A stretch of DNA of 64,000 nucleotides from Bacteroidales bacterium (GCA_035299085.1 DATGXG010000041.1:55151-119150), one strand, 5' to 3'; positions 1 to 64,000 are shown, counted from the first letter of the stretch. Made by a program: numbers and translations. Notes: generated from the letters alone by a model not told the origin.

Positions 1-1226
1 TAAGACTGCGCAAAACTTCCGGCACCAATAAAACCGATATTGAATTTCTGAATTGAAAGGGGGTTTACAGATACCGCCTGTTTTTTCACAAGAGCCTGAT
101 CAGGGTATTCGAGTACTATTCCTACAAAATATTCGCTTTTCTTTCCGAGTATGATATCGTAAGCGTCTACTGCCTGTTCAATATTGAAAACATGCGTTGT
201 AAGCGGTTTAAGGTCAACACTACCGTTTGAAATCAATTTTAAAAAGGCCTCCATATTCCGCTGTTCAGTCCATCTGACATAACCATAGGGATAATCAAGA
301 CCTTCTTCTTCATAAAAAGTGTCATAACGTCCGGGGCCATAGGAACATGACATTTTTAGTTCCAGTTCCTTTCTGTAATAATCGGGGTCACGGGGCAGTT
401 CCATTTTAACCGCACCAACAATGACAACGGCGCCTTTTTTTCGGAGTATCTGCCCTGCAAGTTCGACAGGGTCATTTGTCTGTCCTGCCGCTGTAATGAT
501 AACTGTGTCGAATCCGTTTCCATTTGTAAAGTTTTCGGCAGCGGTGATCAAATTCGGATCATTGCGTTCAATTGCAGTGGCTGCCCGGGTATCGTTTGCA
601 AGCCTGACCATTTTTGCTGAAACATCAACTCCAAAAACATTGCAGCCGTTAGCTCGCAGGATTTGACAGGTCATTTGACCAAGCAAACCCAGGCCAATCA
701 CGCATACGTTATCACCAAGTTTGGGATCTGCCTGCCTTACACCCTGAAGTGCTATGGCTCCCAGGGTTGTATAACTGGCATATTTCATTTCCACATTATC
801 CGGTATTTTGGCTACAAGATTCTGTGGTACACATACCACTTCGGCATGTGAAGCATACCCAAGTCCGGCACAGGCTACCCTGTCACCCGGTTTAAATTTT
901 CCGGTCCTGTCCATAGAGGCTAGTACAATACCGGCACTACTGTAGCCTAATGCTTTAAGTGAATCCAGCTTTGTTTTGACTTTTTCGATGGTGGCTTTGA
1001 GCCCTTCCTTTTTATAATTCTGCAATACCTGTTTTACAAGGTCAGGTCGCATTTTGGCTTTTCCCAGAAGGCTTGCCTGGGCGGTACTCACCGTAGTTTT
1101 TTCAGTACCTGCGCTTATAAGAGAATAGGAATTGGCAATAAGAACATAACCTTCACTGATGGAAGGAGCAGCTAACTCATCGACATAAAGTTCCCCTGTT
1201 TTAAAATTCTGGATTAGTTGTTTCAT
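1..1226 (-). CDS. Bi-domain oxidoreductase, 3' end cut by the window edge. An MDR/Zn-alcohol-dehydrogenase-like module is followed by the start of a Gfo/Idh/MocA-type Rossmann module.
   Basis: Absent from the ORF track because it runs off the window. My own minus-strand translation from ATG 1226-1224 gives MKQLIQNFKTGELYVDELAAPS... It has an internal dinucleotide-binding motif VIGLGLLGQ and a second Rossmann start, KFNIGFIGAGSFAQS, at bases ~60-3. The frame stays open to base 3. The + strand ORFs 421..666 and 663..851 are shadows of this gene. Confidence 0.7.
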   Translation of the reverse strand, partial: MKQLIQNFKTGELYVDELAAPSISEGYVLIANSYSLISAGTEKTTVSTAQASLLGKAKMRPDLVKQVLQNYKKEGLKATIEKVKTKLDSLKALGYSSAGIVLASMDRTGKFKPGDRVACAGLGYASHAEVVCVPQNLVAKIPDNVEMKYASYTTLGAIALQGVRQADPKLGDNVCVIGLGLLGQMTCQILRANGCNVFGVDVSAKMVRLANDTRAATAIERNDPNLITAAENFTNGNGFDTVIITAAGQTNDPVELAGQILRKKGAVVIVGAVKMELPRDPDYYRKELELKMSCSYGPGRYDTFYEEEGLDYPYGYVRWTEQRNMEAFLKLISNGSVDLKPLTTHVFNIEQAVDAYDIILGKKSEYFVGIVLEYPDQALVKKQAVSVNPLSIQKFNIGFIGAGSFAQS

Positions 1227-1236
1227 TTATATTCGT

Positions 1237-2001
1237 CTAAAGATTTTTATAATTTACTAAGGTATGATCTTTCATTAAGTTCAAAAACAAAGGATTCTGG
1301 AGAAAAAGTGTGTCAAAGTCATTACTGTCATTTGGATGACTTTCGATTTCAACACATTTATAATCAGTTTGAAGCATTAGTGATAATCGTTCAAGATTCT
1401 GTTCTACAGCATTTTGAGGATACCGAAACAATTCGAAGTAGCCATCAGGTGTTTTCAGATTGTTTCTTGTAATAAACTGGTGCAGGTTACGGTAGCCTTT
1501 TTTAATAAAATCGGGTTTGCGGGGGGCAATTATACGTTGTGAACGGATGGAAGGGATTCCGTATTTCTTGGCAAGTTTGATTACCTGGAATAATATGGGA
1601 AAATACAGGTGTAAATGGTGATGGTGGTCTAAATGGGTTACTTTTATGCCGTTATCAAAAACCTTTTGGAGCTGCAGTTCATATTCCTTAAAGATATCGT
1701 CGACTGAAAAACTGAAAGTTCTGAGTTTGCGGATAGTTTCATCCCTTTCAAAGAACTGATTTTTAGATGCATCAATAGTCGAATTCTGATAATTGTTCAT
1801 ATTGAAAGGGCCGTCAAGGCAAAGATGAACCCCAACGCCCAGTCCGGGAGAAGATTTTATGATCTTTACTGCATCATCAAATGATTCAGAGTTAGCTATT
1901 ACAGTGGCACTCAAAATAATACCTTTGTCATGTAGGACTTTTACACATTGATTCAATTCATTTGTCAGTCCAAAGTCATCCGCATTAATAATGATCCGCA
2001 T
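1237..2001 (-). CDS. ChbG/YdjC-family carbohydrate deacetylase
   Basis: The N-terminus MRIIINADDFGLT is the hallmark of the YdjC/ChbG family. VGVHL and an HLDHHHHLH His cluster are also present. Only 10 nt separate it from the upstream oxidoreductase gene. Confidence 0.75.
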   Translation of the reverse strand: MRIIINADDFGLTNELNQCVKVLHDKGIILSATVIANSESFDDAVKIIKSSPGLGVGVHLCLDGPFNMNNYQNSTIDASKNQFFERDETIRKLRTFSFSVDDIFKEYELQLQKVFDNGIKVTHLDHHHHLHLYFPILFQVIKLAKKYGIPSIRSQRIIAPRKPDFIKKGYRNLHQFITRNNLKTPDGYFELFRYPQNAVEQNLERLSLMLQTDYKCVEIESHPNDSNDFDTLFLQNPLFLNLMKDHTLVNYKNL

Positions 2002-2013
2002 TGAAAGTGTAAG

Positions 2014-3093
2014 TTATTTGCAATATGTAATAAATTGATCCATACGTAAATCCCATGTGTTATTCTTTGCAAAATTCACCCTGGATTGTATAAGTTCGCT
2101 GTTATTCTCATTAAATGCCTTAACAATTAAGTCCGGAAAATGATGCATTTCATCCACAGGATAAATTAATTTTTCGGGCAAATCGATCGTTGATAAGCTC
2201 TTAAGTTTTGTGGTTACAACGGGTTTCCCCACAGCAAGGTAAATAAACATTTTGTTCGGAATTCCACCTTCATTTACTTTTTTGTTTGCATACGGCGCGA
2301 TGGCCACATCAAAATCATTCACAGCAGCAAGCAGTTCCTTATCGGTAAGAGTACCTTTACGAATCACCCTGTCCTTTTTTTCTATATTCTCATAGAATTG
2401 AGGATCAACAGGGCCAATAAAAGTGATTATACAGTCAACATTCTGCAATATATTATTAACCAAATCAGATGATAGATTATAATTCGAAATGAACCCTACC
2501 AGTCCAATGTTCAACGGGTGTTCCGTTTCATTTTTAGCAGCAGGAATCACATCGAATTCATGGATATCAGGACCACCAAGCAGAATTTCATAACTCGAAG
2601 GATTCCATTTCAGCAGGTTTGCAGTAATCATTGGTGATGTTCCAATGCAGAACACCGATGACTTCATAATTTTCCGTTCACAGTACTCATGGTACCTGTA
2701 AATCGGCCAGACATTTATCTTACGGCTGATCGATGAAAAATTATCATTACAGTAATAATATACAGTTTTAAAATACCTGAAAATTTTGTGTGCGGTAAAG
2801 TCAAAGTTAATCACCTTTCTGTCGTTGTATCTTTTCCTCAGCCATCTGAAAAGCCATGCCTGGTAAATTTCATTTAACAACGGAATCCGGTAACGGATGC
2901 GCACATCAATGGGGAAAAATGGCTGGATTACAGTCAGGTTTGAATGAACCGGATACTTCTTGATTTTCGGAAATCCTTTTTTATTGGCGGAAACAAAAAC
3001 CACATCATATTTTTTCGCAAGAGCCCCTGCTACCTGGTGTCTTGCACGGGGAGGCTCATCCCATGCTGTAAGGGTATTTATTAAAAACTTCAT
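2014..3093 (-). CDS. Glycosyltransferase (GT-B fold, GT4/TuaH-like), tentative
   Basis: 359 aa in an EPS-locus context. The C-terminal half shows a GT-B donor-binding-like pattern (GTLTDKELLAAVNDFDVAIAPY...EGGIPNKMFIYLAVGKPVV). The family assignment is from memory, not from an HMM. Confidence 0.55.
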   Translation of the reverse strand: MKFLINTLTAWDEPPRARHQVAGALAKKYDVVFVSANKKGFPKIKKYPVHSNLTVIQPFFPIDVRIRYRIPLLNEIYQAWLFRWLRKRYNDRKVINFDFTAHKIFRYFKTVYYYCNDNFSSISRKINVWPIYRYHEYCERKIMKSSVFCIGTSPMITANLLKWNPSSYEILLGGPDIHEFDVIPAAKNETEHPLNIGLVGFISNYNLSSDLVNNILQNVDCIITFIGPVDPQFYENIEKKDRVIRKGTLTDKELLAAVNDFDVAIAPYANKKVNEGGIPNKMFIYLAVGKPVVTTKLKSLSTIDLPEKLIYPVDEMHHFPDLIVKAFNENNSELIQSRVNFAKNNTWDLRMDQFITYCK

Positions 3094-3233
3094 ATCTTAA
3101 ACTGTCAGATCGCGAAGTTCAAAAAAGAATCTAAGAATAGCATCGCATCAAATTTTCTACGGAAAAAAGTTTTTTAGGATATATAATTCACTAACAATTT
3201 TCAACATAATGAGTTTTTGCCTCCGTTCAAATG

Positions 3234-3249
3234 GGTGATATATATCACC
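3234..3249. promoter_or_regulatory. Perfect 16-bp palindrome GGTGATATATATCACC in the divergent promoter region
   Basis: Read directly from the sequence; it is its own reverse complement. It lies between the divergent glycosyltransferase (-) and beta-helix gene (+), 10 nt before the distal TTTCGTCAAT copy. Confidence 0.4.
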
Positions 3250-3284
3250 AATCATAACTTTCGTCAATTATTCTCGTATATTCA

Positions 3285-3314
3285 TCAAAAAAATTAACCC
3301 ATTCGTCAATATTT
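3285..3314 (+). promoter_or_regulatory. Conserved bipartite motif TCAAAA-N13-CGTCAATATTT (copy P1) upstream of beta-helix gene 1. A second CGTCAAT core lies at 3262-3268.
   Basis: The same blocks with the same 13-nt spacer occur at 6670-6699 in front of the paralog. The spacer and flanking sequence have diverged. No TAnnTTTG box is visible here. Confidence 0.5.
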
Positions 3315-3337
3315 TTTCACGTTTCAGCTAATTGAGT

Positions 3338-6300
3338 ATGCGTAAGATTGGAAAGTTAAGTCAAAAACAGGGATTGGTCTGTCTCATTTTAGTTGTATTA
3401 GCAAGTATTCAAACGGTAAAAGCAAGTTATGACAGCACTTATGTGCTTGCCGTGAAGCAAAAGTATGCCATTCCGGAAGTTGTAGAAAACAATGATTATG
3501 TGGGTATCTGGCTCAAGACGTATACTTGGATGTCAAAGGGTACAATTACATTTTCAATTGAGAGGAATTTCCGTTCTGCATTTTCAATTAACAGCACTTC
3601 GGGTTTGATCACCATATCGGATGCATCGGGGATCAATGGAAAAATTGTTCAGCAGGATACCGTGATCAATCTGATTATCAGAACCACTGATAATATAAAC
3701 GGATATGAACTGGATACATGTGAAATAAGGGTAAAGGAAAAGTCTTCCTGCATTTTCTATAATTTCCAGGGCTCACAGGGTAACGGAACCAGAGCAAACC
3801 CTTATAACTCCCTAAGTTCAGTCGCATTCAAACCGGGTTATGGATATTTTCTTAAAAGGGGTACCGTATCTGATGGAGAGACAACCATAATTTCAGGTAT
3901 TATTTCAGATGCCCGCCATCCCATGCTCATTGCTGCGTACGGAAAAGGTAAAAAACCGGTCTTTGACGGGACCAATGCTCCTTTACAAAGCCAGTGTTTT
4001 TATTTTGGGGATGAAGATAATCAGGAAGCGGGGCGGTGTGAATACCTGTATGTATATGATGTGGATATAAAGGATTATACTTGGTGTGCCATGGAAGTCT
4101 ACAGAACCAGCAGGAATCTTGGTTTTTACAACGTTTACCTGCACAACAATGATATAAACGGGCGCCAGTCCATGTTTGTGATAAGTACTTCGAGTTATGC
4201 TGATACAGCCAGTTATGATCCTTTTGAGCTTATAAATTGCGAATTTGACACGGTAGGCAGAGTTACCAATTTTGAACCTTCTCATATAAAAATCGGATCC
4301 GGGCCTATTTATTTAACGAATTGCCGGTTCGGAAGCTCTGCCAAGTCAGGAGTTAGGTTTGCAGATGGCAACCATGGCGGTATAATGAAGCACTGCCTTG
4401 TTGAAACCGGGCAGTTTACCAATCAGATATCATATTATGCTGTGCAGGTAAGAATGGATAATACCACAATTGAGGATTGCCGGTTTTTGGGGGGAAGCTC
4501 TTCAGTTTATATCACAGCTCCGGGTGATGCAAATTGTTATGAAATGCAGCCTCACCATGTAACTGTAAAAAACTGTTACATGGAAAATGCAATAGTGGCC
4601 GCTATATGGGTAGCCCCGCCCAACGATCAGTACCAGGCATCAACAGGACATGTTTACAAAGACAACCTTATTAAAAATACAGGTATTGGCATCCACGACA
4701 GGAATGGTAACGGAACCTTAATCCAGCGCAATAAGATCTTCAATACCAATCTGGGAATTTATGTTAGTGATGAATGGTCAGGTAAAGGAAAAAACATAAA
4801 AATATCAAACAACCTTATTTATAATTGTTCCGACAAAGCTATTTTTATCGAAAACGGTGATAAATATACTGTTGTGAGAAACACAATAAATGGTAAGCTG
4901 GATGTTAAAGGAGCCACCAACACAACCGTGATAAACAATATGTATGTTTCATTAACCGGCGGCAATACAGTAGACAGGAACCTGGAGATCGGTTCTGTTC
5001 CTGCAGATGATTATTTTGTCAATTTTAAAGGAAACGATTATTGTTTGAAAACAACAGCTTCCAAAGCTATCAACCAGGGTGTAAGTGACGGAATAACCCA
5101 GGATTATGCCTTAAATCCTGTTGTCGGAAATCCTGATATCGGAGCATGGGAATATGTAGCGTATACAGTTGAAAATCCACCCGACCCGGATACTCCATCG
5201 GTTGAGCCGCCTGTTGTTGTAAATCCTCCTTCACCCCCTCCTATTGTTACAGACGGTAACATTTATATTGATCCTGAAAACACTGGAGATGCGCTTGAAA
5301 ACGGGACCAAAGACCATCCGTACAATTCATGGGCAGATGTAAAATGGGCTGAAGGCAAATCCTACCTGCAGAAGAAAGGGACTACAGCCAATGAAGACAA
5401 AGTAATTATAGGGGCGAGTAATGTAAAAATCGGATCATATGGTACTGGAGCCTTGCCACGTATAGTAAGCAATACGACCACTTACCTGATCAGCTCATTC
5501 GAAAAGAAGAACATCAGTATCACGGGACTTCAGCTTGAAGCCCCGAACTCGGTAAGCACTGTATACTTTCTCGGAAGCACAAGTGATAATATAACAATTG
5601 AAATGTGTTTGCTGAAAGGAAGTGAAAACAGCATACGGATAGTTGAAGGAAAGCATTTTACAATCCGATACAATACAATCAGCAGTGAAGGTGAAGGGAT
5701 CAGCTCATCAGCAGAATCTAATGATCTGTATTACAATATTTTCAAAGAAAATGACGTGGCCATTCTGATACCCAGTGTTCTCTCCAAAGCCCGCATTTAT
5801 AATAATGTATTTGCCGGCAACAATGAATCAGTCAGTTCCACATACGCTGATCTCACACTTTGTAATAACATATTCTATTTCTTTGAAAACGGTCAGAAAG
5901 CCATTACGCAACTTTCAGCCAAAATTGCATCCGATAATAACATCTATTTCCCTCAGCAGGCTGGCTTTGCTTCCATTGCAGGTAAATCATACAGTACACT
6001 CGACCAATTGCAGAAGGATCTGAAAGTTGATTTGAATTCATTTGAAAAAGATCCGCTGTTTGTTGACATTCTTGCCGACGATTTCAACCTGGCGAATAAT
6101 TCTCCGGCCATCGACAACGGAATCAATATTAATATCACAAAAGACTTCATCGGAACCAGTGTACCACATTATTCCGCTCCTGACATAGGTATTTTGGAAT
6201 TTACCGGTTTGATTGCAAATCAGGATAAACCCGGCCTGAAAGTCTATCCCAATCCAAGTTCGGGCATATTGAATATTGATTTCCAGGAAGTTATCGAAAA

Positions 6301-6511
6301 TGAAACTTATAATCCCCAGGCAAGCGGAATTTCCTCTCCAGTCCTTAAACTGGCGGATTTATCAGGAAGAGTATTAATCACACGATCAGTAAGCAATTCT
6401 GATAACAGCGTTGAATCGATTGATTTATCATCAATGGCAAACGGAATTTACCTTGTAATCTTTGAACGCCTGGGCAAAAAACTTGTCGAAAAAGTTATCC
6501 TTTCCAGGTAA
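3338..6511 (+). CDS. T9SS-secreted protein with a cadherin-like N-domain and two right-handed parallel beta-helix modules joined by a Pro-rich linker
   Basis: - Signal peptide: LVCLILVVLASIQTVKA.
- PbH1-like repeats rich in N/G/I (e.g. NNLIYNCSDKAIFIENG).
- Linker: ENPPDPDTPSVEPPVVVNPPSPPP.
- Second module opens IYIDPENTGDALENGTKDHPYNSW.
- C-terminus KVYPNPSSGILNIDF...ANGIYLVIFE is typical of a Por secretion tail.
- I chose the ATG at 3338; the track's TTG at 3332 is less likely. Confidence 0.8.
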   Translation: MRKIGKLSQKQGLVCLILVVLASIQTVKASYDSTYVLAVKQKYAIPEVVENNDYVGIWLKTYTWMSKGTITFSIERNFRSAFSINSTSGLITISDASGINGKIVQQDTVINLIIRTTDNINGYELDTCEIRVKEKSSCIFYNFQGSQGNGTRANPYNSLSSVAFKPGYGYFLKRGTVSDGETTIISGIISDARHPMLIAAYGKGKKPVFDGTNAPLQSQCFYFGDEDNQEAGRCEYLYVYDVDIKDYTWCAMEVYRTSRNLGFYNVYLHNNDINGRQSMFVISTSSYADTASYDPFELINCEFDTVGRVTNFEPSHIKIGSGPIYLTNCRFGSSAKSGVRFADGNHGGIMKHCLVETGQFTNQISYYAVQVRMDNTTIEDCRFLGGSSSVYITAPGDANCYEMQPHHVTVKNCYMENAIVAAIWVAPPNDQYQASTGHVYKDNLIKNTGIGIHDRNGNGTLIQRNKIFNTNLGIYVSDEWSGKGKNIKISNNLIYNCSDKAIFIENGDKYTVVRNTINGKLDVKGATNTTVINNMYVSLTGGNTVDRNLEIGSVPADDYFVNFKGNDYCLKTTASKAINQGVSDGITQDYALNPVVGNPDIGAWEYVAYTVENPPDPDTPSVEPPVVVNPPSPPPIVTDGNIYIDPENTGDALENGTKDHPYNSWADVKWAEGKSYLQKKGTTANEDKVIIGASNVKIGSYGTGALPRIVSNTTTYLISSFEKKNISITGLQLEAPNSVSTVYFLGSTSDNITIEMCLLKGSENSIRIVEGKHFTIRYNTISSEGEGISSSAESNDLYYNIFKENDVAILIPSVLSKARIYNNVFAGNNESVSSTYADLTLCNNIFYFFENGQKAITQLSAKIASDNNIYFPQQAGFASIAGKSYSTLDQLQKDLKVDLNSFEKDPLFVDILADDFNLANNSPAIDNGININITKDFIGTSVPHYSAPDIGILEFTGLIANQDKPGLKVYPNPSSGILNIDFQEVIENETYNPQASGISSPVLKLADLSGRVLITRSVSNSDNSVESIDLSSMANGIYLVIFERLGKKLVEKVILSR

Positions 6512-6642
6512 GATGAGGAATATCACTTCTGCGTTATGAACAATTTCCGCTCTACACAACCAACTGATTTATTTACATTTCAGGTATAAGCCTGTTGATA
6601 ACCTGCTGCTAGAATTTAGGTCGGTAGCTAATTAAATTTTGC

Positions 6643-6708
6643 CATTCGTCAAATTAATCCATATATTGGTCAAAATTAATTAGTCTTTCGTCAATATTTA
6701 TTGACGAG
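6643..6708 (+). promoter_or_regulatory. Copy P2 of the motif set: CATTCGTCAAA (6643-6653), TCAAAA-N13-CGTCAATATTT (6670-6699), and the 20-bp inverted repeat TCGTCAAT-ATTT-ATTGACGA (6688-6707)
   Basis: Read directly. The two CGTCAA cores are ~41 bp apart, compared with ~42 bp in P1. The proximal core ends ~30 nt before ATG 6730. Confidence 0.5.
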
Positions 6709-6729
6709 TTAACCTAAAAACTTACTAGC

Positions 6730-9700
6730 ATGCCAAGCGTATTCCACAGAGCAAAACAAATGCTGTTATTTATCGGATTACTTAGTTTCTCCACTTTTCA
6801 ACTCATTAAAGCCGACTATCATGAACATTATGTAATGGCTGTAAAGCAAAAATTCGCAATTCCTGAGAATGTGCAAAACGGCGATTATGTTGGCTCATGG
6901 TTGAAAACTCTGACCTGGAAATCTTCCGGGGTATCTTTCAGAATTGAAAATAATTTCAAAAACGTCTTTGCCATTAATTCGTCAACCGGTCTGATTACCA
7001 TTGCCAATGCATCAGGAATTAACGGAAAGATTGTCAGGCAGGATACTTTGATCAATCTTCTGATTCGCACATCCGACGCCAGCGGAAGCGAAGTTGACAC
7101 TGCAATGATCTATGTAAAAGAAAATGCTTTCTGCAAATTCATTGATTATTCTTATCGGGGAACGGAAACAGGTAAACGCGACAAACCTTATAACGACCTC
7201 GATGACATTGCCCTGACACCCGGCTATGGGTATTTTCTCAAAAGAAAGAATATTATTAAGGATGAATATACTCCCATCACAGGACATAAAGCCACTCAGT
7301 CACATCCAACACTTATTGCAGCGTACGGGATTGGTAACCGCCCTGCGTTTACCGATGGTTCCAATATGTGTTTTTATATAGGTGATGCTACAGGCGGATC
7401 GGGTGATCCTGATGCCACTGCAACACAGTACGTTTATTTCTTCGATCTGTATATAAGAAATTATAATTCTGCCGCCATTTACAGCAGGAGAAAGAGCAAC
7501 AACATCGGGTTTTATAACCTGATCATCAATAACTGTGATAAAACGGATGTGGAGAGTACCATGGTGCTGAATACCAGTTCCTATTCGGATTACACCGCAA
7601 ACTATTCGTTTGAGGTGCTGAACTGCCGCTTTGATACAACAAGTATTAATTGCTCGAGCGGATGCGAGAAGAGTTTCATTAAAAATGGCGTCGGTCCCAC
7701 CAAAATCACGAACACTTACTTTGGATTTATAAATGGTGTAAGCCATGGATTGAGGCTTTCGGCGGGACATGGTTCAATAGTTAAACATTGTGTATTTAAC
7801 CAGGGCTCTGCAGTTACCACCACACAGAATGATGCCGGAATCCAGGTAAGACAGAATAATGTACGGATTGAGGATTGTATCTTTTATAACAAGGGAAACG
7901 GTGTGTTCATTACCAATCCCGGAACAATTGGTTCTGAGGCCCAGCCGGATTATATCACAGTTAAAAACTGCTATTTTAAAGGACAAGGTCTCAATGCAAT
8001 CCATGTGAGCCCGGTTACTTCATCCGATCTTCCGGGTGTGGGTCACGTTTTTGAAGACAATCTGATGGAAAATGTAGCAAACGGAATAGATCTGAGAGAT
8101 TGTTCAAATGCAGTTATCAGGCGCAATACAATGTCAGGCGGGAAGAATTCGGCAATTTCAACCGGGGGTTCAGAACCTTCAAACGGAACGCTGATTTATG
8201 ATAATATTATTTATGATTTTGGAGGGAAAGAGATTAACCTCACACAAGGCTCAAACATTAAGATCTTTAACAACACGGTGATTGGAAGTATTAGTGCTTC
8301 AGGATGTTCAAGCGTAAGCACCTATAATAACTACGCTTCTTCTTTTGAAGGAACCGGAACAGCTTCGCACAACCTGGATATTGACACCATCAATGTTACA
8401 ATGCATTTTGTCAATTTTACCGCACATGATCTGGATATTAAAGCCACAGCTTCAAGTTCAATTGACAAAGGACTTACAACCGACAATAAAATTGATCATT
8501 GTGGACTTAAAATCATCAACCTTCCGGATATCGGCGCCTGCGAATTAAAAACAACCGCCAACAATCCAACCACAGACATCAGCAATGATCCGACAAAAGT
8601 GCCTGCAGGAACTCCGGCTACAATGACAGGTTCAACTATTTACATTGATCCGTCCAATACGTCAGATCTCTCGGAGAACGGTTCAGTGGATCATCCATTC
8701 AGCTCCTGGTCGGATGTAAAATGGTTTTCAGGAAAAAGCTATTTGCAAAAGAGAGGTACAACCGCCTTCGAAGATAAAATTCTTATCGGTGCCGATAGCG
8801 TAACAATCGGATCATATGGTACCACTGGCGAATTACCGGTTATTTCAAGCAAAACCACAACCTACCTGGTAAGTGCATATGATAAGAAGAATATAACCAT
8901 ATCAAACTGCAATATCCAGGCTCCAGATGCAGTGAGTGCATTGTATTTTGCAGGCACCGCCTCTGACAACATTAGCATTCAGCATTGCTCCGTCACCGGT
9001 GTTTCAAACGGAATACGTGTAGCTTCAGGTCTGCATTTTAAAGCACAGTATAACATAATCAACAGCAAAGAAGAAGGTATTCAATCAACGGCATCGGAGA
9101 ATCAGATTTACTATAATGTTTTCAGAAACAATAAAATCGCTGTGAACATTCAGGGAAATGATGCAAAGGCAGATATCATCAATAACGTGTTTTATTCAAA
9201 CCACGAATCGGTTAGTACAACGTATGCTAAGCTGACTTTGTACAATAATATTTTTTATTTCACTGCCGAAGGCCAGAAAGCAATTAAAATGCTTTCACAG
9301 AACATAAGCTCGGATTATAACATCTTCTTTCCGGAACAAAACAGCATGGTGGATATATCAGGCAAATTATACAGTACAATTGACCAGATGCAAAAAGATA
9401 TGAAAATTGATGTCAATTCATTTTGTAAGGATCCTGTTTTTGCTGATGTAATAAATAACAACTTTAAGCTTGATAAGACTTCACCCGCAATTGACCGCGG
9501 TAAAATGGTGAATGTTTCAGTGGACTATTATAACAGTAAAGTTCCGTATGCTAATACAACAGATATTGGCATTCATGAATTCACAGGAAAGAAATCGATA
9601 GTTTCGGATTTGGATGAAGCTTCAAAATTGAAAGTGTACCCGAATCCATCCAAAGGAACTGTAAATGTAGATTTCGATCTTTTGAGTGAAAAATCAAGCG

Positions 9701-9897
9701 AGGAACCGGATCTTGTTCAAAAACCGGTTGTGAAACTATTGGACTTAACCGGTAAGCTGATGTTGAGGAAGGAAGTAAACGAGACAGCAGATCCTCTCGG
9801 AACGTTCGATTTAAGCGCATATGCAAACGGAATTTATATTGTAGTACTTGAATATTTCGGAAAATCAATATCGAAAAAACTGGTGTTGTACCGGTAA
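6730..9897 (+). CDS. Tandem paralog of 3338..6511: T9SS-secreted double beta-helix protein
   Basis: Collinear with the upstream gene along its whole length. Examples: YVMAVKQKFAIPENVQNGDYVGSWLKT versus YVLAVKQKYAIPEVVENNDYVGIWLKT, and IYIDPSNTSDLSENGSVDHPFSSW versus IYIDPENTGDALENGTKDHPYNSW. C-terminus: KVYPNPSKGTVNVDF...ANGIYIVVLE. Confidence 0.8.
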   Translation: MPSVFHRAKQMLLFIGLLSFSTFQLIKADYHEHYVMAVKQKFAIPENVQNGDYVGSWLKTLTWKSSGVSFRIENNFKNVFAINSSTGLITIANASGINGKIVRQDTLINLLIRTSDASGSEVDTAMIYVKENAFCKFIDYSYRGTETGKRDKPYNDLDDIALTPGYGYFLKRKNIIKDEYTPITGHKATQSHPTLIAAYGIGNRPAFTDGSNMCFYIGDATGGSGDPDATATQYVYFFDLYIRNYNSAAIYSRRKSNNIGFYNLIINNCDKTDVESTMVLNTSSYSDYTANYSFEVLNCRFDTTSINCSSGCEKSFIKNGVGPTKITNTYFGFINGVSHGLRLSAGHGSIVKHCVFNQGSAVTTTQNDAGIQVRQNNVRIEDCIFYNKGNGVFITNPGTIGSEAQPDYITVKNCYFKGQGLNAIHVSPVTSSDLPGVGHVFEDNLMENVANGIDLRDCSNAVIRRNTMSGGKNSAISTGGSEPSNGTLIYDNIIYDFGGKEINLTQGSNIKIFNNTVIGSISASGCSSVSTYNNYASSFEGTGTASHNLDIDTINVTMHFVNFTAHDLDIKATASSSIDKGLTTDNKIDHCGLKIINLPDIGACELKTTANNPTTDISNDPTKVPAGTPATMTGSTIYIDPSNTSDLSENGSVDHPFSSWSDVKWFSGKSYLQKRGTTAFEDKILIGADSVTIGSYGTTGELPVISSKTTTYLVSAYDKKNITISNCNIQAPDAVSALYFAGTASDNISIQHCSVTGVSNGIRVASGLHFKAQYNIINSKEEGIQSTASENQIYYNVFRNNKIAVNIQGNDAKADIINNVFYSNHESVSTTYAKLTLYNNIFYFTAEGQKAIKMLSQNISSDYNIFFPEQNSMVDISGKLYSTIDQMQKDMKIDVNSFCKDPVFADVINNNFKLDKTSPAIDRGKMVNVSVDYYNSKVPYANTTDIGIHEFTGKKSIVSDLDEASKLKVYPNPSKGTVNVDFDLLSEKSSEEPDLVQKPVVKLLDLTGKLMLRKEVNETADPLGTFDLSAYANGIYIVVLEYFGKSISKKLVLYR

Positions 9898-9918
9898 TTC
9901 GGATACCCTTTAAACAAA

Positions 9919-9952
9919 AGCTGTATGACTTCACCGCATACAGCTTTTTTTT
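9919..9952 (+). terminator. Rho-independent terminator after beta-helix gene 2
   Basis: The stem AGCTGTATG / CATACAGCT has a 9-nt loop and is followed by an 8-T run. Confidence 0.75.
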
Positions 9953-10019
9953 GTTTCATATTTTTTCAACCTTTTGTGACAAATTGAGTAAAATTCATTA
10001 AAATTGCCAAAGTGGACTT

Positions 10020-10027
10020 TTGACGAG
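10020..10027. promoter_or_regulatory. TTGACGAG octamer (reverse-orientation CGTCAA core) upstream of the third T9SS gene
   Basis: Identical 8-mer to 6701-6708. It sits inside the imperfect inverted repeat AAGTGGAC...GTCACTT. This is a single short match, so it is weak on its own. Confidence 0.25.
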
Positions 10028-10084
10028 AAGTCACTTTATGTTGACCGAATAATTATTTGAGGCGTTCAGAAAAGATTTTCAGTG

Positions 10085-12910
10085 ATGAAGCAAACCCTTT
10101 TTACCTTCCTTCTCAGTTTATTAGCTATTTTTCCGCTTTCGGGACAGATTACGCTGGATGATTTAAATATCATTTTTAAACACAACTTTGAGAATAATAC
10201 TGTTGGTGATTACCAGAGAAATGAGTGGTTGACGGATTTTAATAATCCCGATTGGGATAACCGACAATCTACAACCGATATTTCAGTGGACCAGAATGAC
10301 CAGGTTAATCCTTCCAAAGCCCTTCAGATTTATTATCCTCAGGGCAGTCTTGGTGCTGAAGCCGGCGGTGCCAGCTGGTATGCACCGATTCCTGCAACTG
10401 ACGAGGCCTATGTGTCCTATGATATTTTGTTTATGCCTGGTTTCCAATACCAGCTTGGCGGGAAAATGCCGAGTGTCCAGGGTGGAACCATTTATTCAGG
10501 CTCCAAACCTACCGGATATAACGGGTTTTCAGGAGGATTGATGTTTCATGCAGATGGCCTTGTATCTTTTTATCTCTATTATCCTGACGCAGTGGAAGCC
10601 ACATATGGCACTACAGCTTATTGGGGAGCCGGTTATTCAAGGGATATTTTCAGCCCGTCGCAGATGAAAGTGGAATATACAAGCGGTGTTGGTGCTTATT
10701 GTAACCCCGGTGAATGGCATAATATCACATACAGAATTGTTATGAATACCGTTAATGCCGGAGGAGGAAATTATGACGGTATCCTGGAGGCATATTTTGA
10801 CGGCAAGCTGGTAATGGAACTTTCACATGTTCTTTTCCGTCATACAACAAACATACAAATTGACTGTCTCAGGTTGTATACTTTTTTCGGCGGCAACACT
10901 GCTGATTGGGCTACGCCCATTAACGAATGGATAAAGGTTGACAACATACTGATTTATACATTCAAAGATGGCATTGATGTGCCCAGAGGTAATTCTTTAA
11001 GTCCATCTAACCGTACACTGAACTATTGGCGGAATTTTCGCATTGCATATAATGAACCACCTGCATGCCCTCAGAACATGAGAGTATATGACAGGACCAA
11101 ATCATCCATTATATTAAAATGGAATGATGTTTCTGAAACGGAGTATGGTTTCAAAATATACCGTTCTGCAAGTGCCAATGGCAATTATCAGCAAGTTGGC
11201 ACGGTCACAGCCAATGTGACGACATACACTGACAAATCCCTGGATATTAATACAACCTATTTCTATAAGATACTTGCATATAACAATGCCGGCGAATCGG
11301 TTCTTAGCGACGCATTCCAGGCTACTACCCTTGGTTTGGTAATTCCAGCGGCTCCTGACAAATTTGTAATGCAGTCGCTCAATATTACTGAATGTACGAT
11401 TGCATGGCAGGACCGGTCGGGCAATGAGACCGGGTTTGAAATCGAACGGGAAGGACCTGATCCTGCAGGAACAATCGTTAGTTTTCAAGTCGCTGCCAAT
11501 GCTACATCATATAAAGATGCAGGGCTTAAAATGAATTCAACATACAGGTACCGGCTCAGATCATACAATAGCGATGGCTATTCAGCTTATACAAGTAACA
11601 CTATTCAGATCACCACACCATATGTTGCTGTACCTTCTGCACCTTCTTTACTGAAAGGGACACAGTCGACTGACAGCAGCATTACAATATCATGGAAGGA
11701 TAATTCATCCAATGAAAGCGCATTTATTATAACCCGTTCAACAATTACGACTCCTGTTCAAAAACAGACAATACAAGTAGATGCAAACGATACTGTTTTT
11801 ACTGATAATTCTCTGTTTTCAGGAACTTCCTACCAATATACGGTTCAGGCTGTCAATATTGCCGGCACCTCTTCACAAAGCAATAAAAGAATTGTTACCA
11901 CGTTGTCCACATCGGAAATGAAGCGGGTTAAAGATGGCCTTATCGCATACTATAATTTTTCATACAGTCCCGATCTTATAATATATGATCAATCAGGTTA
12001 CGGTGAACCGCTTGACCTGCGGATACAGAATTCTTCTGCAGTGTCATGGAACAACCAAAGCAAACTGAATGTCAAGGCAAATACAATGCTAATATCCCTG
12101 TTACCTGCTAAAAAGATAATTAATGCGATTAAGTTAACAAAGGAACTTTCGATTGAATGCTGGGTAAAACCAATTGAACCCGGATGGATGGATAACGCCA
12201 GGATCATTTCACTTTCTTCGGATGACAATCACCTTGGCTTTGCAATGGACCAGAAATTAATTGATGAAAACGGTGAAAAACACCTTGATTATGGTGTCAG
12301 GGTTCAAACCGGATCCACAAACGAATCAGGATATCCTGAATTCACACCTGAATACAATTCCTCCTATATAACGCTCAATCATATCGTTTATACCCGTGAT
12401 TCAGTTGGTACAGAATGTATGTACCTCAATGGTCACAAATCGTCGGAAGGCTATCGTCCTGATGATTTCGGAAACTGGACTAATTCCTATTTTTTGAGGT
12501 TAGCCAATGAAACCGACGCGAATCATTCCTGGCAGGGTACATTTTATGAAGTTGCCCTGTATAATAAAGCGCTAAGCGGCGGTGAAATCCGGCAGAATTA
12601 TATAGCCGGGGCATCCGACAGCGTGCGGAATGTACCCATTGATTACCAGGTTAAAGTGTATCCGAATCCCATTCACAGTTCAGCCAGGGTCGAAATTAAC
12701 CCTCTTTCCGAGCAGGATATCATGGACCATACAGTAATAAGCCTATCGGATATATATGGAAGAATACTTTATACCCGGTCTGTCTTTAATCCTGGCCGGC
12801 AGAATATAGTAGATATTGACTTCAGTAACTTTGCCAACGGAATATATATTTTGCGAGTTGGTTCAGGCACCCATCTGACATCTTCAAAGCTGATCGTTCA
12901 GAAACCCTGA
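10085..12910 (+). CDS. T9SS-secreted multidomain protein: polysaccharide-lyase-like/concanavalin-like N-domain, 3 fibronectin type III domains, a LamG domain and a Por tail
   Basis: - Signal peptide: FTFLLSLLAIFPLSGQ.
- The N-domain has the motif QLGGKMPSVQGG. This resembles the GGKLPGL motif I recall from PL14-like lyase domains, so the call is tentative.
- Three ~95-aa FN3 units (e.g. PQNMRVYDRTKSSIILKWND...YFYKILAYNNAGES).
- LamG signature: WQGTFYEVALYNKALSGGEIRQNY.
- C-terminus: KVYPNPIHSSARVEI...ANGIYILRV. Confidence 0.7.
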   Translation: MKQTLFTFLLSLLAIFPLSGQITLDDLNIIFKHNFENNTVGDYQRNEWLTDFNNPDWDNRQSTTDISVDQNDQVNPSKALQIYYPQGSLGAEAGGASWYAPIPATDEAYVSYDILFMPGFQYQLGGKMPSVQGGTIYSGSKPTGYNGFSGGLMFHADGLVSFYLYYPDAVEATYGTTAYWGAGYSRDIFSPSQMKVEYTSGVGAYCNPGEWHNITYRIVMNTVNAGGGNYDGILEAYFDGKLVMELSHVLFRHTTNIQIDCLRLYTFFGGNTADWATPINEWIKVDNILIYTFKDGIDVPRGNSLSPSNRTLNYWRNFRIAYNEPPACPQNMRVYDRTKSSIILKWNDVSETEYGFKIYRSASANGNYQQVGTVTANVTTYTDKSLDINTTYFYKILAYNNAGESVLSDAFQATTLGLVIPAAPDKFVMQSLNITECTIAWQDRSGNETGFEIEREGPDPAGTIVSFQVAANATSYKDAGLKMNSTYRYRLRSYNSDGYSAYTSNTIQITTPYVAVPSAPSLLKGTQSTDSSITISWKDNSSNESAFIITRSTITTPVQKQTIQVDANDTVFTDNSLFSGTSYQYTVQAVNIAGTSSQSNKRIVTTLSTSEMKRVKDGLIAYYNFSYSPDLIIYDQSGYGEPLDLRIQNSSAVSWNNQSKLNVKANTMLISLLPAKKIINAIKLTKELSIECWVKPIEPGWMDNARIISLSSDDNHLGFAMDQKLIDENGEKHLDYGVRVQTGSTNESGYPEFTPEYNSSYITLNHIVYTRDSVGTECMYLNGHKSSEGYRPDDFGNWTNSYFLRLANETDANHSWQGTFYEVALYNKALSGGEIRQNYIAGASDSVRNVPIDYQVKVYPNPIHSSARVEINPLSEQDIMDHTVISLSDIYGRILYTRSVFNPGRQNIVDIDFSNFANGIYILRVGSGTHLTSSKLIVQKP

Positions 12911-12983
12911 AAAAAGCAACCGGATAAAAACCGGTTCCGTTGTTTAATACAATATCACTATTCCATTTCTATACCGATTTTAA

Positions 12984-14042
12984 ATGGATATGCGTAAAAA
13001 CTATTTATGGATTATATGGCTGGCTATAATTGCCTCATGTAACAATGATGTAAGGAAATCAGAGTATTATATACCCGGCACCATCTCCGCCGAAGCCCGA
13101 AAGGAATTAGCTTCATTTGCTTTTAAGGATACTATCAACGGAGGATATCCCTCGGCTGATGATACGGCATTATGGCGAAAATTCTGGCAGTACAATGAAG
13201 ATGCCTGGATGCCCTTTAACGATACGCTGAGAATGTTGTTTAAACCGCATATCATTGATACCGTTATGGGTGGTGTACCTGTTCTTGATGTCAGGCCGCA
13301 TGACTGGAAAGACAATGGAAAGATCCTGATTTATATCCATGGCGGGGCATACACGCTATTCAGCGCATATACCATGATGGGAGGCGTTTTACCCATTGCT
13401 GATTTAACCGGCTTAAGAGTGATTTCAATAAATTACACCAACCCGCCCCGCTTAAAATACAATCAAATCCTGGAGCAGGTAATTTCAGTGGTTTCAGCCA
13501 TACTGAAAATGGGTTATGAAATGCCGGACATTGGCATTTATGGTGATTCGGCTGGTGGAGGCCTTTCAGCCGGCTCAGTGCTCAAGATGCGCGATGAAGG
13601 AATGGGCATGCCTGCAGTTGTTGTGTTGATCTCACCATGGTCTGATATAACCAATAACGGGGATACCTATCGCACCCTGATGGGGGAGGATCCCATCATT
13701 GAATACAATAACTCATTAAGACCATCATCGCTGGCCTATGCACCACCTGAAATGCATAAGAATCCATATGTTTCACCTGTTTACGGAGACTACACCAGGG
13801 GTTTTCCTCCTACACTCATACAGGGGGGAACTAAGGAGATTTTCCTGAGTAATTTCGTAAGACAATACCAGGCCATAGATCAGGCCGGAATCCCCGTAAA
13901 GCTTGACCTTTATGAAGGTATGTGGCACGTGTTCCAGGAAATAAATTATGATCTTCCTGAATCAAAGATTGCCCATGCAAAGTTCAGGGATTGGGTATAC
14001 CGGTACATGCAAATTGACAGCACGAAGGTCACCAGGAAGTGA
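12984..14042 (+). CDS. Alpha/beta-hydrolase-fold esterase/lipase (family IV/HSL-like), predicted lipoprotein
   Basis: Lipobox LAIIASC, oxyanion motif IYIHGGAY, nucleophile elbow GDSAGGG, and a distal WHVF His region. Confidence 0.75.
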   Translation: MDMRKNYLWIIWLAIIASCNNDVRKSEYYIPGTISAEARKELASFAFKDTINGGYPSADDTALWRKFWQYNEDAWMPFNDTLRMLFKPHIIDTVMGGVPVLDVRPHDWKDNGKILIYIHGGAYTLFSAYTMMGGVLPIADLTGLRVISINYTNPPRLKYNQILEQVISVVSAILKMGYEMPDIGIYGDSAGGGLSAGSVLKMRDEGMGMPAVVVLISPWSDITNNGDTYRTLMGEDPIIEYNNSLRPSSLAYAPPEMHKNPYVSPVYGDYTRGFPPTLIQGGTKEIFLSNFVRQYQAIDQAGIPVKLDLYEGMWHVFQEINYDLPESKIAHAKFRDWVYRYMQIDSTKVTRK

Positions 14043-14198
14043 AATTAACATTCGGTCTTCGCTCTTGCCAGCTCTGAGATATCGTTCCTGATTTTCATCC
14101 GTTGATTAACTTCTGACTTACATCCCACGATTCGGTCACTTTGTCAAATAGTCCGCAAATAGTGGGCTTCAAAGTGGTCTTTGAAATTAATAAGTCAT

Positions 14199-14206
14199 TA
14201 CTTTTG
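14199..14206 (+). promoter_or_regulatory. Candidate Bacteroidota sigma-A -7 box TActTTTG for the wbaP-wza-wzc-type operon
   Basis: Exact match to TAnnTTTG, 29 nt upstream of ATG 14235. Confidence 0.4.
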
Positions 14207-14234
14207 GCTTATAAATCAAACCTCTATCCGGGAA

Positions 14235-15647
14235 ATGACTAAGATTGTTAAGCATAAAAAAGATTTTAATTCGCTCCTTACAATTATTGATCTCATTGTA
14301 ACTGTATTTTCTTATTTCCTTGCCTATTTTCTTATTAATATAATAAACACTGATTATTTCAGGTTTGACAGGGATTATGTTATCATGCTGATTCTCATAA
14401 TACCTACATGGGCAATTTTGTTATACACTTCTAACCTCACAACCATCCCAAGAACACGGTCATACGTTTCCATTTTTATGACCTTCATAAACTTTAACTT
14501 CGCCGGATTTGCGCTTTTATTTTTATACAAACACCTTTTCGGCCTCCACAATTTCAGCCACTTTGTAATCATTTCATTCAGCATTATCAATCTTCTTTCG
14601 CTATACTTTGTCAGAATTCTAACCTATAAAGTATTTAAATATTACAGGGCCAACGGCCATAATATCAGCAATATCGTAATTTACGGAGATGAAAGGTCCG
14701 AGCAGTTCATTGACTCCCTTTTACAACATCCTGAGTGGGGTTTCCGGATCCTGATGATTGTCACCAATTCTGCCTGGTTAAAAAAGAAATTCGGATCGAC
14801 GATCCGCATCTATCCTGATAAAATCAACCTCAAAAATATTCTTGACATTGATATTATTGATGAGATTATTTGCTGCAAGTGCAACATTGAGGATGAAAAA
14901 ATCAGGGCGCTTGTAGAAATGTGTGAGGAAATCGGTGTTACCATCCGTATTCAACCTAATCGTCCGCTGAAAGGTATGGCAGATGCTCATATTACGCACC
15001 TGGAGCACATTCCTTTCATTACAATTAAGAATACACCTCAAAATTCAGCCGCTGTTGCCAGGAAATCTTTCTTCGAATTCTGGGTATCTTTCAGCATCCT
15101 GTTCATTCTTTCTCCGATCATGTTTCTTATCGCCTTAATGATTAAAATAACGTCAAAAGGCCCGGTAATCTTTAAACAGGAACGTGTAGGGTTAAGAGGC
15201 CGAAAGTTTTATATGTACAAATTCAGGACCATGGTTCACAATGCCGAACAGCTCAAAGCTCAGCTGGAAGCACTGAATGAAAGTGATGGTCCGACATTCA
15301 AAATTAAAAGGGATCCACGTATCACCTTTGTCGGAAGAATTCTCAGAAAAACAGGTCTCGACGAATTGCCGCAATTGTTTAACGTTGTTAAAGGCGAGAT
15401 GGCCCTTATAGGACCCCGTCCTCCCCTGCCCTCCGAAGTTGAAAAATATGAACGCTGGCATTTGCGCCGTTTATCGGTTAAACCCGGAATCACCTGCACC
15501 TGGCAGATAATTCCCAACCGCAATGAAGTTTTATTCGATAACTGGATGAAACTCGATATCCAGTACATAGACACATGGTCTATCAAAAATGACTTCCAAC
15601 TTTTTATCAGAACCATTAAGACGGTTCTTTACGGTACGGGATATTAA
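14235..15647 (+). CDS. Polyprenyl-phosphate glycosylphosphotransferase (WbaP/CpsE-type initiating sugar transferase)
   Basis: N-terminal transmembrane helices, then a C-terminal bacterial sugar-transferase core: KGPVIFKQERVGLRGRKFYMYKFRTM...DELPQLFNVVKGEMALIGPRPPLP. I chose the ATG at 14235 over the track's TTG at 14181. Confidence 0.85.
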   Translation: MTKIVKHKKDFNSLLTIIDLIVTVFSYFLAYFLINIINTDYFRFDRDYVIMLILIIPTWAILLYTSNLTTIPRTRSYVSIFMTFINFNFAGFALLFLYKHLFGLHNFSHFVIISFSIINLLSLYFVRILTYKVFKYYRANGHNISNIVIYGDERSEQFIDSLLQHPEWGFRILMIVTNSAWLKKKFGSTIRIYPDKINLKNILDIDIIDEIICCKCNIEDEKIRALVEMCEEIGVTIRIQPNRPLKGMADAHITHLEHIPFITIKNTPQNSAAVARKSFFEFWVSFSILFILSPIMFLIALMIKITSKGPVIFKQERVGLRGRKFYMYKFRTMVHNAEQLKAQLEALNESDGPTFKIKRDPRITFVGRILRKTGLDELPQLFNVVKGEMALIGPRPPLPSEVEKYERWHLRRLSVKPGITCTWQIIPNRNEVLFDNWMKLDIQYIDTWSIKNDFQLFIRTIKTVLYGTGY

Positions 15648-15742
15648 CCGTGTATCTTTTACCTCCTTGCTATCGTAAAAAAATTCAAATCCAAACGCCA
15701 ATTTTTTATAAATTAGCTTTTTAAGAAATCTATACAGGAATC

Positions 15743-16519
15743 ATGAAAAACAACAGAAATTATTCTTTGATGTTCCTGTCAACAGGTATTTTATTGCTTG
15801 TTACGTCCTGCGTTGACGTGAGCAAATTGAAATACGTTGACGATGCAAGTACCGGTTCAGTAAAAAATGATTACAAGAATGATCGTACGGAAAAAACGAT
15901 TCAGCCCTATGATTACCTGTATATCAAAATATATAGCCTGGATGAAAAAACAAACAATATTTTTAACGAACGGAGTTATAGCATAGACACAGAACTGTTA
16001 AGTTATGCCGTTGATGCAAATGGCGATATTACCGTTCCGTTTATCGGAACCATTAATGTTAAAGGCCTGACAATTAACGAGGCCAGGGACAAAATCACCA
16101 AGTCTCTTTCGGCTTACCTGAATAACATATCCGTTATGGTAAGGTTTGTAAGTAACAAAGTAACGGTTCTTGGTGAAGTTAATTCACCGGGGCAACATCC
16201 GTTTTTTGATGAGAAAGTCACCGTTTTCCAGGCACTCGGATTTGCTGGTGGCACATCCGGCTTTGGTGATTTATCAAATGTAACTCTTGTAAGAGAAAAA
16301 GATAATGTGATCAAATATTATACCCTTGACCTTACAAAGAAAGGAATTGCCGCATCAGAGTATTATTATCTTCTTCCAAATGATGTACTGATTATAAATC
16401 CTATAAAAGCCAAATACAGGAGCTTGCAGGATTATGCACTGAGCACAACAGGAACTGTCCTGACTTCAATAAGTGCAATCTTGTCCATTATTCTTATAAC
16501 AAATCAGCTTAGTAAGTGA
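15743..16519 (+). CDS. Polysaccharide export outer-membrane protein (Wza/Poly_export + SLBB family)
   Basis: Lipobox LLVTSC. YLYIKIY...GDITVPFIGTINVKGLTINEA...VTVLGEVNSPG is the classic Poly_export pattern. Confidence 0.8.
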   Translation: MKNNRNYSLMFLSTGILLLVTSCVDVSKLKYVDDASTGSVKNDYKNDRTEKTIQPYDYLYIKIYSLDEKTNNIFNERSYSIDTELLSYAVDANGDITVPFIGTINVKGLTINEARDKITKSLSAYLNNISVMVRFVSNKVTVLGEVNSPGQHPFFDEKVTVFQALGFAGGTSGFGDLSNVTLVREKDNVIKYYTLDLTKKGIAASEYYYLLPNDVLIINPIKAKYRSLQDYALSTTGTVLTSISAILSIILITNQLSK

Positions 16520-16539
16520 AATCACGTATATAATTAACT

Positions 16540-18987
16540 ATGAAAGAGGGTCAAGAAACATTTTCAGACAGCCTGGATTATAAAAAAGTTCTTTTGCGAT
16601 TATATTCATTCAGAGGAACCTATATTTTTCTGATTGCTGCTTTTTTGATTATCGCTTTAATCTATAACAAGTATTCTCAGGTAAGATACAAGAATTCGAC
16701 CACACTTTACCTGAATCAGAATGATAAGCCGAGTTTCATGAACTCGTCAACCGATATGTTCCAGAATTTCGGATTATTCAGCCAAAGCGAAAATATAGAC
16801 AACGAGGTCGAAGTGATCCGGTCATTTTCACTTGTAAAGAAAGTGCTGACTGATGCTGATTTCAAAGTAACCTACCTTGCATACAAGAATTCACCTGTTT
16901 CCGAACTATTATTCAAGACTCCTTTTATCCGCAAAACGGATATGTACAATGATTCACCCATTGAGGTGGTTATTGACCAGTCGGTTCCTCAGACAGTAGG
17001 ATTGAATTTCAAGGTAACATTCATTAATGAATCTTCTTTTACGATACAGGCCGAAGGAGAAAAAATTCCGTTATATAATTACATTGATGATCTTGTTGTT
17101 TCCTTTACACCGACAATCAGTATTAACCAGCGATTTAATTTCGGTGATGAAATTAAATCCAAGTATTTCAATTTCAGAATCAATAAGACTCCCCAGTTTG
17201 ATAAGACATTTACTGAAAGTTACAATCTCGTTTTTTACTTTAATAATATCAACACCCTGACTCTCCAATACCAGGGATCGCTTACGGCCGAGCCCACTAC
17301 CCAGCGATCAACGCTCATCAGAGTATCACTTTCAGGAACCAACGAACAACGGGTAACTGATTTTCTGAACAACCTTACATCGGCTTATCTTGGTAAGAGT
17401 GTCGACCGGAAAACGAAAACGGCCATGAGCACTGTCGATTTTATCGATACACAGATTTCCGATATTTCCGATTCATTAAAATATGCCGAATCGAATTTAA
17501 AGAACTTCAGAGCGTCACAGGGAGTTATGGACCTGAGTTTCCAGGGACAGCAGGTTTTTGAGCAGTTGAATAAGCTTGAGAATGAGAGAGCTGCTATCCA
17601 GGTTCAGAAGAAATATTATGAGTACCTGCAAAGTTATCTTTCGGCCAACCAGGAAGTGGCTGATATTATGGCCCCGTCATCCATGAATGTGGTTGACCCG
17701 GTAATGAGCGGCCTGGTTACCCAGTTGCTTTCACTGGGAGCTGAAAGAGCCAGCCTGATCCGCAATTCTTCCGGACAACAGAATCTTTATCTTGCCGATG
17801 TGAATATTCGCATCGACAATTTAAAACAGACATTAAAAGAAACTGTAAAAAATACGCTGAATACGCTGAACATTTCCCTGAATGAGCTGAATTACCGTAT
17901 GTCGAAGGCAAGCGGGGAAATATCACAGATGCCAAAAACTGAACTGCAGTTACGCGGTATAGAGCGTAATTTCAAACTTAATGACGCTATTTATACTTTT
18001 CTTATGCAGAAACGCGCGGAAGCGCAGATAGCCAAAGCATCAAGTATGCCCGACTATGAAGTGGTTGATGCGGCCAATGTGGCCATGTGCAGTACGGTAT
18101 CGCCAAAATCGAAATTGAATTACGCTGTGGCTTTTTTCCTTGCTCTGCTTATACCATCCGCATTTATACTGATGAAGGACTTCCTCAATCATAAGATCAG
18201 TGATGTGGATGAAATTGAAAGCCATTCAAAATACCCGATACTCGGTAAAATTTTCCACAATTTCCATCGTGGCAAACAGGTTGTCAATGATCATCCGAAT
18301 TCTTCTGTCACTGAATCATTCAGAACAGTCAGAACCAACTTCCAGTTCTTCGCTGAAGGCGGAAAAAGGCAGGTACTTCTTATCACTTCCACATCAAGCG
18401 GTGAAGGAAAAACTTTCTGCTCCATAAATTTGGCTACCGTATTTGCTCTTAATGGTCACAGGACGGTGCTGCTTGAGTTTGACCTCCGCAGACCAAAAGT
18501 TCACCAGGAGTTTGATTCGAGCAACCTGATCGGGATCACTTCCTTCCTGATTGATAAAGCCATTATTGAGGATATCATTGTTCCCACCCACATTGAAAAC
18601 CTTGACATAATCTCTGCAGGACCGGCTGCTCCGAATCCTGCCGAACTGATTAACTCCGAAAGAACGGGTGAATTGATTGATAAGCTCAAGGAAATGTATG
18701 ATTACATAATCATTGACTCGGCACCTGCAGGCATCGTGGCTGAAACCCAACTATTGATGAAATTGGCCGATCTCAATATTTTTGTTGCACGAATTGACAA
18801 GACGATCAAATCGGCATTCAACTACACCATGAGAAGCTTTGAAAACAATAAGCTTACCAATGTGGCCATATTGATCAATGACCTGAACGTTAAGAGGAAT
18901 GCGTATAAATACGGCTATGATAATAAATACTATAACGATGACAGGGGAGGCTTCTTTGCAAAACTCCTGAAGAAGAAATCAACTTAA
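16540..18987 (+). CDS. Chain-length determinant/tyrosine autokinase (Wzc/GumC-type)
   Basis: Wzz-like N-terminal half with coiled-coil segments, Walker A ITSTSSGEGKT, Walker B IIIDSAP, and a C-terminal Tyr cluster YKYGYDNKYYNDD. Confidence 0.85.
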   Translation: MKEGQETFSDSLDYKKVLLRLYSFRGTYIFLIAAFLIIALIYNKYSQVRYKNSTTLYLNQNDKPSFMNSSTDMFQNFGLFSQSENIDNEVEVIRSFSLVKKVLTDADFKVTYLAYKNSPVSELLFKTPFIRKTDMYNDSPIEVVIDQSVPQTVGLNFKVTFINESSFTIQAEGEKIPLYNYIDDLVVSFTPTISINQRFNFGDEIKSKYFNFRINKTPQFDKTFTESYNLVFYFNNINTLTLQYQGSLTAEPTTQRSTLIRVSLSGTNEQRVTDFLNNLTSAYLGKSVDRKTKTAMSTVDFIDTQISDISDSLKYAESNLKNFRASQGVMDLSFQGQQVFEQLNKLENERAAIQVQKKYYEYLQSYLSANQEVADIMAPSSMNVVDPVMSGLVTQLLSLGAERASLIRNSSGQQNLYLADVNIRIDNLKQTLKETVKNTLNTLNISLNELNYRMSKASGEISQMPKTELQLRGIERNFKLNDAIYTFLMQKRAEAQIAKASSMPDYEVVDAANVAMCSTVSPKSKLNYAVAFFLALLIPSAFILMKDFLNHKISDVDEIESHSKYPILGKIFHNFHRGKQVVNDHPNSSVTESFRTVRTNFQFFAEGGKRQVLLITSTSSGEGKTFCSINLATVFALNGHRTVLLEFDLRRPKVHQEFDSSNLIGITSFLIDKAIIEDIIVPTHIENLDIISAGPAAPNPAELINSERTGELIDKLKEMYDYIIIDSAPAGIVAETQLLMKLADLNIFVARIDKTIKSAFNYTMRSFENNKLTNVAILINDLNVKRNAYKYGYDNKYYNDDRGGFFAKLLKKKST

Positions 18988-18991
18988 AAAT

Positions 18992-19019
18992 AAAAGGCGC
19001 TTTAACCGGCGCCTTTTTT
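18992..19019. terminator. Bidirectional terminator between convergent wzc-type and phosphatase genes
   Basis: AAAAGGCGC-tttaaccg-GCGCCTTTT, flanked by an A-run and a T-run. Confidence 0.75.
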
Positions 19020-19695
19020 ATTGGTGATACAGGCTTGTAACCACATCACTCGAATACCACTTTTCGCTGTCGATATCCATCATGGTGAGCACTCCGCCCG
19101 GCCAACGAGCACCTGTATCAAGCATACAAATCTCGCATGCAAAAATCGGTACGGGATTGCCAAAGTTAATTGTAGGTGTATGTCCAACGAATACTTTTTC
19201 AAATTTGGTAAGATGGCAGTCCTCTTTTTCAGTTGATCCGCAGAAAAGTGCCTTTCTCACCAGTTTCCGGTCCCAAAGCAATTCGTGGCTGCTTTGCAAT
19301 TCAAGCGGTTTGTCGGGATTGAACCCACCATGAACAAAGAGCATATTATCCATGATATGGTATAATTGTGCGTTATAAATCAGTTTGCGCTGAGAATCTG
19401 ATATTCCGTCCTTGAAGCTGAGTATGGTTGAATCCCCGCCCTGGCTGGTCCATATGTATGGTGTATCACCTGTTTCAAGCCACTCAAGCATCCATTGATC
19501 ATGATTTCCGCGTAAGAGCTTAAGATTATCCACTTCAAGCAGCGAATCAAGAACTTCTGCTACTTCAGGCCAACCATCACATAGGTCGCCAAGGCATATT
19601 AAAAGATCTTTATGTTTGTCGAACCCTGATCTTTCAAAACACTGACGAAGCGCCCTGTTGGCACCGTGTATATCCCCAATTACAAACCTGCGCAT
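19018..19695 (-). CDS. PPP-family metallophosphoesterase (Ser/Thr-type protein phosphatase fold)
   Basis: Motifs GDIHG, GDLCDGW, GNHD and VHGG. ATG at 19695; the track's start at 19701 is a TTG. Confidence 0.75.
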   Translation of the reverse strand: MRRFVIGDIHGANRALRQCFERSGFDKHKDLLICLGDLCDGWPEVAEVLDSLLEVDNLKLLRGNHDQWMLEWLETGDTPYIWTSQGGDSTILSFKDGISDSQRKLIYNAQLYHIMDNMLFVHGGFNPDKPLELQSSHELLWDRKLVRKALFCGSTEKEDCHLTKFEKVFVGHTPTINFGNPVPIFACEICMLDTGARWPGGVLTMMDIDSEKWYSSDVVTSLYHQ

Positions 19696-19705
19696 ATGCA
19701 AAATT

Positions 19706-19740
19706 AAAAAAAGCGTTCCACAATTACAGAACGCTTTTTT
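19706..19740 (-). terminator. gdhA terminator hairpin, ending only ~10 nt before the phosphatase start codon
   Basis: AGCGTTC-cacaattaca-GAACGCT, flanked by an A-run on one side and a T-run on the other. Confidence 0.7.
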
Positions 19741-19741
19741 C

Positions 19742-19779
19742 CCTTCGACTCCGCTCAGGGTGAACCTTCGACTCCGCTC
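19742..19779. repeat. Perfect 15-bp direct repeat CCTTCGACTCCGCTC x2 (23-bp period) directly after the gdhA stop
   Basis: Copies at 19742-19756 and 19765-19779, read directly. Confidence 0.8.
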
Positions 19780-19782
19780 GGC

Positions 19783-21150
<1,368 letters not shown>

Positions 21151-21184
21151 TTATACTGTTTTTCAGGTTGTAATTTACACACTA

Positions 21185-21192
21185 CAAATCTA
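21185..21192 (-). promoter_or_regulatory. Candidate -7 box TAgaTTTG for gdhA
   Basis: The reverse complement of caaatcta is an exact TAnnTTTG match, ~47 nt upstream of the gdhA ATG. No well-spaced -33 TTTG was seen. Confidence 0.35.
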
Positions 21193-21233
21193 TAATTTCC
21201 TCAAATAAATGGTGTTACAGCATCCGGTAATGC

Positions 21234-21269
21234 CGTGTATTACGTATTGAATTACGTGTATTTCGTATA
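21234..21269. repeat. Four CGT(G/A)TAT-type cores spaced 9/12/9 bp, including the 8-mer CGTGTATT twice with a 21-bp period
   Basis: CGTGTATT occurs at 21234-21241 and 21255-21262. TACGTATT occurs at 21241-21248 and TTCGTATA at 21262-21269. Confidence 0.6.
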
Positions 21270-21286
21270 CCAACCTCACAGCATAT

Positions 21287-21357
21287 GGAGGACCTGTCAG
21301 CGTTGTTTCCAGGCACAACCTGACAGCGTCCGGAGGACCTGTCAGCGTTGTTTCCAG
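21287..21357. repeat. 26-bp perfect direct repeat GGAGGACCTGTCAGCGTTGTTTCCAG x2 (45-bp period)
   Basis: Copies at 21287-21312 and 21332-21357. A CCTGACAGCG element lies between them. Confidence 0.85.
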
Positions 21358-21372
21358 ATAATACAATAATGT

Positions 21373-21431
21373 AATCACGCTGTCAGGTCCTTCGGACGCT
21401 GACAGGTGATTACACGCTGACAGGTGATTCC
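21373..21431. repeat. CTGWCAG-core repeat cluster abutting the regulator's stop codon: 16-bp perfect direct repeat ACGCTGACAGGTGATT x2 plus an inverted partner
   Basis: Direct copies at 21396-21411 and 21414-21429. AATCACGCTGTCAGGTCC (21373-21390) can pair with the following unit as an interrupted hairpin (about 4+6+6 bp by hand). Confidence 0.8.
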
Positions 21432-21432
21432 A

Positions 21433-22089
21433 CTACAAATCAATAATATTATTGCGGATGGCAAATTTTACAAGATCAACGGAAGTTTTCAGGTTCAGTT
21501 TCTGCATAATATGATTCTTGTGGGTTTCAACCGTGCGCACACTCAGGAAGAGTTTGTCCGCTATTTCTTTATTGGTAAAACTGTTGCCCCACATCTTCAT
21601 AATTTCAATCTCCCTTGAACTCAGGCTGCGGATATCCGGTCTTTCTTCATCTGTCTTGAGTTTTTTAATGTATTTATTTAAGAGCAGCATTGTAATTGAA
21701 TTGCTGAAAAAATCATAGCCGCTCCTGAGCGTATAAATAGCCTGAACCAGTTCTTCTGAGGATGTGTCTTTCGCCAGAAAGCCTTTTGCACCGGCTTTGA
21801 TTGTTGTTAATACGGATTCTTCATCATTACCGGCCGAAATAATAAGAATTCTGAGTCGCGGAAATGCATCGGTGAGTTGCTGCATGTGTATTGTGAACTG
21901 TGAGTGATGGGCATGTACAACCAATATAAGTACATGAATGGTTTCACTTTTAAGCAATTCATTCAGTATCTCAAATTTTTCGGCTGACAACGCCACTTCA
22001 ATTTCCTCATGATCCCTTAGAAGTGCCGAAATTCCTTCACGGGTTATCCGGAATTCATCAAATATGCCAATTCTGATCTTTTCAGCCAT
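21433..22089 (-). CDS. NarL/LuxR-family response-regulator-like protein with an atypical receiver (phospho-acceptor Asp replaced)
   Basis: - The C-terminal LuxR HTH is present: LSSREIEIMKMWGNSFTNKEIADKLFLSVRTVETHKNHIMQKL.
- The N-terminal receiver keeps the acidic pair (IFDEF), Ser (IISAG) and Lys (FLAKD).
- The segment aligning to NarL DLILLDLNMP reads HVLILVVHAH, which puts Val at the Asp position. Confidence 0.8.
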   Translation of the reverse strand: MAEKIRIGIFDEFRITREGISALLRDHEEIEVALSAEKFEILNELLKSETIHVLILVVHAHHSQFTIHMQQLTDAFPRLRILIISAGNDEESVLTTIKAGAKGFLAKDTSSEELVQAIYTLRSGYDFFSNSITMLLLNKYIKKLKTDEERPDIRSLSSREIEIMKMWGNSFTNKEIADKLFLSVRTVETHKNHIMQKLNLKTSVDLVKFAIRNNIIDL

Positions 22090-22092
22090 TTC

Positions 22093-25000
22093 CTATGAGT
22101 TGAGTATGACAGCCGATGTCCTTTTGCGGCCATTCATCATGATCTTTACCGGGTTGTCAAAACGGATATGCTTTAAATAGCGTGTTTCGTTCACCGGTTT
22201 GTATTTATCCAGCATTTCCCATTTGATATAACTCCCCGGTATGGTTTCAGAAACAGAAAAATAACCGATATTCATTGAAGTGACATTGTGGAAGAAGTGC
22301 GATCCAAGCGACGAGTCGAGCGGAAAATTGGCAAGACTCACTTCCACAATCACTTTGGCATTGGAAATCTGTGACCATACAACAGGAATTCCAAGGAAAG
22401 GATCCCTGGTTCCCCAACGACCTGGTCCAATGAGCATATAATCGCGTTTTTCTTTTATCAATGTTTGATTGATCTTTTCCACTTCAAGGGCAATATCACG
22501 TGTTTTCAGCTTATCAAAATTTTGGGTATCCACGTAAACTATGTCGCTTACAGTTTTTATCTCCCCGTTTCCAAGGCTTGATTCAGAATACAGCAATACA
22601 TCCGAAGGATCAATTTCTGACAAATCAATACTGTAATTCATCTGATTGGCAACCAGTGGCTTTATCTGCAGGAGATAGAAAGAAGGCAACCCGTTCTTAA
22701 TCTTGTTAAGATCCACCGCATACTCGATCTCAACCGGACATCCGAAGGCATCCTCAATGGTAGCCAGCATAATGTCGATGGTTTCAGCAAGAGGAATATA
22801 GTCATACTTGAGTATATCGGCAAAATCAATTATCCGCGGCCCGGGAGAATCCAATCCGGGTTCGATCCTGTCATTGTCGGCATGATATACCGATGCACAG
22901 TGCGAGAGAGTTCCATGACTTTCAGCTACCGATATATCAAGCAGCTCCAGTGATGCCAGTTCGCCGTCTTTTACATAATCCACCTCATTTTTCTCGGTAT
23001 TCAATGCATAGAATTTTACCTGGGAGCTGTTCAGCAGGTCGCGTGTTGTATACATTTCAAGTTTCGGATAACGCGGTGAAAACCTGAATGAACGCCAACC
23101 ATCTACAACATAGGAACCCAGTCCGGCCGCTATGACAGCAAATCCTTCATCGGGCTTCATATGGGCTACGGGGTAAAAATTGCATGACTGGGCAATGCCG
23201 CTGATATGCGGGTAGTAATAGTTGTCATACTGATTGCCTACCAGTTCCTGGAGCACAATGGCCATTTTCTCATCCTCCACCTTATGATGGATGGCCGAGA
23301 AATAGATTTTTGAGTTATCGGAATAGACAGATGAAAAAACCAGCTTGATGGCCTGCATCAGGTTCTCCAGGACCTTTTGTTTATTTTTCCTGTCATTTGG
23401 AATAATATAGGTATCAAACACGCCGGCAAAAGGCTGGGTGAGCGAATCCTCCGACAGGCTTGACGACCTCACGGCAATGGGTCTTGATATCTGTTCTACA
23501 AAAAATTCAAGCTTTTTAATGAGAGCCTGTGAAAGTCTTGCATTAACAAACGCTTCCCTGATGCGGACATACGTAATGTCAGGTTTAATGATGATTTCAA
23601 ACAAGCTGTTCATCTCTATGAAATAATCAAACTCTTCAGTACCTATTATAGCTGTGATGGGTGTCCGGATGTTTATCCTGTCGGTCACACTGCCAAAATC
23701 GATATTGTATACAAGGGCATTGATAAAAGCAAGGCCGCGTCCTTTTCCGCCGAATGATCCTCCGGCAAACGAAACTATGTTCTGTTCACTCATAACGGCA
23801 GTCTCATCAAAAGAAAGGACTTTGCCTTTCTTCTTTTCAGAGCGGTAATTGCGGAATGTTTCCTGGAACTGCCTGCGTGATTCCTTAACATGCTTGTAAT
23901 CGCCAATTTTCATGGGATTCAGGATATGCGCCAGTTCTATTTCACCGCGGGCCATCAGCCAAAGTGAGAACTGGTTTTCCTGGGCATGGAGGTAAAAAGT
24001 TTCATCGGGAATTTCAAATAACAGCGATTCAAATTCGCGCAATGACCGGGCCACTGCAATGGGTTTCCCCTCACGGTTGCGGAAGACAAAATCACCGAAT
24101 CCAAGGTAATAGGTGAGAAAATTACGGAGGTCGGCAAGCAGAGTATCTGAGTTCTTATTTATAAAAGCAACATTCAGGCTTCTTGCCCATTGTTCATTAG
24201 CGGGCTCTGAGGACTGTAGAATAATAGGAAGGTTGAGAATATGCGATTTAATATACCGGATAAACCGGATACCGGCACTTTTATCGAGCCTTCCTTCACT
24301 TTCAAATTCGACATCAGAGATTACGCAAAGCATATAATCCCTGTATTTATTGAAAATGAACATAGCATCCTCATACGTCCGGGCATGTAATATTTTAGGC
24401 CTTGAACGCATTTTACTGATCTTGTCCAGTTCATTCTTTTCCACTTCAGGCAATACCTGCTGCACCTGTCCGAAAACAATTGAATAAAGCATTTGCAGGT
24501 ATTTTGAATAATATCCCGGTGAATCCTCCACCAGGAGAATAATCCTTACAAGACCTATCCGGGTATCATTTTCAACATTGGCTTCATCTTCAATTGATTT
24601 CACTATGGCAAAAAAGATTTGCGAATTCCCGTTCCAGACAAATAGTTTCTTTACCGATAACATGGTAGGAGCCGCTTCCTCAAAATATTTCAGGTTGCTT
24701 TGCTGGTTAAGCAACAGGTATACCGGAAGTTCCGGTTTTTTATTCCTGATCTGGTCACTCATTTTAAATGCCGCATCCCTGTCAATTCCTGCCATGATAA
24801 TGGCGATATCAAAACGGGTTGCATCAATGAGTTCAAGAGCATCTTCAATGGCTGAAACACCGGTAATGCGGGGCAGTGAAAACAGACTGTACTGGTAAAT
24901 GATCCCCATGAACTGCTCAAAAAAGCTATCCTCATTTTCAAGGATAAAGGCGTCATAGAGTGTGGCTACAAACAGGATTTCCTTTACCTTGTATTTCATC

Positions 25001-26328
25001 ATATCAAGGTAAATGTATTTATCGAGCGACTGCTGGTTAAAGAAAAGTTGCAGGGGCCGTTTATTCTTTACAAGTGATAGTCTGTAATCGCCTGCGTTGG
25101 GAGCGGGCGAAATATTCTGGTGATTCCGGATATAAATTTCCTTCCCCTTTGAACTGTCGATGTATCCGCTGACGAGTTTTCCCAGGTTGATGATCAGTTG
25201 GCGTTCCTCCTTCATAAATGGACCTTCAAATGAGGGCGGAAACTCTTTCAGGTAAAATACTTCTATAAAACCCTGGCGGTTATCAAAAGTTACGAATTTC
25301 TCCCGTTGTACCCAGGGAGTATCGCGGAATTGACGGCTTTCATATATGTGACCGTCATAGGTTATACGCACAGCCGTATACCTGGGATATTGCCATGAAC
25401 GGGGTAAAACATAGCAAATCTTCTGCAGGGTTTCGTCAATCGATTTGCCCTGTGATATGATATACGACGTATGATTAATGGCATGAAGCTCCTTTAGTCT
25501 TTCACGGTGCTCATACAGGACATTGTTTAAGATATCACGGGTTGCCGAACCTGAAATGAGAGCAGCCAGATTGCTGAGTAAATTTCTTTCTTCTTTCAGA
25601 AACGGCCCTTCATCCGATTCAGGAAATTCCTTCAGGTAGAATACTTCTATAAGACCTTTACTCCCATTGGGAATATCGAATTCCTGCTGCTGCTTTATGG
25701 GTGATTCCCTGAAATCACGACTTACGAAAACCATGTTTTCATACCGGATACGTACCCTTGTATACTCAGGATACTGGTATGCCTCAGGAAGAATCGAACA
25801 AATATATTTAAGCGATTCACTTATGGAGCGGCCTTCTCGAAGGATTTGCGATGTCTGGTTAATTCCCCTCAGTTCTTTAAGCCGTTCTGTATTTTGAGCC
25901 AGGAGTTCATTAAATACATGCTCCTGCTGTGTTTTATCCGTCCACATCCGGCTAAACTTTGTTGATGCGATGTTCCAGCTCAACATGGAGGCGATCATTC
26001 CCAGGTGATCGGTATACCTTGGAATTTTGTTTTCATTCTTCCCGATGTAATTTCCCGTAAGATGTAATTCAATGAATCCGGTTATGCAATCAGGTGTTGC
26101 AAAGGGGTACTTTTCGGTTTTTACCGATTCTTTAAAATTATTACCGATAATCTCTTCGTTATCATAAACTATTTTCACCGAAACATCCTGTGGATAATGG
26201 AAAGCTTCCGGCAATACATTGCAAATAGCCAGCAACCTTATGTTTAATGGCTGCTGGTCTTCCAGGATACTTATGATTCTTGTTATTACCGCATTTATCC
26301 CGCCTTTATTACTTTCGGGCTCTACCAT
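22093..26328 (-). CDS. Multidomain signalling protein: three GAF-like sensor repeats, a degenerate receiver, a canonical receiver, and a PEP/pyruvate-binding (PPDK_N, ATP-grasp) domain with a C-terminal extension
   Basis: - Repeats at aa ~13-120, 149-262 and 278-391 share ERLKEL..IN.TS...G.SI.E.L..IC..LP...QYP.YT.VRI.Y and IEVFYLKEFP...EGPF.KEER.L..NL.
- The second receiver has LLVEDS, VISDVEF, ILQSSE and INKNS.
- PPDK_N hallmarks: GGKGRGLAFI and AVRSSSLSEDSLTQPFAGVFDTY.
- No swivel-His motif (TSHAAI-like) was seen.
- ATG at 26328; the track's start at 26334 is a TTG.
- The stop lies 3 nt before the regulator's ATG. Confidence 0.75.
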   Translation of the reverse strand: MVEPESNKGGINAVITRIISILEDQQPLNIRLLAICNVLPEAFHYPQDVSVKIVYDNEEIIGNNFKESVKTEKYPFATPDCITGFIELHLTGNYIGKNENKIPRYTDHLGMIASMLSWNIASTKFSRMWTDKTQQEHVFNELLAQNTERLKELRGINQTSQILREGRSISESLKYICSILPEAYQYPEYTRVRIRYENMVFVSRDFRESPIKQQQEFDIPNGSKGLIEVFYLKEFPESDEGPFLKEERNLLSNLAALISGSATRDILNNVLYEHRERLKELHAINHTSYIISQGKSIDETLQKICYVLPRSWQYPRYTAVRITYDGHIYESRQFRDTPWVQREKFVTFDNRQGFIEVFYLKEFPPSFEGPFMKEERQLIINLGKLVSGYIDSSKGKEIYIRNHQNISPAPNAGDYRLSLVKNKRPLQLFFNQQSLDKYIYLDMMKYKVKEILFVATLYDAFILENEDSFFEQFMGIIYQYSLFSLPRITGVSAIEDALELIDATRFDIAIIMAGIDRDAAFKMSDQIRNKKPELPVYLLLNQQSNLKYFEEAAPTMLSVKKLFVWNGNSQIFFAIVKSIEDEANVENDTRIGLVRIILLVEDSPGYYSKYLQMLYSIVFGQVQQVLPEVEKNELDKISKMRSRPKILHARTYEDAMFIFNKYRDYMLCVISDVEFESEGRLDKSAGIRFIRYIKSHILNLPIILQSSEPANEQWARSLNVAFINKNSDTLLADLRNFLTYYLGFGDFVFRNREGKPIAVARSLREFESLLFEIPDETFYLHAQENQFSLWLMARGEIELAHILNPMKIGDYKHVKESRRQFQETFRNYRSEKKKGKVLSFDETAVMSEQNIVSFAGGSFGGKGRGLAFINALVYNIDFGSVTDRINIRTPITAIIGTEEFDYFIEMNSLFEIIIKPDITYVRIREAFVNARLSQALIKKLEFFVEQISRPIAVRSSSLSEDSLTQPFAGVFDTYIIPNDRKNKQKVLENLMQAIKLVFSSVYSDNSKIYFSAIHHKVEDEKMAIVLQELVGNQYDNYYYPHISGIAQSCNFYPVAHMKPDEGFAVIAAGLGSYVVDGWRSFRFSPRYPKLEMYTTRDLLNSSQVKFYALNTEKNEVDYVKDGELASLELLDISVAESHGTLSHCASVYHADNDRIEPGLDSPGPRIIDFADILKYDYIPLAETIDIMLATIEDAFGCPVEIEYAVDLNKIKNGLPSFYLLQIKPLVANQMNYSIDLSEIDPSDVLLYSESSLGNGEIKTVSDIVYVDTQNFDKLKTRDIALEVEKINQTLIKEKRDYMLIGPGRWGTRDPFLGIPVVWSQISNAKVIVEVSLANFPLDSSLGSHFFHNVTSMNIGYFSVSETIPGSYIKWEMLDKYKPVNETRYLKHIRFDNPVKIMMNGRKRTSAVILNS

Positions 26329-26365
26329 ACACAAATATACTAAAACAACTTAACCATAATAAATT

Positions 26366-26396
26366 AAAAAGGCCGTCTGAAATCAGGCGGCCTTTT
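26366..26396 (-). terminator. Terminator of the adhesin gene
   Basis: On the minus strand, AAGGCCGCCTGA-tt-TCAGACGGCCTT (one mismatch) is followed by TTTTT. Confidence 0.7.
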
Positions 26397-26418
26397 CATA
26401 TCAACTTGTTTTAATAAC

Positions 26419-29400
26419 CTATCTGGCAATCATGAAACGCTGTATCTCGTTCATTTTGTTGTTGCGGATATGACAGAGATACATGCCGGGATTGATACCC
26501 TGAACATTTATAGTCGTGACGTCGGTATGTGCAGCTACCTTGCCGGTGTATACAACCGAGCCTGTCGTGCTAATAATTTCAATCATTGTTTCTTCAGAAA
26601 GGTTGTTGAACCGGATATTGACTACATCACTTGCTGGTGAAGGATATAATCCGGTAACCACGTCGCTGACTTCATCTACAGGAGTGGAAGGACTTACAGT
26701 TATTGTAAATGAAAGGTCCACGGATGCACTTCCATCAGAAACCCTTAAAGTCACCAAATTGGCACCTGCATCAGAATTCTGGGGTACACCTGAAAGGATA
26801 CCTGTTCCCGGGTCAAATGACAACCAACCTGGTATCAGAATAGCTGTTTTGGTCAGACTCTGGCTTTCAACATCGGTTGCAGCAAATATGTATGCATACA
26901 ATGTACCGGCTGTAACACTGAGTGAAGGCTGATTGGTAACAACCGGCTGGTCGTTCACAGCAACAACAGTCACAGTAACTCCATGAACAGCACTGTTATT
27001 ATCGAGATCGCTTGCAATCACATTCACTGTAAGTTGTCCATTGAAATTTGCTGAAGGCGTTACGATGTTACCGGTATGGGTATAATTCGATCCATCCTGA
27101 ACTGCGATTGTAATATCGGATGAAGGATTATCCGGATCTGTGATCGTAAGGTCTTCCTTAAGAATAGTTATGCTCTCATCTTCATTAACTGAAAGAGCGC
27201 TCTGACCGGTAATTGAAGGAGGTTCATTTCCTGAAGAAACAACAGAAACAATCATGCCGTAGCTTGAACCTGAAGAGGAAAGGTCATTGGCAACCACATT
27301 CACAGTAAGCTGACCGGTGTAATTATTTGCCGGAGTTACCACATTTCCGCTGAATGTATAATTGCTGCCTGACTGAACCGTAATGCTGATATCTGAAGCA
27401 TTGTTATCGACATCTGAAATGGTCAGATAGGATTTAAGAATGTTGATGCTTCCATTCTTGTTCACCTCAACTGAGGACTGGCCTGTAATAACCGGGGCAT
27501 CGTTAACCGGGTTAACAGTTACTGCCATCTGGTATGTCTGGCTGTTGGCAGCAAGATCATGGGCAACTACATTTACATTGAGTTGACCATTGAAGTTGGT
27601 TGCAGGAGTAACCGTATTGCCACTGAAAGTATAATTGGTACCGGCTGAAACCGAGATGGTGATATCGGATGAAGGATTATCAGGATCCGAAATGGTTAGG
27701 TCATCTTTCAGAACAGTAAATGAATTATCCTCATTCACACTCTTGGTGCTTTGTCCTGTAATCACAGGAACATCATTCACATTGTTCACCGTAAGCGTAT
27801 AATTCTCGTGGATGGTGGTAGTGCCGTCGGAAATCCGGATATCAATTGAATTGGATCCTACATTGGCATCATCGGGTGTTCCGGTGATTGTTGCCGTTTT
27901 CGATCCGGCAGTCCATGCAAAGGTAAGCCATGCAGGCAAAGTCATTTTGGTCATTGTGATTACATCACCGGCATCCACATCGGTTACAGTAAGTGTATAA
28001 GAATATGGTGAGCCTTCATTTACAGTGGTTGCATGAGTTGATGTAATAACCGGGGCATCGTTTACGTTAACCACAACAATCCTGAAAATCTGGTCACGAC
28101 TCATGGTTCCGTCAGTGACGCGAAGGATCACGTCGTTTTCACCTACATTTGAATTGGTAGGAGTGCCTGAAAGCGAGCAATTCTTACTTCCGGCAACATA
28201 GGAGAATGATAACCATGCCGGTTTGGCAACCGTACTTATTGAAAGTACATCACCGGCATCAGGATCACTTACTGTGGCGTTATATGTGTATGGTGAATCT
28301 TCATTTATACTGGTTGACGGGTCAGTGGTAAAATAAGGAGCGTTGTCCGTACCACGGCAATGACCAGAAGGTATACCGTCATTATAGAAAGTAGCTACTT
28401 CTGATTCGCCAAGTGCCCTGTCATAGGTTGCGATTTCATCAATTGTTCCGATGAAATGCATTTCATCGGCGGCACCTTTCATATAGCCAATTGTAACAGC
28501 CAATGGATTGTCGGCTTTAAATGAATGGACATAGCTGTAGGAAGCATAGTTTTCCTTCACCCCGTCAACGTAGATCACATTCTGATCGGCATCACCGTCT
28601 CTTACGGCTACGATATGGTGCCATACACCATCGGTAATAACTGAAGTACCGGATAAAACGCGATTGGGACCGCCGTTATCCCTGAGTTCAAATGTAGCAT
28701 GGCCGCTTGCATCTGTTCCCACATACCAGCGGGCTGCTCCTGTATAATCGGTCCTGTTCCTTGCAACCATAACCATTGCAGAAGTATTGGAAGTTTTAAT
28801 CCATCCTTCAAAAGAGAAGCTACCTGAAGGAAGCCAGTCGAATTCGGTTCCGTTATCCGGAATATCAATACCTGTATTGGCGCCGAAAAGCTGAGCCTGG
28901 TCGATTATACCGGTTGTGGAGGTTGGCGAATTGGTTGCTGTGGCGTTGTGCTCATCATAGAAATCAGCGTAGCCAGGTCCGGCAGCTTCATCGAGTCGGT
29001 GGAGTGAAATAATTCCGTCAGGGCAATTCGTAGGCTCAACTACTGAAATGGTATAAGGCTGACTGTATGATGGATTAATGCCGTTATCGGCTACTACTTC
29101 CACATCAAAATCTCCCAATGCCGAAGGAACCCATGTAATAAGTCCGGTAGCTGAATTGATTGTCATACCTGCCGGTTTCTGTGTCAGTGAATAGGTCATA
29201 CCGATGCTGGTACCGCTAGCCTGTGCATGATAATAATAGGTAACATTCACAAATGCGGAAGTCACAGGAGAAGTTGTTATAGTCGGTGGTACTCCGCTCA
29301 CTGTTATCGTGAACGGCTGATCAGCAGCAGGATCAATACCGTTGCTGGCATGGACCAATACATCAAAATCACCGGCGGTATTAGGTGTCCAGGAAATCAA

Positions 29401-30663
29401 TCCTGTGGTGCTGTTTATTGTCATGCCGTCCGGTTTGGTAATAAGTGAATAGGTCATTCCTAACTGAGTGCCGCTGGCATGTGCCGTATACTGGTAAAGT
29501 TCACCAAGGCCGGCTGTTGTGACCGGCGTGGATATGAATGCAGGATTTGAACCGGTTACAGTAATTGTAAAAGATTGTGTAGCATCCGGATTCACACCGT
29601 TTGATGCTTTAACAGCAACATTGAAGCTTCCGACAGATGAAGGGGTCCATGTAATCAGACCGGTTGAGGAATTGATAGCCATTCCTGAAGGAGCTGTTGT
29701 TAATGAATAAGTTATGGAAGATGGCGTTCCTGTTGCGTTTACATCATAAGAATAAGCCTCACCGACCACAGCATTGGTTACCTGTGTTGAAATGATAGAA
29801 GGAGCTACGTTAGCAACAGAGCAAATACCCACACCGACAAGTCCATTATCATAGATAGCCTCTATTTCACTTGAACTAAGAGCTCTGTTGAAAAAAGCAA
29901 CTTCATCCAGGTCACCTTTATAAAAGAAATTCCGGACACCATTAAGATCCAATGAACCGAAATGCCATGGTTGGGTGTCTCCAAAACTTCCTGAAAAAAC
30001 GACTCCGGTTCTCTCGCCGTTGCCGATTTGCTTTTCTTTGTCAATGTACATCCACATTGCATGGTTGGCATAATCGTAAACAAGAGCCACATGATGCCAT
30101 TCGGCGTCATCATAGCTACCGGGAGTTTCAGGATCGTATCCGTGACCGGCATTATCCCTGATAACGAAACTTATATGACCTGAACCATTGCATCCCGAAA
30201 GGATGACGCCACCATAATTTCCCCAGGCCCAGTCGCCTTTGCTTATCATAACATGATCCTGGTAGCCAAGTTGCATATCAGTCTCCTCAAGCCCGAACCT
30301 GCACCAGTATGATATTGTAAAACTGGCATTTGTCGGAGGGTTTAAAGCCGAAGAAACAGGAACTGTTGCATATTCCCAAGTTGTATAAGCAGTTTCCGAT
30401 TCATTGCAGGTATAGGAAAACCTTTGACTGTTACCGATTATTCCGCTTACCGGACCTGTAGTTGAATTTCTCGTGGCATCGTGACCATTGACTTCTTCAT
30501 TAAGATTGGTCCCGGCGGTTTCATCCATTTTCCAGTATCCTACCAGGCCGGCAGGACAAGTTTGTGCAGACACTCCAAGAGAACCGGCACAAAACAGAAT
30601 AAGTAAAAGAGCAGATCTGATAAGATTTGTTGATAGTTTCATGACAGAGTAAATTTGATTCAT
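26419..30663 (-). CDS. Giant T9SS-secreted adhesin-like protein: two LamG domains, He_PIG/dystroglycan-type Ig repeats, cadherin-like repeats and a Por tail
   Basis: - LamG signatures: GDLDEVAFFNRALSSSEIEAIYDNG and IDEIATYDRALGESEVATFYNDG.
- Three ~87-aa units with the pattern Y.Y...A.GT....TYSL...P.GM.INS.TGLI.WTP.
- Units with the pattern VNDAPVIT...V.EGSPYSY.L.V.D.D.
- C-terminal LYPSPASDVVNIRF...PGMYLCHI.
- The start may be the MKLSTNL Met at 30642. Confidence 0.8.
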   Translation of the reverse strand: MNQIYSVMKLSTNLIRSALLLILFCAGSLGVSAQTCPAGLVGYWKMDETAGTNLNEEVNGHDATRNSTTGPVSGIIGNSQRFSYTCNESETAYTTWEYATVPVSSALNPPTNASFTISYWCRFGLEETDMQLGYQDHVMISKGDWAWGNYGGVILSGCNGSGHISFVIRDNAGHGYDPETPGSYDDAEWHHVALVYDYANHAMWMYIDKEKQIGNGERTGVVFSGSFGDTQPWHFGSLDLNGVRNFFYKGDLDEVAFFNRALSSSEIEAIYDNGLVGVGICSVANVAPSIISTQVTNAVVGEAYSYDVNATGTPSSITYSLTTAPSGMAINSSTGLITWTPSSVGSFNVAVKASNGVNPDATQSFTITVTGSNPAFISTPVTTAGLGELYQYTAHASGTQLGMTYSLITKPDGMTINSTTGLISWTPNTAGDFDVLVHASNGIDPAADQPFTITVSGVPPTITTSPVTSAFVNVTYYYHAQASGTSIGMTYSLTQKPAGMTINSATGLITWVPSALGDFDVEVVADNGINPSYSQPYTISVVEPTNCPDGIISLHRLDEAAGPGYADFYDEHNATATNSPTSTTGIIDQAQLFGANTGIDIPDNGTEFDWLPSGSFSFEGWIKTSNTSAMVMVARNRTDYTGAARWYVGTDASGHATFELRDNGGPNRVLSGTSVITDGVWHHIVAVRDGDADQNVIYVDGVKENYASYSYVHSFKADNPLAVTIGYMKGAADEMHFIGTIDEIATYDRALGESEVATFYNDGIPSGHCRGTDNAPYFTTDPSTSINEDSPYTYNATVSDPDAGDVLSISTVAKPAWLSFSYVAGSKNCSLSGTPTNSNVGENDVILRVTDGTMSRDQIFRIVVVNVNDAPVITSTHATTVNEGSPYSYTLTVTDVDAGDVITMTKMTLPAWLTFAWTAGSKTATITGTPDDANVGSNSIDIRISDGTTTIHENYTLTVNNVNDVPVITGQSTKSVNEDNSFTVLKDDLTISDPDNPSSDITISVSAGTNYTFSGNTVTPATNFNGQLNVNVVAHDLAANSQTYQMAVTVNPVNDAPVITGQSSVEVNKNGSINILKSYLTISDVDNNASDISITVQSGSNYTFSGNVVTPANNYTGQLTVNVVANDLSSSGSSYGMIVSVVSSGNEPPSITGQSALSVNEDESITILKEDLTITDPDNPSSDITIAVQDGSNYTHTGNIVTPSANFNGQLTVNVIASDLDNNSAVHGVTVTVVAVNDQPVVTNQPSLSVTAGTLYAYIFAATDVESQSLTKTAILIPGWLSFDPGTGILSGVPQNSDAGANLVTLRVSDGSASVDLSFTITVSPSTPVDEVSDVVTGLYPSPASDVVNIRFNNLSEETMIEIISTTGSVVYTGKVAAHTDVTTINVQGINPGMYLCHIRNNKMNEIQRFMIAR

Positions 30664-30793
30664 AATTTGTAAACGGCGTAAATGAGTAATAAGTTACAAC
30701 AGAACAATAAATTGCAATATTGCCGTAAATATAACGACCGGATTATTACAACTGTGGATAATTTGATAAAAGGAAGGAATTCTTAGGTAAACA

Positions 30794-32266
30794 TCATGAT
30801 TTTCCCGAAAGATATTCATGAATGCCTTGTGCAGCGCGTCTTCCGTCACCCATTGCAAGAATAACCGTTGCTCCGCCGCGCACAATGTCGCCGCCAGCGT
30901 ACATTCCATCAATACTTGAAAGCATATGGCTGTCATCAACCAGGATAGTTCCGTGGCGACTGACTTTTAAAGAAGGCAAACTCTGAGGAATAAGGGGATT
31001 GGGTGATACACCCACACTGACTATGACCATATCGGCTTCGATTTCATACTCTGATCCCGGAACAGGTACCGGCTTTCTACGGCCGGATTCATCCGGCTCG
31101 GAAAGGTCCATTCGCTGCAATTTTATCCGATTGACATGACCGGTTTCATCTGCAAAATATTCAACAGGCGTGTGGAGATTCAAAAACTCAATGCCTTCTT
31201 CGATGGCATGCCTGATTTCTTCTTTACGGGCTGGCATCTCGTTAAACGACCTGCGGTAAATGATCATCGCTTTTTCAGCCCCCAGTCGTTTTGCCGTGCG
31301 AACTGAATCCATAGCTGTATTACCGCCGCCGATGACCGCTACTTTTTTACCCATGAACACAGGAGTATCAAATCCTTTACGGGCAGCTCCCATAAGATTC
31401 ACCCGTGTAAGATATTCATTCGAAGAAAGAACGCCGTTAAAATTTTCACCCGGAATATTCATGAAATTAGGCAATCCGGCTCCACTGCCTATAAAGAAAG
31501 CCCGGAAGCCATCATTTTTCAGATCATCAAAAGAAATTGTTCTTCCGGCAATAATATTTTTCATGAAGGTAACCCCCATTAATTTAAGGGTTTCAATTTC
31601 CTTGTCGATAATTGTGTTTGGCAGGCGGAACTCCGGAATTCCGTATTTAAGCACTCCGCCAAACTCATGTAGGGCTTCGAAAACAGTGACCTCATAACCC
31701 ATTTTTGCAAGGTCGCCTGCTGCAGCCAGGCCCGCGGGACCGGAACCAATTACTGCCACCTTTATTCCGTTGGATTCAGCTTTTAATGGTTGACTTACAT
31801 TTTCCGATTCACGGGCGTAATCGGCAACAAATCGTTCAAGATAACCAATGGCAACTGCCTCCTTATTCAGTTTGTCAGCAAGCATGCAGCGGGCTTCACA
31901 TTGCGTTTCCTGCGGACAAACACGGCCGCACACAGAGGGAAATGCATTATCCTTTTTAATTGTTTCGGCCGCTTTAATAAAATCACCGGCTTCAACGTAC
32001 TTGATAAAACCGGGTATATCTACGTTTACCGGACAACCCTTGATGCACTGGGGATCAGGACAATCGAGACATCGTTTTGCCTCAACGAGAGCCATTTCCG
32101 CTGATATCCCCTGGTTGACTTCTACATTACTCCTGATTCTTTCAGAGGGTTCCACCTCGGGCATCCTGACTCTTTCAATCAGGGTCCGTTCTTTGGCAGT
32201 CATCGATTTTTTAAGATCCTTCCTCCACTGCTGATCTCTTGGCTTATCTTCGTTAGGTTGTGTCAT
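30794..32266 (-). CDS. nfnB: NfnB-like NADPH-dependent oxidoreductase (the GltD-like 'glutamate synthase (NADPH), homotetrameric' family)
   Basis: Two Fe-S Cys clusters (CLDCPDPQCIKGCP and CGRVCPQETQCEARC). FAD and NADPH Rossmann motifs (VAVIGSGPAGLAAA and VAVIGGGNTAMD). It lies immediately downstream of an NfnA-like partner. Confidence 0.75.
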   Translation of the reverse strand: MTQPNEDKPRDQQWRKDLKKSMTAKERTLIERVRMPEVEPSERIRSNVEVNQGISAEMALVEAKRCLDCPDPQCIKGCPVNVDIPGFIKYVEAGDFIKAAETIKKDNAFPSVCGRVCPQETQCEARCMLADKLNKEAVAIGYLERFVADYARESENVSQPLKAESNGIKVAVIGSGPAGLAAAGDLAKMGYEVTVFEALHEFGGVLKYGIPEFRLPNTIIDKEIETLKLMGVTFMKNIIAGRTISFDDLKNDGFRAFFIGSGAGLPNFMNIPGENFNGVLSSNEYLTRVNLMGAARKGFDTPVFMGKKVAVIGGGNTAMDSVRTAKRLGAEKAMIIYRRSFNEMPARKEEIRHAIEEGIEFLNLHTPVEYFADETGHVNRIKLQRMDLSEPDESGRRKPVPVPGSEYEIEADMVIVSVGVSPNPLIPQSLPSLKVSRHGTILVDDSHMLSSIDGMYAGGDIVRGGATVILAMGDGRRAAQGIHEYLSGKS

Positions 32267-32284
32267 AGGAAAATTCAGAAATCG

Positions 32285-33106
32285 TTATCCGGCAAGTTCA
32301 TTTTTATAGTCTTCGGCTTCTTCCTTCCTGTAACCGCCGAGACGCATGAGTAATTCATCAAAATCTACCTGGTATGCATCGAATTCAGGGCCATCCACGC
32401 ATACAAATTTTATCTTACCTCCCACGCTAACCCTGCATGCACCGCACATGCCCGTGCCGTCGACCATAATGGCATTAAGGCTGGCCATTGAAGGAATATT
32501 ATATTTTTTAGCAACAAGGCTGGCATATTTCATCATAATGGCCGGACCGATAGTGACACATAAATCGACCGGCTGAGATTTAAACACTTCTTCCATGCCT
32601 GCCGTGATTAATCCCTTATTACCGTAACTACCATCGTCAGTCATGATAATGGTTTCATCGGAATGCTTGCGCATTTCATTCTCAAGAATCAGCAATTCCT
32701 TGTTTTTGGCTGCAAGGACACTGATAACCCGGTTCCCGGCATTATGAAAAGCTTCAGCAATAGGCAATAAGGGAGCAATTCCCACTCCGCCTCCAGCACA
32801 CAAGACGGTGCCCAATTTTTCAATATGTGTCGGATTTCCCAGTGGTCCCACCACATCAGTCACCTCGTCACCCACATTGAGCGCAGCAACCTTATGGCTT
32901 GTCAGGCCTACTTTCTGCACAATCAGGGTTATCGTACCCTTTTTTGTATCCGCTTTGGCTATTGTAAGCGGAATCCGTTCCCCTTCCACACCGATTTTTA
33001 TAATTACAAAATGCCCGGCTCTTCTTTTGGCAGCAATCAACGGTGATTCAATCTCAAGCTGAACGACATTGGGAGAAAGAAATTCCTTAGCAACAATATG
33101 GTTCAT
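32285..33106 (-). CDS. nfnA: NfnA-like FAD/NAD-binding, [2Fe-2S] ferredoxin-NADP reductase-type subunit (PyrK/sulfide dehydrogenase-like)
   Basis: 273 aa. It has RAGHFVIIK...ERIPLTIA and CAGGGVGIAPL motifs, plus a C-terminal Cys cluster CGACRVSVGGKIKFVCVDGPEF. Confidence 0.7.
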   Translation of the reverse strand: MNHIVAKEFLSPNVVQLEIESPLIAAKRRAGHFVIIKIGVEGERIPLTIAKADTKKGTITLIVQKVGLTSHKVAALNVGDEVTDVVGPLGNPTHIEKLGTVLCAGGGVGIAPLLPIAEAFHNAGNRVISVLAAKNKELLILENEMRKHSDETIIMTDDGSYGNKGLITAGMEEVFKSQPVDLCVTIGPAIMMKYASLVAKKYNIPSMASLNAIMVDGTGMCGACRVSVGGKIKFVCVDGPEFDAYQVDFDELLMRLGGYRKEEAEDYKNELAG

Positions 33107-33183
33107 GAAAATTCAGATATTTGAGACGAAAATAATGGTTTTTGAACCAACTGATGTGAAAATCCTGAAAATACGAAATCCTC

Positions 33184-33200
33184 TTACGTATTTGACGTAA
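33184..33200. promoter_or_regulatory. Inverted repeat TTACGT-ATTTG-ACGTAA upstream of nfnA
   Basis: Read directly. It has 6-bp arms and lies 78-94 nt upstream of the nfnA ATG and 30 nt downstream of the GH26 stop. A further ATACGAAAT sits at 33171-33179. Confidence 0.35.
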
Positions 33201-33229
33201 TTAAGCAAATTTATAACAGAATGAATAGC

Positions 33230-34753
33230 TTATTCCAAATATTTCTTCGAAAATACAAGCGTCGTTTTCAGGGTTTCTCCCCTGTTGCCGGCAGACGTCT
33301 GTTCAATTGTAAGTGATTTTCCATCAGGCGATACATTCCAAACTTCAGTACTTTTAAATTCAACAACCTGTCCGGTACGGTGCACTTTTGCCAGGGCATT
33401 TACCGATAGTGATTTATTGTCTGAATTGAAAGTGGCAATGGATGTGCGTGTTAAATCACCTGTTTTTGTGCTCACAGGGGTACCGTCAAGCATAATCTCC
33501 TCATTTGATATCCGGTCATCGGCCCATTCAACAGCAAAGAATTTCTTCACCATAAGTTGCCCGGCATCCTTTGCAATAATCATCTTATAAGGGAGATCGG
33601 CTATTCCTCCATTTTGCGACATACTCTTATTTTCGTCAAGAATCCATTCACCGGCATAATTCACGTTAAAGAGATCCTGTAAAGGCAATGAAGGCAGTCC
33701 GCAGGTTTTCCTGTATTCTGCAGTTGCCTTGGCATATGAAGGATCTTCGTAGTATACCATGGTATTGCTCTGAACAAATTCCTTAAATTGTTGTCGGGAT
33801 GTACTTCTTACAAATCCTGCCCATATCACCCAGGAGGCCCAGTTGGGCTGTGCTTTTAAAATCTCAAGAGATGGAGGATTTCCTACTTCTCCGAATAATA
33901 TCGGCTTCCCGTGTGACAGAGCCATGAGGCTGTCGTAATAAGCCTTGTTAAAATCAGAGCCATAGACATCCAGTGAAAGAATATCCAGAAATTTATCACC
34001 CGGATAGAAATTGGAAAACTTACGGATGGGTGTGGTGGGTCTGTCCACATTCCATACCCATACAAGATTATTAAGCTTATGATAGTTCACAAGCCGGTCA
34101 TACAACTGGCGATATAAATCGGAAGTGCTGTACTCTCCCACTCTTCCGCCCCACCAGAACCAGTCGCCGTTCATTTCATGATACGGTCTCCAGAGGACAG
34201 GTACATGTGCATCCTGAAGCATTCTCAGGTAATGGGCAATTGTATCAACCTGTGAAGCCCAATGGTTATAAATAGCTGTTCCGGGAGTCAGAAGGTCCCT
34301 GAACTGGTAGTCGGGAAGCCTGCCCTGGACGCTTTCAAGAGAATCGGCAGAAACTTTTCTTCGTGGCTGGAATGTTACCGGTTCATTGGCTGTAGGAGGC
34401 ACAGCATGCCAGCACAACGTGATTATCGAACCTTTTTTGTGCTGACGGATGGCTTCCCTTACAATATCAGGCCGTGCCAGGTACGAATCATAATCTCCGT
34501 CCTTCGCAAATCCCATGTCCGAGCTCCAGATCACCGGTGTTTGTCCTTCATATTTAGCCGCAAAACGCGTGTTCTGATCCTTTGTGTTGGGGTAATTATG
34601 CTGACCTGTCAGTGTGTACTTTCCTGAAATCTGGTAGTATAAATGTATCAATGCCTTTGCTTCCGGTGTAGCATCCGGATTGCATGGTTCAAACTTCTGT
34701 CCCGAAACAGAGAATGGAATAACCAGTAATAGAAACAATCCAAACCTTATCAT
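33230..34753 (-). CDS. GH26 endo-beta-mannanase with a C-terminal lipocalin-like domain
   Basis: GH26 hallmark: VLWRPYHEMNGDWFWWGG. Signal peptide: MIRFGLFLLLVIPFSVSGQ. The start was moved to ATG 34753. Confidence 0.8.
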   Translation of the reverse strand: MIRFGLFLLLVIPFSVSGQKFEPCNPDATPEAKALIHLYYQISGKYTLTGQHNYPNTKDQNTRFAAKYEGQTPVIWSSDMGFAKDGDYDSYLARPDIVREAIRQHKKGSIITLCWHAVPPTANEPVTFQPRRKVSADSLESVQGRLPDYQFRDLLTPGTAIYNHWASQVDTIAHYLRMLQDAHVPVLWRPYHEMNGDWFWWGGRVGEYSTSDLYRQLYDRLVNYHKLNNLVWVWNVDRPTTPIRKFSNFYPGDKFLDILSLDVYGSDFNKAYYDSLMALSHGKPILFGEVGNPPSLEILKAQPNWASWVIWAGFVRSTSRQQFKEFVQSNTMVYYEDPSYAKATAEYRKTCGLPSLPLQDLFNVNYAGEWILDENKSMSQNGGIADLPYKMIIAKDAGQLMVKKFFAVEWADDRISNEEIMLDGTPVSTKTGDLTRTSIATFNSDNKSLSVNALAKVHRTGQVVEFKSTEVWNVSPDGKSLTIEQTSAGNRGETLKTTLVFSKKYLE

Positions 34754-34808
34754 ATTTGTCAATTTAACTATGTGAAACAACTTTGAAACAACATGAAACA
34801 ACATCGAA

Positions 34809-37800
34809 CTAATTACTCAAATTAAACCCACTCAGAACAACAACAGGCTTGTCACCACGGGCATCCGACGTTTTCATTCTCATGGTTATGATCTTTTTCT
34901 CACCGGGCATAAGAGATATATAATTATCACTGAAGAATACAGGAAGAATTCTCTCTCCCCTGCTCTTGCCGATTACTTTAAGGCGAATCATGAGAGCCGG
35001 AATATCTGCAGTGTTTTCAATCGTTGTTGACAGAATATAAGAATCTTCTGATTTTTTAACAGTAGTACTGCTTTTAACATTAACCTGCTGAAGCTGGCTC
35101 AGTGCCTTGTAAACTCCGTCTTCAATCCCCCGCCAATAAAAGTTTTCAGAAATCATCCTGTCACCCTGCTTCAGGGTAAGCCTTATAAAATGTACAGGCG
35201 ACAAAGTTGACGGGAATTCAAGCTTAAATACCTTATCTGTTGCGTCTTCTTTGCTATTTACAGTAGCCTCTTTTTCCCACTGAACCTTACCGTCCATATT
35301 AAACACCTGGGCCCTGGCAGTAAGTCCTTCCTGATCTTTTGCATTGAGGTTAACCACTTCAACTTCGTCGTAAACCCGGTTCCATTGTATGTGAAGAGGT
35401 TCCGATGCTTTTTTGCATCCGAAATAGGCAGCGGTAGGATCAAAATAATAATCATAGGTCTGCCATACCATTGAAGGCCATGCCGAATGGCTCATCCACA
35501 AAAGCAAGCCCATCCGGTACTGGCTTCTGCCTTCGAACATAGCGCGATAACCGTCATAATTTATCCATTGGGCAATTTCACAGAACTGCTCGGCATTTTC
35601 AGGTTTGCCGAACCCTTTTTCAAGCAATTCATTGAACGACCCTGCGGATTGAGCTCCTTCAAGTGTGTAATCATGTAATCCCCACATGCTGTTTTGCGGC
35701 CATAAAGCCGAATCAGGCAGCATCTGCCGCAGGCTTTCGAAGTTCATCACATTCGGCATTCCGCGCTCACTGTGCAGTTTATTACGGCCATACAAAAGAT
35801 AGTAATCCTTTACCGGTAAAGCACGGTATGGTCCGCCACCGCTGACAGCACCTGAAGCAGAGTTAGGAATGTAATGAATACCGGGATGAAGACCCGCAAT
35901 CAGTTTACTTAAAACCGTGTCAATGGCCGGAGGAGGATTTCCTTCGTTTCTTCCCACATATAAAGCTATCGATGGATGATTTCTTATCTTAAGGATCACG
36001 TCCTCAGAATTTTTATTGAACAGATCCGGATCATTCGGATCGGGACCGTCTGCAGGATTGGCAAGGCAGAAATCCTGCCATACCATGATACCATACTTGT
36101 CGCATGCCCTGAAAAACTCATCATCGGCTGTTTGTGCAACCCAGTTGCGGATCATGGTAAAATTCATATCGGCATGATAGGCCACTGCGATATCATATTC
36201 ACGTGAACGATAGCGAAGGTTTGATTCGGGAAATCCCCAGTTACCTCCCCTTGCAATAAACCGGCGTCCGTTGATGTAAATTTTGAGAGCCTGGTTATCC
36301 TCGGTATAACTCATTTCACGAATACCTGACATAAAATGTGTCTCATCCGATACTTTATCTTCTGTTTTAAAGGACAGTTGTACCTCATAGAGATTCTGCG
36401 GACCGTATCCTTTAGGCCACCATAATGCAGGGTTCTTAATTCTCAGTTCAGGATGGTTGGCAGGATCCAGCTTTAGAGTTTTAGATGCTGAAGCGCCGAG
36501 CGTAACCTTTTCTGTGAATTGAATATCACCGTAGCGGCCATCCAGTGTGCCGGAAACAGGTTCAGCATTATTGTTTTTAAGAGTGACTTCGAGATGTATA
36601 TCGGCACTTGTTGTATCAGGCAGATTCAGATCGGAATACACAAAGGGATCCTGCAGGGTAACCGCTCCCGTTGAATTAATGAACACATCATTCCATATCC
36701 CTGTATTTCTTCCCCTGATTGTTGGAATCCAGTCCCACCCGATTGAGGCGTGATAAGTAGGGTTGTCAGCACCTAGTACACCACCGTTACGGCCGGGTGT
36801 AACACTGGTTTGCTCGGTAACTGCCCCGGGGTTGTCGTTTTTGTGTATCAGAACAGCTATTGAATTCTTTACTCCAGGTTTCAGCAGGTTGGTAATATCA
36901 AATCGTCCGTGGATAAAAGCACCTTCGATTTTGCCAGTATTTTGGCCGTTAACATAAACATCAGCCTTCCAGTTGATCCCGTCGAAATTTAACCAGGTAT
37001 GCTGTCCTTTTAAGCTGTTAGGCACATCGAATTCATTTCGGTACCAGAAATCATCATAGAAGAAAGACTCTGAAATCTGAAGTTGGTTATCGCCGTAATC
37101 AGGATCCGGAATAGCACCTGCATTGAGGTAACTTACAAGTATGGTTCCCGGAACAGTGGCAACAAGCCAATCGGGGCATGCATAACCGGTATTTGAAATA
37201 GCTTCACCATTATCAGGAACAAGTGAAGAACGCTGAACTTTCCAGTTTCCACCAGCCAGGTCTAGTCGGCCATTTGAAACCGGCGGTTGCTTTTGTGGTT
37301 CAGGCACAAGACCGCCTTTACCCATCACTTCCATTTCACTCAGAATATAAGGACCGCCATCAGCTGATTTTTGCATCAATAGCCTTAAATAGCGTCCTTT
37401 TGTTTTATGATCAAATGGTATTTCATCAGTTTTATTGGTTCCCCCGGGTAATTCAGCAATATTTTTCCAGCTTCGGGCATCCGGAGAAACCTGCACTGAT
37501 CCGGAAATAGCCTTGTTAACCCAGTGAAGCCTGATCGTATCGAATTCTGAGTAAGAACCAAGATCCACATATATCCATTCTGACTTTGAGCCTGCGCTCA
37601 TCCATGCGCTTTTAAAGCGGCGAGAAGAGGTCATTTCAACAGGACTATTATTGTTGTAAAAATCAACATCGCCAATATGCCACGTTTTGCCGGATGTGGT
37701 GGAAAAATCAGCACGGTAGGCTTTATAAGCAACAGGTTTGATAAAATTGAAAGTTAAATTAAGATTTCTGGATGGCTCAGGAACTCCGAAATCGAAATGA

Positions 37801-38474
37801 AAGGAAGGTTTGGGTTCATTGGGATTTTTCGGCCCGAAAAAATCTTCAAAGGGGTCAATGGGTTTTCCGGTCGAATCTTTGGGTGGATTTTTCAAATATT
37901 CTGCATACGGATTCGGTACAGCAGTGCCCGGGAAACCGTTTCCCTTTAATTCACCAAGAACTTCCCATTTGGTCGCGTCATTAGACCCGGAAATCTTCAG
38001 GTTCCATGGACCGGCTTTCTTTTCATCATAAATCAAATCGCCGTTTACAACAATTCGGTTTATTGAATCGGGTGAATAACCCTGAAAATTCATCATGAAC
38101 CATATAGCATTTCCATGAATTTCATTGGTTGAACCGGTAACATGATCCAGTACAAATTCCCTTTCATTCCGCGGAATTTCACCTTCATTGGTTGTCATTG
38201 AAATACTGGCAGGCTGATCTTCTGTAATAATTCCATCGGTAATTAATTGGGCCGTAAGGTTATAATCATACGCTGATGAATGCCAGGCCGGACGGTTTTT
38301 GGCAATATTCCGGTAGTTGTGATTATCAGGTTTAAGAACCGGGGCAAAATTTTCATGGGGATTGCCGGGGTAAATGCCGACACCCAGGGTTTTATCACGG
38401 CTGCCGCATCCGGGTAACAGGATTGTTACAGCAAGAATTAAACAAAATGTAACGAACAGGTGTTTTGTTTTCAT
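34809..38474 (-). CDS. GH2-family glycosidase (beta-mannosidase/exo-glucosaminidase-like) with N-terminal F5/8-type-C (discoidin) domains, predicted lipoprotein
   Basis: Lipobox LLPGCGS. Discoidin-like segments YVDLGSYSEFDTIRLHWVNKA...VQVSPDARSWKNI. GH2 sugar-binding and TIM regions WLNFDGINWKADVYVNGQNTG and MNFTMIRNWVAQT...GIMVWQDF. Confidence 0.7.
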   Translation of the reverse strand: MKTKHLFVTFCLILAVTILLPGCGSRDKTLGVGIYPGNPHENFAPVLKPDNHNYRNIAKNRPAWHSSAYDYNLTAQLITDGIITEDQPASISMTTNEGEIPRNEREFVLDHVTGSTNEIHGNAIWFMMNFQGYSPDSINRIVVNGDLIYDEKKAGPWNLKISGSNDATKWEVLGELKGNGFPGTAVPNPYAEYLKNPPKDSTGKPIDPFEDFFGPKNPNEPKPSFHFDFGVPEPSRNLNLTFNFIKPVAYKAYRADFSTTSGKTWHIGDVDFYNNNSPVEMTSSRRFKSAWMSAGSKSEWIYVDLGSYSEFDTIRLHWVNKAISGSVQVSPDARSWKNIAELPGGTNKTDEIPFDHKTKGRYLRLLMQKSADGGPYILSEMEVMGKGGLVPEPQKQPPVSNGRLDLAGGNWKVQRSSLVPDNGEAISNTGYACPDWLVATVPGTILVSYLNAGAIPDPDYGDNQLQISESFFYDDFWYRNEFDVPNSLKGQHTWLNFDGINWKADVYVNGQNTGKIEGAFIHGRFDITNLLKPGVKNSIAVLIHKNDNPGAVTEQTSVTPGRNGGVLGADNPTYHASIGWDWIPTIRGRNTGIWNDVFINSTGAVTLQDPFVYSDLNLPDTTSADIHLEVTLKNNNAEPVSGTLDGRYGDIQFTEKVTLGASASKTLKLDPANHPELRIKNPALWWPKGYGPQNLYEVQLSFKTEDKVSDETHFMSGIREMSYTEDNQALKIYINGRRFIARGGNWGFPESNLRYRSREYDIAVAYHADMNFTMIRNWVAQTADDEFFRACDKYGIMVWQDFCLANPADGPDPNDPDLFNKNSEDVILKIRNHPSIALYVGRNEGNPPPAIDTVLSKLIAGLHPGIHYIPNSASGAVSGGGPYRALPVKDYYLLYGRNKLHSERGMPNVMNFESLRQMLPDSALWPQNSMWGLHDYTLEGAQSAGSFNELLEKGFGKPENAEQFCEIAQWINYDGYRAMFEGRSQYRMGLLLWMSHSAWPSMVWQTYDYYFDPTAAYFGCKKASEPLHIQWNRVYDEVEVVNLNAKDQEGLTARAQVFNMDGKVQWEKEATVNSKEDATDKVFKLEFPSTLSPVHFIRLTLKQGDRMISENFYWRGIEDGVYKALSQLQQVNVKSSTTVKKSEDSYILSTTIENTADIPALMIRLKVIGKSRGERILPVFFSDNYISLMPGEKKIITMRMKTSDARGDKPVVVLSGFNLSN

Positions 38475-38674
38475 ACCTCAGGATTATTAAGAAACAACTC
38501 CGTGAAGGTATAAATTTTTACAATAAACCGACGAACCCTGTATTCCTGTCTAACTAACAACCCATAAATAGTGACAATTGTTACGAAATTATTAACTTCA
38601 AATTCTTAACATTATAAATAATTGCATTCATTTCTTTTCAATGCTTTTAACCTAACACTAAACACAGATCCAAT

Positions 38675-39928
38675 ATGAATTTTATCTCAGCCATTGCTGC
38701 GGTTAACACCATGCCGGCTATTATGGGCATCCGTCTTGAATTTATTCTGTTTGCTCTTACACTTATCGGAGTGGCCGTTTTCCATCACAAAACAATGTAT
38801 GTAGCCCTGATCGGGCTTGCAGCCATACTTATTGCAAAATACGCATTTACCGACTTTTCGCTTGCAGGTCATATTCTGGGCAATGCTGTACGTCCTGAAG
38901 GAGAATGGAGAATTCTTCTCAATTTACTGGGACTCCTCTTTGGCTTTGCGATTCTTGCTGAAATTTTCAAGGAATCAAGGCTTCCGGATATCCTGCCCAA
39001 TTATCTTCCGGACGACTGGAAAGGCGGATTTGTCCTTCTTTTCTTCATACTTGTACTTTCCTCATTCCTCGATAACATTGCTGCTGCAATGATCGGTGGG
39101 ACAATTGCCATGGTGGTTTTCAAAGGTAAGGTACATATAGGTTTCCTTGCCGCCATTGTGGCTGCAAGCAATGCAGGCGGAGCAGGTAGTGTTGTGGGAG
39201 ATACCACCACTACCCTGATGTGGATTGACGGAGTGAATCCGCTTGACGTAGTACACGCTTTTGTTGCATCGTTCGTTGCGCTTTTTATATTCGGAACCGT
39301 TGGAGCCATACAACAAGATCGTTATCAACCCATCATAAAAAGCGCAAGTAGCAATATAAAAGTGGACTGGGGCCGGATTTTTATAGTATTCCTGATCCTG
39401 GTGTGTGCCATTATCACCAACTGGACCCTTGATTTTCCGGCACTTGGAGTATGGATAGGAATTCTTATAGGAAGTACATTCCGGAAAATTCCCTGGTTTG
39501 AACTTAAGAATGCCTGGATGGGTACTGTTTTCCTTATGGCACTGGTTACCTGTGCTTCACTGATGCCTGTAGAGGATCTGCCGCCTGCTTCCGCATGGAC
39601 AGCTTTTGTTTTAGGCTTTGTTTCAGCTGTTTTTGATAATATACCCCTCACTAAGCTTTGCCTCGAACAGGGAGGGTATGACTGGGGCGTACTTGCCTAT
39701 ACAGTTGGTTTCGGAGGATCCATGATCTGGTTCGGTTCTTCCGCCGGGGTGGCCCTGTCCAATTTGTATCCCGAAGCTAAAAACACGGTGAACTATGTAA
39801 AAAAAGGCTGGCATGTAACACTGGCCTACATTATTGGCTTTTTTGTATTAATTGGGATCATGGGATGGCACCCACATGCACCGCATAAGAAAAGCCACCA
39901 GACTGAGCAGGTTCAGCCCGCCGAATAA
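38675..39928 (+). CDS. Ion-transporter-superfamily permease (NhaD/ArsB-like Na+/H+ antiporter family), tentative
   Basis: A ~11-12 TM protein. SSFLDNIAAAMIGG and AVFDNIPLT resemble the duplicated motif of NhaD/citrate-transporter-type permeases. Confidence 0.5.
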   Translation: MNFISAIAAVNTMPAIMGIRLEFILFALTLIGVAVFHHKTMYVALIGLAAILIAKYAFTDFSLAGHILGNAVRPEGEWRILLNLLGLLFGFAILAEIFKESRLPDILPNYLPDDWKGGFVLLFFILVLSSFLDNIAAAMIGGTIAMVVFKGKVHIGFLAAIVAASNAGGAGSVVGDTTTTLMWIDGVNPLDVVHAFVASFVALFIFGTVGAIQQDRYQPIIKSASSNIKVDWGRIFIVFLILVCAIITNWTLDFPALGVWIGILIGSTFRKIPWFELKNAWMGTVFLMALVTCASLMPVEDLPPASAWTAFVLGFVSAVFDNIPLTKLCLEQGGYDWGVLAYTVGFGGSMIWFGSSAGVALSNLYPEAKNTVNYVKKGWHVTLAYIIGFFVLIGIMGWHPHAPHKKSHQTEQVQPAE

Positions 39929-39929
39929 T

Positions 39930-40439
39930 TTATGGTTTCATATTCAATGCATCGTTCATTCCGTTGATCACCCAAAGTGCTAATCCCAGGGTGGCACCTG
40001 CAGTTGTAACCAGGATGATGTTGCTCAGATAAGGTTTTGAATTTCTTATGTACATCATATTGATATCCGTAAATGGCACCTCTGTCATTTCTGTGGGATT
40101 GAAAACCAATGTGCGGTTATTTTCAACAATAGCCGCATATTTTATTCCGTCTTTCATTATATAGTCAATCACAGGACGGCTTTCATGTTTCAAAAAAATA
40201 ATTGAATCCGGATTAAAATTCTGCAGCAGACTTTGCCTGATTCCGGTGACCTTTTCGTTTGCCATTATTCCCGGAAACTGTTCACTGAAATAAACCGTGT
40301 CAGATTTCAGAGTCTCCAGTAAGATCACACGGGCGTACCTTCGGTCTTCATATTTTTTAAAGTCTTCTCTTTTTGTAACATTCATGTACATGTTACATGA
40401 AGAGATCATCATCACCATTACGCCTAACAGTATTCTCAT
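39930..40439 (-). CDS. Hypothetical lipoprotein with a C-terminal transmembrane helix
   Basis: Lipobox VMMISSC and C-terminal hydrophobic IILVTTAGATLGLALWVI. I recognise no family. Confidence 0.5.
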   Translation of the reverse strand: MRILLGVMVMMISSCNMYMNVTKREDFKKYEDRRYARVILLETLKSDTVYFSEQFPGIMANEKVTGIRQSLLQNFNPDSIIFLKHESRPVIDYIMKDGIKYAAIVENNRTLVFNPTEMTEVPFTDINMMYIRNSKPYLSNIILVTTAGATLGLALWVINGMNDALNMKP

Positions 40440-40604
40440 ATTTACTCCTTTTCATAATTTTGAAAATTAAGAAATTGGCAGGAGTACTCATTCAACAAAT
40501 GGTTGTCAGAATTTGTTTAGCATGATCCCTTATTATATGTCAAAGTACCAACCAAATAAAAAATAATTCGTAAAAGCTAGGTCATCTCATTTGTTTTTCA
40601 ACCG

Positions 40605-41729
40605 ATGAATTCAGTACTTTCAGAAACCAGGAACATCCTAATAGTGGATGAACATGTAGCCCCATTGACCCTTGCAGTTCTCAGATGCCTTGGAAAATTT
40701 AAAGAATACAAGCTTCATGTGCTTTCATTCAGCAAAACCCGTAATCCTCAATTTCGATATTCAAAGTATGCTGACACTTTCGAACGAACCGATTTCATTG
40801 ATGAAGAAAAAACATTTGATTTTATTAAAAAGAGGGCTGAGAAAATAAAAGCCCATATAATCGTTCCGGTAAATGAAAGAATTGTAAAAATCCTTTCAAT
40901 GCATATGGATGATTGCCATGACTTATGCCGGCTTCCACCGATGCCTGAAATAAACACACTGAACATTGTAAGGCATAAATGGGAATTATATAACTGGCTT
41001 TTTAACAACAAATTTCCTGCAGATAAGCCGGTATTATTGAGTGAGGCCATAAAAGAAGAATCGATTAGAAAAAATCTTTGCTTCCCGCTATTAATAAAGC
41101 CCAATTGGGGTTCAGGCGGACATGGTATCAGATATATAGAGAACCTTCATGATTTTGAATCGGTGTTAAACAGTTATCCTGATCCATACGAATATGTTAT
41201 TCAGAGAGTAATTCCCGGCTTTGACATTGATATCAGTTTCCTGGCAAAAGATGGCAGGATTATGGCTTATACAATTCAGCAGAGCATTGAAAAGAAAAAC
41301 AGGTACGCCTATGCCCGGTCATTGAAGTTTACACGTAATGAAGATTTGCTGGGCATAACCGTTGATATAGTAAAAAAACTAAACTATTCTGGTATTGCTC
41401 ACCTTGATTTCCGTTATGACACCGTCGAAAAAAATTATAAACTGGTTGATTTCAATGCACGATACTGGAGCAGTCTGCTTGGATCCTTGTCGGCAGGCAT
41501 TAATTTCCCTTATATGGCTGTTTGCGGCGATGAAATGATAAGCCGGTCAGAGTACAATTCCATAAATTATTATATGGATTTGAATATATTGCGCTTATTG
41601 TGGAAAAAAATACCACTAAGGAATTCCGAATTCTATTACGATATTCGCGACCCGGCTCCTTTGTTTCTTGATTTATTTTACAGGGCGCGTTACCACCTAA
41701 AGAATTTTATTATTCCGAAGAAGCTTTAA
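40605..41729 (+). CDS. ATP-grasp carboxylate-amine ligase (COG3919-like predicted ATP-grasp enzyme)
   Basis: FPLLIKPNWGSGGHGI (glycine-rich loop) and GIAHLDFRYD...YKLVDFNARYW (Mg/ATP-binding C-terminal motif). Confidence 0.75.
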   Translation: MNSVLSETRNILIVDEHVAPLTLAVLRCLGKFKEYKLHVLSFSKTRNPQFRYSKYADTFERTDFIDEEKTFDFIKKRAEKIKAHIIVPVNERIVKILSMHMDDCHDLCRLPPMPEINTLNIVRHKWELYNWLFNNKFPADKPVLLSEAIKEESIRKNLCFPLLIKPNWGSGGHGIRYIENLHDFESVLNSYPDPYEYVIQRVIPGFDIDISFLAKDGRIMAYTIQQSIEKKNRYAYARSLKFTRNEDLLGITVDIVKKLNYSGIAHLDFRYDTVEKNYKLVDFNARYWSSLLGSLSAGINFPYMAVCGDEMISRSEYNSINYYMDLNILRLLWKKIPLRNSEFYYDIRDPAPLFLDLFYRARYHLKNFIIPKKL

Positions 41730-43220
41730 TTTCTCAAGCAGATAATATAAAGTGCTGTAATAAATGGCCTTTGTGATTTTCATTATTCCCAGGTTTTTAC
41801 TGACAATAAGAAAATTTTGTTTAAGATTCGGATTAATTGGTTCCTGAAGTGTTTCAGGCCATATTCTCCGGATCATTTCCAGGTTAAGCAGAAAATCGGG
41901 CTTTTCCCTTTCAGAAACCTGCACTGACATCATTGTCTCGATGAGAATTCGTGAATTGAAGGGAATAATATCCTCCTGTGCAATATCTTTATCAAGCTGC
42001 ACCTGTGTTCCCCAGTTTCCAATGCGCTCTTCCCAATAAAGCAAATATAGCGGGTCAATGGAATAGGACTCACACAGTTCGCGACATGAATCAAACCACC
42101 CTTTAAAATAATCTACTGCATACTTGTATTTTTCAATATGGATGAGTTCTGCAAGGTATTCCGGAGTTATTTGTTTTCCGCTTGTTTCCCAGATTTCTTC
42201 CGCGGCATTAACAAAAATACCGGGCAGATTTACCTTTTCGGAGAAATGAAGATAGTAGTTATATATAAACGGTAAGAATATATCAGTAGCGTACGGATTA
42301 TTTTCATAATAGATCTGCAGAAAGTCTTTGTCTACTTCACCTTTTGCTTCAAGCACATGATATTCCAGTCCCAAACTGGGCAGTAATTTTGACGGAATTG
42401 CAATGTCATAGCTTTTTTTATTTAATCCCGAACGTCTGTTAATATAATAAAACACGCGATTCTGCATATTCTTAGTTGTGGCCAGTAATAATCGCGAGTC
42501 CTTGCCGGCGGTAACAGGCAGCATCATTTGGTACCGGTTTGAAATCGCATTCATATAACCCTGGAGCATTTCAACCGATTCTGATGCAATTTCACTGAGA
42601 GGGCGAATGACGATTTTCTTATTGGGCCAGTACCTGACCTGGCTTATCCTGTTCACATCCAGGTAATGATTGGCTCTGAGTTGGTACATGCCATCATAGC
42701 ATGTGGTATTTCCAATATTTGCGTTATTCAGTCTTTTAAATTCGGAAGAACGGTAAAAAGCGATTTTTTCAGTATCTGAAGTAAAGCAAAGGTTGAGAAC
42801 CCTTGCAAGAAGGTGTGGTTGTGAAGCACAACAAAGGCCTGCCTCATTCTGATAGTAAAAAACTTTCCTCGAAGTGGCCGCATCATTTATCATTCTTATC
42901 TGACCGTGGTTTGAAGAAATCAGAACAAACCGGCCACAATAACGGGATAATTTTTCAGGCAATGCATCCGGGGAATGGTGAATGAGCTCATTGAGAATCT
43001 GTTCGTTGTTATATGCAGTATTTACGTAATCGAACAGGTCACCCAATAAAACCAGGATGTAATCGTTGGACTCCTTTACAGTTACTTTTAAATCAATATG
43101 TGTGTAAAGAAAATAGTTGTATACCCGAAATCTTTTATGCTGAAAAGGACAATCCGTTTCAAATGGCAAAAACAGGTATTGTCTTCTGAAGCGGAGTAAC
43201 TCTTTCTTATGGAATACCAT
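41697..43220 (-). CDS. Asparagine-synthetase-like/PP-loop adenylating enzyme lacking the N-terminal Cys nucleophile (paralog A)
   Basis: - PP-loop-like LPVTAGKDSR at ~aa 233, the position of SGGLDSS in AsnB.
- N-domain pattern RYCGRFVLI...G.I....DAA.SRKVFYY resembles the AsnB/lasso-cyclase GATase-like fold.
- EDIIPFNSRILIE resembles E.R.PFLD..L.E.
- The protein starts MVFHKK, with no Cys2. Confidence 0.55.
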   Translation of the reverse strand: MVFHKKELLRFRRQYLFLPFETDCPFQHKRFRVYNYFLYTHIDLKVTVKESNDYILVLLGDLFDYVNTAYNNEQILNELIHHSPDALPEKLSRYCGRFVLISSNHGQIRMINDAATSRKVFYYQNEAGLCCASQPHLLARVLNLCFTSDTEKIAFYRSSEFKRLNNANIGNTTCYDGMYQLRANHYLDVNRISQVRYWPNKKIVIRPLSEIASESVEMLQGYMNAISNRYQMMLPVTAGKDSRLLLATTKNMQNRVFYYINRRSGLNKKSYDIAIPSKLLPSLGLEYHVLEAKGEVDKDFLQIYYENNPYATDIFLPFIYNYYLHFSEKVNLPGIFVNAAEEIWETSGKQITPEYLAELIHIEKYKYAVDYFKGWFDSCRELCESYSIDPLYLLYWEERIGNWGTQVQLDKDIAQEDIIPFNSRILIETMMSVQVSEREKPDFLLNLEMIRRIWPETLQEPINPNLKQNFLIVSKNLGIMKITKAIYYSTLYYLLEKLKLLRNNKIL

Positions 43221-43401
43221 TGAAAAAATTGATAATTACTGTTCTGAGACTATAACGTTTAAAAGGCAATATTGTTCCAGTTTGTAACAAACCGGGTAAA
43301 TTGCCTGTTTAACCATATCTCATTCTAACCTGTCAATAAAATCAGAAAATATTGACAATTCAAAAATATCAATTAACATTGGACAAAATTGAATCAGTAT
43401 T

Positions 43402-44202
43402 ATGAGCAGCCAGATTATTGCCGTACTAGCCCTGACCTTTCTGATCAATCTCATCACCACTCTTTCGTATGCAGTCAGAATGGTAGGAATCAGGACAGGA
43501 AGGATTGCGGTATCCTTTTCGCTTTTTAACATACTTGTTTTAATTTCAAGGACCGCAAACGGATTCCAGGCACCCTTGCTTGCAAAATCCATTGAGACGA
43601 ATATTAATATGGGGGCAGGAGAAAACCTAACAGAGTTCAGGCTCATCATTCTTTCGTGTACAGTCGCCAGTGTGCTGGGCGGTTTTATGATACCCACATT
43701 TCAGCGGGTTTTATCAGTGGCAGTTGAAAAGTTCAGCATCTATAAATCAATTCCGAGTCTGCTGATGCACAGTTTTTCAAAAAGCGGAATCGCCCAGTTG
43801 AAAGATAATATTGCCATGCCAAGAACAACTAATCTTTCCCAGATCACAATTAAATATGATTTTCCCTGGAAGGTTTTCATAATGAATGTGGCTGCAGTTG
43901 CCATTATCACTGTGGGAGTGCTTTCTTCTTTATATGCAGGATATATAAATCCTGATTTCCGTACAACGGCAAGCAGCCTGTCAGCAGTCATCAACGGCAT
44001 TTCAACGATTCTGATGTTTGTGTTTATTGATCCTTTCCTGTCGATAATGACTGATGACGTGGTGCTGGGCAAAACCCGTGAAAGTGTTTTCAGAAGATAT
44101 ATAGTTTACATGGTAATTGCCCGTGTGCTCGGAACCCTGATCGCCCAGTTCATTTTCATCCCTTCATCAAAGATCATTGCCTGGGTGGCAAGCGTGATTT
44201 AA
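43402..44202 (+). CDS. amj: Amj-family (DUF2837) lipid-linked-precursor flippase-like membrane protein
   Basis: LSYAVRMVGIRTGRIAVSFSLFNILVLISRTANGFQAPLLAK matches my recollection of the conserved Amj/YdaH N-terminal block. It is a 266-aa polytopic membrane protein. Confidence 0.55.
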   Translation: MSSQIIAVLALTFLINLITTLSYAVRMVGIRTGRIAVSFSLFNILVLISRTANGFQAPLLAKSIETNINMGAGENLTEFRLIILSCTVASVLGGFMIPTFQRVLSVAVEKFSIYKSIPSLLMHSFSKSGIAQLKDNIAMPRTTNLSQITIKYDFPWKVFIMNVAAVAIITVGVLSSLYAGYINPDFRTTASSLSAVINGISTILMFVFIDPFLSIMTDDVVLGKTRESVFRRYIVYMVIARVLGTLIAQFIFIPSSKIIAWVASVI

Positions 44203-44207
44203 TCGTT

Positions 44208-44259
44208 CCGTCATTGCGATGACCGATTTCTACGGTCAGAAGCAATCTGCCGGCACAGG
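44208..44259. repeat. Interspersed repeat copy (CCGTCATTGCGATGACCGATTTCTACGGTCAGAAGCAATCTGCCGGCACAGG) directly after the amj-like stop
   Basis: Near-identical to 55327-55375, with a few substitutions, which directly follows the GH27 stop. Confidence 0.8.
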
Positions 44260-44373
44260 CAACACGATGCAAAGACAAACAATATGATCTCATGAGTCCT
44301 GTATGTCGTATAGGTCCCATAAATAAACATCGAACAAAGAACACCGATTTAAGATTTAAGAAGTTTTACACCC

Positions 44374-44838
44374 ATGCGAAGACACGACAAAGAAATAAAA
44401 GACGAAGCTGTTATAAGAAAAATTCTTGAAGAGTCGGGTTTATGCCGGCTGGGCTTCGTAGATAACGGAGAAGCCTATATAGTTCCTGTAAACTATGCGT
44501 GCGAAGGTATGACGATTTATTTTCATTCAGCACCGGCAGGCCGTAAAATCGAACTGATGAAGAAAAATAACCGGATAAGTTTCGAAATTGAACACACGGC
44601 AGAGATCATTACCGGCGAATTGCCCTGTTCATGGACAGCCCGGTACAGATCAGTTATGGGGAGGGGAATTATCAGTATTGAAACTGATCCTGTACTGAAG
44701 AAACAGGGATTGGACCTTATCATGCGGAAGTATGGCGCTGAAATGGAATTAAATTACGATGAAAATGTATTTTCAAGAATGATCATTATTAAGCTTGAAA
44801 TTCAATCCTTAACCGGAAAACAATCTGGAATCTGGTAA
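44374..44838 (+). CDS. Pyridoxamine-5'-phosphate-oxidase-fold flavoprotein of the Nim (5-nitroimidazole reductase-like) family
   Basis: MRRHDKEI...IRKILEES..CRLGFVDNGEAYIVPVNYA.EGMTIYFHSAPAGRKIELMKKNNRISFEIE follows the NimA-type pattern. Confidence 0.7.
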   Translation: MRRHDKEIKDEAVIRKILEESGLCRLGFVDNGEAYIVPVNYACEGMTIYFHSAPAGRKIELMKKNNRISFEIEHTAEIITGELPCSWTARYRSVMGRGIISIETDPVLKKQGLDLIMRKYGAEMELNYDENVFSRMIIIKLEIQSLTGKQSGIW

Positions 44839-44923
44839 ATGTAATAACCCTCAAAACCCAATCACATGAACCCCATCCTTCTTTTGTTACCCTTGAAGGG
44901 TACCCTCACCCTTTAAGGTGGTA

Positions 44924-46462
44924 TTAAGACGTTTCGGCAGACGAAGTTCTGTGGCGGCGGTAGTAGTTTATTGTTCTCAGCGGTTGAAAAAGAAATGAAT
45001 AATAGAGTGCTTTGGCTGGCTTCATCAAGCCCAGAGTCTGGGTAAACCGCAACATTTTACGTGAAACCGGCATGCTGAAAGGTTGCTGCAAAGCCTCCGG
45101 CCATAAATTTCGGATTATTTCACGGTGGAAAAGGAAATAAGGTTTCTGACGGGTTGTCACATCGGCCCGAAGCATAGTCTGAATAAGCAACCTTGAGTTG
45201 TATGGGATAATGTCCTCCTGTGCAATATCTTTATCTATCTGCAGGTGAGTTGCCCAGTTTGCATTCCTCTCTTCCCAATAATACAGGTTCAGTATATTCA
45301 GATTACTTTTTTTACAGGCATCACTGCATTCGTTAAGCCATTTGCTATAATAATTCACAGCATATTCATATGAATCAAGATGAAGTATGGATGCAAGTTT
45401 CTCACCGGTTAAGCTGTTCGATGACCCGAAAACATCCTCTATAATATTAATGAAAATGCCAGGCAGGTTCACTTTGTTGCTGAAGTTCAGGTAATAATTA
45501 TAGATTATGGGCAGGTATTCTGCAGAAGCATACGGGTCATTTTCGAAATAAATCTTTTTGAAATCGGGGTCAATATCACAATAGGGATTAACAAGGTGAT
45601 GGGTGAGATTCAGTGAAGGAAAAAGTTTCTGAGGAATTGATACATCCTGGCTACCCCGGTTCAGCTTCTTTTCGAAATTCAGATAATAATAAATACGGCT
45701 TGTGAAGGGTTTTGTAGAACATAAAAGAATACGTGAATCTTTGCCTGCCGTAACAGGTAGCATGACAGGATACCTGCGGCTGATGCTGTCCATGTAACCC
45801 CTGATCATAACGGCGCATTGTGCAGCCACTTCATCATAAGGCCTGGGCTCGATAACCTGGTCAGGCCAATAACGGATTGCATTACTATCACTCAGATCCA
45901 GATAATGATTGGGTAAAAGTTGGTATAAATTGTCATACATCGTATAATTACAGATATCGGATCCGGTCAGCCTTAAGAAATCTGGAGATTCATAATACTT
46001 TAATCTTTCCTTGTTTTGTGTTCTCGGAAGATCTAAAATTTTTGCCACAAGGTGAGATTGCGAAGCAAGGCATACTTCGCCGTTATGGATATAATAATAA
46101 ACTTTTCGTGAAGCAGCCGCATCGTGAACCACAGTGATCTTTCCATTATAGCAGCATATCAGCACAAACCGACCGCAATATCTCGCAATTATGGTAAGAA
46201 GATTCTTGAAATCCCATTTTATTAAATCGTTCAGTATTTCCTGGTTGCCAAAGCCACTGTTATCATAATCAAATATATCACCCAATAAAATCAGTTTTCT
46301 TGTATCTTCCTCCTTCACCGTAACTACAAGGTCTATATGAGTGTACAAATGCAATTTTTCATTAACAGCATATTCATTATACAAAAAAGGGCAGTCAACA
46401 GAAAATGAGGTCAGTACATACTGCCTCCTGAATTTTAAGCGTTCAATTTCATAAACAGTCAT
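44924..46462 (-). CDS. Asparagine-synthetase-like/PP-loop adenylating enzyme lacking the N-terminal Cys nucleophile (paralog B)
   Basis: Collinear with 41697..43220. By eye, about half the residues are identical. Shared blocks: LPVTAGKDSR, VNLPGIF.N, YWEER..NW.T..Q.DKDIAQEDIIP.NSR.LI.TM. Confidence 0.55.
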   Translation of the reverse strand: MTVYEIERLKFRRQYVLTSFSVDCPFLYNEYAVNEKLHLYTHIDLVVTVKEEDTRKLILLGDIFDYDNSGFGNQEILNDLIKWDFKNLLTIIARYCGRFVLICCYNGKITVVHDAAASRKVYYYIHNGEVCLASQSHLVAKILDLPRTQNKERLKYYESPDFLRLTGSDICNYTMYDNLYQLLPNHYLDLSDSNAIRYWPDQVIEPRPYDEVAAQCAVMIRGYMDSISRRYPVMLPVTAGKDSRILLCSTKPFTSRIYYYLNFEKKLNRGSQDVSIPQKLFPSLNLTHHLVNPYCDIDPDFKKIYFENDPYASAEYLPIIYNYYLNFSNKVNLPGIFINIIEDVFGSSNSLTGEKLASILHLDSYEYAVNYYSKWLNECSDACKKSNLNILNLYYWEERNANWATHLQIDKDIAQEDIIPYNSRLLIQTMLRADVTTRQKPYFLFHREIIRNLWPEALQQPFSMPVSRKMLRFTQTLGLMKPAKALYYSFLFQPLRTINYYRRHRTSSAETS

Positions 46463-46666
46463 ACGTGTGTTGACCTTTTAAGATTAAACAATAGAATGAA
46501 TTTTTTTGATTGGGAGGATTAGCTAACCTACGATTCAGTAACAATGCGTGAAAAATTAAGTTGGAAAGACCAGTAAAGTCAAGGGTAAAAAATATTTAAT
46601 ACCCTGATTGAGTCCTAATTACAGAGTGTTAAAATTTCCTGATCGCCCAAAAGAAGGCTATGACTA

Positions 46667-46888
46667 TCAAAATAGCTTCCTGATAATCCAAATTACCAGT
46701 GATACCAAGATACTGAATAAGATCATTGTTGTAATCGGGAAGTATAACCTGAAATGATCTCTTTCGATGCGGATATCACCAGGAAGACGACCAACCCAGT
46801 TGAGCCGGTTACCGCCCAGTAACAGGATTAACCCGGCCGCAACCAGGAAGATTCCCAAAATTATAAGTGTTTTTGCCAGATATGACAT
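46667..46888 (-). CDS. DUF2905-family small membrane protein
   Basis: 73 aa with two transmembrane helices. RLPGDIRIERDHFRLYFPI matches the family's signature. Confidence 0.7.
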   Translation of the reverse strand: MSYLAKTLIILGIFLVAAGLILLLGGNRLNWVGRLPGDIRIERDHFRLYFPITTMILFSILVSLVIWIIRKLF

Positions 46889-46985
46889 ACTGCAAAGGTA
46901 GTGTGAAAGTGAGATTAGGTGACGGTCTTATTTAGAACTTATTTTATTCAATCTAACAAAGTATTTAGCCAGGTCGTCACTAAAT

Positions 46986-47004
46986 TTGCAACCAAATAGT
47001 TGCA
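46986..47004. promoter_or_regulatory. Candidate ArsR operator: inverted repeat TTGCAAC-CAAATA-GTTGCA
   Basis: Read directly. It ends 9 nt upstream of the arsR-family ATG at 47014. Confidence 0.4.
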
Positions 47005-47013
47005 TAAACAACC

Positions 47014-47406
47014 ATGAGCACTGATGTTTTTCATGCCATAGCTGACCCGACCCGAAGGTCAATCCTTGTTCTGATTGCAGAACAGGCAATGACTCCCGGT
47101 TCAATAGCCGGAAATTTCGATGCCAGCCGGCAGGCCGTTTCAAAACATATTAAGATCCTGTTAAAGAGTAATTTACTGAAACAGGAAAAGATAGGTCGGG
47201 AAATCCTTTATCATCTTAATCCGGATAAAATGACAGAGGTGAATGTTTGGCTTGATCAGCTTAAAGTGAAGTGGGAACAACGATTCAGTCAGCTTGATAT
47301 AGTATTAACTAACTTAAATGCAAACCAAAATGAAAACAAGCACTATGATCATGAATTTCTCGGTAGAAAGGGAAAACAAAAGAATAAAGGTGGAAAGGGA
47401 ATTTGA
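47014..47406 (+). CDS. ArsR/SmtB-family transcriptional regulator
   Basis: FHAIADPTRRSILVLI...SRQAVSKHIKILLKSNLL is the winged-HTH ArsR signature. Confidence 0.85.
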   Translation: MSTDVFHAIADPTRRSILVLIAEQAMTPGSIAGNFDASRQAVSKHIKILLKSNLLKQEKIGREILYHLNPDKMTEVNVWLDQLKVKWEQRFSQLDIVLTNLNANQNENKHYDHEFLGRKGKQKNKGGKGI

Positions 47407-47821
47407 TGCCCCTGTATTAAAAGTATGGAATGCATGGACTGACAGCAAATTGCTCGATCAGTGGTGGGCTCCGAAGCCCTGGAAAGCGCAGACAAAACGC
47501 ATGAATTTTGCCAGGGGAGGACACTGGCTCTATGCCATGGTGGGACCTGATGGAACTTCGAGCTGGTGCAAAGCTGATTTTAAAGAAGTGGAGCCTTTGA
47601 AGCGGTTTGCAGTCACTGATTATTTTTGTGATGAAAACGGAAATATCGATAATTCATTCCCGGTTGCCCATTGGGACGTTACATTCACACAAAGGAATAC
47701 TACAACACTTGTGAATGTTCAGATTTCATTTAACGAAACAGCAGATCTTGATAAGTACATTGAAATGGGATTCAGGGAAGGCTTCACCGCAGCTCTGGAA
47801 AACCTGGATGGGATGGTGTAA
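47330..47821 (+). CDS. SRPBCC/AHSA1-domain protein (Aha1-like), start uncertain
   Basis: VEREFDAPVLKVWNAWTDSKLLDQWWAPKPW is typical of the family. Candidate starts are at 47318, 47330, 47345 and 47351, and all of them overlap the ArsR tail. Confidence 0.7.
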   Translation: MKTSTMIMNFSVERENKRIKVEREFDAPVLKVWNAWTDSKLLDQWWAPKPWKAQTKRMNFARGGHWLYAMVGPDGTSSWCKADFKEVEPLKRFAVTDYFCDENGNIDNSFPVAHWDVTFTQRNTTTLVNVQISFNETADLDKYIEMGFREGFTAALENLDGMV

Positions 47822-47872
47822 TGAAAGTAATTAAGCTTTTAAGCTGTTAAGGCTAAAAGTTCAGGCAGCTAG

Positions 47873-47892
47873 GCGTAGTCTCCGGACTACGC
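47873..47892. terminator. Hairpin GCGTAGTC-tccg-GACTACGC between convergent genes
   Basis: Perfect 8-bp stem. No strong U-run on either side. Confidence 0.45.
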
Positions 47893-47918
47893 TTAACCAC
47901 CTCTGATCTTCTAAACCG

Positions 47919-50276
47919 CTATTCATACCTCAGCGCTTCAACCGGGTTGCGGTTGGCAACACGCCATGTTAATGTACTCACTGTAAAAATGGCCACTGTA
48001 AAGGCAACGGCAGGTCCCGCTATGAATACCCAGAATGGAAATGGCGTGCGGAAATGAAACCGCCCCAGGAAAAAGCTGCCAAGGAAGTATGCGATTGGTG
48101 CTGCAATAACAAAGGATATCACAAGCCATTTCATGTAATTCGAAAGGAGCATCCTCATTACAGAAATCGTTGTTGCCCCATTTGTTTTACGGATGCCTAT
48201 TTCCTTGGTCCTGCTCTCCGATGTAAACGATGCCAGTCCGTATAAACCCATGCACGCCAGCAGCAAGGCAATAATGAAAGCAGCAGTTGTTAAATTAGCA
48301 GGTAAGGCCAGGTTACTGTATGAAGGAAGATTTCTGTAAAGAGTGGCTTCAAAAGGCTGGTCGGGACAATAGGTGCTGAACACTTTCTTTACCTTCCCGC
48401 TCATATCCGCATAATTACCTGAAGAATACCGGATGAGAATAAACGGTTTGCTTTCCCTGTCAATTCTGATAATCACAGGGGCATAAGGGCCTGCCAGGTC
48501 CACTGCATGAAATTTATCGAAAACCCCGATCACTGTTCCTCTCCTTCCGTCGAGCGTAATCGTTGATCCTGCAGGGTTTTTCATTTTCATTACATCAACG
48601 GCAATGTCGTTAATTACATAACAGGTTGAATCGGAAGGATAGGTTGCATCAAAGAACCGGCCTTCGGTCAAATGAACAGTCACCGCTTTGTTATAGTCGT
48701 AATCAGTACTGACACACCAGAAATGAAGCTTTTCCGTATCCTTCTTACCTTCCCAGCTTACTTCATTACTGATGCGAGTACCCCTTGCAGGTAGGCAGTT
48801 GCTAAAACTTACTGCCACTATACCCGGTAGCTTTAGCAGATCGTTTTTAAAGCTCTGGGAATGTTTCTGCAGTGCCTCTGAGTTATTCAGGACAATCAGC
48901 CTGTTTTTATCGACACCTATATCATAATTCCTCATGAAACTATCCTGGACCTTGATGATCATCACACAAACAATGAGTGCAACCGGAATGGTGAACTGAA
49001 AAATGATCATGGCCTGACGAAGGAAGCTGTAGCTCCTGCCGGATATCTTACCGCCTTTCAGCACAGTGAGAGGACTTGAAGAAGCCAGGTAGAGTGCAGG
49101 GAACAATCCGGCCACCAGGCATGTGAAAAGTACAATGGCAAGTAATATTCCCGTCATTTCAAAAGACAGAACCCTGAAATGAATGCCATAACCCAGGATA
49201 CTATTGATAACCGGAAGTACCAGGTAAACCAGGAAAACGGCTGTTAACAGGGCGGCAAAGGCAATGATAAATGTTTCACCCATAAACTGGCCGATTATCG
49301 TTTTCTTCTTTGAACCGATTACCTTTTTAATTCCGGTTTCACGGTATCTTTTAATGTTAAGGGCAACCGCCATATTAATAAAATTGAAACAGGCAATTAA
49401 CAGGATAACAAATCCAACTGCCGCTACAATCACCACCCATTGCATATCACCCCAAACCCGGCCATGGCCTGTATACCGGTAAAGATTTTTATCCTTCAGC
49501 GGAAACAGGAACAATTCCTGGTTCATGCTGGTCTCAAGATTGGTAATAAGATTTTTGATTTTTTCCTGAACCTGCATTTTATTTGTGGTACCATTCAGCA
49601 GTATCCAGGTTTCATTAGATGTTGCACCGGTTTCAAGGGCCTGCGGATTATCAGCAAGATACCGGGTGAAGGGAATAACAAAATCAAACCGAATACTTGA
49701 CTGGGAAGGGACATTAGAAAATACACCATTGATTTTAAAGAGCTGTTCCGTGCCGTTTTCTTTCAGAGTTAAGGTCTTCCCTACACATTCGTTAGTTCCG
49801 AAGAACAACACAGCCATTTTTTCAGATATTGAAATTGAATTAATATCTGCCCGATGGCCCTCGGAAGCAAATTCACCTCTTATAAATGGAAATGTAAAAA
49901 GCCTGAAAAAATTTTCATCCGCATAAATTCCGGAAAGTGTGAAATTCTTATCACCGTTTATAAAAGAACCTGAATGTTCTGACACACGCGAAATATCTTC
50001 GATTTCAGGGGCGTTTTTTCTGAGCATATCAGGAAGTGATGCAGTGAGGTATTGTTTAGGGAACCGGTCACCGTTAAAAAAAGTAACCATGGCTTCAACC
50101 GAATAGAGCCGCTCATAGTTTTCATTGAATTTATTATAGCTTAAAGCATTCCTGACATAAAGAACCGAGACAATGGCACATGTAAATCCGAATGCAAGGC
50201 AAACATAATTCAGTATGCTGTAAGTTTTATTCTGCCATAAATAGCGGAAAGCAATGCCTGTAAAAAAGCGAAACAT
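47919..50276 (-). CDS. ABC transporter permease, MacB/FtsX-type (two FtsX modules)
   Basis: 785 aa. It has N-terminal and C-terminal 4-TM FtsX-like blocks with large periplasmic domains, and KEIGIRKTNGAT is an FtsX hallmark. Confidence 0.8.
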   Translation of the reverse strand: MFRFFTGIAFRYLWQNKTYSILNYVCLAFGFTCAIVSVLYVRNALSYNKFNENYERLYSVEAMVTFFNGDRFPKQYLTASLPDMLRKNAPEIEDISRVSEHSGSFINGDKNFTLSGIYADENFFRLFTFPFIRGEFASEGHRADINSISISEKMAVLFFGTNECVGKTLTLKENGTEQLFKINGVFSNVPSQSSIRFDFVIPFTRYLADNPQALETGATSNETWILLNGTTNKMQVQEKIKNLITNLETSMNQELFLFPLKDKNLYRYTGHGRVWGDMQWVVIVAAVGFVILLIACFNFINMAVALNIKRYRETGIKKVIGSKKKTIIGQFMGETFIIAFAALLTAVFLVYLVLPVINSILGYGIHFRVLSFEMTGILLAIVLFTCLVAGLFPALYLASSSPLTVLKGGKISGRSYSFLRQAMIIFQFTIPVALIVCVMIIKVQDSFMRNYDIGVDKNRLIVLNNSEALQKHSQSFKNDLLKLPGIVAVSFSNCLPARGTRISNEVSWEGKKDTEKLHFWCVSTDYDYNKAVTVHLTEGRFFDATYPSDSTCYVINDIAVDVMKMKNPAGSTITLDGRRGTVIGVFDKFHAVDLAGPYAPVIIRIDRESKPFILIRYSSGNYADMSGKVKKVFSTYCPDQPFEATLYRNLPSYSNLALPANLTTAAFIIALLLACMGLYGLASFTSESRTKEIGIRKTNGATTISVMRMLLSNYMKWLVISFVIAAPIAYFLGSFFLGRFHFRTPFPFWVFIAGPAVAFTVAIFTVSTLTWRVANRNPVEALRYE

Positions 50277-50299
50277 GGTAGTTGAATTAAAGTTATGAT

Positions 50300-50965
50300 T
50301 TATCCGATCACTATTTTCCCGTCTAATAAATTGACAATCCGGTGAGCAAAACCTGAATCACGCTCAGAGTGAGTCACCATAACGATTGTTGTCCCTTCCT
50401 TGTTAAGATCAGACAATATCTTCATAACCTCAAGACCATTTTTTGAATCAAGGTTACCGGTAGGCTCATCCGCTAATACCAGTTTGGGGCCCGCTATAAT
50501 AGCCCTGGCAATAGCAGCACGCTGCTGCTGGCCACCTGAAAGCTGCTGGGGAAAATGATTTTTGCGGTGTCCGATTTTCATTCGTTCAAGAAGTGTGTCA
50601 ACCATGGTTCTTCGCCTGGAAGATGAAATATGCATGTAAACCAATGGAAGTTCTACATTTTCACCTACGGTAAGCTCATCAATCAGGTTAAAACTCTGAA
50701 ATACGAACCCGATATTTCCTCTTCGTGTTTCGGTAGCTATAGATTCGCGCAGGTCCGAAACATCCCGCCCGTTAAAAACATACTTGCCTGATGTAGGTTT
50801 GTCAATTAAACCGAGAATGTTTAAAAGAGTGGATTTACCGCATCCTGAAGGGCCCATGACTGCAACAAATTCTCCGGTCTTAACATCAAAATTTATGTTA
50901 TTCAGCGCAGTGGTTTCTACTTCATCGGTTTTGAATATTCTGTTTAAATTCACTGTTGAAATCAT
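50300..50965 (-). CDS. ABC transporter ATP-binding protein (MacB/LolD-type)
   Basis: Walker [10 protein letters not shown], signature LSGGQQQR, Walker B LVLADEPT. Confidence 0.9.
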
Positions 50966-51131
50966 TGGTATAAAATTTATATGACAGGAAATTCAAACAA
51001 AATGCCACTCATTTATATTATTGATTCACTGCATATTAAAAAACATTGATGCCTTATTTTGTAAAAAAATTAGCTTATTTTGTAAAATTATTGGACAGTT
51101 TTAAGCCGGTTTGGGTGAAGTTTGTAAATTT

Positions 51132-51177
51132 GATACTGGATACTGGATACCGGATACTGGATACTGGATACTGGATG
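51132..51177. repeat. Heptanucleotide tandem repeat GATACTG, ~6.5 copies (one GATACCG variant)
   Basis: Copies begin at 51132, 51139, 51146, 51153, 51160 and 51167, with a partial copy at 51174. Confidence 0.9.
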
Positions 51178-51186
51178 CCTTCCGTC

Positions 51187-51229
51187 TCTAAGGTCCCTAT
51201 CGTCCCTAAGGTCCCTGAATGAAGACCCT
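51187..51229. repeat. G(T/A)CCCT hexamer array, including CTAAGGTCCCT x2
   Basis: GTCCCT at 51193, 51202 and 51211 (9-bp spacing). GACCCT at 51224. CTAAGGTCCCT at 51188-51198 and 51206-51216. Confidence 0.8.
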
Positions 51230-51259
51230 AATAACCCAATAACTTAACAGCCTAATTTC

Positions 51260-52618
51260 ATGACCCCCGGCAAAATCCTTGTTGCTGACGATAATAAAAA
51301 TGCACTGAGTGCATTGAAAATGTTGCTTCAGATAGAATTTGAAACGGTTGAAACCATTTCAAATCCTAACCTGATCCGATCTTATCTTGAAAAAACGGAT
51401 TTCGACATTGTACTACTCGACATGAATTTTTCAGCCGGTGTGAATACAGGCAATGAAGGTTTGTTCTGGCTGAATGAAATCAAAAAATTAAATTCATCCA
51501 TTGAGGTGGTTATGATCACAGCCTATGGAGATGTGGAACTGGCTGTAAAAGCACTGAAGAACGGGGCTGCTGATTTTGTTCTGAAACCATGGGAAAATGA
51601 AAAACTGCTGGCCACCCTTAAATCTGCTTATAAACTGCGTCGTTCAGGCTTGCAGGTTGAGGAGCTAAAGACAAGGGAGGTCAGACTCAAAAAAGAGTTA
51701 AGTCACGAATGGCGACAAATCCTGGGATCCTCCCCTGCCATGCTGAACATGTTGCAGACCATTTCAAAGGTGTCACGCACCGACGCTAATGTATTGATAA
51801 CCGGCGAAAACGGAACCGGCAAAGAACTTGTGGCTCATGAGATCCATCGTCGGTCTGACCGGTGTGATGAACTGCTGGTGACTGTAGATATGGGCGCCAT
51901 TCCTGAAACTCTTTTTGAAAGCGAGCTTTTCGGCCATAAAAAAGGCGCTTTTACAGATGCCCGGGAAGACCGTATGGGAAAATTCCAGGTTGCCCACCGC
52001 GGGACTCTTTTCCTTGATGAAATCGGTAACCTGCCCCTTCAAATGCAGTCCAAATTGCTCACGGCGCTTCAAAGCCGTACCATTATTCCCATTGGTTCAA
52101 ATCGTCCTGTTCCCGTTGATATCCGGCTTATTTGTGCAACCAACTGTAACCCGGATGAGCTGGTTTCCCAGCAGAAATTTCGTGAGGATCTGCTTTACCG
52201 TATCAATACAATATGCATTGAAGTGCCTCCCTTGCGTGAACGCGGAAACGACATTGTGCTCCTTTCTGCATTCTTCCTTGAAAGCTTTCAGAAGAAATAC
52301 AGGAAAGCTCCGTTGCACCTTAGCCAGGGTGCTGTCCAGAAACTTCGGGAATATAAATGGCCTGGCAATGTAAGAGAATTACAACATACCATTGAAAAGG
52401 CAGTGATATTAAGCGATTCGGATGTTCTTGATGCGGATGACTTTGTATTTAAAACCACTGCCGGGAGTTCAGCCGGAGCTTCAACATTTGAAGAAATGGA
52501 AAAGCATATGATCCTTTCAGCACTCAAAAAGAATGGTGGCAAACATAGTTCGGTGGCGGAACAGCTGGGCATTTCGAGGCAGACTCTTTATAATAAGATT
52601 AAAAGGTATGGTTTATAA
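51260..52618 (+). CDS. Sigma-54-dependent response regulator (NtrC/Fis family: REC, AAA+, HTH)
   Basis: ILVADDN...DIVLLDMNF (the acceptor Asp is present). Walker A GENGTGKE. GAFTDA (a GAFTGA variant). C-terminal Fis-type HTH AEQLGISRQTLYNKIKRYGL. Confidence 0.9.
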   Translation: MTPGKILVADDNKNALSALKMLLQIEFETVETISNPNLIRSYLEKTDFDIVLLDMNFSAGVNTGNEGLFWLNEIKKLNSSIEVVMITAYGDVELAVKALKNGAADFVLKPWENEKLLATLKSAYKLRRSGLQVEELKTREVRLKKELSHEWRQILGSSPAMLNMLQTISKVSRTDANVLITGENGTGKELVAHEIHRRSDRCDELLVTVDMGAIPETLFESELFGHKKGAFTDAREDRMGKFQVAHRGTLFLDEIGNLPLQMQSKLLTALQSRTIIPIGSNRPVPVDIRLICATNCNPDELVSQQKFREDLLYRINTICIEVPPLRERGNDIVLLSAFFLESFQKKYRKAPLHLSQGAVQKLREYKWPGNVRELQHTIEKAVILSDSDVLDADDFVFKTTAGSSAGASTFEEMEKHMILSALKKNGGKHSSVAEQLGISRQTLYNKIKRYGL

Positions 52619-53957
52619 ATCCTTTAATGGCAAAGTAATAGTGCAGCTTCTGCTTTTTTTTGCTGCAAGCGCCGGGATGACCTTTGCATTTTTAAACCAA
52701 CACTGGCTTCTGTTTATACCGCTTGCCCTGCTTTCAGTTGTGCTTTTCTTCAACCTTCTGTATTTGCTTAACAGTACGAACCGGAAGATTACCTACTTTT
52801 TTGATTCCGTCATCAATGAAGATACTTCACTCCATTATCCTGAGAATGTGGGTCCGCGGTCGCTTAACACGCTTCACAACAGCCTGAACAGGCTGAACAA
52901 TCATATCGCCGGCATCAAGATTAAAAACGAGCATAATGAAAAGTTCTTCCTTGAATTGCTGAGGACATCGGCAACAGGACTTATGGCTGTGAATGAAAAA
53001 GGATACATTGAACATATTAATGATGCGGCGCTTGAATTTTTAAATTTGCAGCAGATAAGCCATATGGATCTTCTCAGGCAAAAGAACACGGATTTGTATG
53101 ACCGCATGGAGATGCTGAAGCCGGGTCAGAGCCAAACCATAAAGGTTTTACAAAACAATGAACTGAGGCTCTTTTCATTAAAAACATCCATGCTCAGTTT
53201 TGGCGATGAGAAATATAAACTGTATTCGATTTCGGATATTAAAACCGAACTTGAGGAAAATGAACTCGATTCATGGCAGAAACTGATCAGGGTAATGACT
53301 CATGAGATTATGAATTCTGTTGCGCCCATCACATCCCTTAGCAACACATTGTCAAGGATTTTTATCCGTGACAACAATCCGTTGCCCCCGGAAGAGGTGA
53401 CAAGAAAGCATGTCGACAATATTATTGACGGATTAGGTGTAATTGAGAATACAGGAAAAGGACTTATGCGGTTTGTGGAAGATTACAGGCAGCTTACCCG
53501 GGTTCCGGAACCCCGCTTCCAGACCATTCAAATCCTTCCCTGGATTATGTCTCTGCAACTACTGATGAATGAAAAATTATCCACTCAGAATGTTTTATTT
53601 GAAATAATTAATGAAGGCGCACCACCAGAACTAACCGGCGATGAAAAGCTACTGAACCAGGTGATGATTAACCTGCTGAATAATGCCATTGAAGCCCTGG
53701 ATAATGTTCAGCATAAAAAAATCATCCTTGGCATTTCTGGCAATAATTCGGGACGGTTGAAACTCACCATATCTGATAATGGCAGGGGCATTCCGCCTGA
53801 GGAAACCGAAAAAATATTTATTCCGTTCTATACCACCCGTGAAGAGGGCTCAGGCATAGGACTCAGCATTTGCCGTAAAATCATGCGCCTGCATAAAGGA
53901 AGTATTTCAGTGCATTCGGTGCCCGGCATTAAAACCACATTTACACTTAACTTTTAA
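52608..53957 (+). CDS. Sensor histidine kinase, partner of the sigma-54 regulator
   Basis: Two N-terminal transmembrane helices. H-box MTHEIMNSVAPI, N-box LLNNAIEA, and G-boxes DNGRGI and GSGIGLS. The ATG at 52608 overlaps the regulator's stop by 11 nt. The track's start at 52533 lies inside the upstream gene. Confidence 0.85.
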   Translation: MVYKSFNGKVIVQLLLFFAASAGMTFAFLNQHWLLFIPLALLSVVLFFNLLYLLNSTNRKITYFFDSVINEDTSLHYPENVGPRSLNTLHNSLNRLNNHIAGIKIKNEHNEKFFLELLRTSATGLMAVNEKGYIEHINDAALEFLNLQQISHMDLLRQKNTDLYDRMEMLKPGQSQTIKVLQNNELRLFSLKTSMLSFGDEKYKLYSISDIKTELEENELDSWQKLIRVMTHEIMNSVAPITSLSNTLSRIFIRDNNPLPPEEVTRKHVDNIIDGLGVIENTGKGLMRFVEDYRQLTRVPEPRFQTIQILPWIMSLQLLMNEKLSTQNVLFEIINEGAPPELTGDEKLLNQVMINLLNNAIEALDNVQHKKIILGISGNNSGRLKLTISDNGRGIPPEETEKIFIPFYTTREEGSGIGLSICRKIMRLHKGSISVHSVPGIKTTFTLNF

Positions 53958-53968
53958 TACTCCAACGA

Positions 53969-55324
53969 ATGAAAAAAATTACCTTTCCGCTTTGTTTATG
54001 CTGCCTGGTCTTACTGTCAGCTGATAACTTTAAACAAGGGGAATTTAAAAAATGGGCACTTACTCCTCCGATGGGCTGGAACAGCTGGGATTGTTACGGC
54101 CCCACGGTAAAAGAGCAGGAGGTAAAAGCCAATGCCGATTATATGGCTGAATATCTGAAGAAATCGGGTTGGGAATACATTGTGGTTGATATCCGCTGGT
54201 ATGTTGAAAACGACAAAGCCGGAGGCTATAACCAAACCGATCCGAGGTACACAATGGATGAATTCGGAAGATATCAGCCGGCAGTAAACAGGTTTCCTTC
54301 GGCTGCAGGCGGAAAAGGATTTACAGAACTGGCAGATTACGTGCACAAAAAAGGACTGAAATTCGGAATCCACCTGATGCGGGGCATTCCAAAGGTTGCC
54401 GTTGAAAGAAGATTACCCGTAAAGGGAACTCAGGGGATTACAGCTGATCAGATCAGCTCGGCCGAATTGCTTTGTCCCTGGCTGAGTGACAATCTAACAG
54501 TTGATGCCACAAAACCCGGCGCACAGGAGTATTACAACTCGCTTTTCGATATGTACGCGGATTGGGGTGTTGATTTTATTAAGATTGATGACCTGTCAAG
54601 ACCTTATCATAAAGGTGAAATAGAACTCATACGCAATGCCATTGACCAATGCGGCCGGCCTGTTGTGCTGAGCACTTCACCCGGTGAAACGCCAATCGAA
54701 TTTGCAGATCATGTGAGAAATCACGCCAATATGTGGCGGATGGTGGATGATGTGTGGGATACGTGGCCTCACTTTGTGCATTTGATTGATATATGTCAGA
54801 AGTGGTACCCTTATATAGCCCCGGGAACCTGGCCCGATTGTGATATGATTCCTCTGGGTCGTATATCCATCCGTGGCGAAAGAGGCAATGACCGTATGAC
54901 TCGACTGACAAGGGATGAACAGTTTTCGTTAATGACCCTGTTCACCATTTTTAAGTCGCCGCTATTTTTTGGTGGCGACTTACCCAGTAACGATGCATTT
55001 ACCCTGTCATTGCTCACCAATGAGGAAGTATTGAAAATGCACCGGGAAAGCTCAGGGGTAAGGCAACTCTTCAAAAAAGACGGCCATGTGGCTATCACAT
55101 CAGAAAATACCAACACAGGTGAAAAATACCTGGCTGTTTTTAACCTGAATGACGATGCTACAGCAGCTGAAATCAGGATCAACCTGTCACAATTAGGAAT
55201 AAAGGGAGAATGTAAAGTAACTGATTTATGGAAAGGAACAACGGTAGTTGGTTATCAGGACACTTTACCGGTTATCTTAAGGCCGCATGAGAGCAGGTTA
55301 TTTAAGATCAGGGGCAAAAATTGA
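53969..55324 (+). CDS. GH27 alpha-galactosidase
   Basis: PPMGWNSWDCYG and YIVVDIRWY...FIKIDD are GH27-type motifs. A signal peptide is present. Confidence 0.8.
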   Translation: MKKITFPLCLCCLVLLSADNFKQGEFKKWALTPPMGWNSWDCYGPTVKEQEVKANADYMAEYLKKSGWEYIVVDIRWYVENDKAGGYNQTDPRYTMDEFGRYQPAVNRFPSAAGGKGFTELADYVHKKGLKFGIHLMRGIPKVAVERRLPVKGTQGITADQISSAELLCPWLSDNLTVDATKPGAQEYYNSLFDMYADWGVDFIKIDDLSRPYHKGEIELIRNAIDQCGRPVVLSTSPGETPIEFADHVRNHANMWRMVDDVWDTWPHFVHLIDICQKWYPYIAPGTWPDCDMIPLGRISIRGERGNDRMTRLTRDEQFSLMTLFTIFKSPLFFGGDLPSNDAFTLSLLTNEEVLKMHRESSGVRQLFKKDGHVAITSENTNTGEKYLAVFNLNDDATAAEIRINLSQLGIKGECKVTDLWKGTTVVGYQDTLPVILRPHESRLFKIRGKN

Positions 55325-55326
55325 AC

Positions 55327-55504
55327 GTCATTGCGATGACCGGTTCCTACGGTCAGAAGCAATCTGCCTGCACATGAACACCTCAGCCAGGAGGGACAAT
55401 TAATAAATGTCTTTCATGGCAATGTTCTGCCTGTGCTAACAGATTGCTTCGTCGCATTTACATTGTCAAAAGCATAAAAAATTTTCTAGCTCCTCGCAAT
55501 GACG
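55327..55504. repeat. MITE-like element with terminal inverted repeats CGTCATTGCGA(T/G)GA. The left arm equals the 44208-44259 repeat, and the right arm is a diverged inverted copy.
   Basis: The left arm 55327-55375 matches the 44-kb copy. The right arm contains ...CAGATTGCTTCGTCGC... and ends ...CTCCTCGCAATGACG (55490-55504). That end is the reverse complement of the left terminus with 2-3 mismatches. Confidence 0.65.
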
Positions 55505-55507
55505 ATA

Positions 55508-55612
55508 CTAGTCAACCTTATTAAACTTCTTCAATGCAAACCGTATTACAAACCACGAAATGAGAATGATACCCGGCCAGCTGAGAAACCATAGTATTTG
55601 TGATATATACAT
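55508..55612 (-). CDS. Unannotated 34-aa single-TM ORF downstream of cydB (candidate CydX/CydS-like small subunit)
   Basis: My own translation is MYISQILWFLSWPGIILISWFVIRFALKKFNKVD*. The ATG lies 20 nt after the cydB stop and is preceded by AAGGAA. The ORF is below the 60-aa cutoff of the supplied track. Confidence 0.4.
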   Translation of the reverse strand: MYISQILWFLSWPGIILISWFVIRFALKKFNKVD

Positions 55613-55632
55613 TTCCTTAATTTTTAGCTTGT

Positions 55633-56787
55633 TTAATAAACATGATGTTCGGATTCAATTTCGACTGAATCCATCTTATTATTGTTAATCGCCCTCCAGG
55701 TATAAAAGATATACGCAATGACAACCGGCACAAACAGACTTACATAGCTCATGGTAAGAAGTGTGTAATGGCTGGATGAACCGTTTTCGATGGTTATGCT
55801 GCTTTGCAGATCAGCGAGTGAGGGATATATGGCTGTATGGTTAAAGCCAAGCAGAAGGAACATAGCAAAAACAGTTACAATAGTCCCGGTGCCTGCATAC
55901 CATATGCCCTTATCGGTTTCTTTCAGCAGTGTAACAGCTATTCCGCCAAGCACCAGTAATACCCCGGCTACAAAAAGCACAGCTACAAGAGGCATCTGGA
56001 TCAGATTGTGGAAATACTTAAATTTTTCAATAAAGGCCATTTTGGTCTGAGGATCATAAGCGGTTCCCTGTGAAAGCATAATGCTGATCACGAAGGCCAG
56101 AAAGAAGACAACAAAAGGAATGGCATTAACCAGGAGGTTTTTCTTAATCCTGCTGTTGATCTCAGTGTTATCAACGGCATTGGCAATGTATAGAACGCCC
56201 AGAACCCTGGCAAGGAAAAACACGGCAAGGCCAAGTGCTACGTTCCTCAGATCCAGTACAGCCTCAAGCCCGTGTGCGGCATTGGTCCACCTGGATATGG
56301 TAAAATTCTGATCGGCTGCAATATTATCAAACCGGATGATGAAGTTCCCGCCGGTAAAAAGCGTTGCCACTGCTGTGCCCAGCAAAACAGTTGCCCCGAT
56401 TCCATTGATAAGGAGAAAAGTTTCAAATGTTTTCGGCCCGTAAACATTGCCTGCCTTATTCCTGCTTTCATAAGCGAAAGCCTGAAGTACAAAGCATAAC
56501 AGAATGGCCATCCAAACCCAGTAGGCCCCTCCGAAACTGGTCGAATAAAAAAGAGGAAATGATGCAAAAAATCCAGCTCCGAATACGACAAGCACAGTGA
56601 AAGTAAATTCCCACTTTCTGCCGATTGCATTAATGATAAGAGTGTGTTCCTTTTCTGTTTTACCGAGGGTGTAAATCAGTGTTTGTCCTCCCTGTACAAA
56701 CAGGAGAAAAACAAGTATACCAGCCAGCAGTGATAAAATAATCCACCAGTATTGCTGCAGTGCGAGTTGTGATATCATTAAAATCAT
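55633..56787 (-). CDS. cydB: Cytochrome bd ubiquinol oxidase subunit II
   Basis: LQQYWWIILSLLAGILVFLLFVQGGQTL is a typical CydB N-terminus. The ATG at 56787 overlaps the cydA stop as ATGA. The track's 67-aa N-terminal extension lies inside cydA. Confidence 0.9.
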   Translation of the reverse strand: MILMISQLALQQYWWIILSLLAGILVFLLFVQGGQTLIYTLGKTEKEHTLIINAIGRKWEFTFTVLVVFGAGFFASFPLFYSTSFGGAYWVWMAILLCFVLQAFAYESRNKAGNVYGPKTFETFLLINGIGATVLLGTAVATLFTGGNFIIRFDNIAADQNFTISRWTNAAHGLEAVLDLRNVALGLAVFFLARVLGVLYIANAVDNTEINSRIKKNLLVNAIPFVVFFLAFVISIMLSQGTAYDPQTKMAFIEKFKYFHNLIQMPLVAVLFVAGVLLVLGGIAVTLLKETDKGIWYAGTGTIVTVFAMFLLLGFNHTAIYPSLADLQSSITIENGSSSHYTLLTMSYVSLFVPVVIAYIFYTWRAINNNKMDSVEIESEHHVY

Positions 56788-58325
56788 ATTTTTTCCTCCT
56801 TTTTTGGTCCAATTTTTATCTGTCGGGTCAATATTCTGACTTCTGCAACGATCATTGCGGTGAACAGAGCGGCAAAGATCCAGAAGGTCACGAGAACCGC
56901 CGAAGAATCTATATGCGATATGGCAGCCGACAATGGAAGATAATCCTGAATGGCCCATGGTTGCCGTCCCACTTCCGCCACAATCCAACCCGCCTGTCCC
57001 GCAATGTAAGGCAAGGGTATACTAATGACGGCTAACCACAGGAGCCATTTTCGGTTCACGATTTTGTTCGTGAACAAGGAAACTAAAACAACGACGAAAA
57101 GCAGTACAAAATAAAACCCCAGGTAAACCATTATTCTGAAACTATTGAAAGAAAGGGGTACGCTTGGAATCAGATCGGAAGGATTGTTAATAAAGCTGTA
57201 ACCGAAATACCTGAAATACTCGTCAAGGAATTTCTGATCGGTAAAAGTTGCTTTCAATTTCTCATATTCTGCTGTATTGTTGCTGGCTTTAGCTTCGCGC
57301 AAGTCCCTGAACATTTGTCTTGCTTTGCGGCCTCTTTCCATTTTTTCAGTTGCTGACATAACGCCGTGCTCAGGATTCCCGTTTATAAAGTCTTTCAAAC
57401 CGGGCACATAGGCATTGGCATTTCGGAACGACAGGAAACTCAGAAGACTGGGCACTTCAATTTTGGCTTTTACATCAGCGGGTTGCTGCTTCCTCGAAAC
57501 AACACCGAACACCGTGAGAGGAGCGCCACTCTTGCCGTCAACCAATCCTTCCATTGCAGCAAACTTCACAGGCTGCTTGTGAGCGATAAGCCTTGCCGAA
57601 CCATCACCGGTAAATATAAGATATATTGATGTTATGATACCGAAAACCCCGGCAACCACCATGCTCTTCCGGGCAAAAATGACTTCCCTTTTCCTGAGGA
57701 TGAACCATGCCGAGATTCCCGTAACAAATACCGAAGCCAACACAAACCCTGAAGATATGGTATGAAGGAATTTATTGATGGCAACCGGTGAAAAAAGTAC
57801 GTCCCAGAAATTCACCATTTCATTACGTGCTGTTTCGGGATTGAAATGCATACCGGCAGGAAACTGCATCCAGCCATTTGCGACTAATATCCATAAGGCT
57901 GAAAGGTTGGCGCCGATTGCAGTGAGCCAGGTGGAAACCAGGTGGAACCGCTTGCTTACCTTATTCCAGCCAAAAAACATGACGGCAATAAATGTGGTCT
58001 CCAGGAAAAACGCCAGTATACCTTCCACTGCCAGCGGCGATCCGAAGATATCACCCACAAACCATGAGTAATTTGACCAGTTGGTTCCGAACTGGAATTC
58101 AAGTATAATACCCGTTGCAACACCAAAGGCAAAATTGACACCGAAAAGTGTCATCCAGAACTTGGTGGCTTTTTTCCATTCCTCGTCGCCGGTTTTTACA
58201 TACAGAGTTTCCATAAAGGCAATAAGGAAACCCAATCCGAGCGTCAGTGGAACAAAAAGCCAGTGGTACATTGCGGTCAGTGCGAATTGCGCCCTTGACC
58301 ATTCGATTAAAGAGGTATCCGGCAT
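56784..58325 (-). CDS. cydA: Cytochrome bd ubiquinol oxidase subunit I
   Basis: WSRAQFALTAMYHWLFVPLTLG, GWNKVS and GRQPWAI are conserved CydA blocks. Confidence 0.93.
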   Translation of the reverse strand: MPDTSLIEWSRAQFALTAMYHWLFVPLTLGLGFLIAFMETLYVKTGDEEWKKATKFWMTLFGVNFAFGVATGIILEFQFGTNWSNYSWFVGDIFGSPLAVEGILAFFLETTFIAVMFFGWNKVSKRFHLVSTWLTAIGANLSALWILVANGWMQFPAGMHFNPETARNEMVNFWDVLFSPVAINKFLHTISSGFVLASVFVTGISAWFILRKREVIFARKSMVVAGVFGIITSIYLIFTGDGSARLIAHKQPVKFAAMEGLVDGKSGAPLTVFGVVSRKQQPADVKAKIEVPSLLSFLSFRNANAYVPGLKDFINGNPEHGVMSATEKMERGRKARQMFRDLREAKASNNTAEYEKLKATFTDQKFLDEYFRYFGYSFINNPSDLIPSVPLSFNSFRIMVYLGFYFVLLFVVVLVSLFTNKIVNRKWLLWLAVISIPLPYIAGQAGWIVAEVGRQPWAIQDYLPLSAAISHIDSSAVLVTFWIFAALFTAMIVAEVRILTRQIKIGPKKEEKI

Positions 58326-58429
58326 AAATTGATTTTTGAAATGGTTACTAATTCAATTCAACCGAAATTTATAAAAAGGATAGACCGGCGAAACAGAAAG
58401 GGGTGTTACAAATGGGTTACAAAAATTTC

Positions 58430-59320
58430 TCAATAATTCAGGATGAAGCTCCTGAGATCACTTTGAAACGATAAATTCAGTTTCTTTTTCAGCCTTACCC
58501 TTGACATTTTTACCGATTCCGGCCGGACATTAAAAAACCGTGCGGTTTCTTTTGTATCAAAATTAAGGCGGATACAGGCACAATGCTTGAGATCGTTCAC
58601 TGAAAGGGAAGGAAATTGCCGGATCAGGTTATTGAAAAAATCAGGATGGATCTGCTCGAAATGCTTGATCAGCATATCCCAGTCATTATCAAGGCGTGTA
58701 TAGGAATTCAGGATCTCATATATGCGGCTGAAATTCTTGCGTGAGTATTTCTTATTCAGATTGAGAATTTTATCCAATTCGGTTTTAATCTCCTGTGTGA
58801 TTTTGTTCTTTTGATTAATATATAAGGAATCAGCAGCGAGTTCTTTCTGAAGAGACTCCAGTTTCAACTTTTCAGTAATATCTGCACTGAATTCAATATA
58901 GCCCAGGGTATTTCCCTTTTTATCGAAAAGCGGGGTATGCCTTACAAGCCACGATCCATTATCATTGCGGGTTGTAACCCGGTCGGTTGTATGGTGATCT
59001 TTTGTAACCACCGGGCATTGAGAACAGGGAGATTTTGACCCGTACCAAACCTGGTAACACTTTTTACCGATATAAGAATTGTCTGTGACACCTATCTTCT
59101 TCTTGCCGGCTTCATTGAGCCATTTGATCCGGTGATCGGGTTCATAAAATGCAATGATTTCAGAAAAGGAATTGAGAATGCTTGTCCCCAGTGATTCGTC
59201 ATCCGCCGAAAGGTCAGCGTTTTCAAATATCGATTTGAAGTTATCGCCTCTCATCAGCTGATCGGTTATCCGGTCAAATCCTGAAGGCTCTTTTTTCGCA
59301 GGCCGGTTTTCCTTTTTCAT
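58430..59320 (-). CDS. PAS-domain plus LuxR-type HTH transcriptional regulator
   Basis: The central PAS-like region contains the Cys motif C-x12-C-x2-C (KKCYQVWYGSKSPCSQCPVV). The C-terminal HTH is LSVNDLKHCACIRLNFDTKETARFFNVRPESVKMSRVRLKKKL. Confidence 0.65.
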   Translation of the reverse strand: MKKENRPAKKEPSGFDRITDQLMRGDNFKSIFENADLSADDESLGTSILNSFSEIIAFYEPDHRIKWLNEAGKKKIGVTDNSYIGKKCYQVWYGSKSPCSQCPVVTKDHHTTDRVTTRNDNGSWLVRHTPLFDKKGNTLGYIEFSADITEKLKLESLQKELAADSLYINQKNKITQEIKTELDKILNLNKKYSRKNFSRIYEILNSYTRLDNDWDMLIKHFEQIHPDFFNNLIRQFPSLSVNDLKHCACIRLNFDTKETARFFNVRPESVKMSRVRLKKKLNLSFQSDLRSFILNY

Positions 59321-59412
59321 GGCAAAATGAAATCATAGATTTTGTACCGTTCACGGAAATAAATATAGCACTTTATTTAAAAATGTATAATTTGCGGCAT
59401 CAAGATTGAACT

Positions 59413-62400
59413 ATGAAACGAATATTCTACGCTGCTTTTGCTTTTCTGCTTTGTTTTACACTTACTGTACAGGGCCAGTCACCTTCTTTTGAAACCTTCA
59501 TCAATCCTGTAATACCGGGTGACCATCCTGATGCTACGCTTACAAAAGTCGGCAGGGATTTTTATACAACCGGATCGTCTTTTAATGTTACTCCTGTCAT
59601 CTATCATTCAACCGACCTTGTGCACTGGGAAGCCATAGCACAGCCTGTTAAAGCATCATGGAATAATTTTGGCAGCAATGCGGGTGGCGGTTGCTGGGGA
59701 GGTCATGTGGTTTATTACAACGGGGTATTCTGGGATTTTTTCGGAAGGGCCGGAAGCATGTATTTTGTCAAAGCAGCTCATCCGGAAGGTCCATGGAGCA
59801 GCCCGGTTAAGGTGAATGATCCGGCTGCTTTGCCATTCGGACTCGGCCAGGATAATTCAATATTCATAGACGACAATAACAAATGGTACCTGCTTGTAAA
59901 GAATGGTCAGGCTAATAATGCTATTGTGGAGCTGAACGAGAACGGACAAGCATCCGGAACGGTATATAACCTGAACTGGCTAAATCCGTCGCCTTATCCT
60001 TACAGCTGGGCGGAGGGCCCTGTTATGTGGAAAGAGCACGGGTATTATTACTATTGTTTTGCCCGTGACCTTGCAGGAGGTGAAAAAGTAATGAGAAGTA
60101 CCGTACTATCCGCGGACAAAAATGAGTGGACAATGCTCGGCGACTTTTTCAATACAACCGATCCGCTTAAGAGCAGCTCGTTGTTCACAGAGCCGAATCA
60201 CAACTCCCCCGCGGTTATGCTTGATGACAGCACATCGTGGGTTATTCATCCGCTGTATGCCAGGGATGAATGGAAAGGACAGGGCAGACAGGGATTGCTG
60301 AACCAGGTGAAGTACAACAGTTCGTACAGGCCGGTTGCCGATTACCCGGTAAATAAGGTTTTCTCAGCCCCTGATCTTCCTTCGGGAGGAATCCCCTGGA
60401 TGGTGCCGAAATCCGACGATTTTTGCCGTACAACCCTGAACCCTGAGTGGAGTTTTATCGGGTACACGCCGGATGCCACCTGGTCATTGACAGATCAAAA
60501 AGGTTGGCTCCGTTTGTCGCCCAAAAGTTCATCATTACCCAACACCATTGTAAAGAATGACGGTGAACACAATTATTCTATAATAACACGACTGCGGTTC
60601 ACAGCAGCCTCACCCGAAGATGAAGCCGGTTTGCGCATTATCCGGGGTGATGAAACCAAATTTGTAAGGCTTTACAGCGGATACAACTCATCCGGCGAGA
60701 AAATTATCGGTTTCCGGTATGATAACACCGTGTATTCTGCACTGAATACAATAGGAGATGAACTCTGGCTAAAGCTGGTAAGGATCAACCACCTTGTTTA
60801 CGGATATTACAGCAGTGACGGAACTGACTGGAAACAGGTTGGCAGTGGTATTAATATATCCGTAATTGATTCGTATGCTGATTTAAGCACCTTTACAGGT
60901 ACCCGGCAGGGAGTATATGTTCAGCATTCTCCGGCACTTTTTGACCTGTATATTTACAGGGATGCCTACACTCCGATAATGGCTTCGTGTGTGGCCAATC
61001 AATCGGGTACTTCACCTTTAAACACGGGTATCCTCGACAATATACATAATAGCGACTGGGCTATGTATGCCGGGGTGGAATTCGGAAACCCCGATTACGG
61101 CCGGAAAGCGGATACCCTTATAATAACCGCCGCTTCTGTTAACGGAGGCCGTGCAGAAATCTGGCTTGATTCCATTGCAAGCGGAATACTTGCCGGTACT
61201 TGTGAAATTACATCTACAGGAAACACAGGAACCTTCAGGAATTTTAAAACACCTGTATTGTCGGTAACCGGGCGGCATGATGTATATGTAAAATTTACAG
61301 GAGAAAATGCAAATCCCTTGTTTCTTCTTAAAGAAATCCGGTTTGTTCCAATTACGGCTCCTCACGTCTTATCCGCCACAACATTAAATGATTCGGTAAT
61401 TTATTTAAGAGCAGATAAACATATTCTTATCGACTCAATTGGCGGGTTCACTGTACAATTAAACAGCTCGGTTGATTCAGTGACGGATATTTCTATTCAC
61501 CCGGCTGATTCAGCAGTACTGCTCATTCAAATTAAGAACAGGGTTGTATTTGGCGATAAAGTCAGAATTTCATATGATGGTAATTTTATTCAGTCAAATG
61601 ATGGCCTGAAGCTTGCCTCCTTCTCTGACTTTACCGTGATGAACACCATCGCGGACACTCATTCGGTACAGCCTGACACCACTTTTCACATTTATCTTAT
61701 GTTCGGGCAGTCGAACATGGAAGGTGCCGGCACCATTGAACCCCGGGACAGGCTTATCAATCCGAGGGTATGGATGATGCAGGATTCAACCTGTCCTAAT
61801 CTCGACAGGGTTTATGGACAATGGTATCCGGCCGCTCCGCCATTGAACAGGTGCTGGGGCAAACTGGGCCCGGGAGATTCATTTGGCCGCATGCTGGGAG
61901 AACAGGCCCCTGCCTATGTATCTAAAATAGGTCTTATCAATGTTTCCGTGAGCGGTTGCAACATTTTTATCTATAAAAAAGGATGCCCCGACGGTTTAGA
62001 CCAGATCAGCCAGGGAATACCTTTTTCATGCGGATATACATGGCTGCTCGACCTGGCAAAGAAGGCCCAGAAAGCGGGAGTTATCAAAGGAATCATTTTC
62101 CACCAGGGTGAAACCAACAACACCGATCAAACATGGAAATCTACAGTTAAGCAGATTGTATCAGACCTTAAGTCCGACCTGGGGTTGGGTGATATACCTT
62201 TCCTGGCAGGTGAGCTGTTATATGCCGAATACGGTTCATGCTGCAGTGCACACAATGTCGAAATCAATAAACTTCCGGCAATTATCCCGAACGCTCATGT
62301 AATTTCAGCTGCGGGACTGCCCGGTGCAGATTATGCGCACTTCACATCGGCCTCATACCGGACCTTCGGCGAAAGGTATGCACGCAAAATGCTGAAGCTG

Positions 62401-63492
62401 GTTTATAATGTATGTGATTCAAGTGTTATTGAACCGTGGTACAAAATAAACGGGGGAACCGAAACCAAAGGAGATAAACTAATAATCAGCAAAGGCCAGA
62501 ATCTTGTTCTTTCACCTCACCCTTCAAATGAACTGGGCACATGGAGCTGGACAGGTGCAGGAACATCTGGCACATCGCGAACTCAAACAGTAACCTTTAC
62601 GGGTAATGGTGAATATAAAGCTTATGTCACCTATACCAATGAATGCGGAACCCTAAGCAGGCTGCAATATTCAATAGTCGTTTGTGATTCCACACCTGTG
62701 GAGTCGTGGTACCAGGTTAACAATGGCGATTGGATCAGGTCTTCAAAACTGAGTGCACTCAGGGGCAGCACCCTGTTGTTGGGTCCCCGGGCAGCAGATA
62801 CAACCGGTACCTGGAGCTGGAGCGGAGGCGGTACAAGAGGTACTTCACGTCTCCAGCGCATTAATACTTCAATTGCAGGAGTTTACACAGCCCGGCCTGT
62901 TTATACAAACGTTTGCGGTGCAAAATCCAGAATGGCAATAACATTCTCAATCTGCGACTCGGCAAGAATTGAATCATGGTACAGGATAGATAACGGAGTT
63001 GAATTAAAATCCGATTCAGTGACTGTAGAACAGAATGCAGTTCTGGTATTGACTCCCAGACCGGTATCGGGAGGAACCTGGGATTGGTCAGGTGCAGGAT
63101 TGGCCGGATCAGACAGGGAACAAACAGTTAATACAGAAGCGGCCGGTAACTACCTTGCAAAAGCCGTATATACAAATGCCTGTGGAATTCAAAGCCACAT
63201 GTCGGTTAAAATAGTGGTAACAGAATCAACGGGGACAAATAATCCTGAAAACACATCGGTCCTGATATATCCTAACCCGGCCGACCAGCAGCTGACAATT
63301 GAAGACAAAGGTCAATCGGGAATTCTGAAAGAAGAGATTCTGAATAACCTGGGTGAACTGGTGATTACACAGGACCCTGCTCTATCATCCCATTTCACAA
63401 TCGATATCAGCAGGCTGAGCCCGGGAGTGTATTATCTAAGGTTAGTGGTTGCAAAAGGAATTATAGTAAGGAAATTTATTAAATCGAATTAG
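59413..63492 (+). CDS. T9SS-secreted multidomain hemicellulase: GH43 with a concanavalin-like C-domain, CBM6-like domain, SGNH/sialate-O-acetylesterase-like (DUF303) domain, three 90-aa repeats and a Por tail
   Basis: - GH43: NPVIPGDHPDATLTKVGRDFYTTGSSF...YHSTDLVHWE and DNSIFIDDNNKWYLL.
- CBM6-like: NSDWAMYAGVEFG...AEIWLDS.
- Esterase: FHIYLMFGQSNMEGAG and IIFHQGETN.
- C-terminus: LIYPNPADQQLTIE...PGVYYLRL. Confidence 0.8.
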   Translation: MKRIFYAAFAFLLCFTLTVQGQSPSFETFINPVIPGDHPDATLTKVGRDFYTTGSSFNVTPVIYHSTDLVHWEAIAQPVKASWNNFGSNAGGGCWGGHVVYYNGVFWDFFGRAGSMYFVKAAHPEGPWSSPVKVNDPAALPFGLGQDNSIFIDDNNKWYLLVKNGQANNAIVELNENGQASGTVYNLNWLNPSPYPYSWAEGPVMWKEHGYYYYCFARDLAGGEKVMRSTVLSADKNEWTMLGDFFNTTDPLKSSSLFTEPNHNSPAVMLDDSTSWVIHPLYARDEWKGQGRQGLLNQVKYNSSYRPVADYPVNKVFSAPDLPSGGIPWMVPKSDDFCRTTLNPEWSFIGYTPDATWSLTDQKGWLRLSPKSSSLPNTIVKNDGEHNYSIITRLRFTAASPEDEAGLRIIRGDETKFVRLYSGYNSSGEKIIGFRYDNTVYSALNTIGDELWLKLVRINHLVYGYYSSDGTDWKQVGSGINISVIDSYADLSTFTGTRQGVYVQHSPALFDLYIYRDAYTPIMASCVANQSGTSPLNTGILDNIHNSDWAMYAGVEFGNPDYGRKADTLIITAASVNGGRAEIWLDSIASGILAGTCEITSTGNTGTFRNFKTPVLSVTGRHDVYVKFTGENANPLFLLKEIRFVPITAPHVLSATTLNDSVIYLRADKHILIDSIGGFTVQLNSSVDSVTDISIHPADSAVLLIQIKNRVVFGDKVRISYDGNFIQSNDGLKLASFSDFTVMNTIADTHSVQPDTTFHIYLMFGQSNMEGAGTIEPRDRLINPRVWMMQDSTCPNLDRVYGQWYPAAPPLNRCWGKLGPGDSFGRMLGEQAPAYVSKIGLINVSVSGCNIFIYKKGCPDGLDQISQGIPFSCGYTWLLDLAKKAQKAGVIKGIIFHQGETNNTDQTWKSTVKQIVSDLKSDLGLGDIPFLAGELLYAEYGSCCSAHNVEINKLPAIIPNAHVISAAGLPGADYAHFTSASYRTFGERYARKMLKLVYNVCDSSVIEPWYKINGGTETKGDKLIISKGQNLVLSPHPSNELGTWSWTGAGTSGTSRTQTVTFTGNGEYKAYVTYTNECGTLSRLQYSIVVCDSTPVESWYQVNNGDWIRSSKLSALRGSTLLLGPRAADTTGTWSWSGGGTRGTSRLQRINTSIAGVYTARPVYTNVCGAKSRMAITFSICDSARIESWYRIDNGVELKSDSVTVEQNAVLVLTPRPVSGGTWDWSGAGLAGSDREQTVNTEAAGNYLAKAVYTNACGIQSHMSVKIVVTESTGTNNPENTSVLIYPNPADQQLTIEDKGQSGILKEEILNNLGELVITQDPALSSHFTIDISRLSPGVYYLRLVVAKGIIVRKFIKSN
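62413..63222 (+). repeat. Three exact-period (270 nt, 90 aa) coding repeats inside the GH43 gene
   Basis: Units begin CDSSVIEPWYKINGG (62413), CDSTPVESWYQVNNG (62683) and CDSARIESWYRIDNG (62953). Each carries GTW.W.G.G..G and YTN.CG. Confidence 0.85.
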
Positions 63493-63500
63493 AATTTTAT

Positions 63501-63528
63501 GTAGAGACGCACGGCCGTGCGTCTCTAC
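63501..63528. terminator. 28-bp perfect palindrome GTAGAGACGCACGG/CCGTGCGTCTCTAC between convergent genes
   Basis: Read directly. It would fold as a ~12-bp stem with a GGCC loop. No long U-run follows it. Confidence 0.6.
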
Positions 63529-64000
63529 TCAATCCGCCGACGACATCTGGTACTGGGTGGAAAGCACCTTATGGCTTGAAGTAAGCCGGCTGCCGCCGTT
63601 ATTATTTGACCACATCCAGAGAGTATAGCTCTGAAGGATATCGGCATAATAGGTTTCGCCATTGCCCTTATCAACCGGCAGCCATACGTTTTTAGTCATA
63701 ACAATGCCGCTACCATCATATTTTCCAAAGAAATCGCCTCTTGGATTTGAATTTTTATACGTCACATCAACAGGTATCCAGCCATATTTTTCGAGGTAAA
63801 AATCGGCCCAAACATGGTATACACCATCAGGGCGAACGGTAACAATATGCCTGGCAGGGATTCCTTTATTTCTGAGCAAAGAGACATAAATTGAAGTAAG
63901 ATTTCCGCAATCACCTCCGCCTGCATTTAGTATCTGCTGCAACGTATGCAAACCGGTGTAAGGATTCAGATAGTGATAATGACTGGCCACCCATTCATAG
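63529..64000 (-). CDS. Transglutaminase-like cysteine-protease-fold protein, 5' end outside the window
   Basis: The core triad context is GGGDCGNLTSIYVSLLRNKGIPARHV...YHVWADFYLEKYGWIPVDVT. The frame stays open upstream of the track's GTG 'start' (..YEWVASHY), so the gene continues past base 64000. Confidence 0.7.
   Translation of the reverse strand, partial: YEWVASHYHYLNPYTGLHTLQQILNAGGGDCGNLTSIYVSLLRNKGIPARHIVTVRPDGVYHVWADFYLEKYGWIPVDVTYKNSNPRGDFFGKYDGSGIVMTKNVWLPVDKGNGETYYADILQSYTLWMWSNNNGGSRLTSSHKVLSTQYQMSSAD

Follow-up and report, generated by a model that had tools for sequence, protein, structure and literature searches.

Repeats phased at 21 bp at the promoters of secreted sugar-cleaving enzymes in a Bacteroidales capsule or slime gene cluster

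LytTR regulators recognize 9-bp direct repeats with 12 (11-13) bp between them, which classically precede the -35 element by about 10 bp (PMC6193735). AlgR binds the sites CCGTTCGTC and CCGTTCATC; its repression of rhlI involves a site at -28, and it controls alginate, an exopolysaccharide, through three sites, one of the algD sites being inverted (PMC4064291). The predicted sites of the hybrid two-component (AraC-type) regulators of Bacteroides are also direct repeats, with a mean distance of 21 bp between centres (PMC3878776). AusR, a GntR family repressor of the alginate-lyase genes of Zobellia galactanivorans, binds cooperatively to operators that overlap the -7 box and are present in one to three copies, and its repression is stronger with more copies (PMC7641319). 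ECF sigma factors, of which Bacteroidota have about 22 per genome (PMC7826278), recognize -10 elements that contain CGT, CGTC being a known variant (PMC5758882).

The stretch analyzed here (the window, 64 kb) contains a capsule or slime gene cluster in which an 8-base word, TTCGTCAA, is repeated at the promoters of genes for secreted sugar-cleaving enzymes (Table 1). The promoters of bh1 and bh2 each have three direct repeats, in the order TTCGTCAA / TT(C/G)(A/G)TCAA / TTCGTCAA, with a period of exactly 21 bp. Each unit consists of a core of 8-10 bp, TTCGTCAA(a), followed by an AT-rich spacer showing no sequence conservation. The spacer after the 8-mer is 13 bp long in every array, so that unit starts are two helical turns apart, on the same face of the DNA. 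Arrays have from two to four units, three being usual. The triple-repeat pattern occurs twice in the window (0.00 expected), and same-strand pairs of the word at 21 bp are confined, within the 64 kb, to these two promoters. In an ungapped, in-register comparison, the bh1 and bh2 promoters were 64% identical within the module and 24% identical upstream of it, in agreement with an earlier statement that the surrounding DNA has diverged.

Table 1. Genes, repeat units and putative promoter elements at the enzyme promoters of the window
Feature	Position	Strand	Remarks
Palindrome GGTGATATATATCACC	3234..3249	.	immediately 5' of AAC element; similar sequence in L140, L141
bh1 AACTTT, ECF-type -35-like (AAC + T-tract)	3256..3261	+	AAC invariant in eight orthologous first-enzyme-gene promoters
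bh1 distal repeat TTCGTCAA	3260..3267	+	within spacer of ECF-like element
bh1 CGTATA, ECF-type -10-like (CGTA)	3275..3280	+	16 nt past AAC
bh1 middle repeat TTCATCAA	3281..3288	+	adjoins CGTATA; 3' part and flank form the TCAAAA of the first-pass annotation
bh1 proximal repeat TTCGTCAA	3302..3309	+	end 28 nt from ATG
bh1, beta-helix/NosD protein with T9SS C-terminal sorting domain	3338..6511	+	
bh2 housekeeping-like promoter candidate, TTTG (6638-6641)-N20-TATATTGG (6662-6669)	6638..6669	+	distal repeat in spacer
bh2 distal repeat TTCGTCAA	6645..6652	+	
bh2 middle repeat TTGGTCAA	6666..6673	+	
bh2 proximal repeat TTCGTCAA	6687..6694	+	end 35 nt from ATG
bh2 extra inverted unit TTGACGAG (reverse complement of CTCGTCAA)	6701..6708	-	with proximal repeat, forms copy-2-only palindrome
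bh2, second beta-helix/T9SS paralog	6730..9897	+	44% identical to bh1 protein
PL14 promoter inverted unit TTGACGAG (reverse complement of CTCGTCAA)	10020..10027	-	
PL14 promoter inverted unit TTGACCGA (reverse complement of TCGGTCAA)	10041..10048	-	21 bp from other unit; end 36 nt from ATG
PL14 lyase, with fn3, LamG and T9SS sorting domains	10085..12910	+	

The first-pass annotation had described the two promoters as a bipartite motif with a second core further upstream. Both halves of the motif are present in both copies (TCAAAA at 3285-3290 and 6670-6675, CGTCAATATTT at 3304-3314 and 6689-6699), and the bipartite pattern, allowing up to two mismatches, is found twice in the window, compared to a shuffle expectation of 0.04 (0/100 shuffles gave two). 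The distal element also exists at both promoters and contains the first TTCGTCAA of each, but the position 6643 given for it in copy 2 should be 6644, and the distance between cores is exactly 42 bp in both copies, not 41-42. The parsing itself needs revision: TCAAAA is the tail of the middle repeat, and the elements therefore make up a three-unit array. In the 90%-identical relative L001, which lacks the bh2 cassette (~6534-9903), the hexamer reads TCAAAT, showing that its sixth base is not conserved.

Phased arrays of the word were found at equivalent promoters in about 8-9 related uncultured Bacteroidales lineages, upstream of orthologs with merely 35-53% protein identity. A weight matrix, trained on the window's six sites only, was scanned over promoters outside the training set. 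The best triple had a spacing of 21 in the beta-helix genes of L004, L006, L015, L014, L012 and L139, in the cadherin-PL14 genes of L140 and L141 and in both PL14 genes of L004, and the observed score was reached by 0/2000 shuffles in every case. When spacings of 17-25 were scanned, the peak was at 21, with the exception of L014, slightly higher at 25. The ortholog promoters were 58-75% identical to that of bh1 within the module and 24-36% outside it. Most lineages have an exact TTCGTCAA as the proximal unit; L006 and L013 have TCTGTCAA at this position, with CTGTC instead of CGTC.

This conservation across lineages speaks against the idea that the repeats have no specific function, being a remnant of duplication, phased AT-rich bendable DNA or sites for nucleoid proteins. 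Although bh1 and bh2 are indeed paralogous and the spacers are AT-rich with A-tracts, a CG-containing word is kept between flanks at random identity (24%), arrays are seen in about nine lineages and also upstream of another gene family, PL14, and it is the word and the 21-bp phase that are conserved rather than the spacer sequence. On these comparisons we consider the idea already contradicted, its probability being close to negligible.

The PL14 lyase gene carries the word in the opposite orientation. The octamer TTGACGAG reported at 10020-10027 is indeed present and belongs to the same system, as one unit of an inverted pair. Such a pair, with 21-bp spacing, precedes the PL14 genes of both the window and L001 (1/2000 and 0/2000 shuffles, respectively), and an inverted triple precedes that of L139 (0/2000 shuffles). 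At 15-36 nt from the ATG, these inverted units fall within the distances seen for forward arrays (15-50 nt). No convincing array was seen at the PL14 genes of L006 and L141, indicating that PL14 membership in the regulon differs between lineages.

Occurrence of the word in both orientations might also be expected if, as had been suggested, the 20-bp palindrome TCGTCAAT-ATTT-ATTGACGA served as operator for a transcription factor binding as a symmetric dimer. The inverted repeat at 6688-6707 was confirmed, and its 9-nt arms are perfect (TCGTCAATA at 6688-6696, TATTGACGA at 6699-6707). However, it is found in copy 2 only; copy 1 has TTCACGTT at the position of the inverted arm (5/8 matches), the palindrome is missing from all orthologous promoters, and the conserved feature is the direct-repeat array. 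A dimeric operator is thus highly improbable.

The window and related loci contain 156 ORFs with a length of 200 aa or more, and of these, beta-helix and PL14 genes have strong arrays ahead of them; the single other array-linked gene is a divergent glycosyltransferase sharing the same intergenic DNA. This supports the earlier view of a selected, gene-specific cis-regulatory module that sets the secreted enzymes apart from the rest of the polysaccharide locus. A regulon common to all T9SS cargo genes is not supported, since two such genes of the window, 26419-30663(-) and 59413-63492(+), and the UBA12447 beta-helix paralogs have no array upstream.

Predicted core-promoter elements are interleaved with the arrays. 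At bh1, AACTTT-N13-CGTATA (or AAC(TTT)-N16-CGTATA) is invariant in eight lineages, with one further match (L022) across 141 loci, and has the AAC -35, CGT(A) -10, spacer of 14-17 bp and ortholog conservation expected of an ECF promoter. Compared to sigma-W type promoters (tGAAACnTTTt ... CGTA; PMC5758882), bh1 and eight orthologs match in the AAC, the T-tract, the CGTA and the spacer. The bh1 distal repeat overlaps the conserved AACTTT, and part of its conservation in orthologs could therefore reflect the promoter itself. The TATA of CGTATA also opens a TAnnTT -7-like box, TATATTCA (3277-3284), and the palindrome next to the AAC element is possibly a candidate site for a second factor.

The ECF-like element of bh1 is not the one proposed by the first-pass annotation, which had offered an alternative-sigma promoter as one of two readings; TCAAAA would be its -35 and CGTCAAT its -10, with the distal CGTCAA incidental. 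The CGTC variant of ECF -10 elements (PMC5758882), the number of ECF sigma factors in Bacteroidota (PMC7826278) and the proximity of this block to the ATG, giving a plausible leader of 15-30 nt, would all suit such a promoter. Nonetheless, the proposed -35 has no AAC and coincides with the 3' end of another, third 8-mer unit, with its TCAAAT variant in L001; CGTC is absent in L006 and L013, where TCTGTCAA occupies the -10 position; and three or four phased identical words, as well as the inverted PL14 arrays, would be left unexplained. With a far better ECF signature 29 bp upstream of the proposed -10, we consider this promoter very unlikely; the arrays are most likely docking sites for a regulator.

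No ECF-like element was found at bh2, where the equivalent sequence is GCC...CATATA, nor at the L004 PL14 promoters, although repeats are present nonetheless. Housekeeping Bacteroidota promoters combine a TAnnTTTG -7 box with a TTG 17-21 nt upstream (consensus from PMC7366714). The bh2 sequence TATATTGG is a 5/6 match to the -7 box with TTTG upstream; the best -7 boxes of bh1 also match at 5/6 positions, without TTG, and L004 PL14b has TTG-N18-TAAATTTC. None of the enzyme promoters of the window matches the housekeeping -7 box at more than 5/6 positions, while TACTTTTG at 14199-14206, attributed earlier to the wbaP-type gene, does fit TAnnTTTG. The core promoter of bh1 and all its positional orthologs would appear to resemble the ECF-sigma type, and that of bh2 and the L004 PL14 genes the housekeeping Bacteroidota type. 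Under either core type, the repeats are kept in the same register to the TATA. The unit positions of forward arrays are fixed relative to a conserved (CG)TATA(T/C)T element, with one unit in the promoter spacer, one abutting the TATA and one ~20 bp downstream; some lineages have an extra unit ~40 bp downstream or ~45 bp upstream of it. The TATA-abutting unit likely covers the predicted transcription start, the overlap of array and core promoter being deduced from imperfect motif matches.

The reading we favor, tentatively, is that the units at each promoter form an operator array in helical phase, to which one sequence-specific DNA-binding regulator, probably a repressor, would bind. Given that the array coincides with the predicted core promoter and the beginning of the transcribed region, repression by occlusion is the most likely mode of action. 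The regulator would bind cooperatively along one DNA face and block access to the promoter; the signal for its release might be a breakdown product of exopolysaccharide (EPS) or a phosphorylation event. The beta-helix proteins and PL14 lyases would then form a small regulon, controlled apart from the neighboring biosynthesis and export genes.

An array of the same kind could instead be activating, with a LytTR-like or AraC/hybrid two-component regulator recruiting RNA polymerase to a start downstream of the proximal repeat, leaving a leader that is very short or absent. Direct repeats with a 21-bp period are typical of activating LytTR regulators (PMC6193735), and match the average distance between predicted hybrid two-component sites (PMC3878776). 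Perfect conservation of the proximal TTCGTCAA in most lineages would also fit, as would L004 PL14b, where a perfect TATATTTG lies 18 nt past the proximal repeat, placing the repeat at -33, and metagenome contigs L133 and L134, where ACGTTCGTCAA arrays are located 100-200 nt upstream of secreted-protein genes, the usual location for an activator. However, the final repeat ends just 15-50 nt before the ATG (15-17 nt in L012, L014 and L140), so that an activator site upstream of -33 would place the start inside the coding region, and leaders of less than 10 nt make up only 3.7% of those in Bacteroides (PMC7366714). There is no conserved -7 box 3' of the proximal repeat, the conserved (CG)TATA being in the middle of the array rather than 3' of it, and the distance to the ATG is similar for the inverted arrays. 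Activation is therefore possible, but unlikely.

The favored promoter positions would place one or two units in the transcript, where UUCGUCAA leader units could bind an RNA-binding protein or fold to control translation or stability; in copy 2, the palindrome could fold into a hairpin located 22 nt from the ATG. This has a very slight probability: the distal unit would be untranscribed yet is equally well conserved, inverted arrays would yield the complementary word in the RNA, the hairpin is confined to copy 2 and the array region has no RNA family match.

In site architecture and in the word TTCGTC, the arrays appear to come closest to the sites bound by AlgR and other response regulators of the LytTR type, which include AgrA and HdrR/BrsR. 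They share with LytTR sites the direct repeats of 8-9 bp, the 12-13 bp spacer and the 21-bp period, and with AlgR 9-mers the sequence TTCGTC/TTCATC; the units spanning 3299-3307 and 6642-6650 have the sequence CCATTCGTC, which matches at 8/9 positions. LytTR repeats precede the -35 by ~4-11 bp. The sites here overlap the predicted core promoter instead and, relative to a start predicted from motifs, depart from LytTR placement, with units on both sides of the conserved TATA element. They also number three to four rather than two. The general LytTR word is [TA][AC][CA]GTTN[AG][TG], which the array word does not fit. Lastly, the cognate LytTR gene is often adjacent and autoregulated, whereas none was seen near any examined locus: the 64-kb window, the 10 kb beyond its start and the 10 kb around annotated orthologous loci contain no candidate regulator gene, whether of the LytTR, AraC or another type, and no LytTR domain was found among window ORFs of 150 aa or more, nor in the flanks annotated for L001, L004, L014, L015 and L136-L141. 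The window also has no ECF sigma or anti-sigma gene.

The hybrid two-component sites resemble the arrays in their ~21-bp direct repeats, in belonging to the same phylum and in controlling polysaccharide-degrading enzymes, but they are pairs of 12-16 bp sites with 5-9 bp spacers, compared to the 8-10 bp conserved per unit here. They adjoin regulator and SusC/D genes, and the window has no hybrid two-component or SusC/D gene; the array word had no match in the published site lists (PMC3878776). AusR provides a parallel from a member of the Bacteroidota, with the -7 box of genes for secreted polysaccharide lyases overlapped by operator copies, but its operators are palindromic (TKGTN2-3ACMA), adjacent at 3 bp apart and of a different word, whereas the arrays are direct repeats 21 bp apart. 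Plasmid or phage iterons, conserved as whole 17-22 bp units at a replication origin, do not fit, as the spacers here are not conserved and the arrays occupy orthologous chromosomal promoters. True iteron-like arrays did surface as noise in one of the array searches.

A bolder proposal, which we regard as quite unlikely, is a two-layer switch on matrix-cleaving enzymes, combining an ECF-sigma promoter, AACTTT-N13-CGTATA, with a phased array for an AlgR-like regulator recognizing TTCGTC. If true, such a switch would have arisen convergently with the way AlgU and AlgR control alginate in Pseudomonas and would time the type IX secretion of exopolysaccharide depolymerases, for matrix remodelling or dispersal. 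The array would also be portable, carried along with a horizontally exchanged enzyme cassette, as for bh2.

The elements that the first-pass annotation reported upstream of bh1 and bh2, two paralogous genes whose products combine a right-handed beta-helix (NosD-like) with a type IX secretion sorting domain, were all present, each at or within one base of its reported position. TCAAAA-N13-CGTCAATATTT matches twice in the 64-kb window, and still only twice with two mismatches permitted (0.04 expected from shuffles). The 8-mer TTCGTCAA, hereafter the word, occupies both the distal and the proximal position of each promoter, and a third, middle copy lies between them. Each promoter therefore carries three direct repeats, rather than the bipartite motif plus distal core originally described, TCAAAA being the tail of the middle unit. 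The units start 21 bp apart (two helical turns) and are separated by 13-nt spacers that are not conserved. Counting both strands, the window contains the word 78 times at one mismatch; in a window scan, same-strand copies spaced by 21 or 42 bp were confined to the bh1 and bh2 promoters, and the chance expectation of the triple-repeat pattern in the window is 0.00. The proposal that these elements were retained while the surrounding DNA diverged was borne out: in an ungapped, in-register alignment, identity between the two promoters is 64% inside the module and 24% upstream of it, whereas neutral DNA should be randomised at the divergence of the two proteins (44% identity).

Features of the secreted-enzyme promoters and their surroundings (window coordinates)
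Feature	Sequence	Position	Remark
bh1		3338-6511 (+)	
bh2		6730-9897 (+)	
PL14 lyase gene		10085-12910 (+)	third type IX gene
Middle unit, bh1 promoter	TTCATCAA	3281-3288	one mismatch to TTCGTCAA, midway between distal and proximal units
Middle unit, bh2 promoter	TTGGTCAA	6666-6673	one mismatch to TTCGTCAA, midway between distal and proximal units
Candidate fourth unit, bh2 promoter	TTGACGAG	6701-6708	inverted
PL14 promoter inverted pair	TTGACGAG; TTGACCGA	10020-10027; 10041-10048	21 bp apart, both inverted relative to gene
ECF-like halves, bh1 promoter		3256-3261 and 3275-3280	
Palindrome, bh1 promoter	GGTGATATATATCACC	3234-3249	perfect, 16 bp, directly 5' of the AAC element
Inverted repeat, bh2 promoter		6628-6644 / 6667-6683	17 nt, 82% complementary; brackets distal unit, takes in middle unit
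Strong hairpin and T-run	AAACAAAAGCTGTATG...CATACAGCTTTTTTTT	9912-9952	3' of bh2
Box of WbaP-type gene	TACTTTTG	14199-14206	

The window derives from an uncultured Bacteroidales organism, and the genes belong to an exopolysaccharide locus encoding glycosyltransferases, a WbaP-type initiating transferase, Wza and Wzc. A Logan contig matched the window at 99.99% identity, and extending the window genome by 10 kb added biosynthesis genes only. Syntenic loci were gathered from about nine further lineages, the related records being Bacteroidales or Prolixibacteraceae metagenome-assembled genomes: L001/L002 (a 90% ortholog), the beta-helix orthologs of L004/L007, L006, L013/L015, L012 and L014, and L139, L140 and L141, found via their PL14 gene. 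Orthologous proteins of the collected lineages are 35-53% identical. A weight matrix trained on the six window sites only and run over held-out promoters placed the best triple at spacing 21 before the beta-helix genes of L004, L006, L015, L014, L012 and L139, the cadherin-PL14 genes of L140 and L141, and both L004 PL14 genes, with scores reached by 0/2000 shuffles in every case. Over spacings of 17-25 the profile peaked at 21, except in L014, where 25 was slightly higher. When 156 ORFs from the window and the loci (200 aa or longer) were compared, only beta-helix and PL14 genes had strong arrays in front of them, a specificity measure that covers about 0.4 Mb of related loci.

The octamer noted before the PL14 gene is indeed there, and it pairs with a second unit, both inverted relative to the gene; a score this high was reached by 1/2000 shuffles, both strands counted. 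The PL14 gene of L001 has the same inverted pair, with a perfect TTGACGAA, and that of L139 (53% identical) an inverted triple, TTGATGAA, TTGATTAA and TTGATAAA (0/2000 shuffles), while the L004 PL14 arrays run forward. Inverted arrays end 15-36 nt from the ATG, inside the forward range of 15-50 nt. Such independence of orientation at similar distance is expected of a DNA-binding regulator and not of sigma-factor elements. The 20-bp palindrome once offered as a dimer operator turned out to be specific to the bh2 promoter, where it more plausibly represents a fourth unit in reverse orientation; the octamer of this unit is identical to that at 10020. Flanking inverted repeats, as an invertible promoter would have, were looked for and none was found.

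When the promoters were aligned in register, AAC(TTT)-N16-CGTATA proved invariant at the first secreted-enzyme gene of each locus, that is bh1 and eight positional equivalents, cadherin-PL14 genes included; among 141 loci it occurs in these promoters only, plus one unrelated match. In ECF-sigma promoters, 14-17 bp separate an AAC -35, with its T-tract, from a CGTA -10 (PMC5758882), and by its sequence the geometry here is that of a textbook ECF-sigma promoter. Within the element, the spacer holds the distal unit, and the middle unit directly adjoins CGTATA. The element lies 29 bp upstream of the CGTCAAT block that had been proposed as a -10 with TCAAAA as -35; that assignment fails, as it has no AAC, is lost in L006 and L013, and leaves repetition and inversion unexplained. 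The ECF-like element is absent from the bh2 (GCC...CATATA) and L004 PL14 promoters, which keep TATA(T/A)(T/A) at the same place, consistent with the first bases of a Bacteroidota -7 box (TAnnTTTG), with a TTG 20 nt upstream in bh2 and 18 nt upstream in PL14b, one of the two L004 PL14 genes. An E. coli-type promoter scan flagged only TTGCCA-N17-TATATT of bh2. The distance from the TATA element to the ATG is near-constant at 63-75 nt (86 nt in PL14b, which has an 18-nt insertion), and one to two units lie downstream of it. On inspection of the promoters by reading, no TGGCAC-N5-TTGC was seen for a sigma-54 promoter.

A sequence like the palindrome beside the bh1 AAC element occurs at the equivalent place in L140 (ATGATTTATATCACCAC) and L141 (GGTGATATAAATCATCAC) and is absent in other lineages; it may be the site of a second regulator. 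The box credited to the WbaP-type gene was confirmed. For this gene ATG 14235 (470 aa, as in its orthologs) is a likelier start than TTG 14181, and the box would then lie 28 nt upstream of the start.

In sum, the array consists of two to four helically phased copies of one word, set at constant positions relative to a conserved element that contains TATA. It is retained in different promoter types, gene families, orientations and lineages. The word would be the site of one DNA-binding regulator, probably binding cooperatively on one helix face. If the TATA element serves as the -10/-7 element, the units would cover the promoter spacer, the start region and a position near +20, an arrangement that points to repression by occlusion. 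AusR of Zobellia offers a parallel, as the -7 box of alginate-lyase genes there is overlapped by AusR operators in like manner (PMC7641319). Activation from an unusually promoter-proximal position is a serious alternative; it would need very short leaders, and those below 10 nt make up only 3.7% in Bacteroides (PMC7366714). The architecture also recalls LytTR regulator sites, 8-9 bp followed by 12-13 bp (PMC6193735), and the AlgR sites CCGTTCGTC and CCGTTCATC overlap the word (PMC4064291). We regard this as a resemblance only: LytTR sites usually lie upstream of the -35, unlike the units here, and no LytTR-type regulator gene was found near the array. None of the window regulators (a receiver+GerE regulator, an NtrC-type regulator with its kinase, a PAS protein) could be linked to the array. 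A literature search for the word returned primers only, and the word is unlike Porphyromonas PorX sites and Bacteroides regulator site lists. An Rfam scan of window 1-16000 gave no relevant match.

Arrays are absent from the window type IX cargo genes at 26419-30663 (-) and 59413-63492 (+), from one L015 cargo gene and from the UBA12447 beta-helix paralogs. The array therefore tracks polysaccharide-locus enzymes and not the secretion signal. The broad conclusion that the secreted enzymes are controlled separately stands, with a narrower regulon, the beta-helix and PL14 enzymes of the polysaccharide locus. To our knowledge, regulation of type IX cargo is almost unknown beyond Porphyromonas and Flavobacterium. 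The 50-bp array and 25-bp ECF-like core offer a DNA target for the control of enzymes that cut the cell's own exopolysaccharide in uncultured Bacteroidales, and complete genomes of the group can be queried with the array to delimit the regulon and trace the regulator.

Several further observations were made. The two tandem PL14 genes of L004 have about 300 bp of duplicated upstream DNA in common (in the stretches 15390-15996 and 18828-19268), including a conserved block GTTGCATTGTCCATTTTCAG.ATGAGCAATAA. At 15640, a long way 5' of the first gene, there is an extra pair, TTCGTCAA/TTAGTCAA, with 21-bp spacing. A metagenome pattern scan listed chiefly repeats of 7 residues in coding sequence, along with microsatellites and iteron-like arrays; among the matches listed, only contigs L133, L134 and L135 looked related. 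L133 (Ga0123354_10064320) and L134 (JGI24705J35276_12222681), unrelated metagenome contigs, carry (A)CGTTCGTCAA arrays of three to four units with a 21-bp period, 100-200 nt upstream of secreted-protein genes, one encoding a polysaccharide deacetylase with Big_2 domains. One L133 array is followed by CGTATACTTTTGTCAC, close to CGTATACTTGTCAC of L014.

With its own promoter, bh2 forms a cassette-sized insertion or deletion (window 6534-9903 vs. L001 13172-13200) with junctions at a short TTC(T/G)G repeat; in L001, the 90% relative, the bh1 stop leads directly to the terminator and PL14. An E. coli-type promoter/terminator scan gave no terminator-like site between bh1 and bh2. Judging from its 44% identity to bh1, bh2 is not a recent tandem copy. 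WbaP (window 14181-15647) is 98% identical to its L001 counterpart, and the neighbouring secreted enzymes and glycosyltransferase 90-93%; divergence appears to be faster in the secreted and serotype-specific part of the locus. At window 21433-26334 (-), a 1413-aa protein with PPDK_N as its sole recognised domain is followed directly by a receiver+GerE (NarL-type) response regulator; the two make an unusual pair and sit at the edge of the polysaccharide locus. Searches of solved structures and phage families gave no match to the beta-helix protein. The phage-like contig L003 (Logan SRR10450295), which also encodes a tape-measure gene, an endolysin-like GH108 and an HNH gene, specifies at 6001-8574 a protein that matches the N-terminal ~600 residues of bh1 at 51% identity. 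This suggests a role as polysaccharide depolymerases, shared with phage tail fibres, for the beta-helix proteins.
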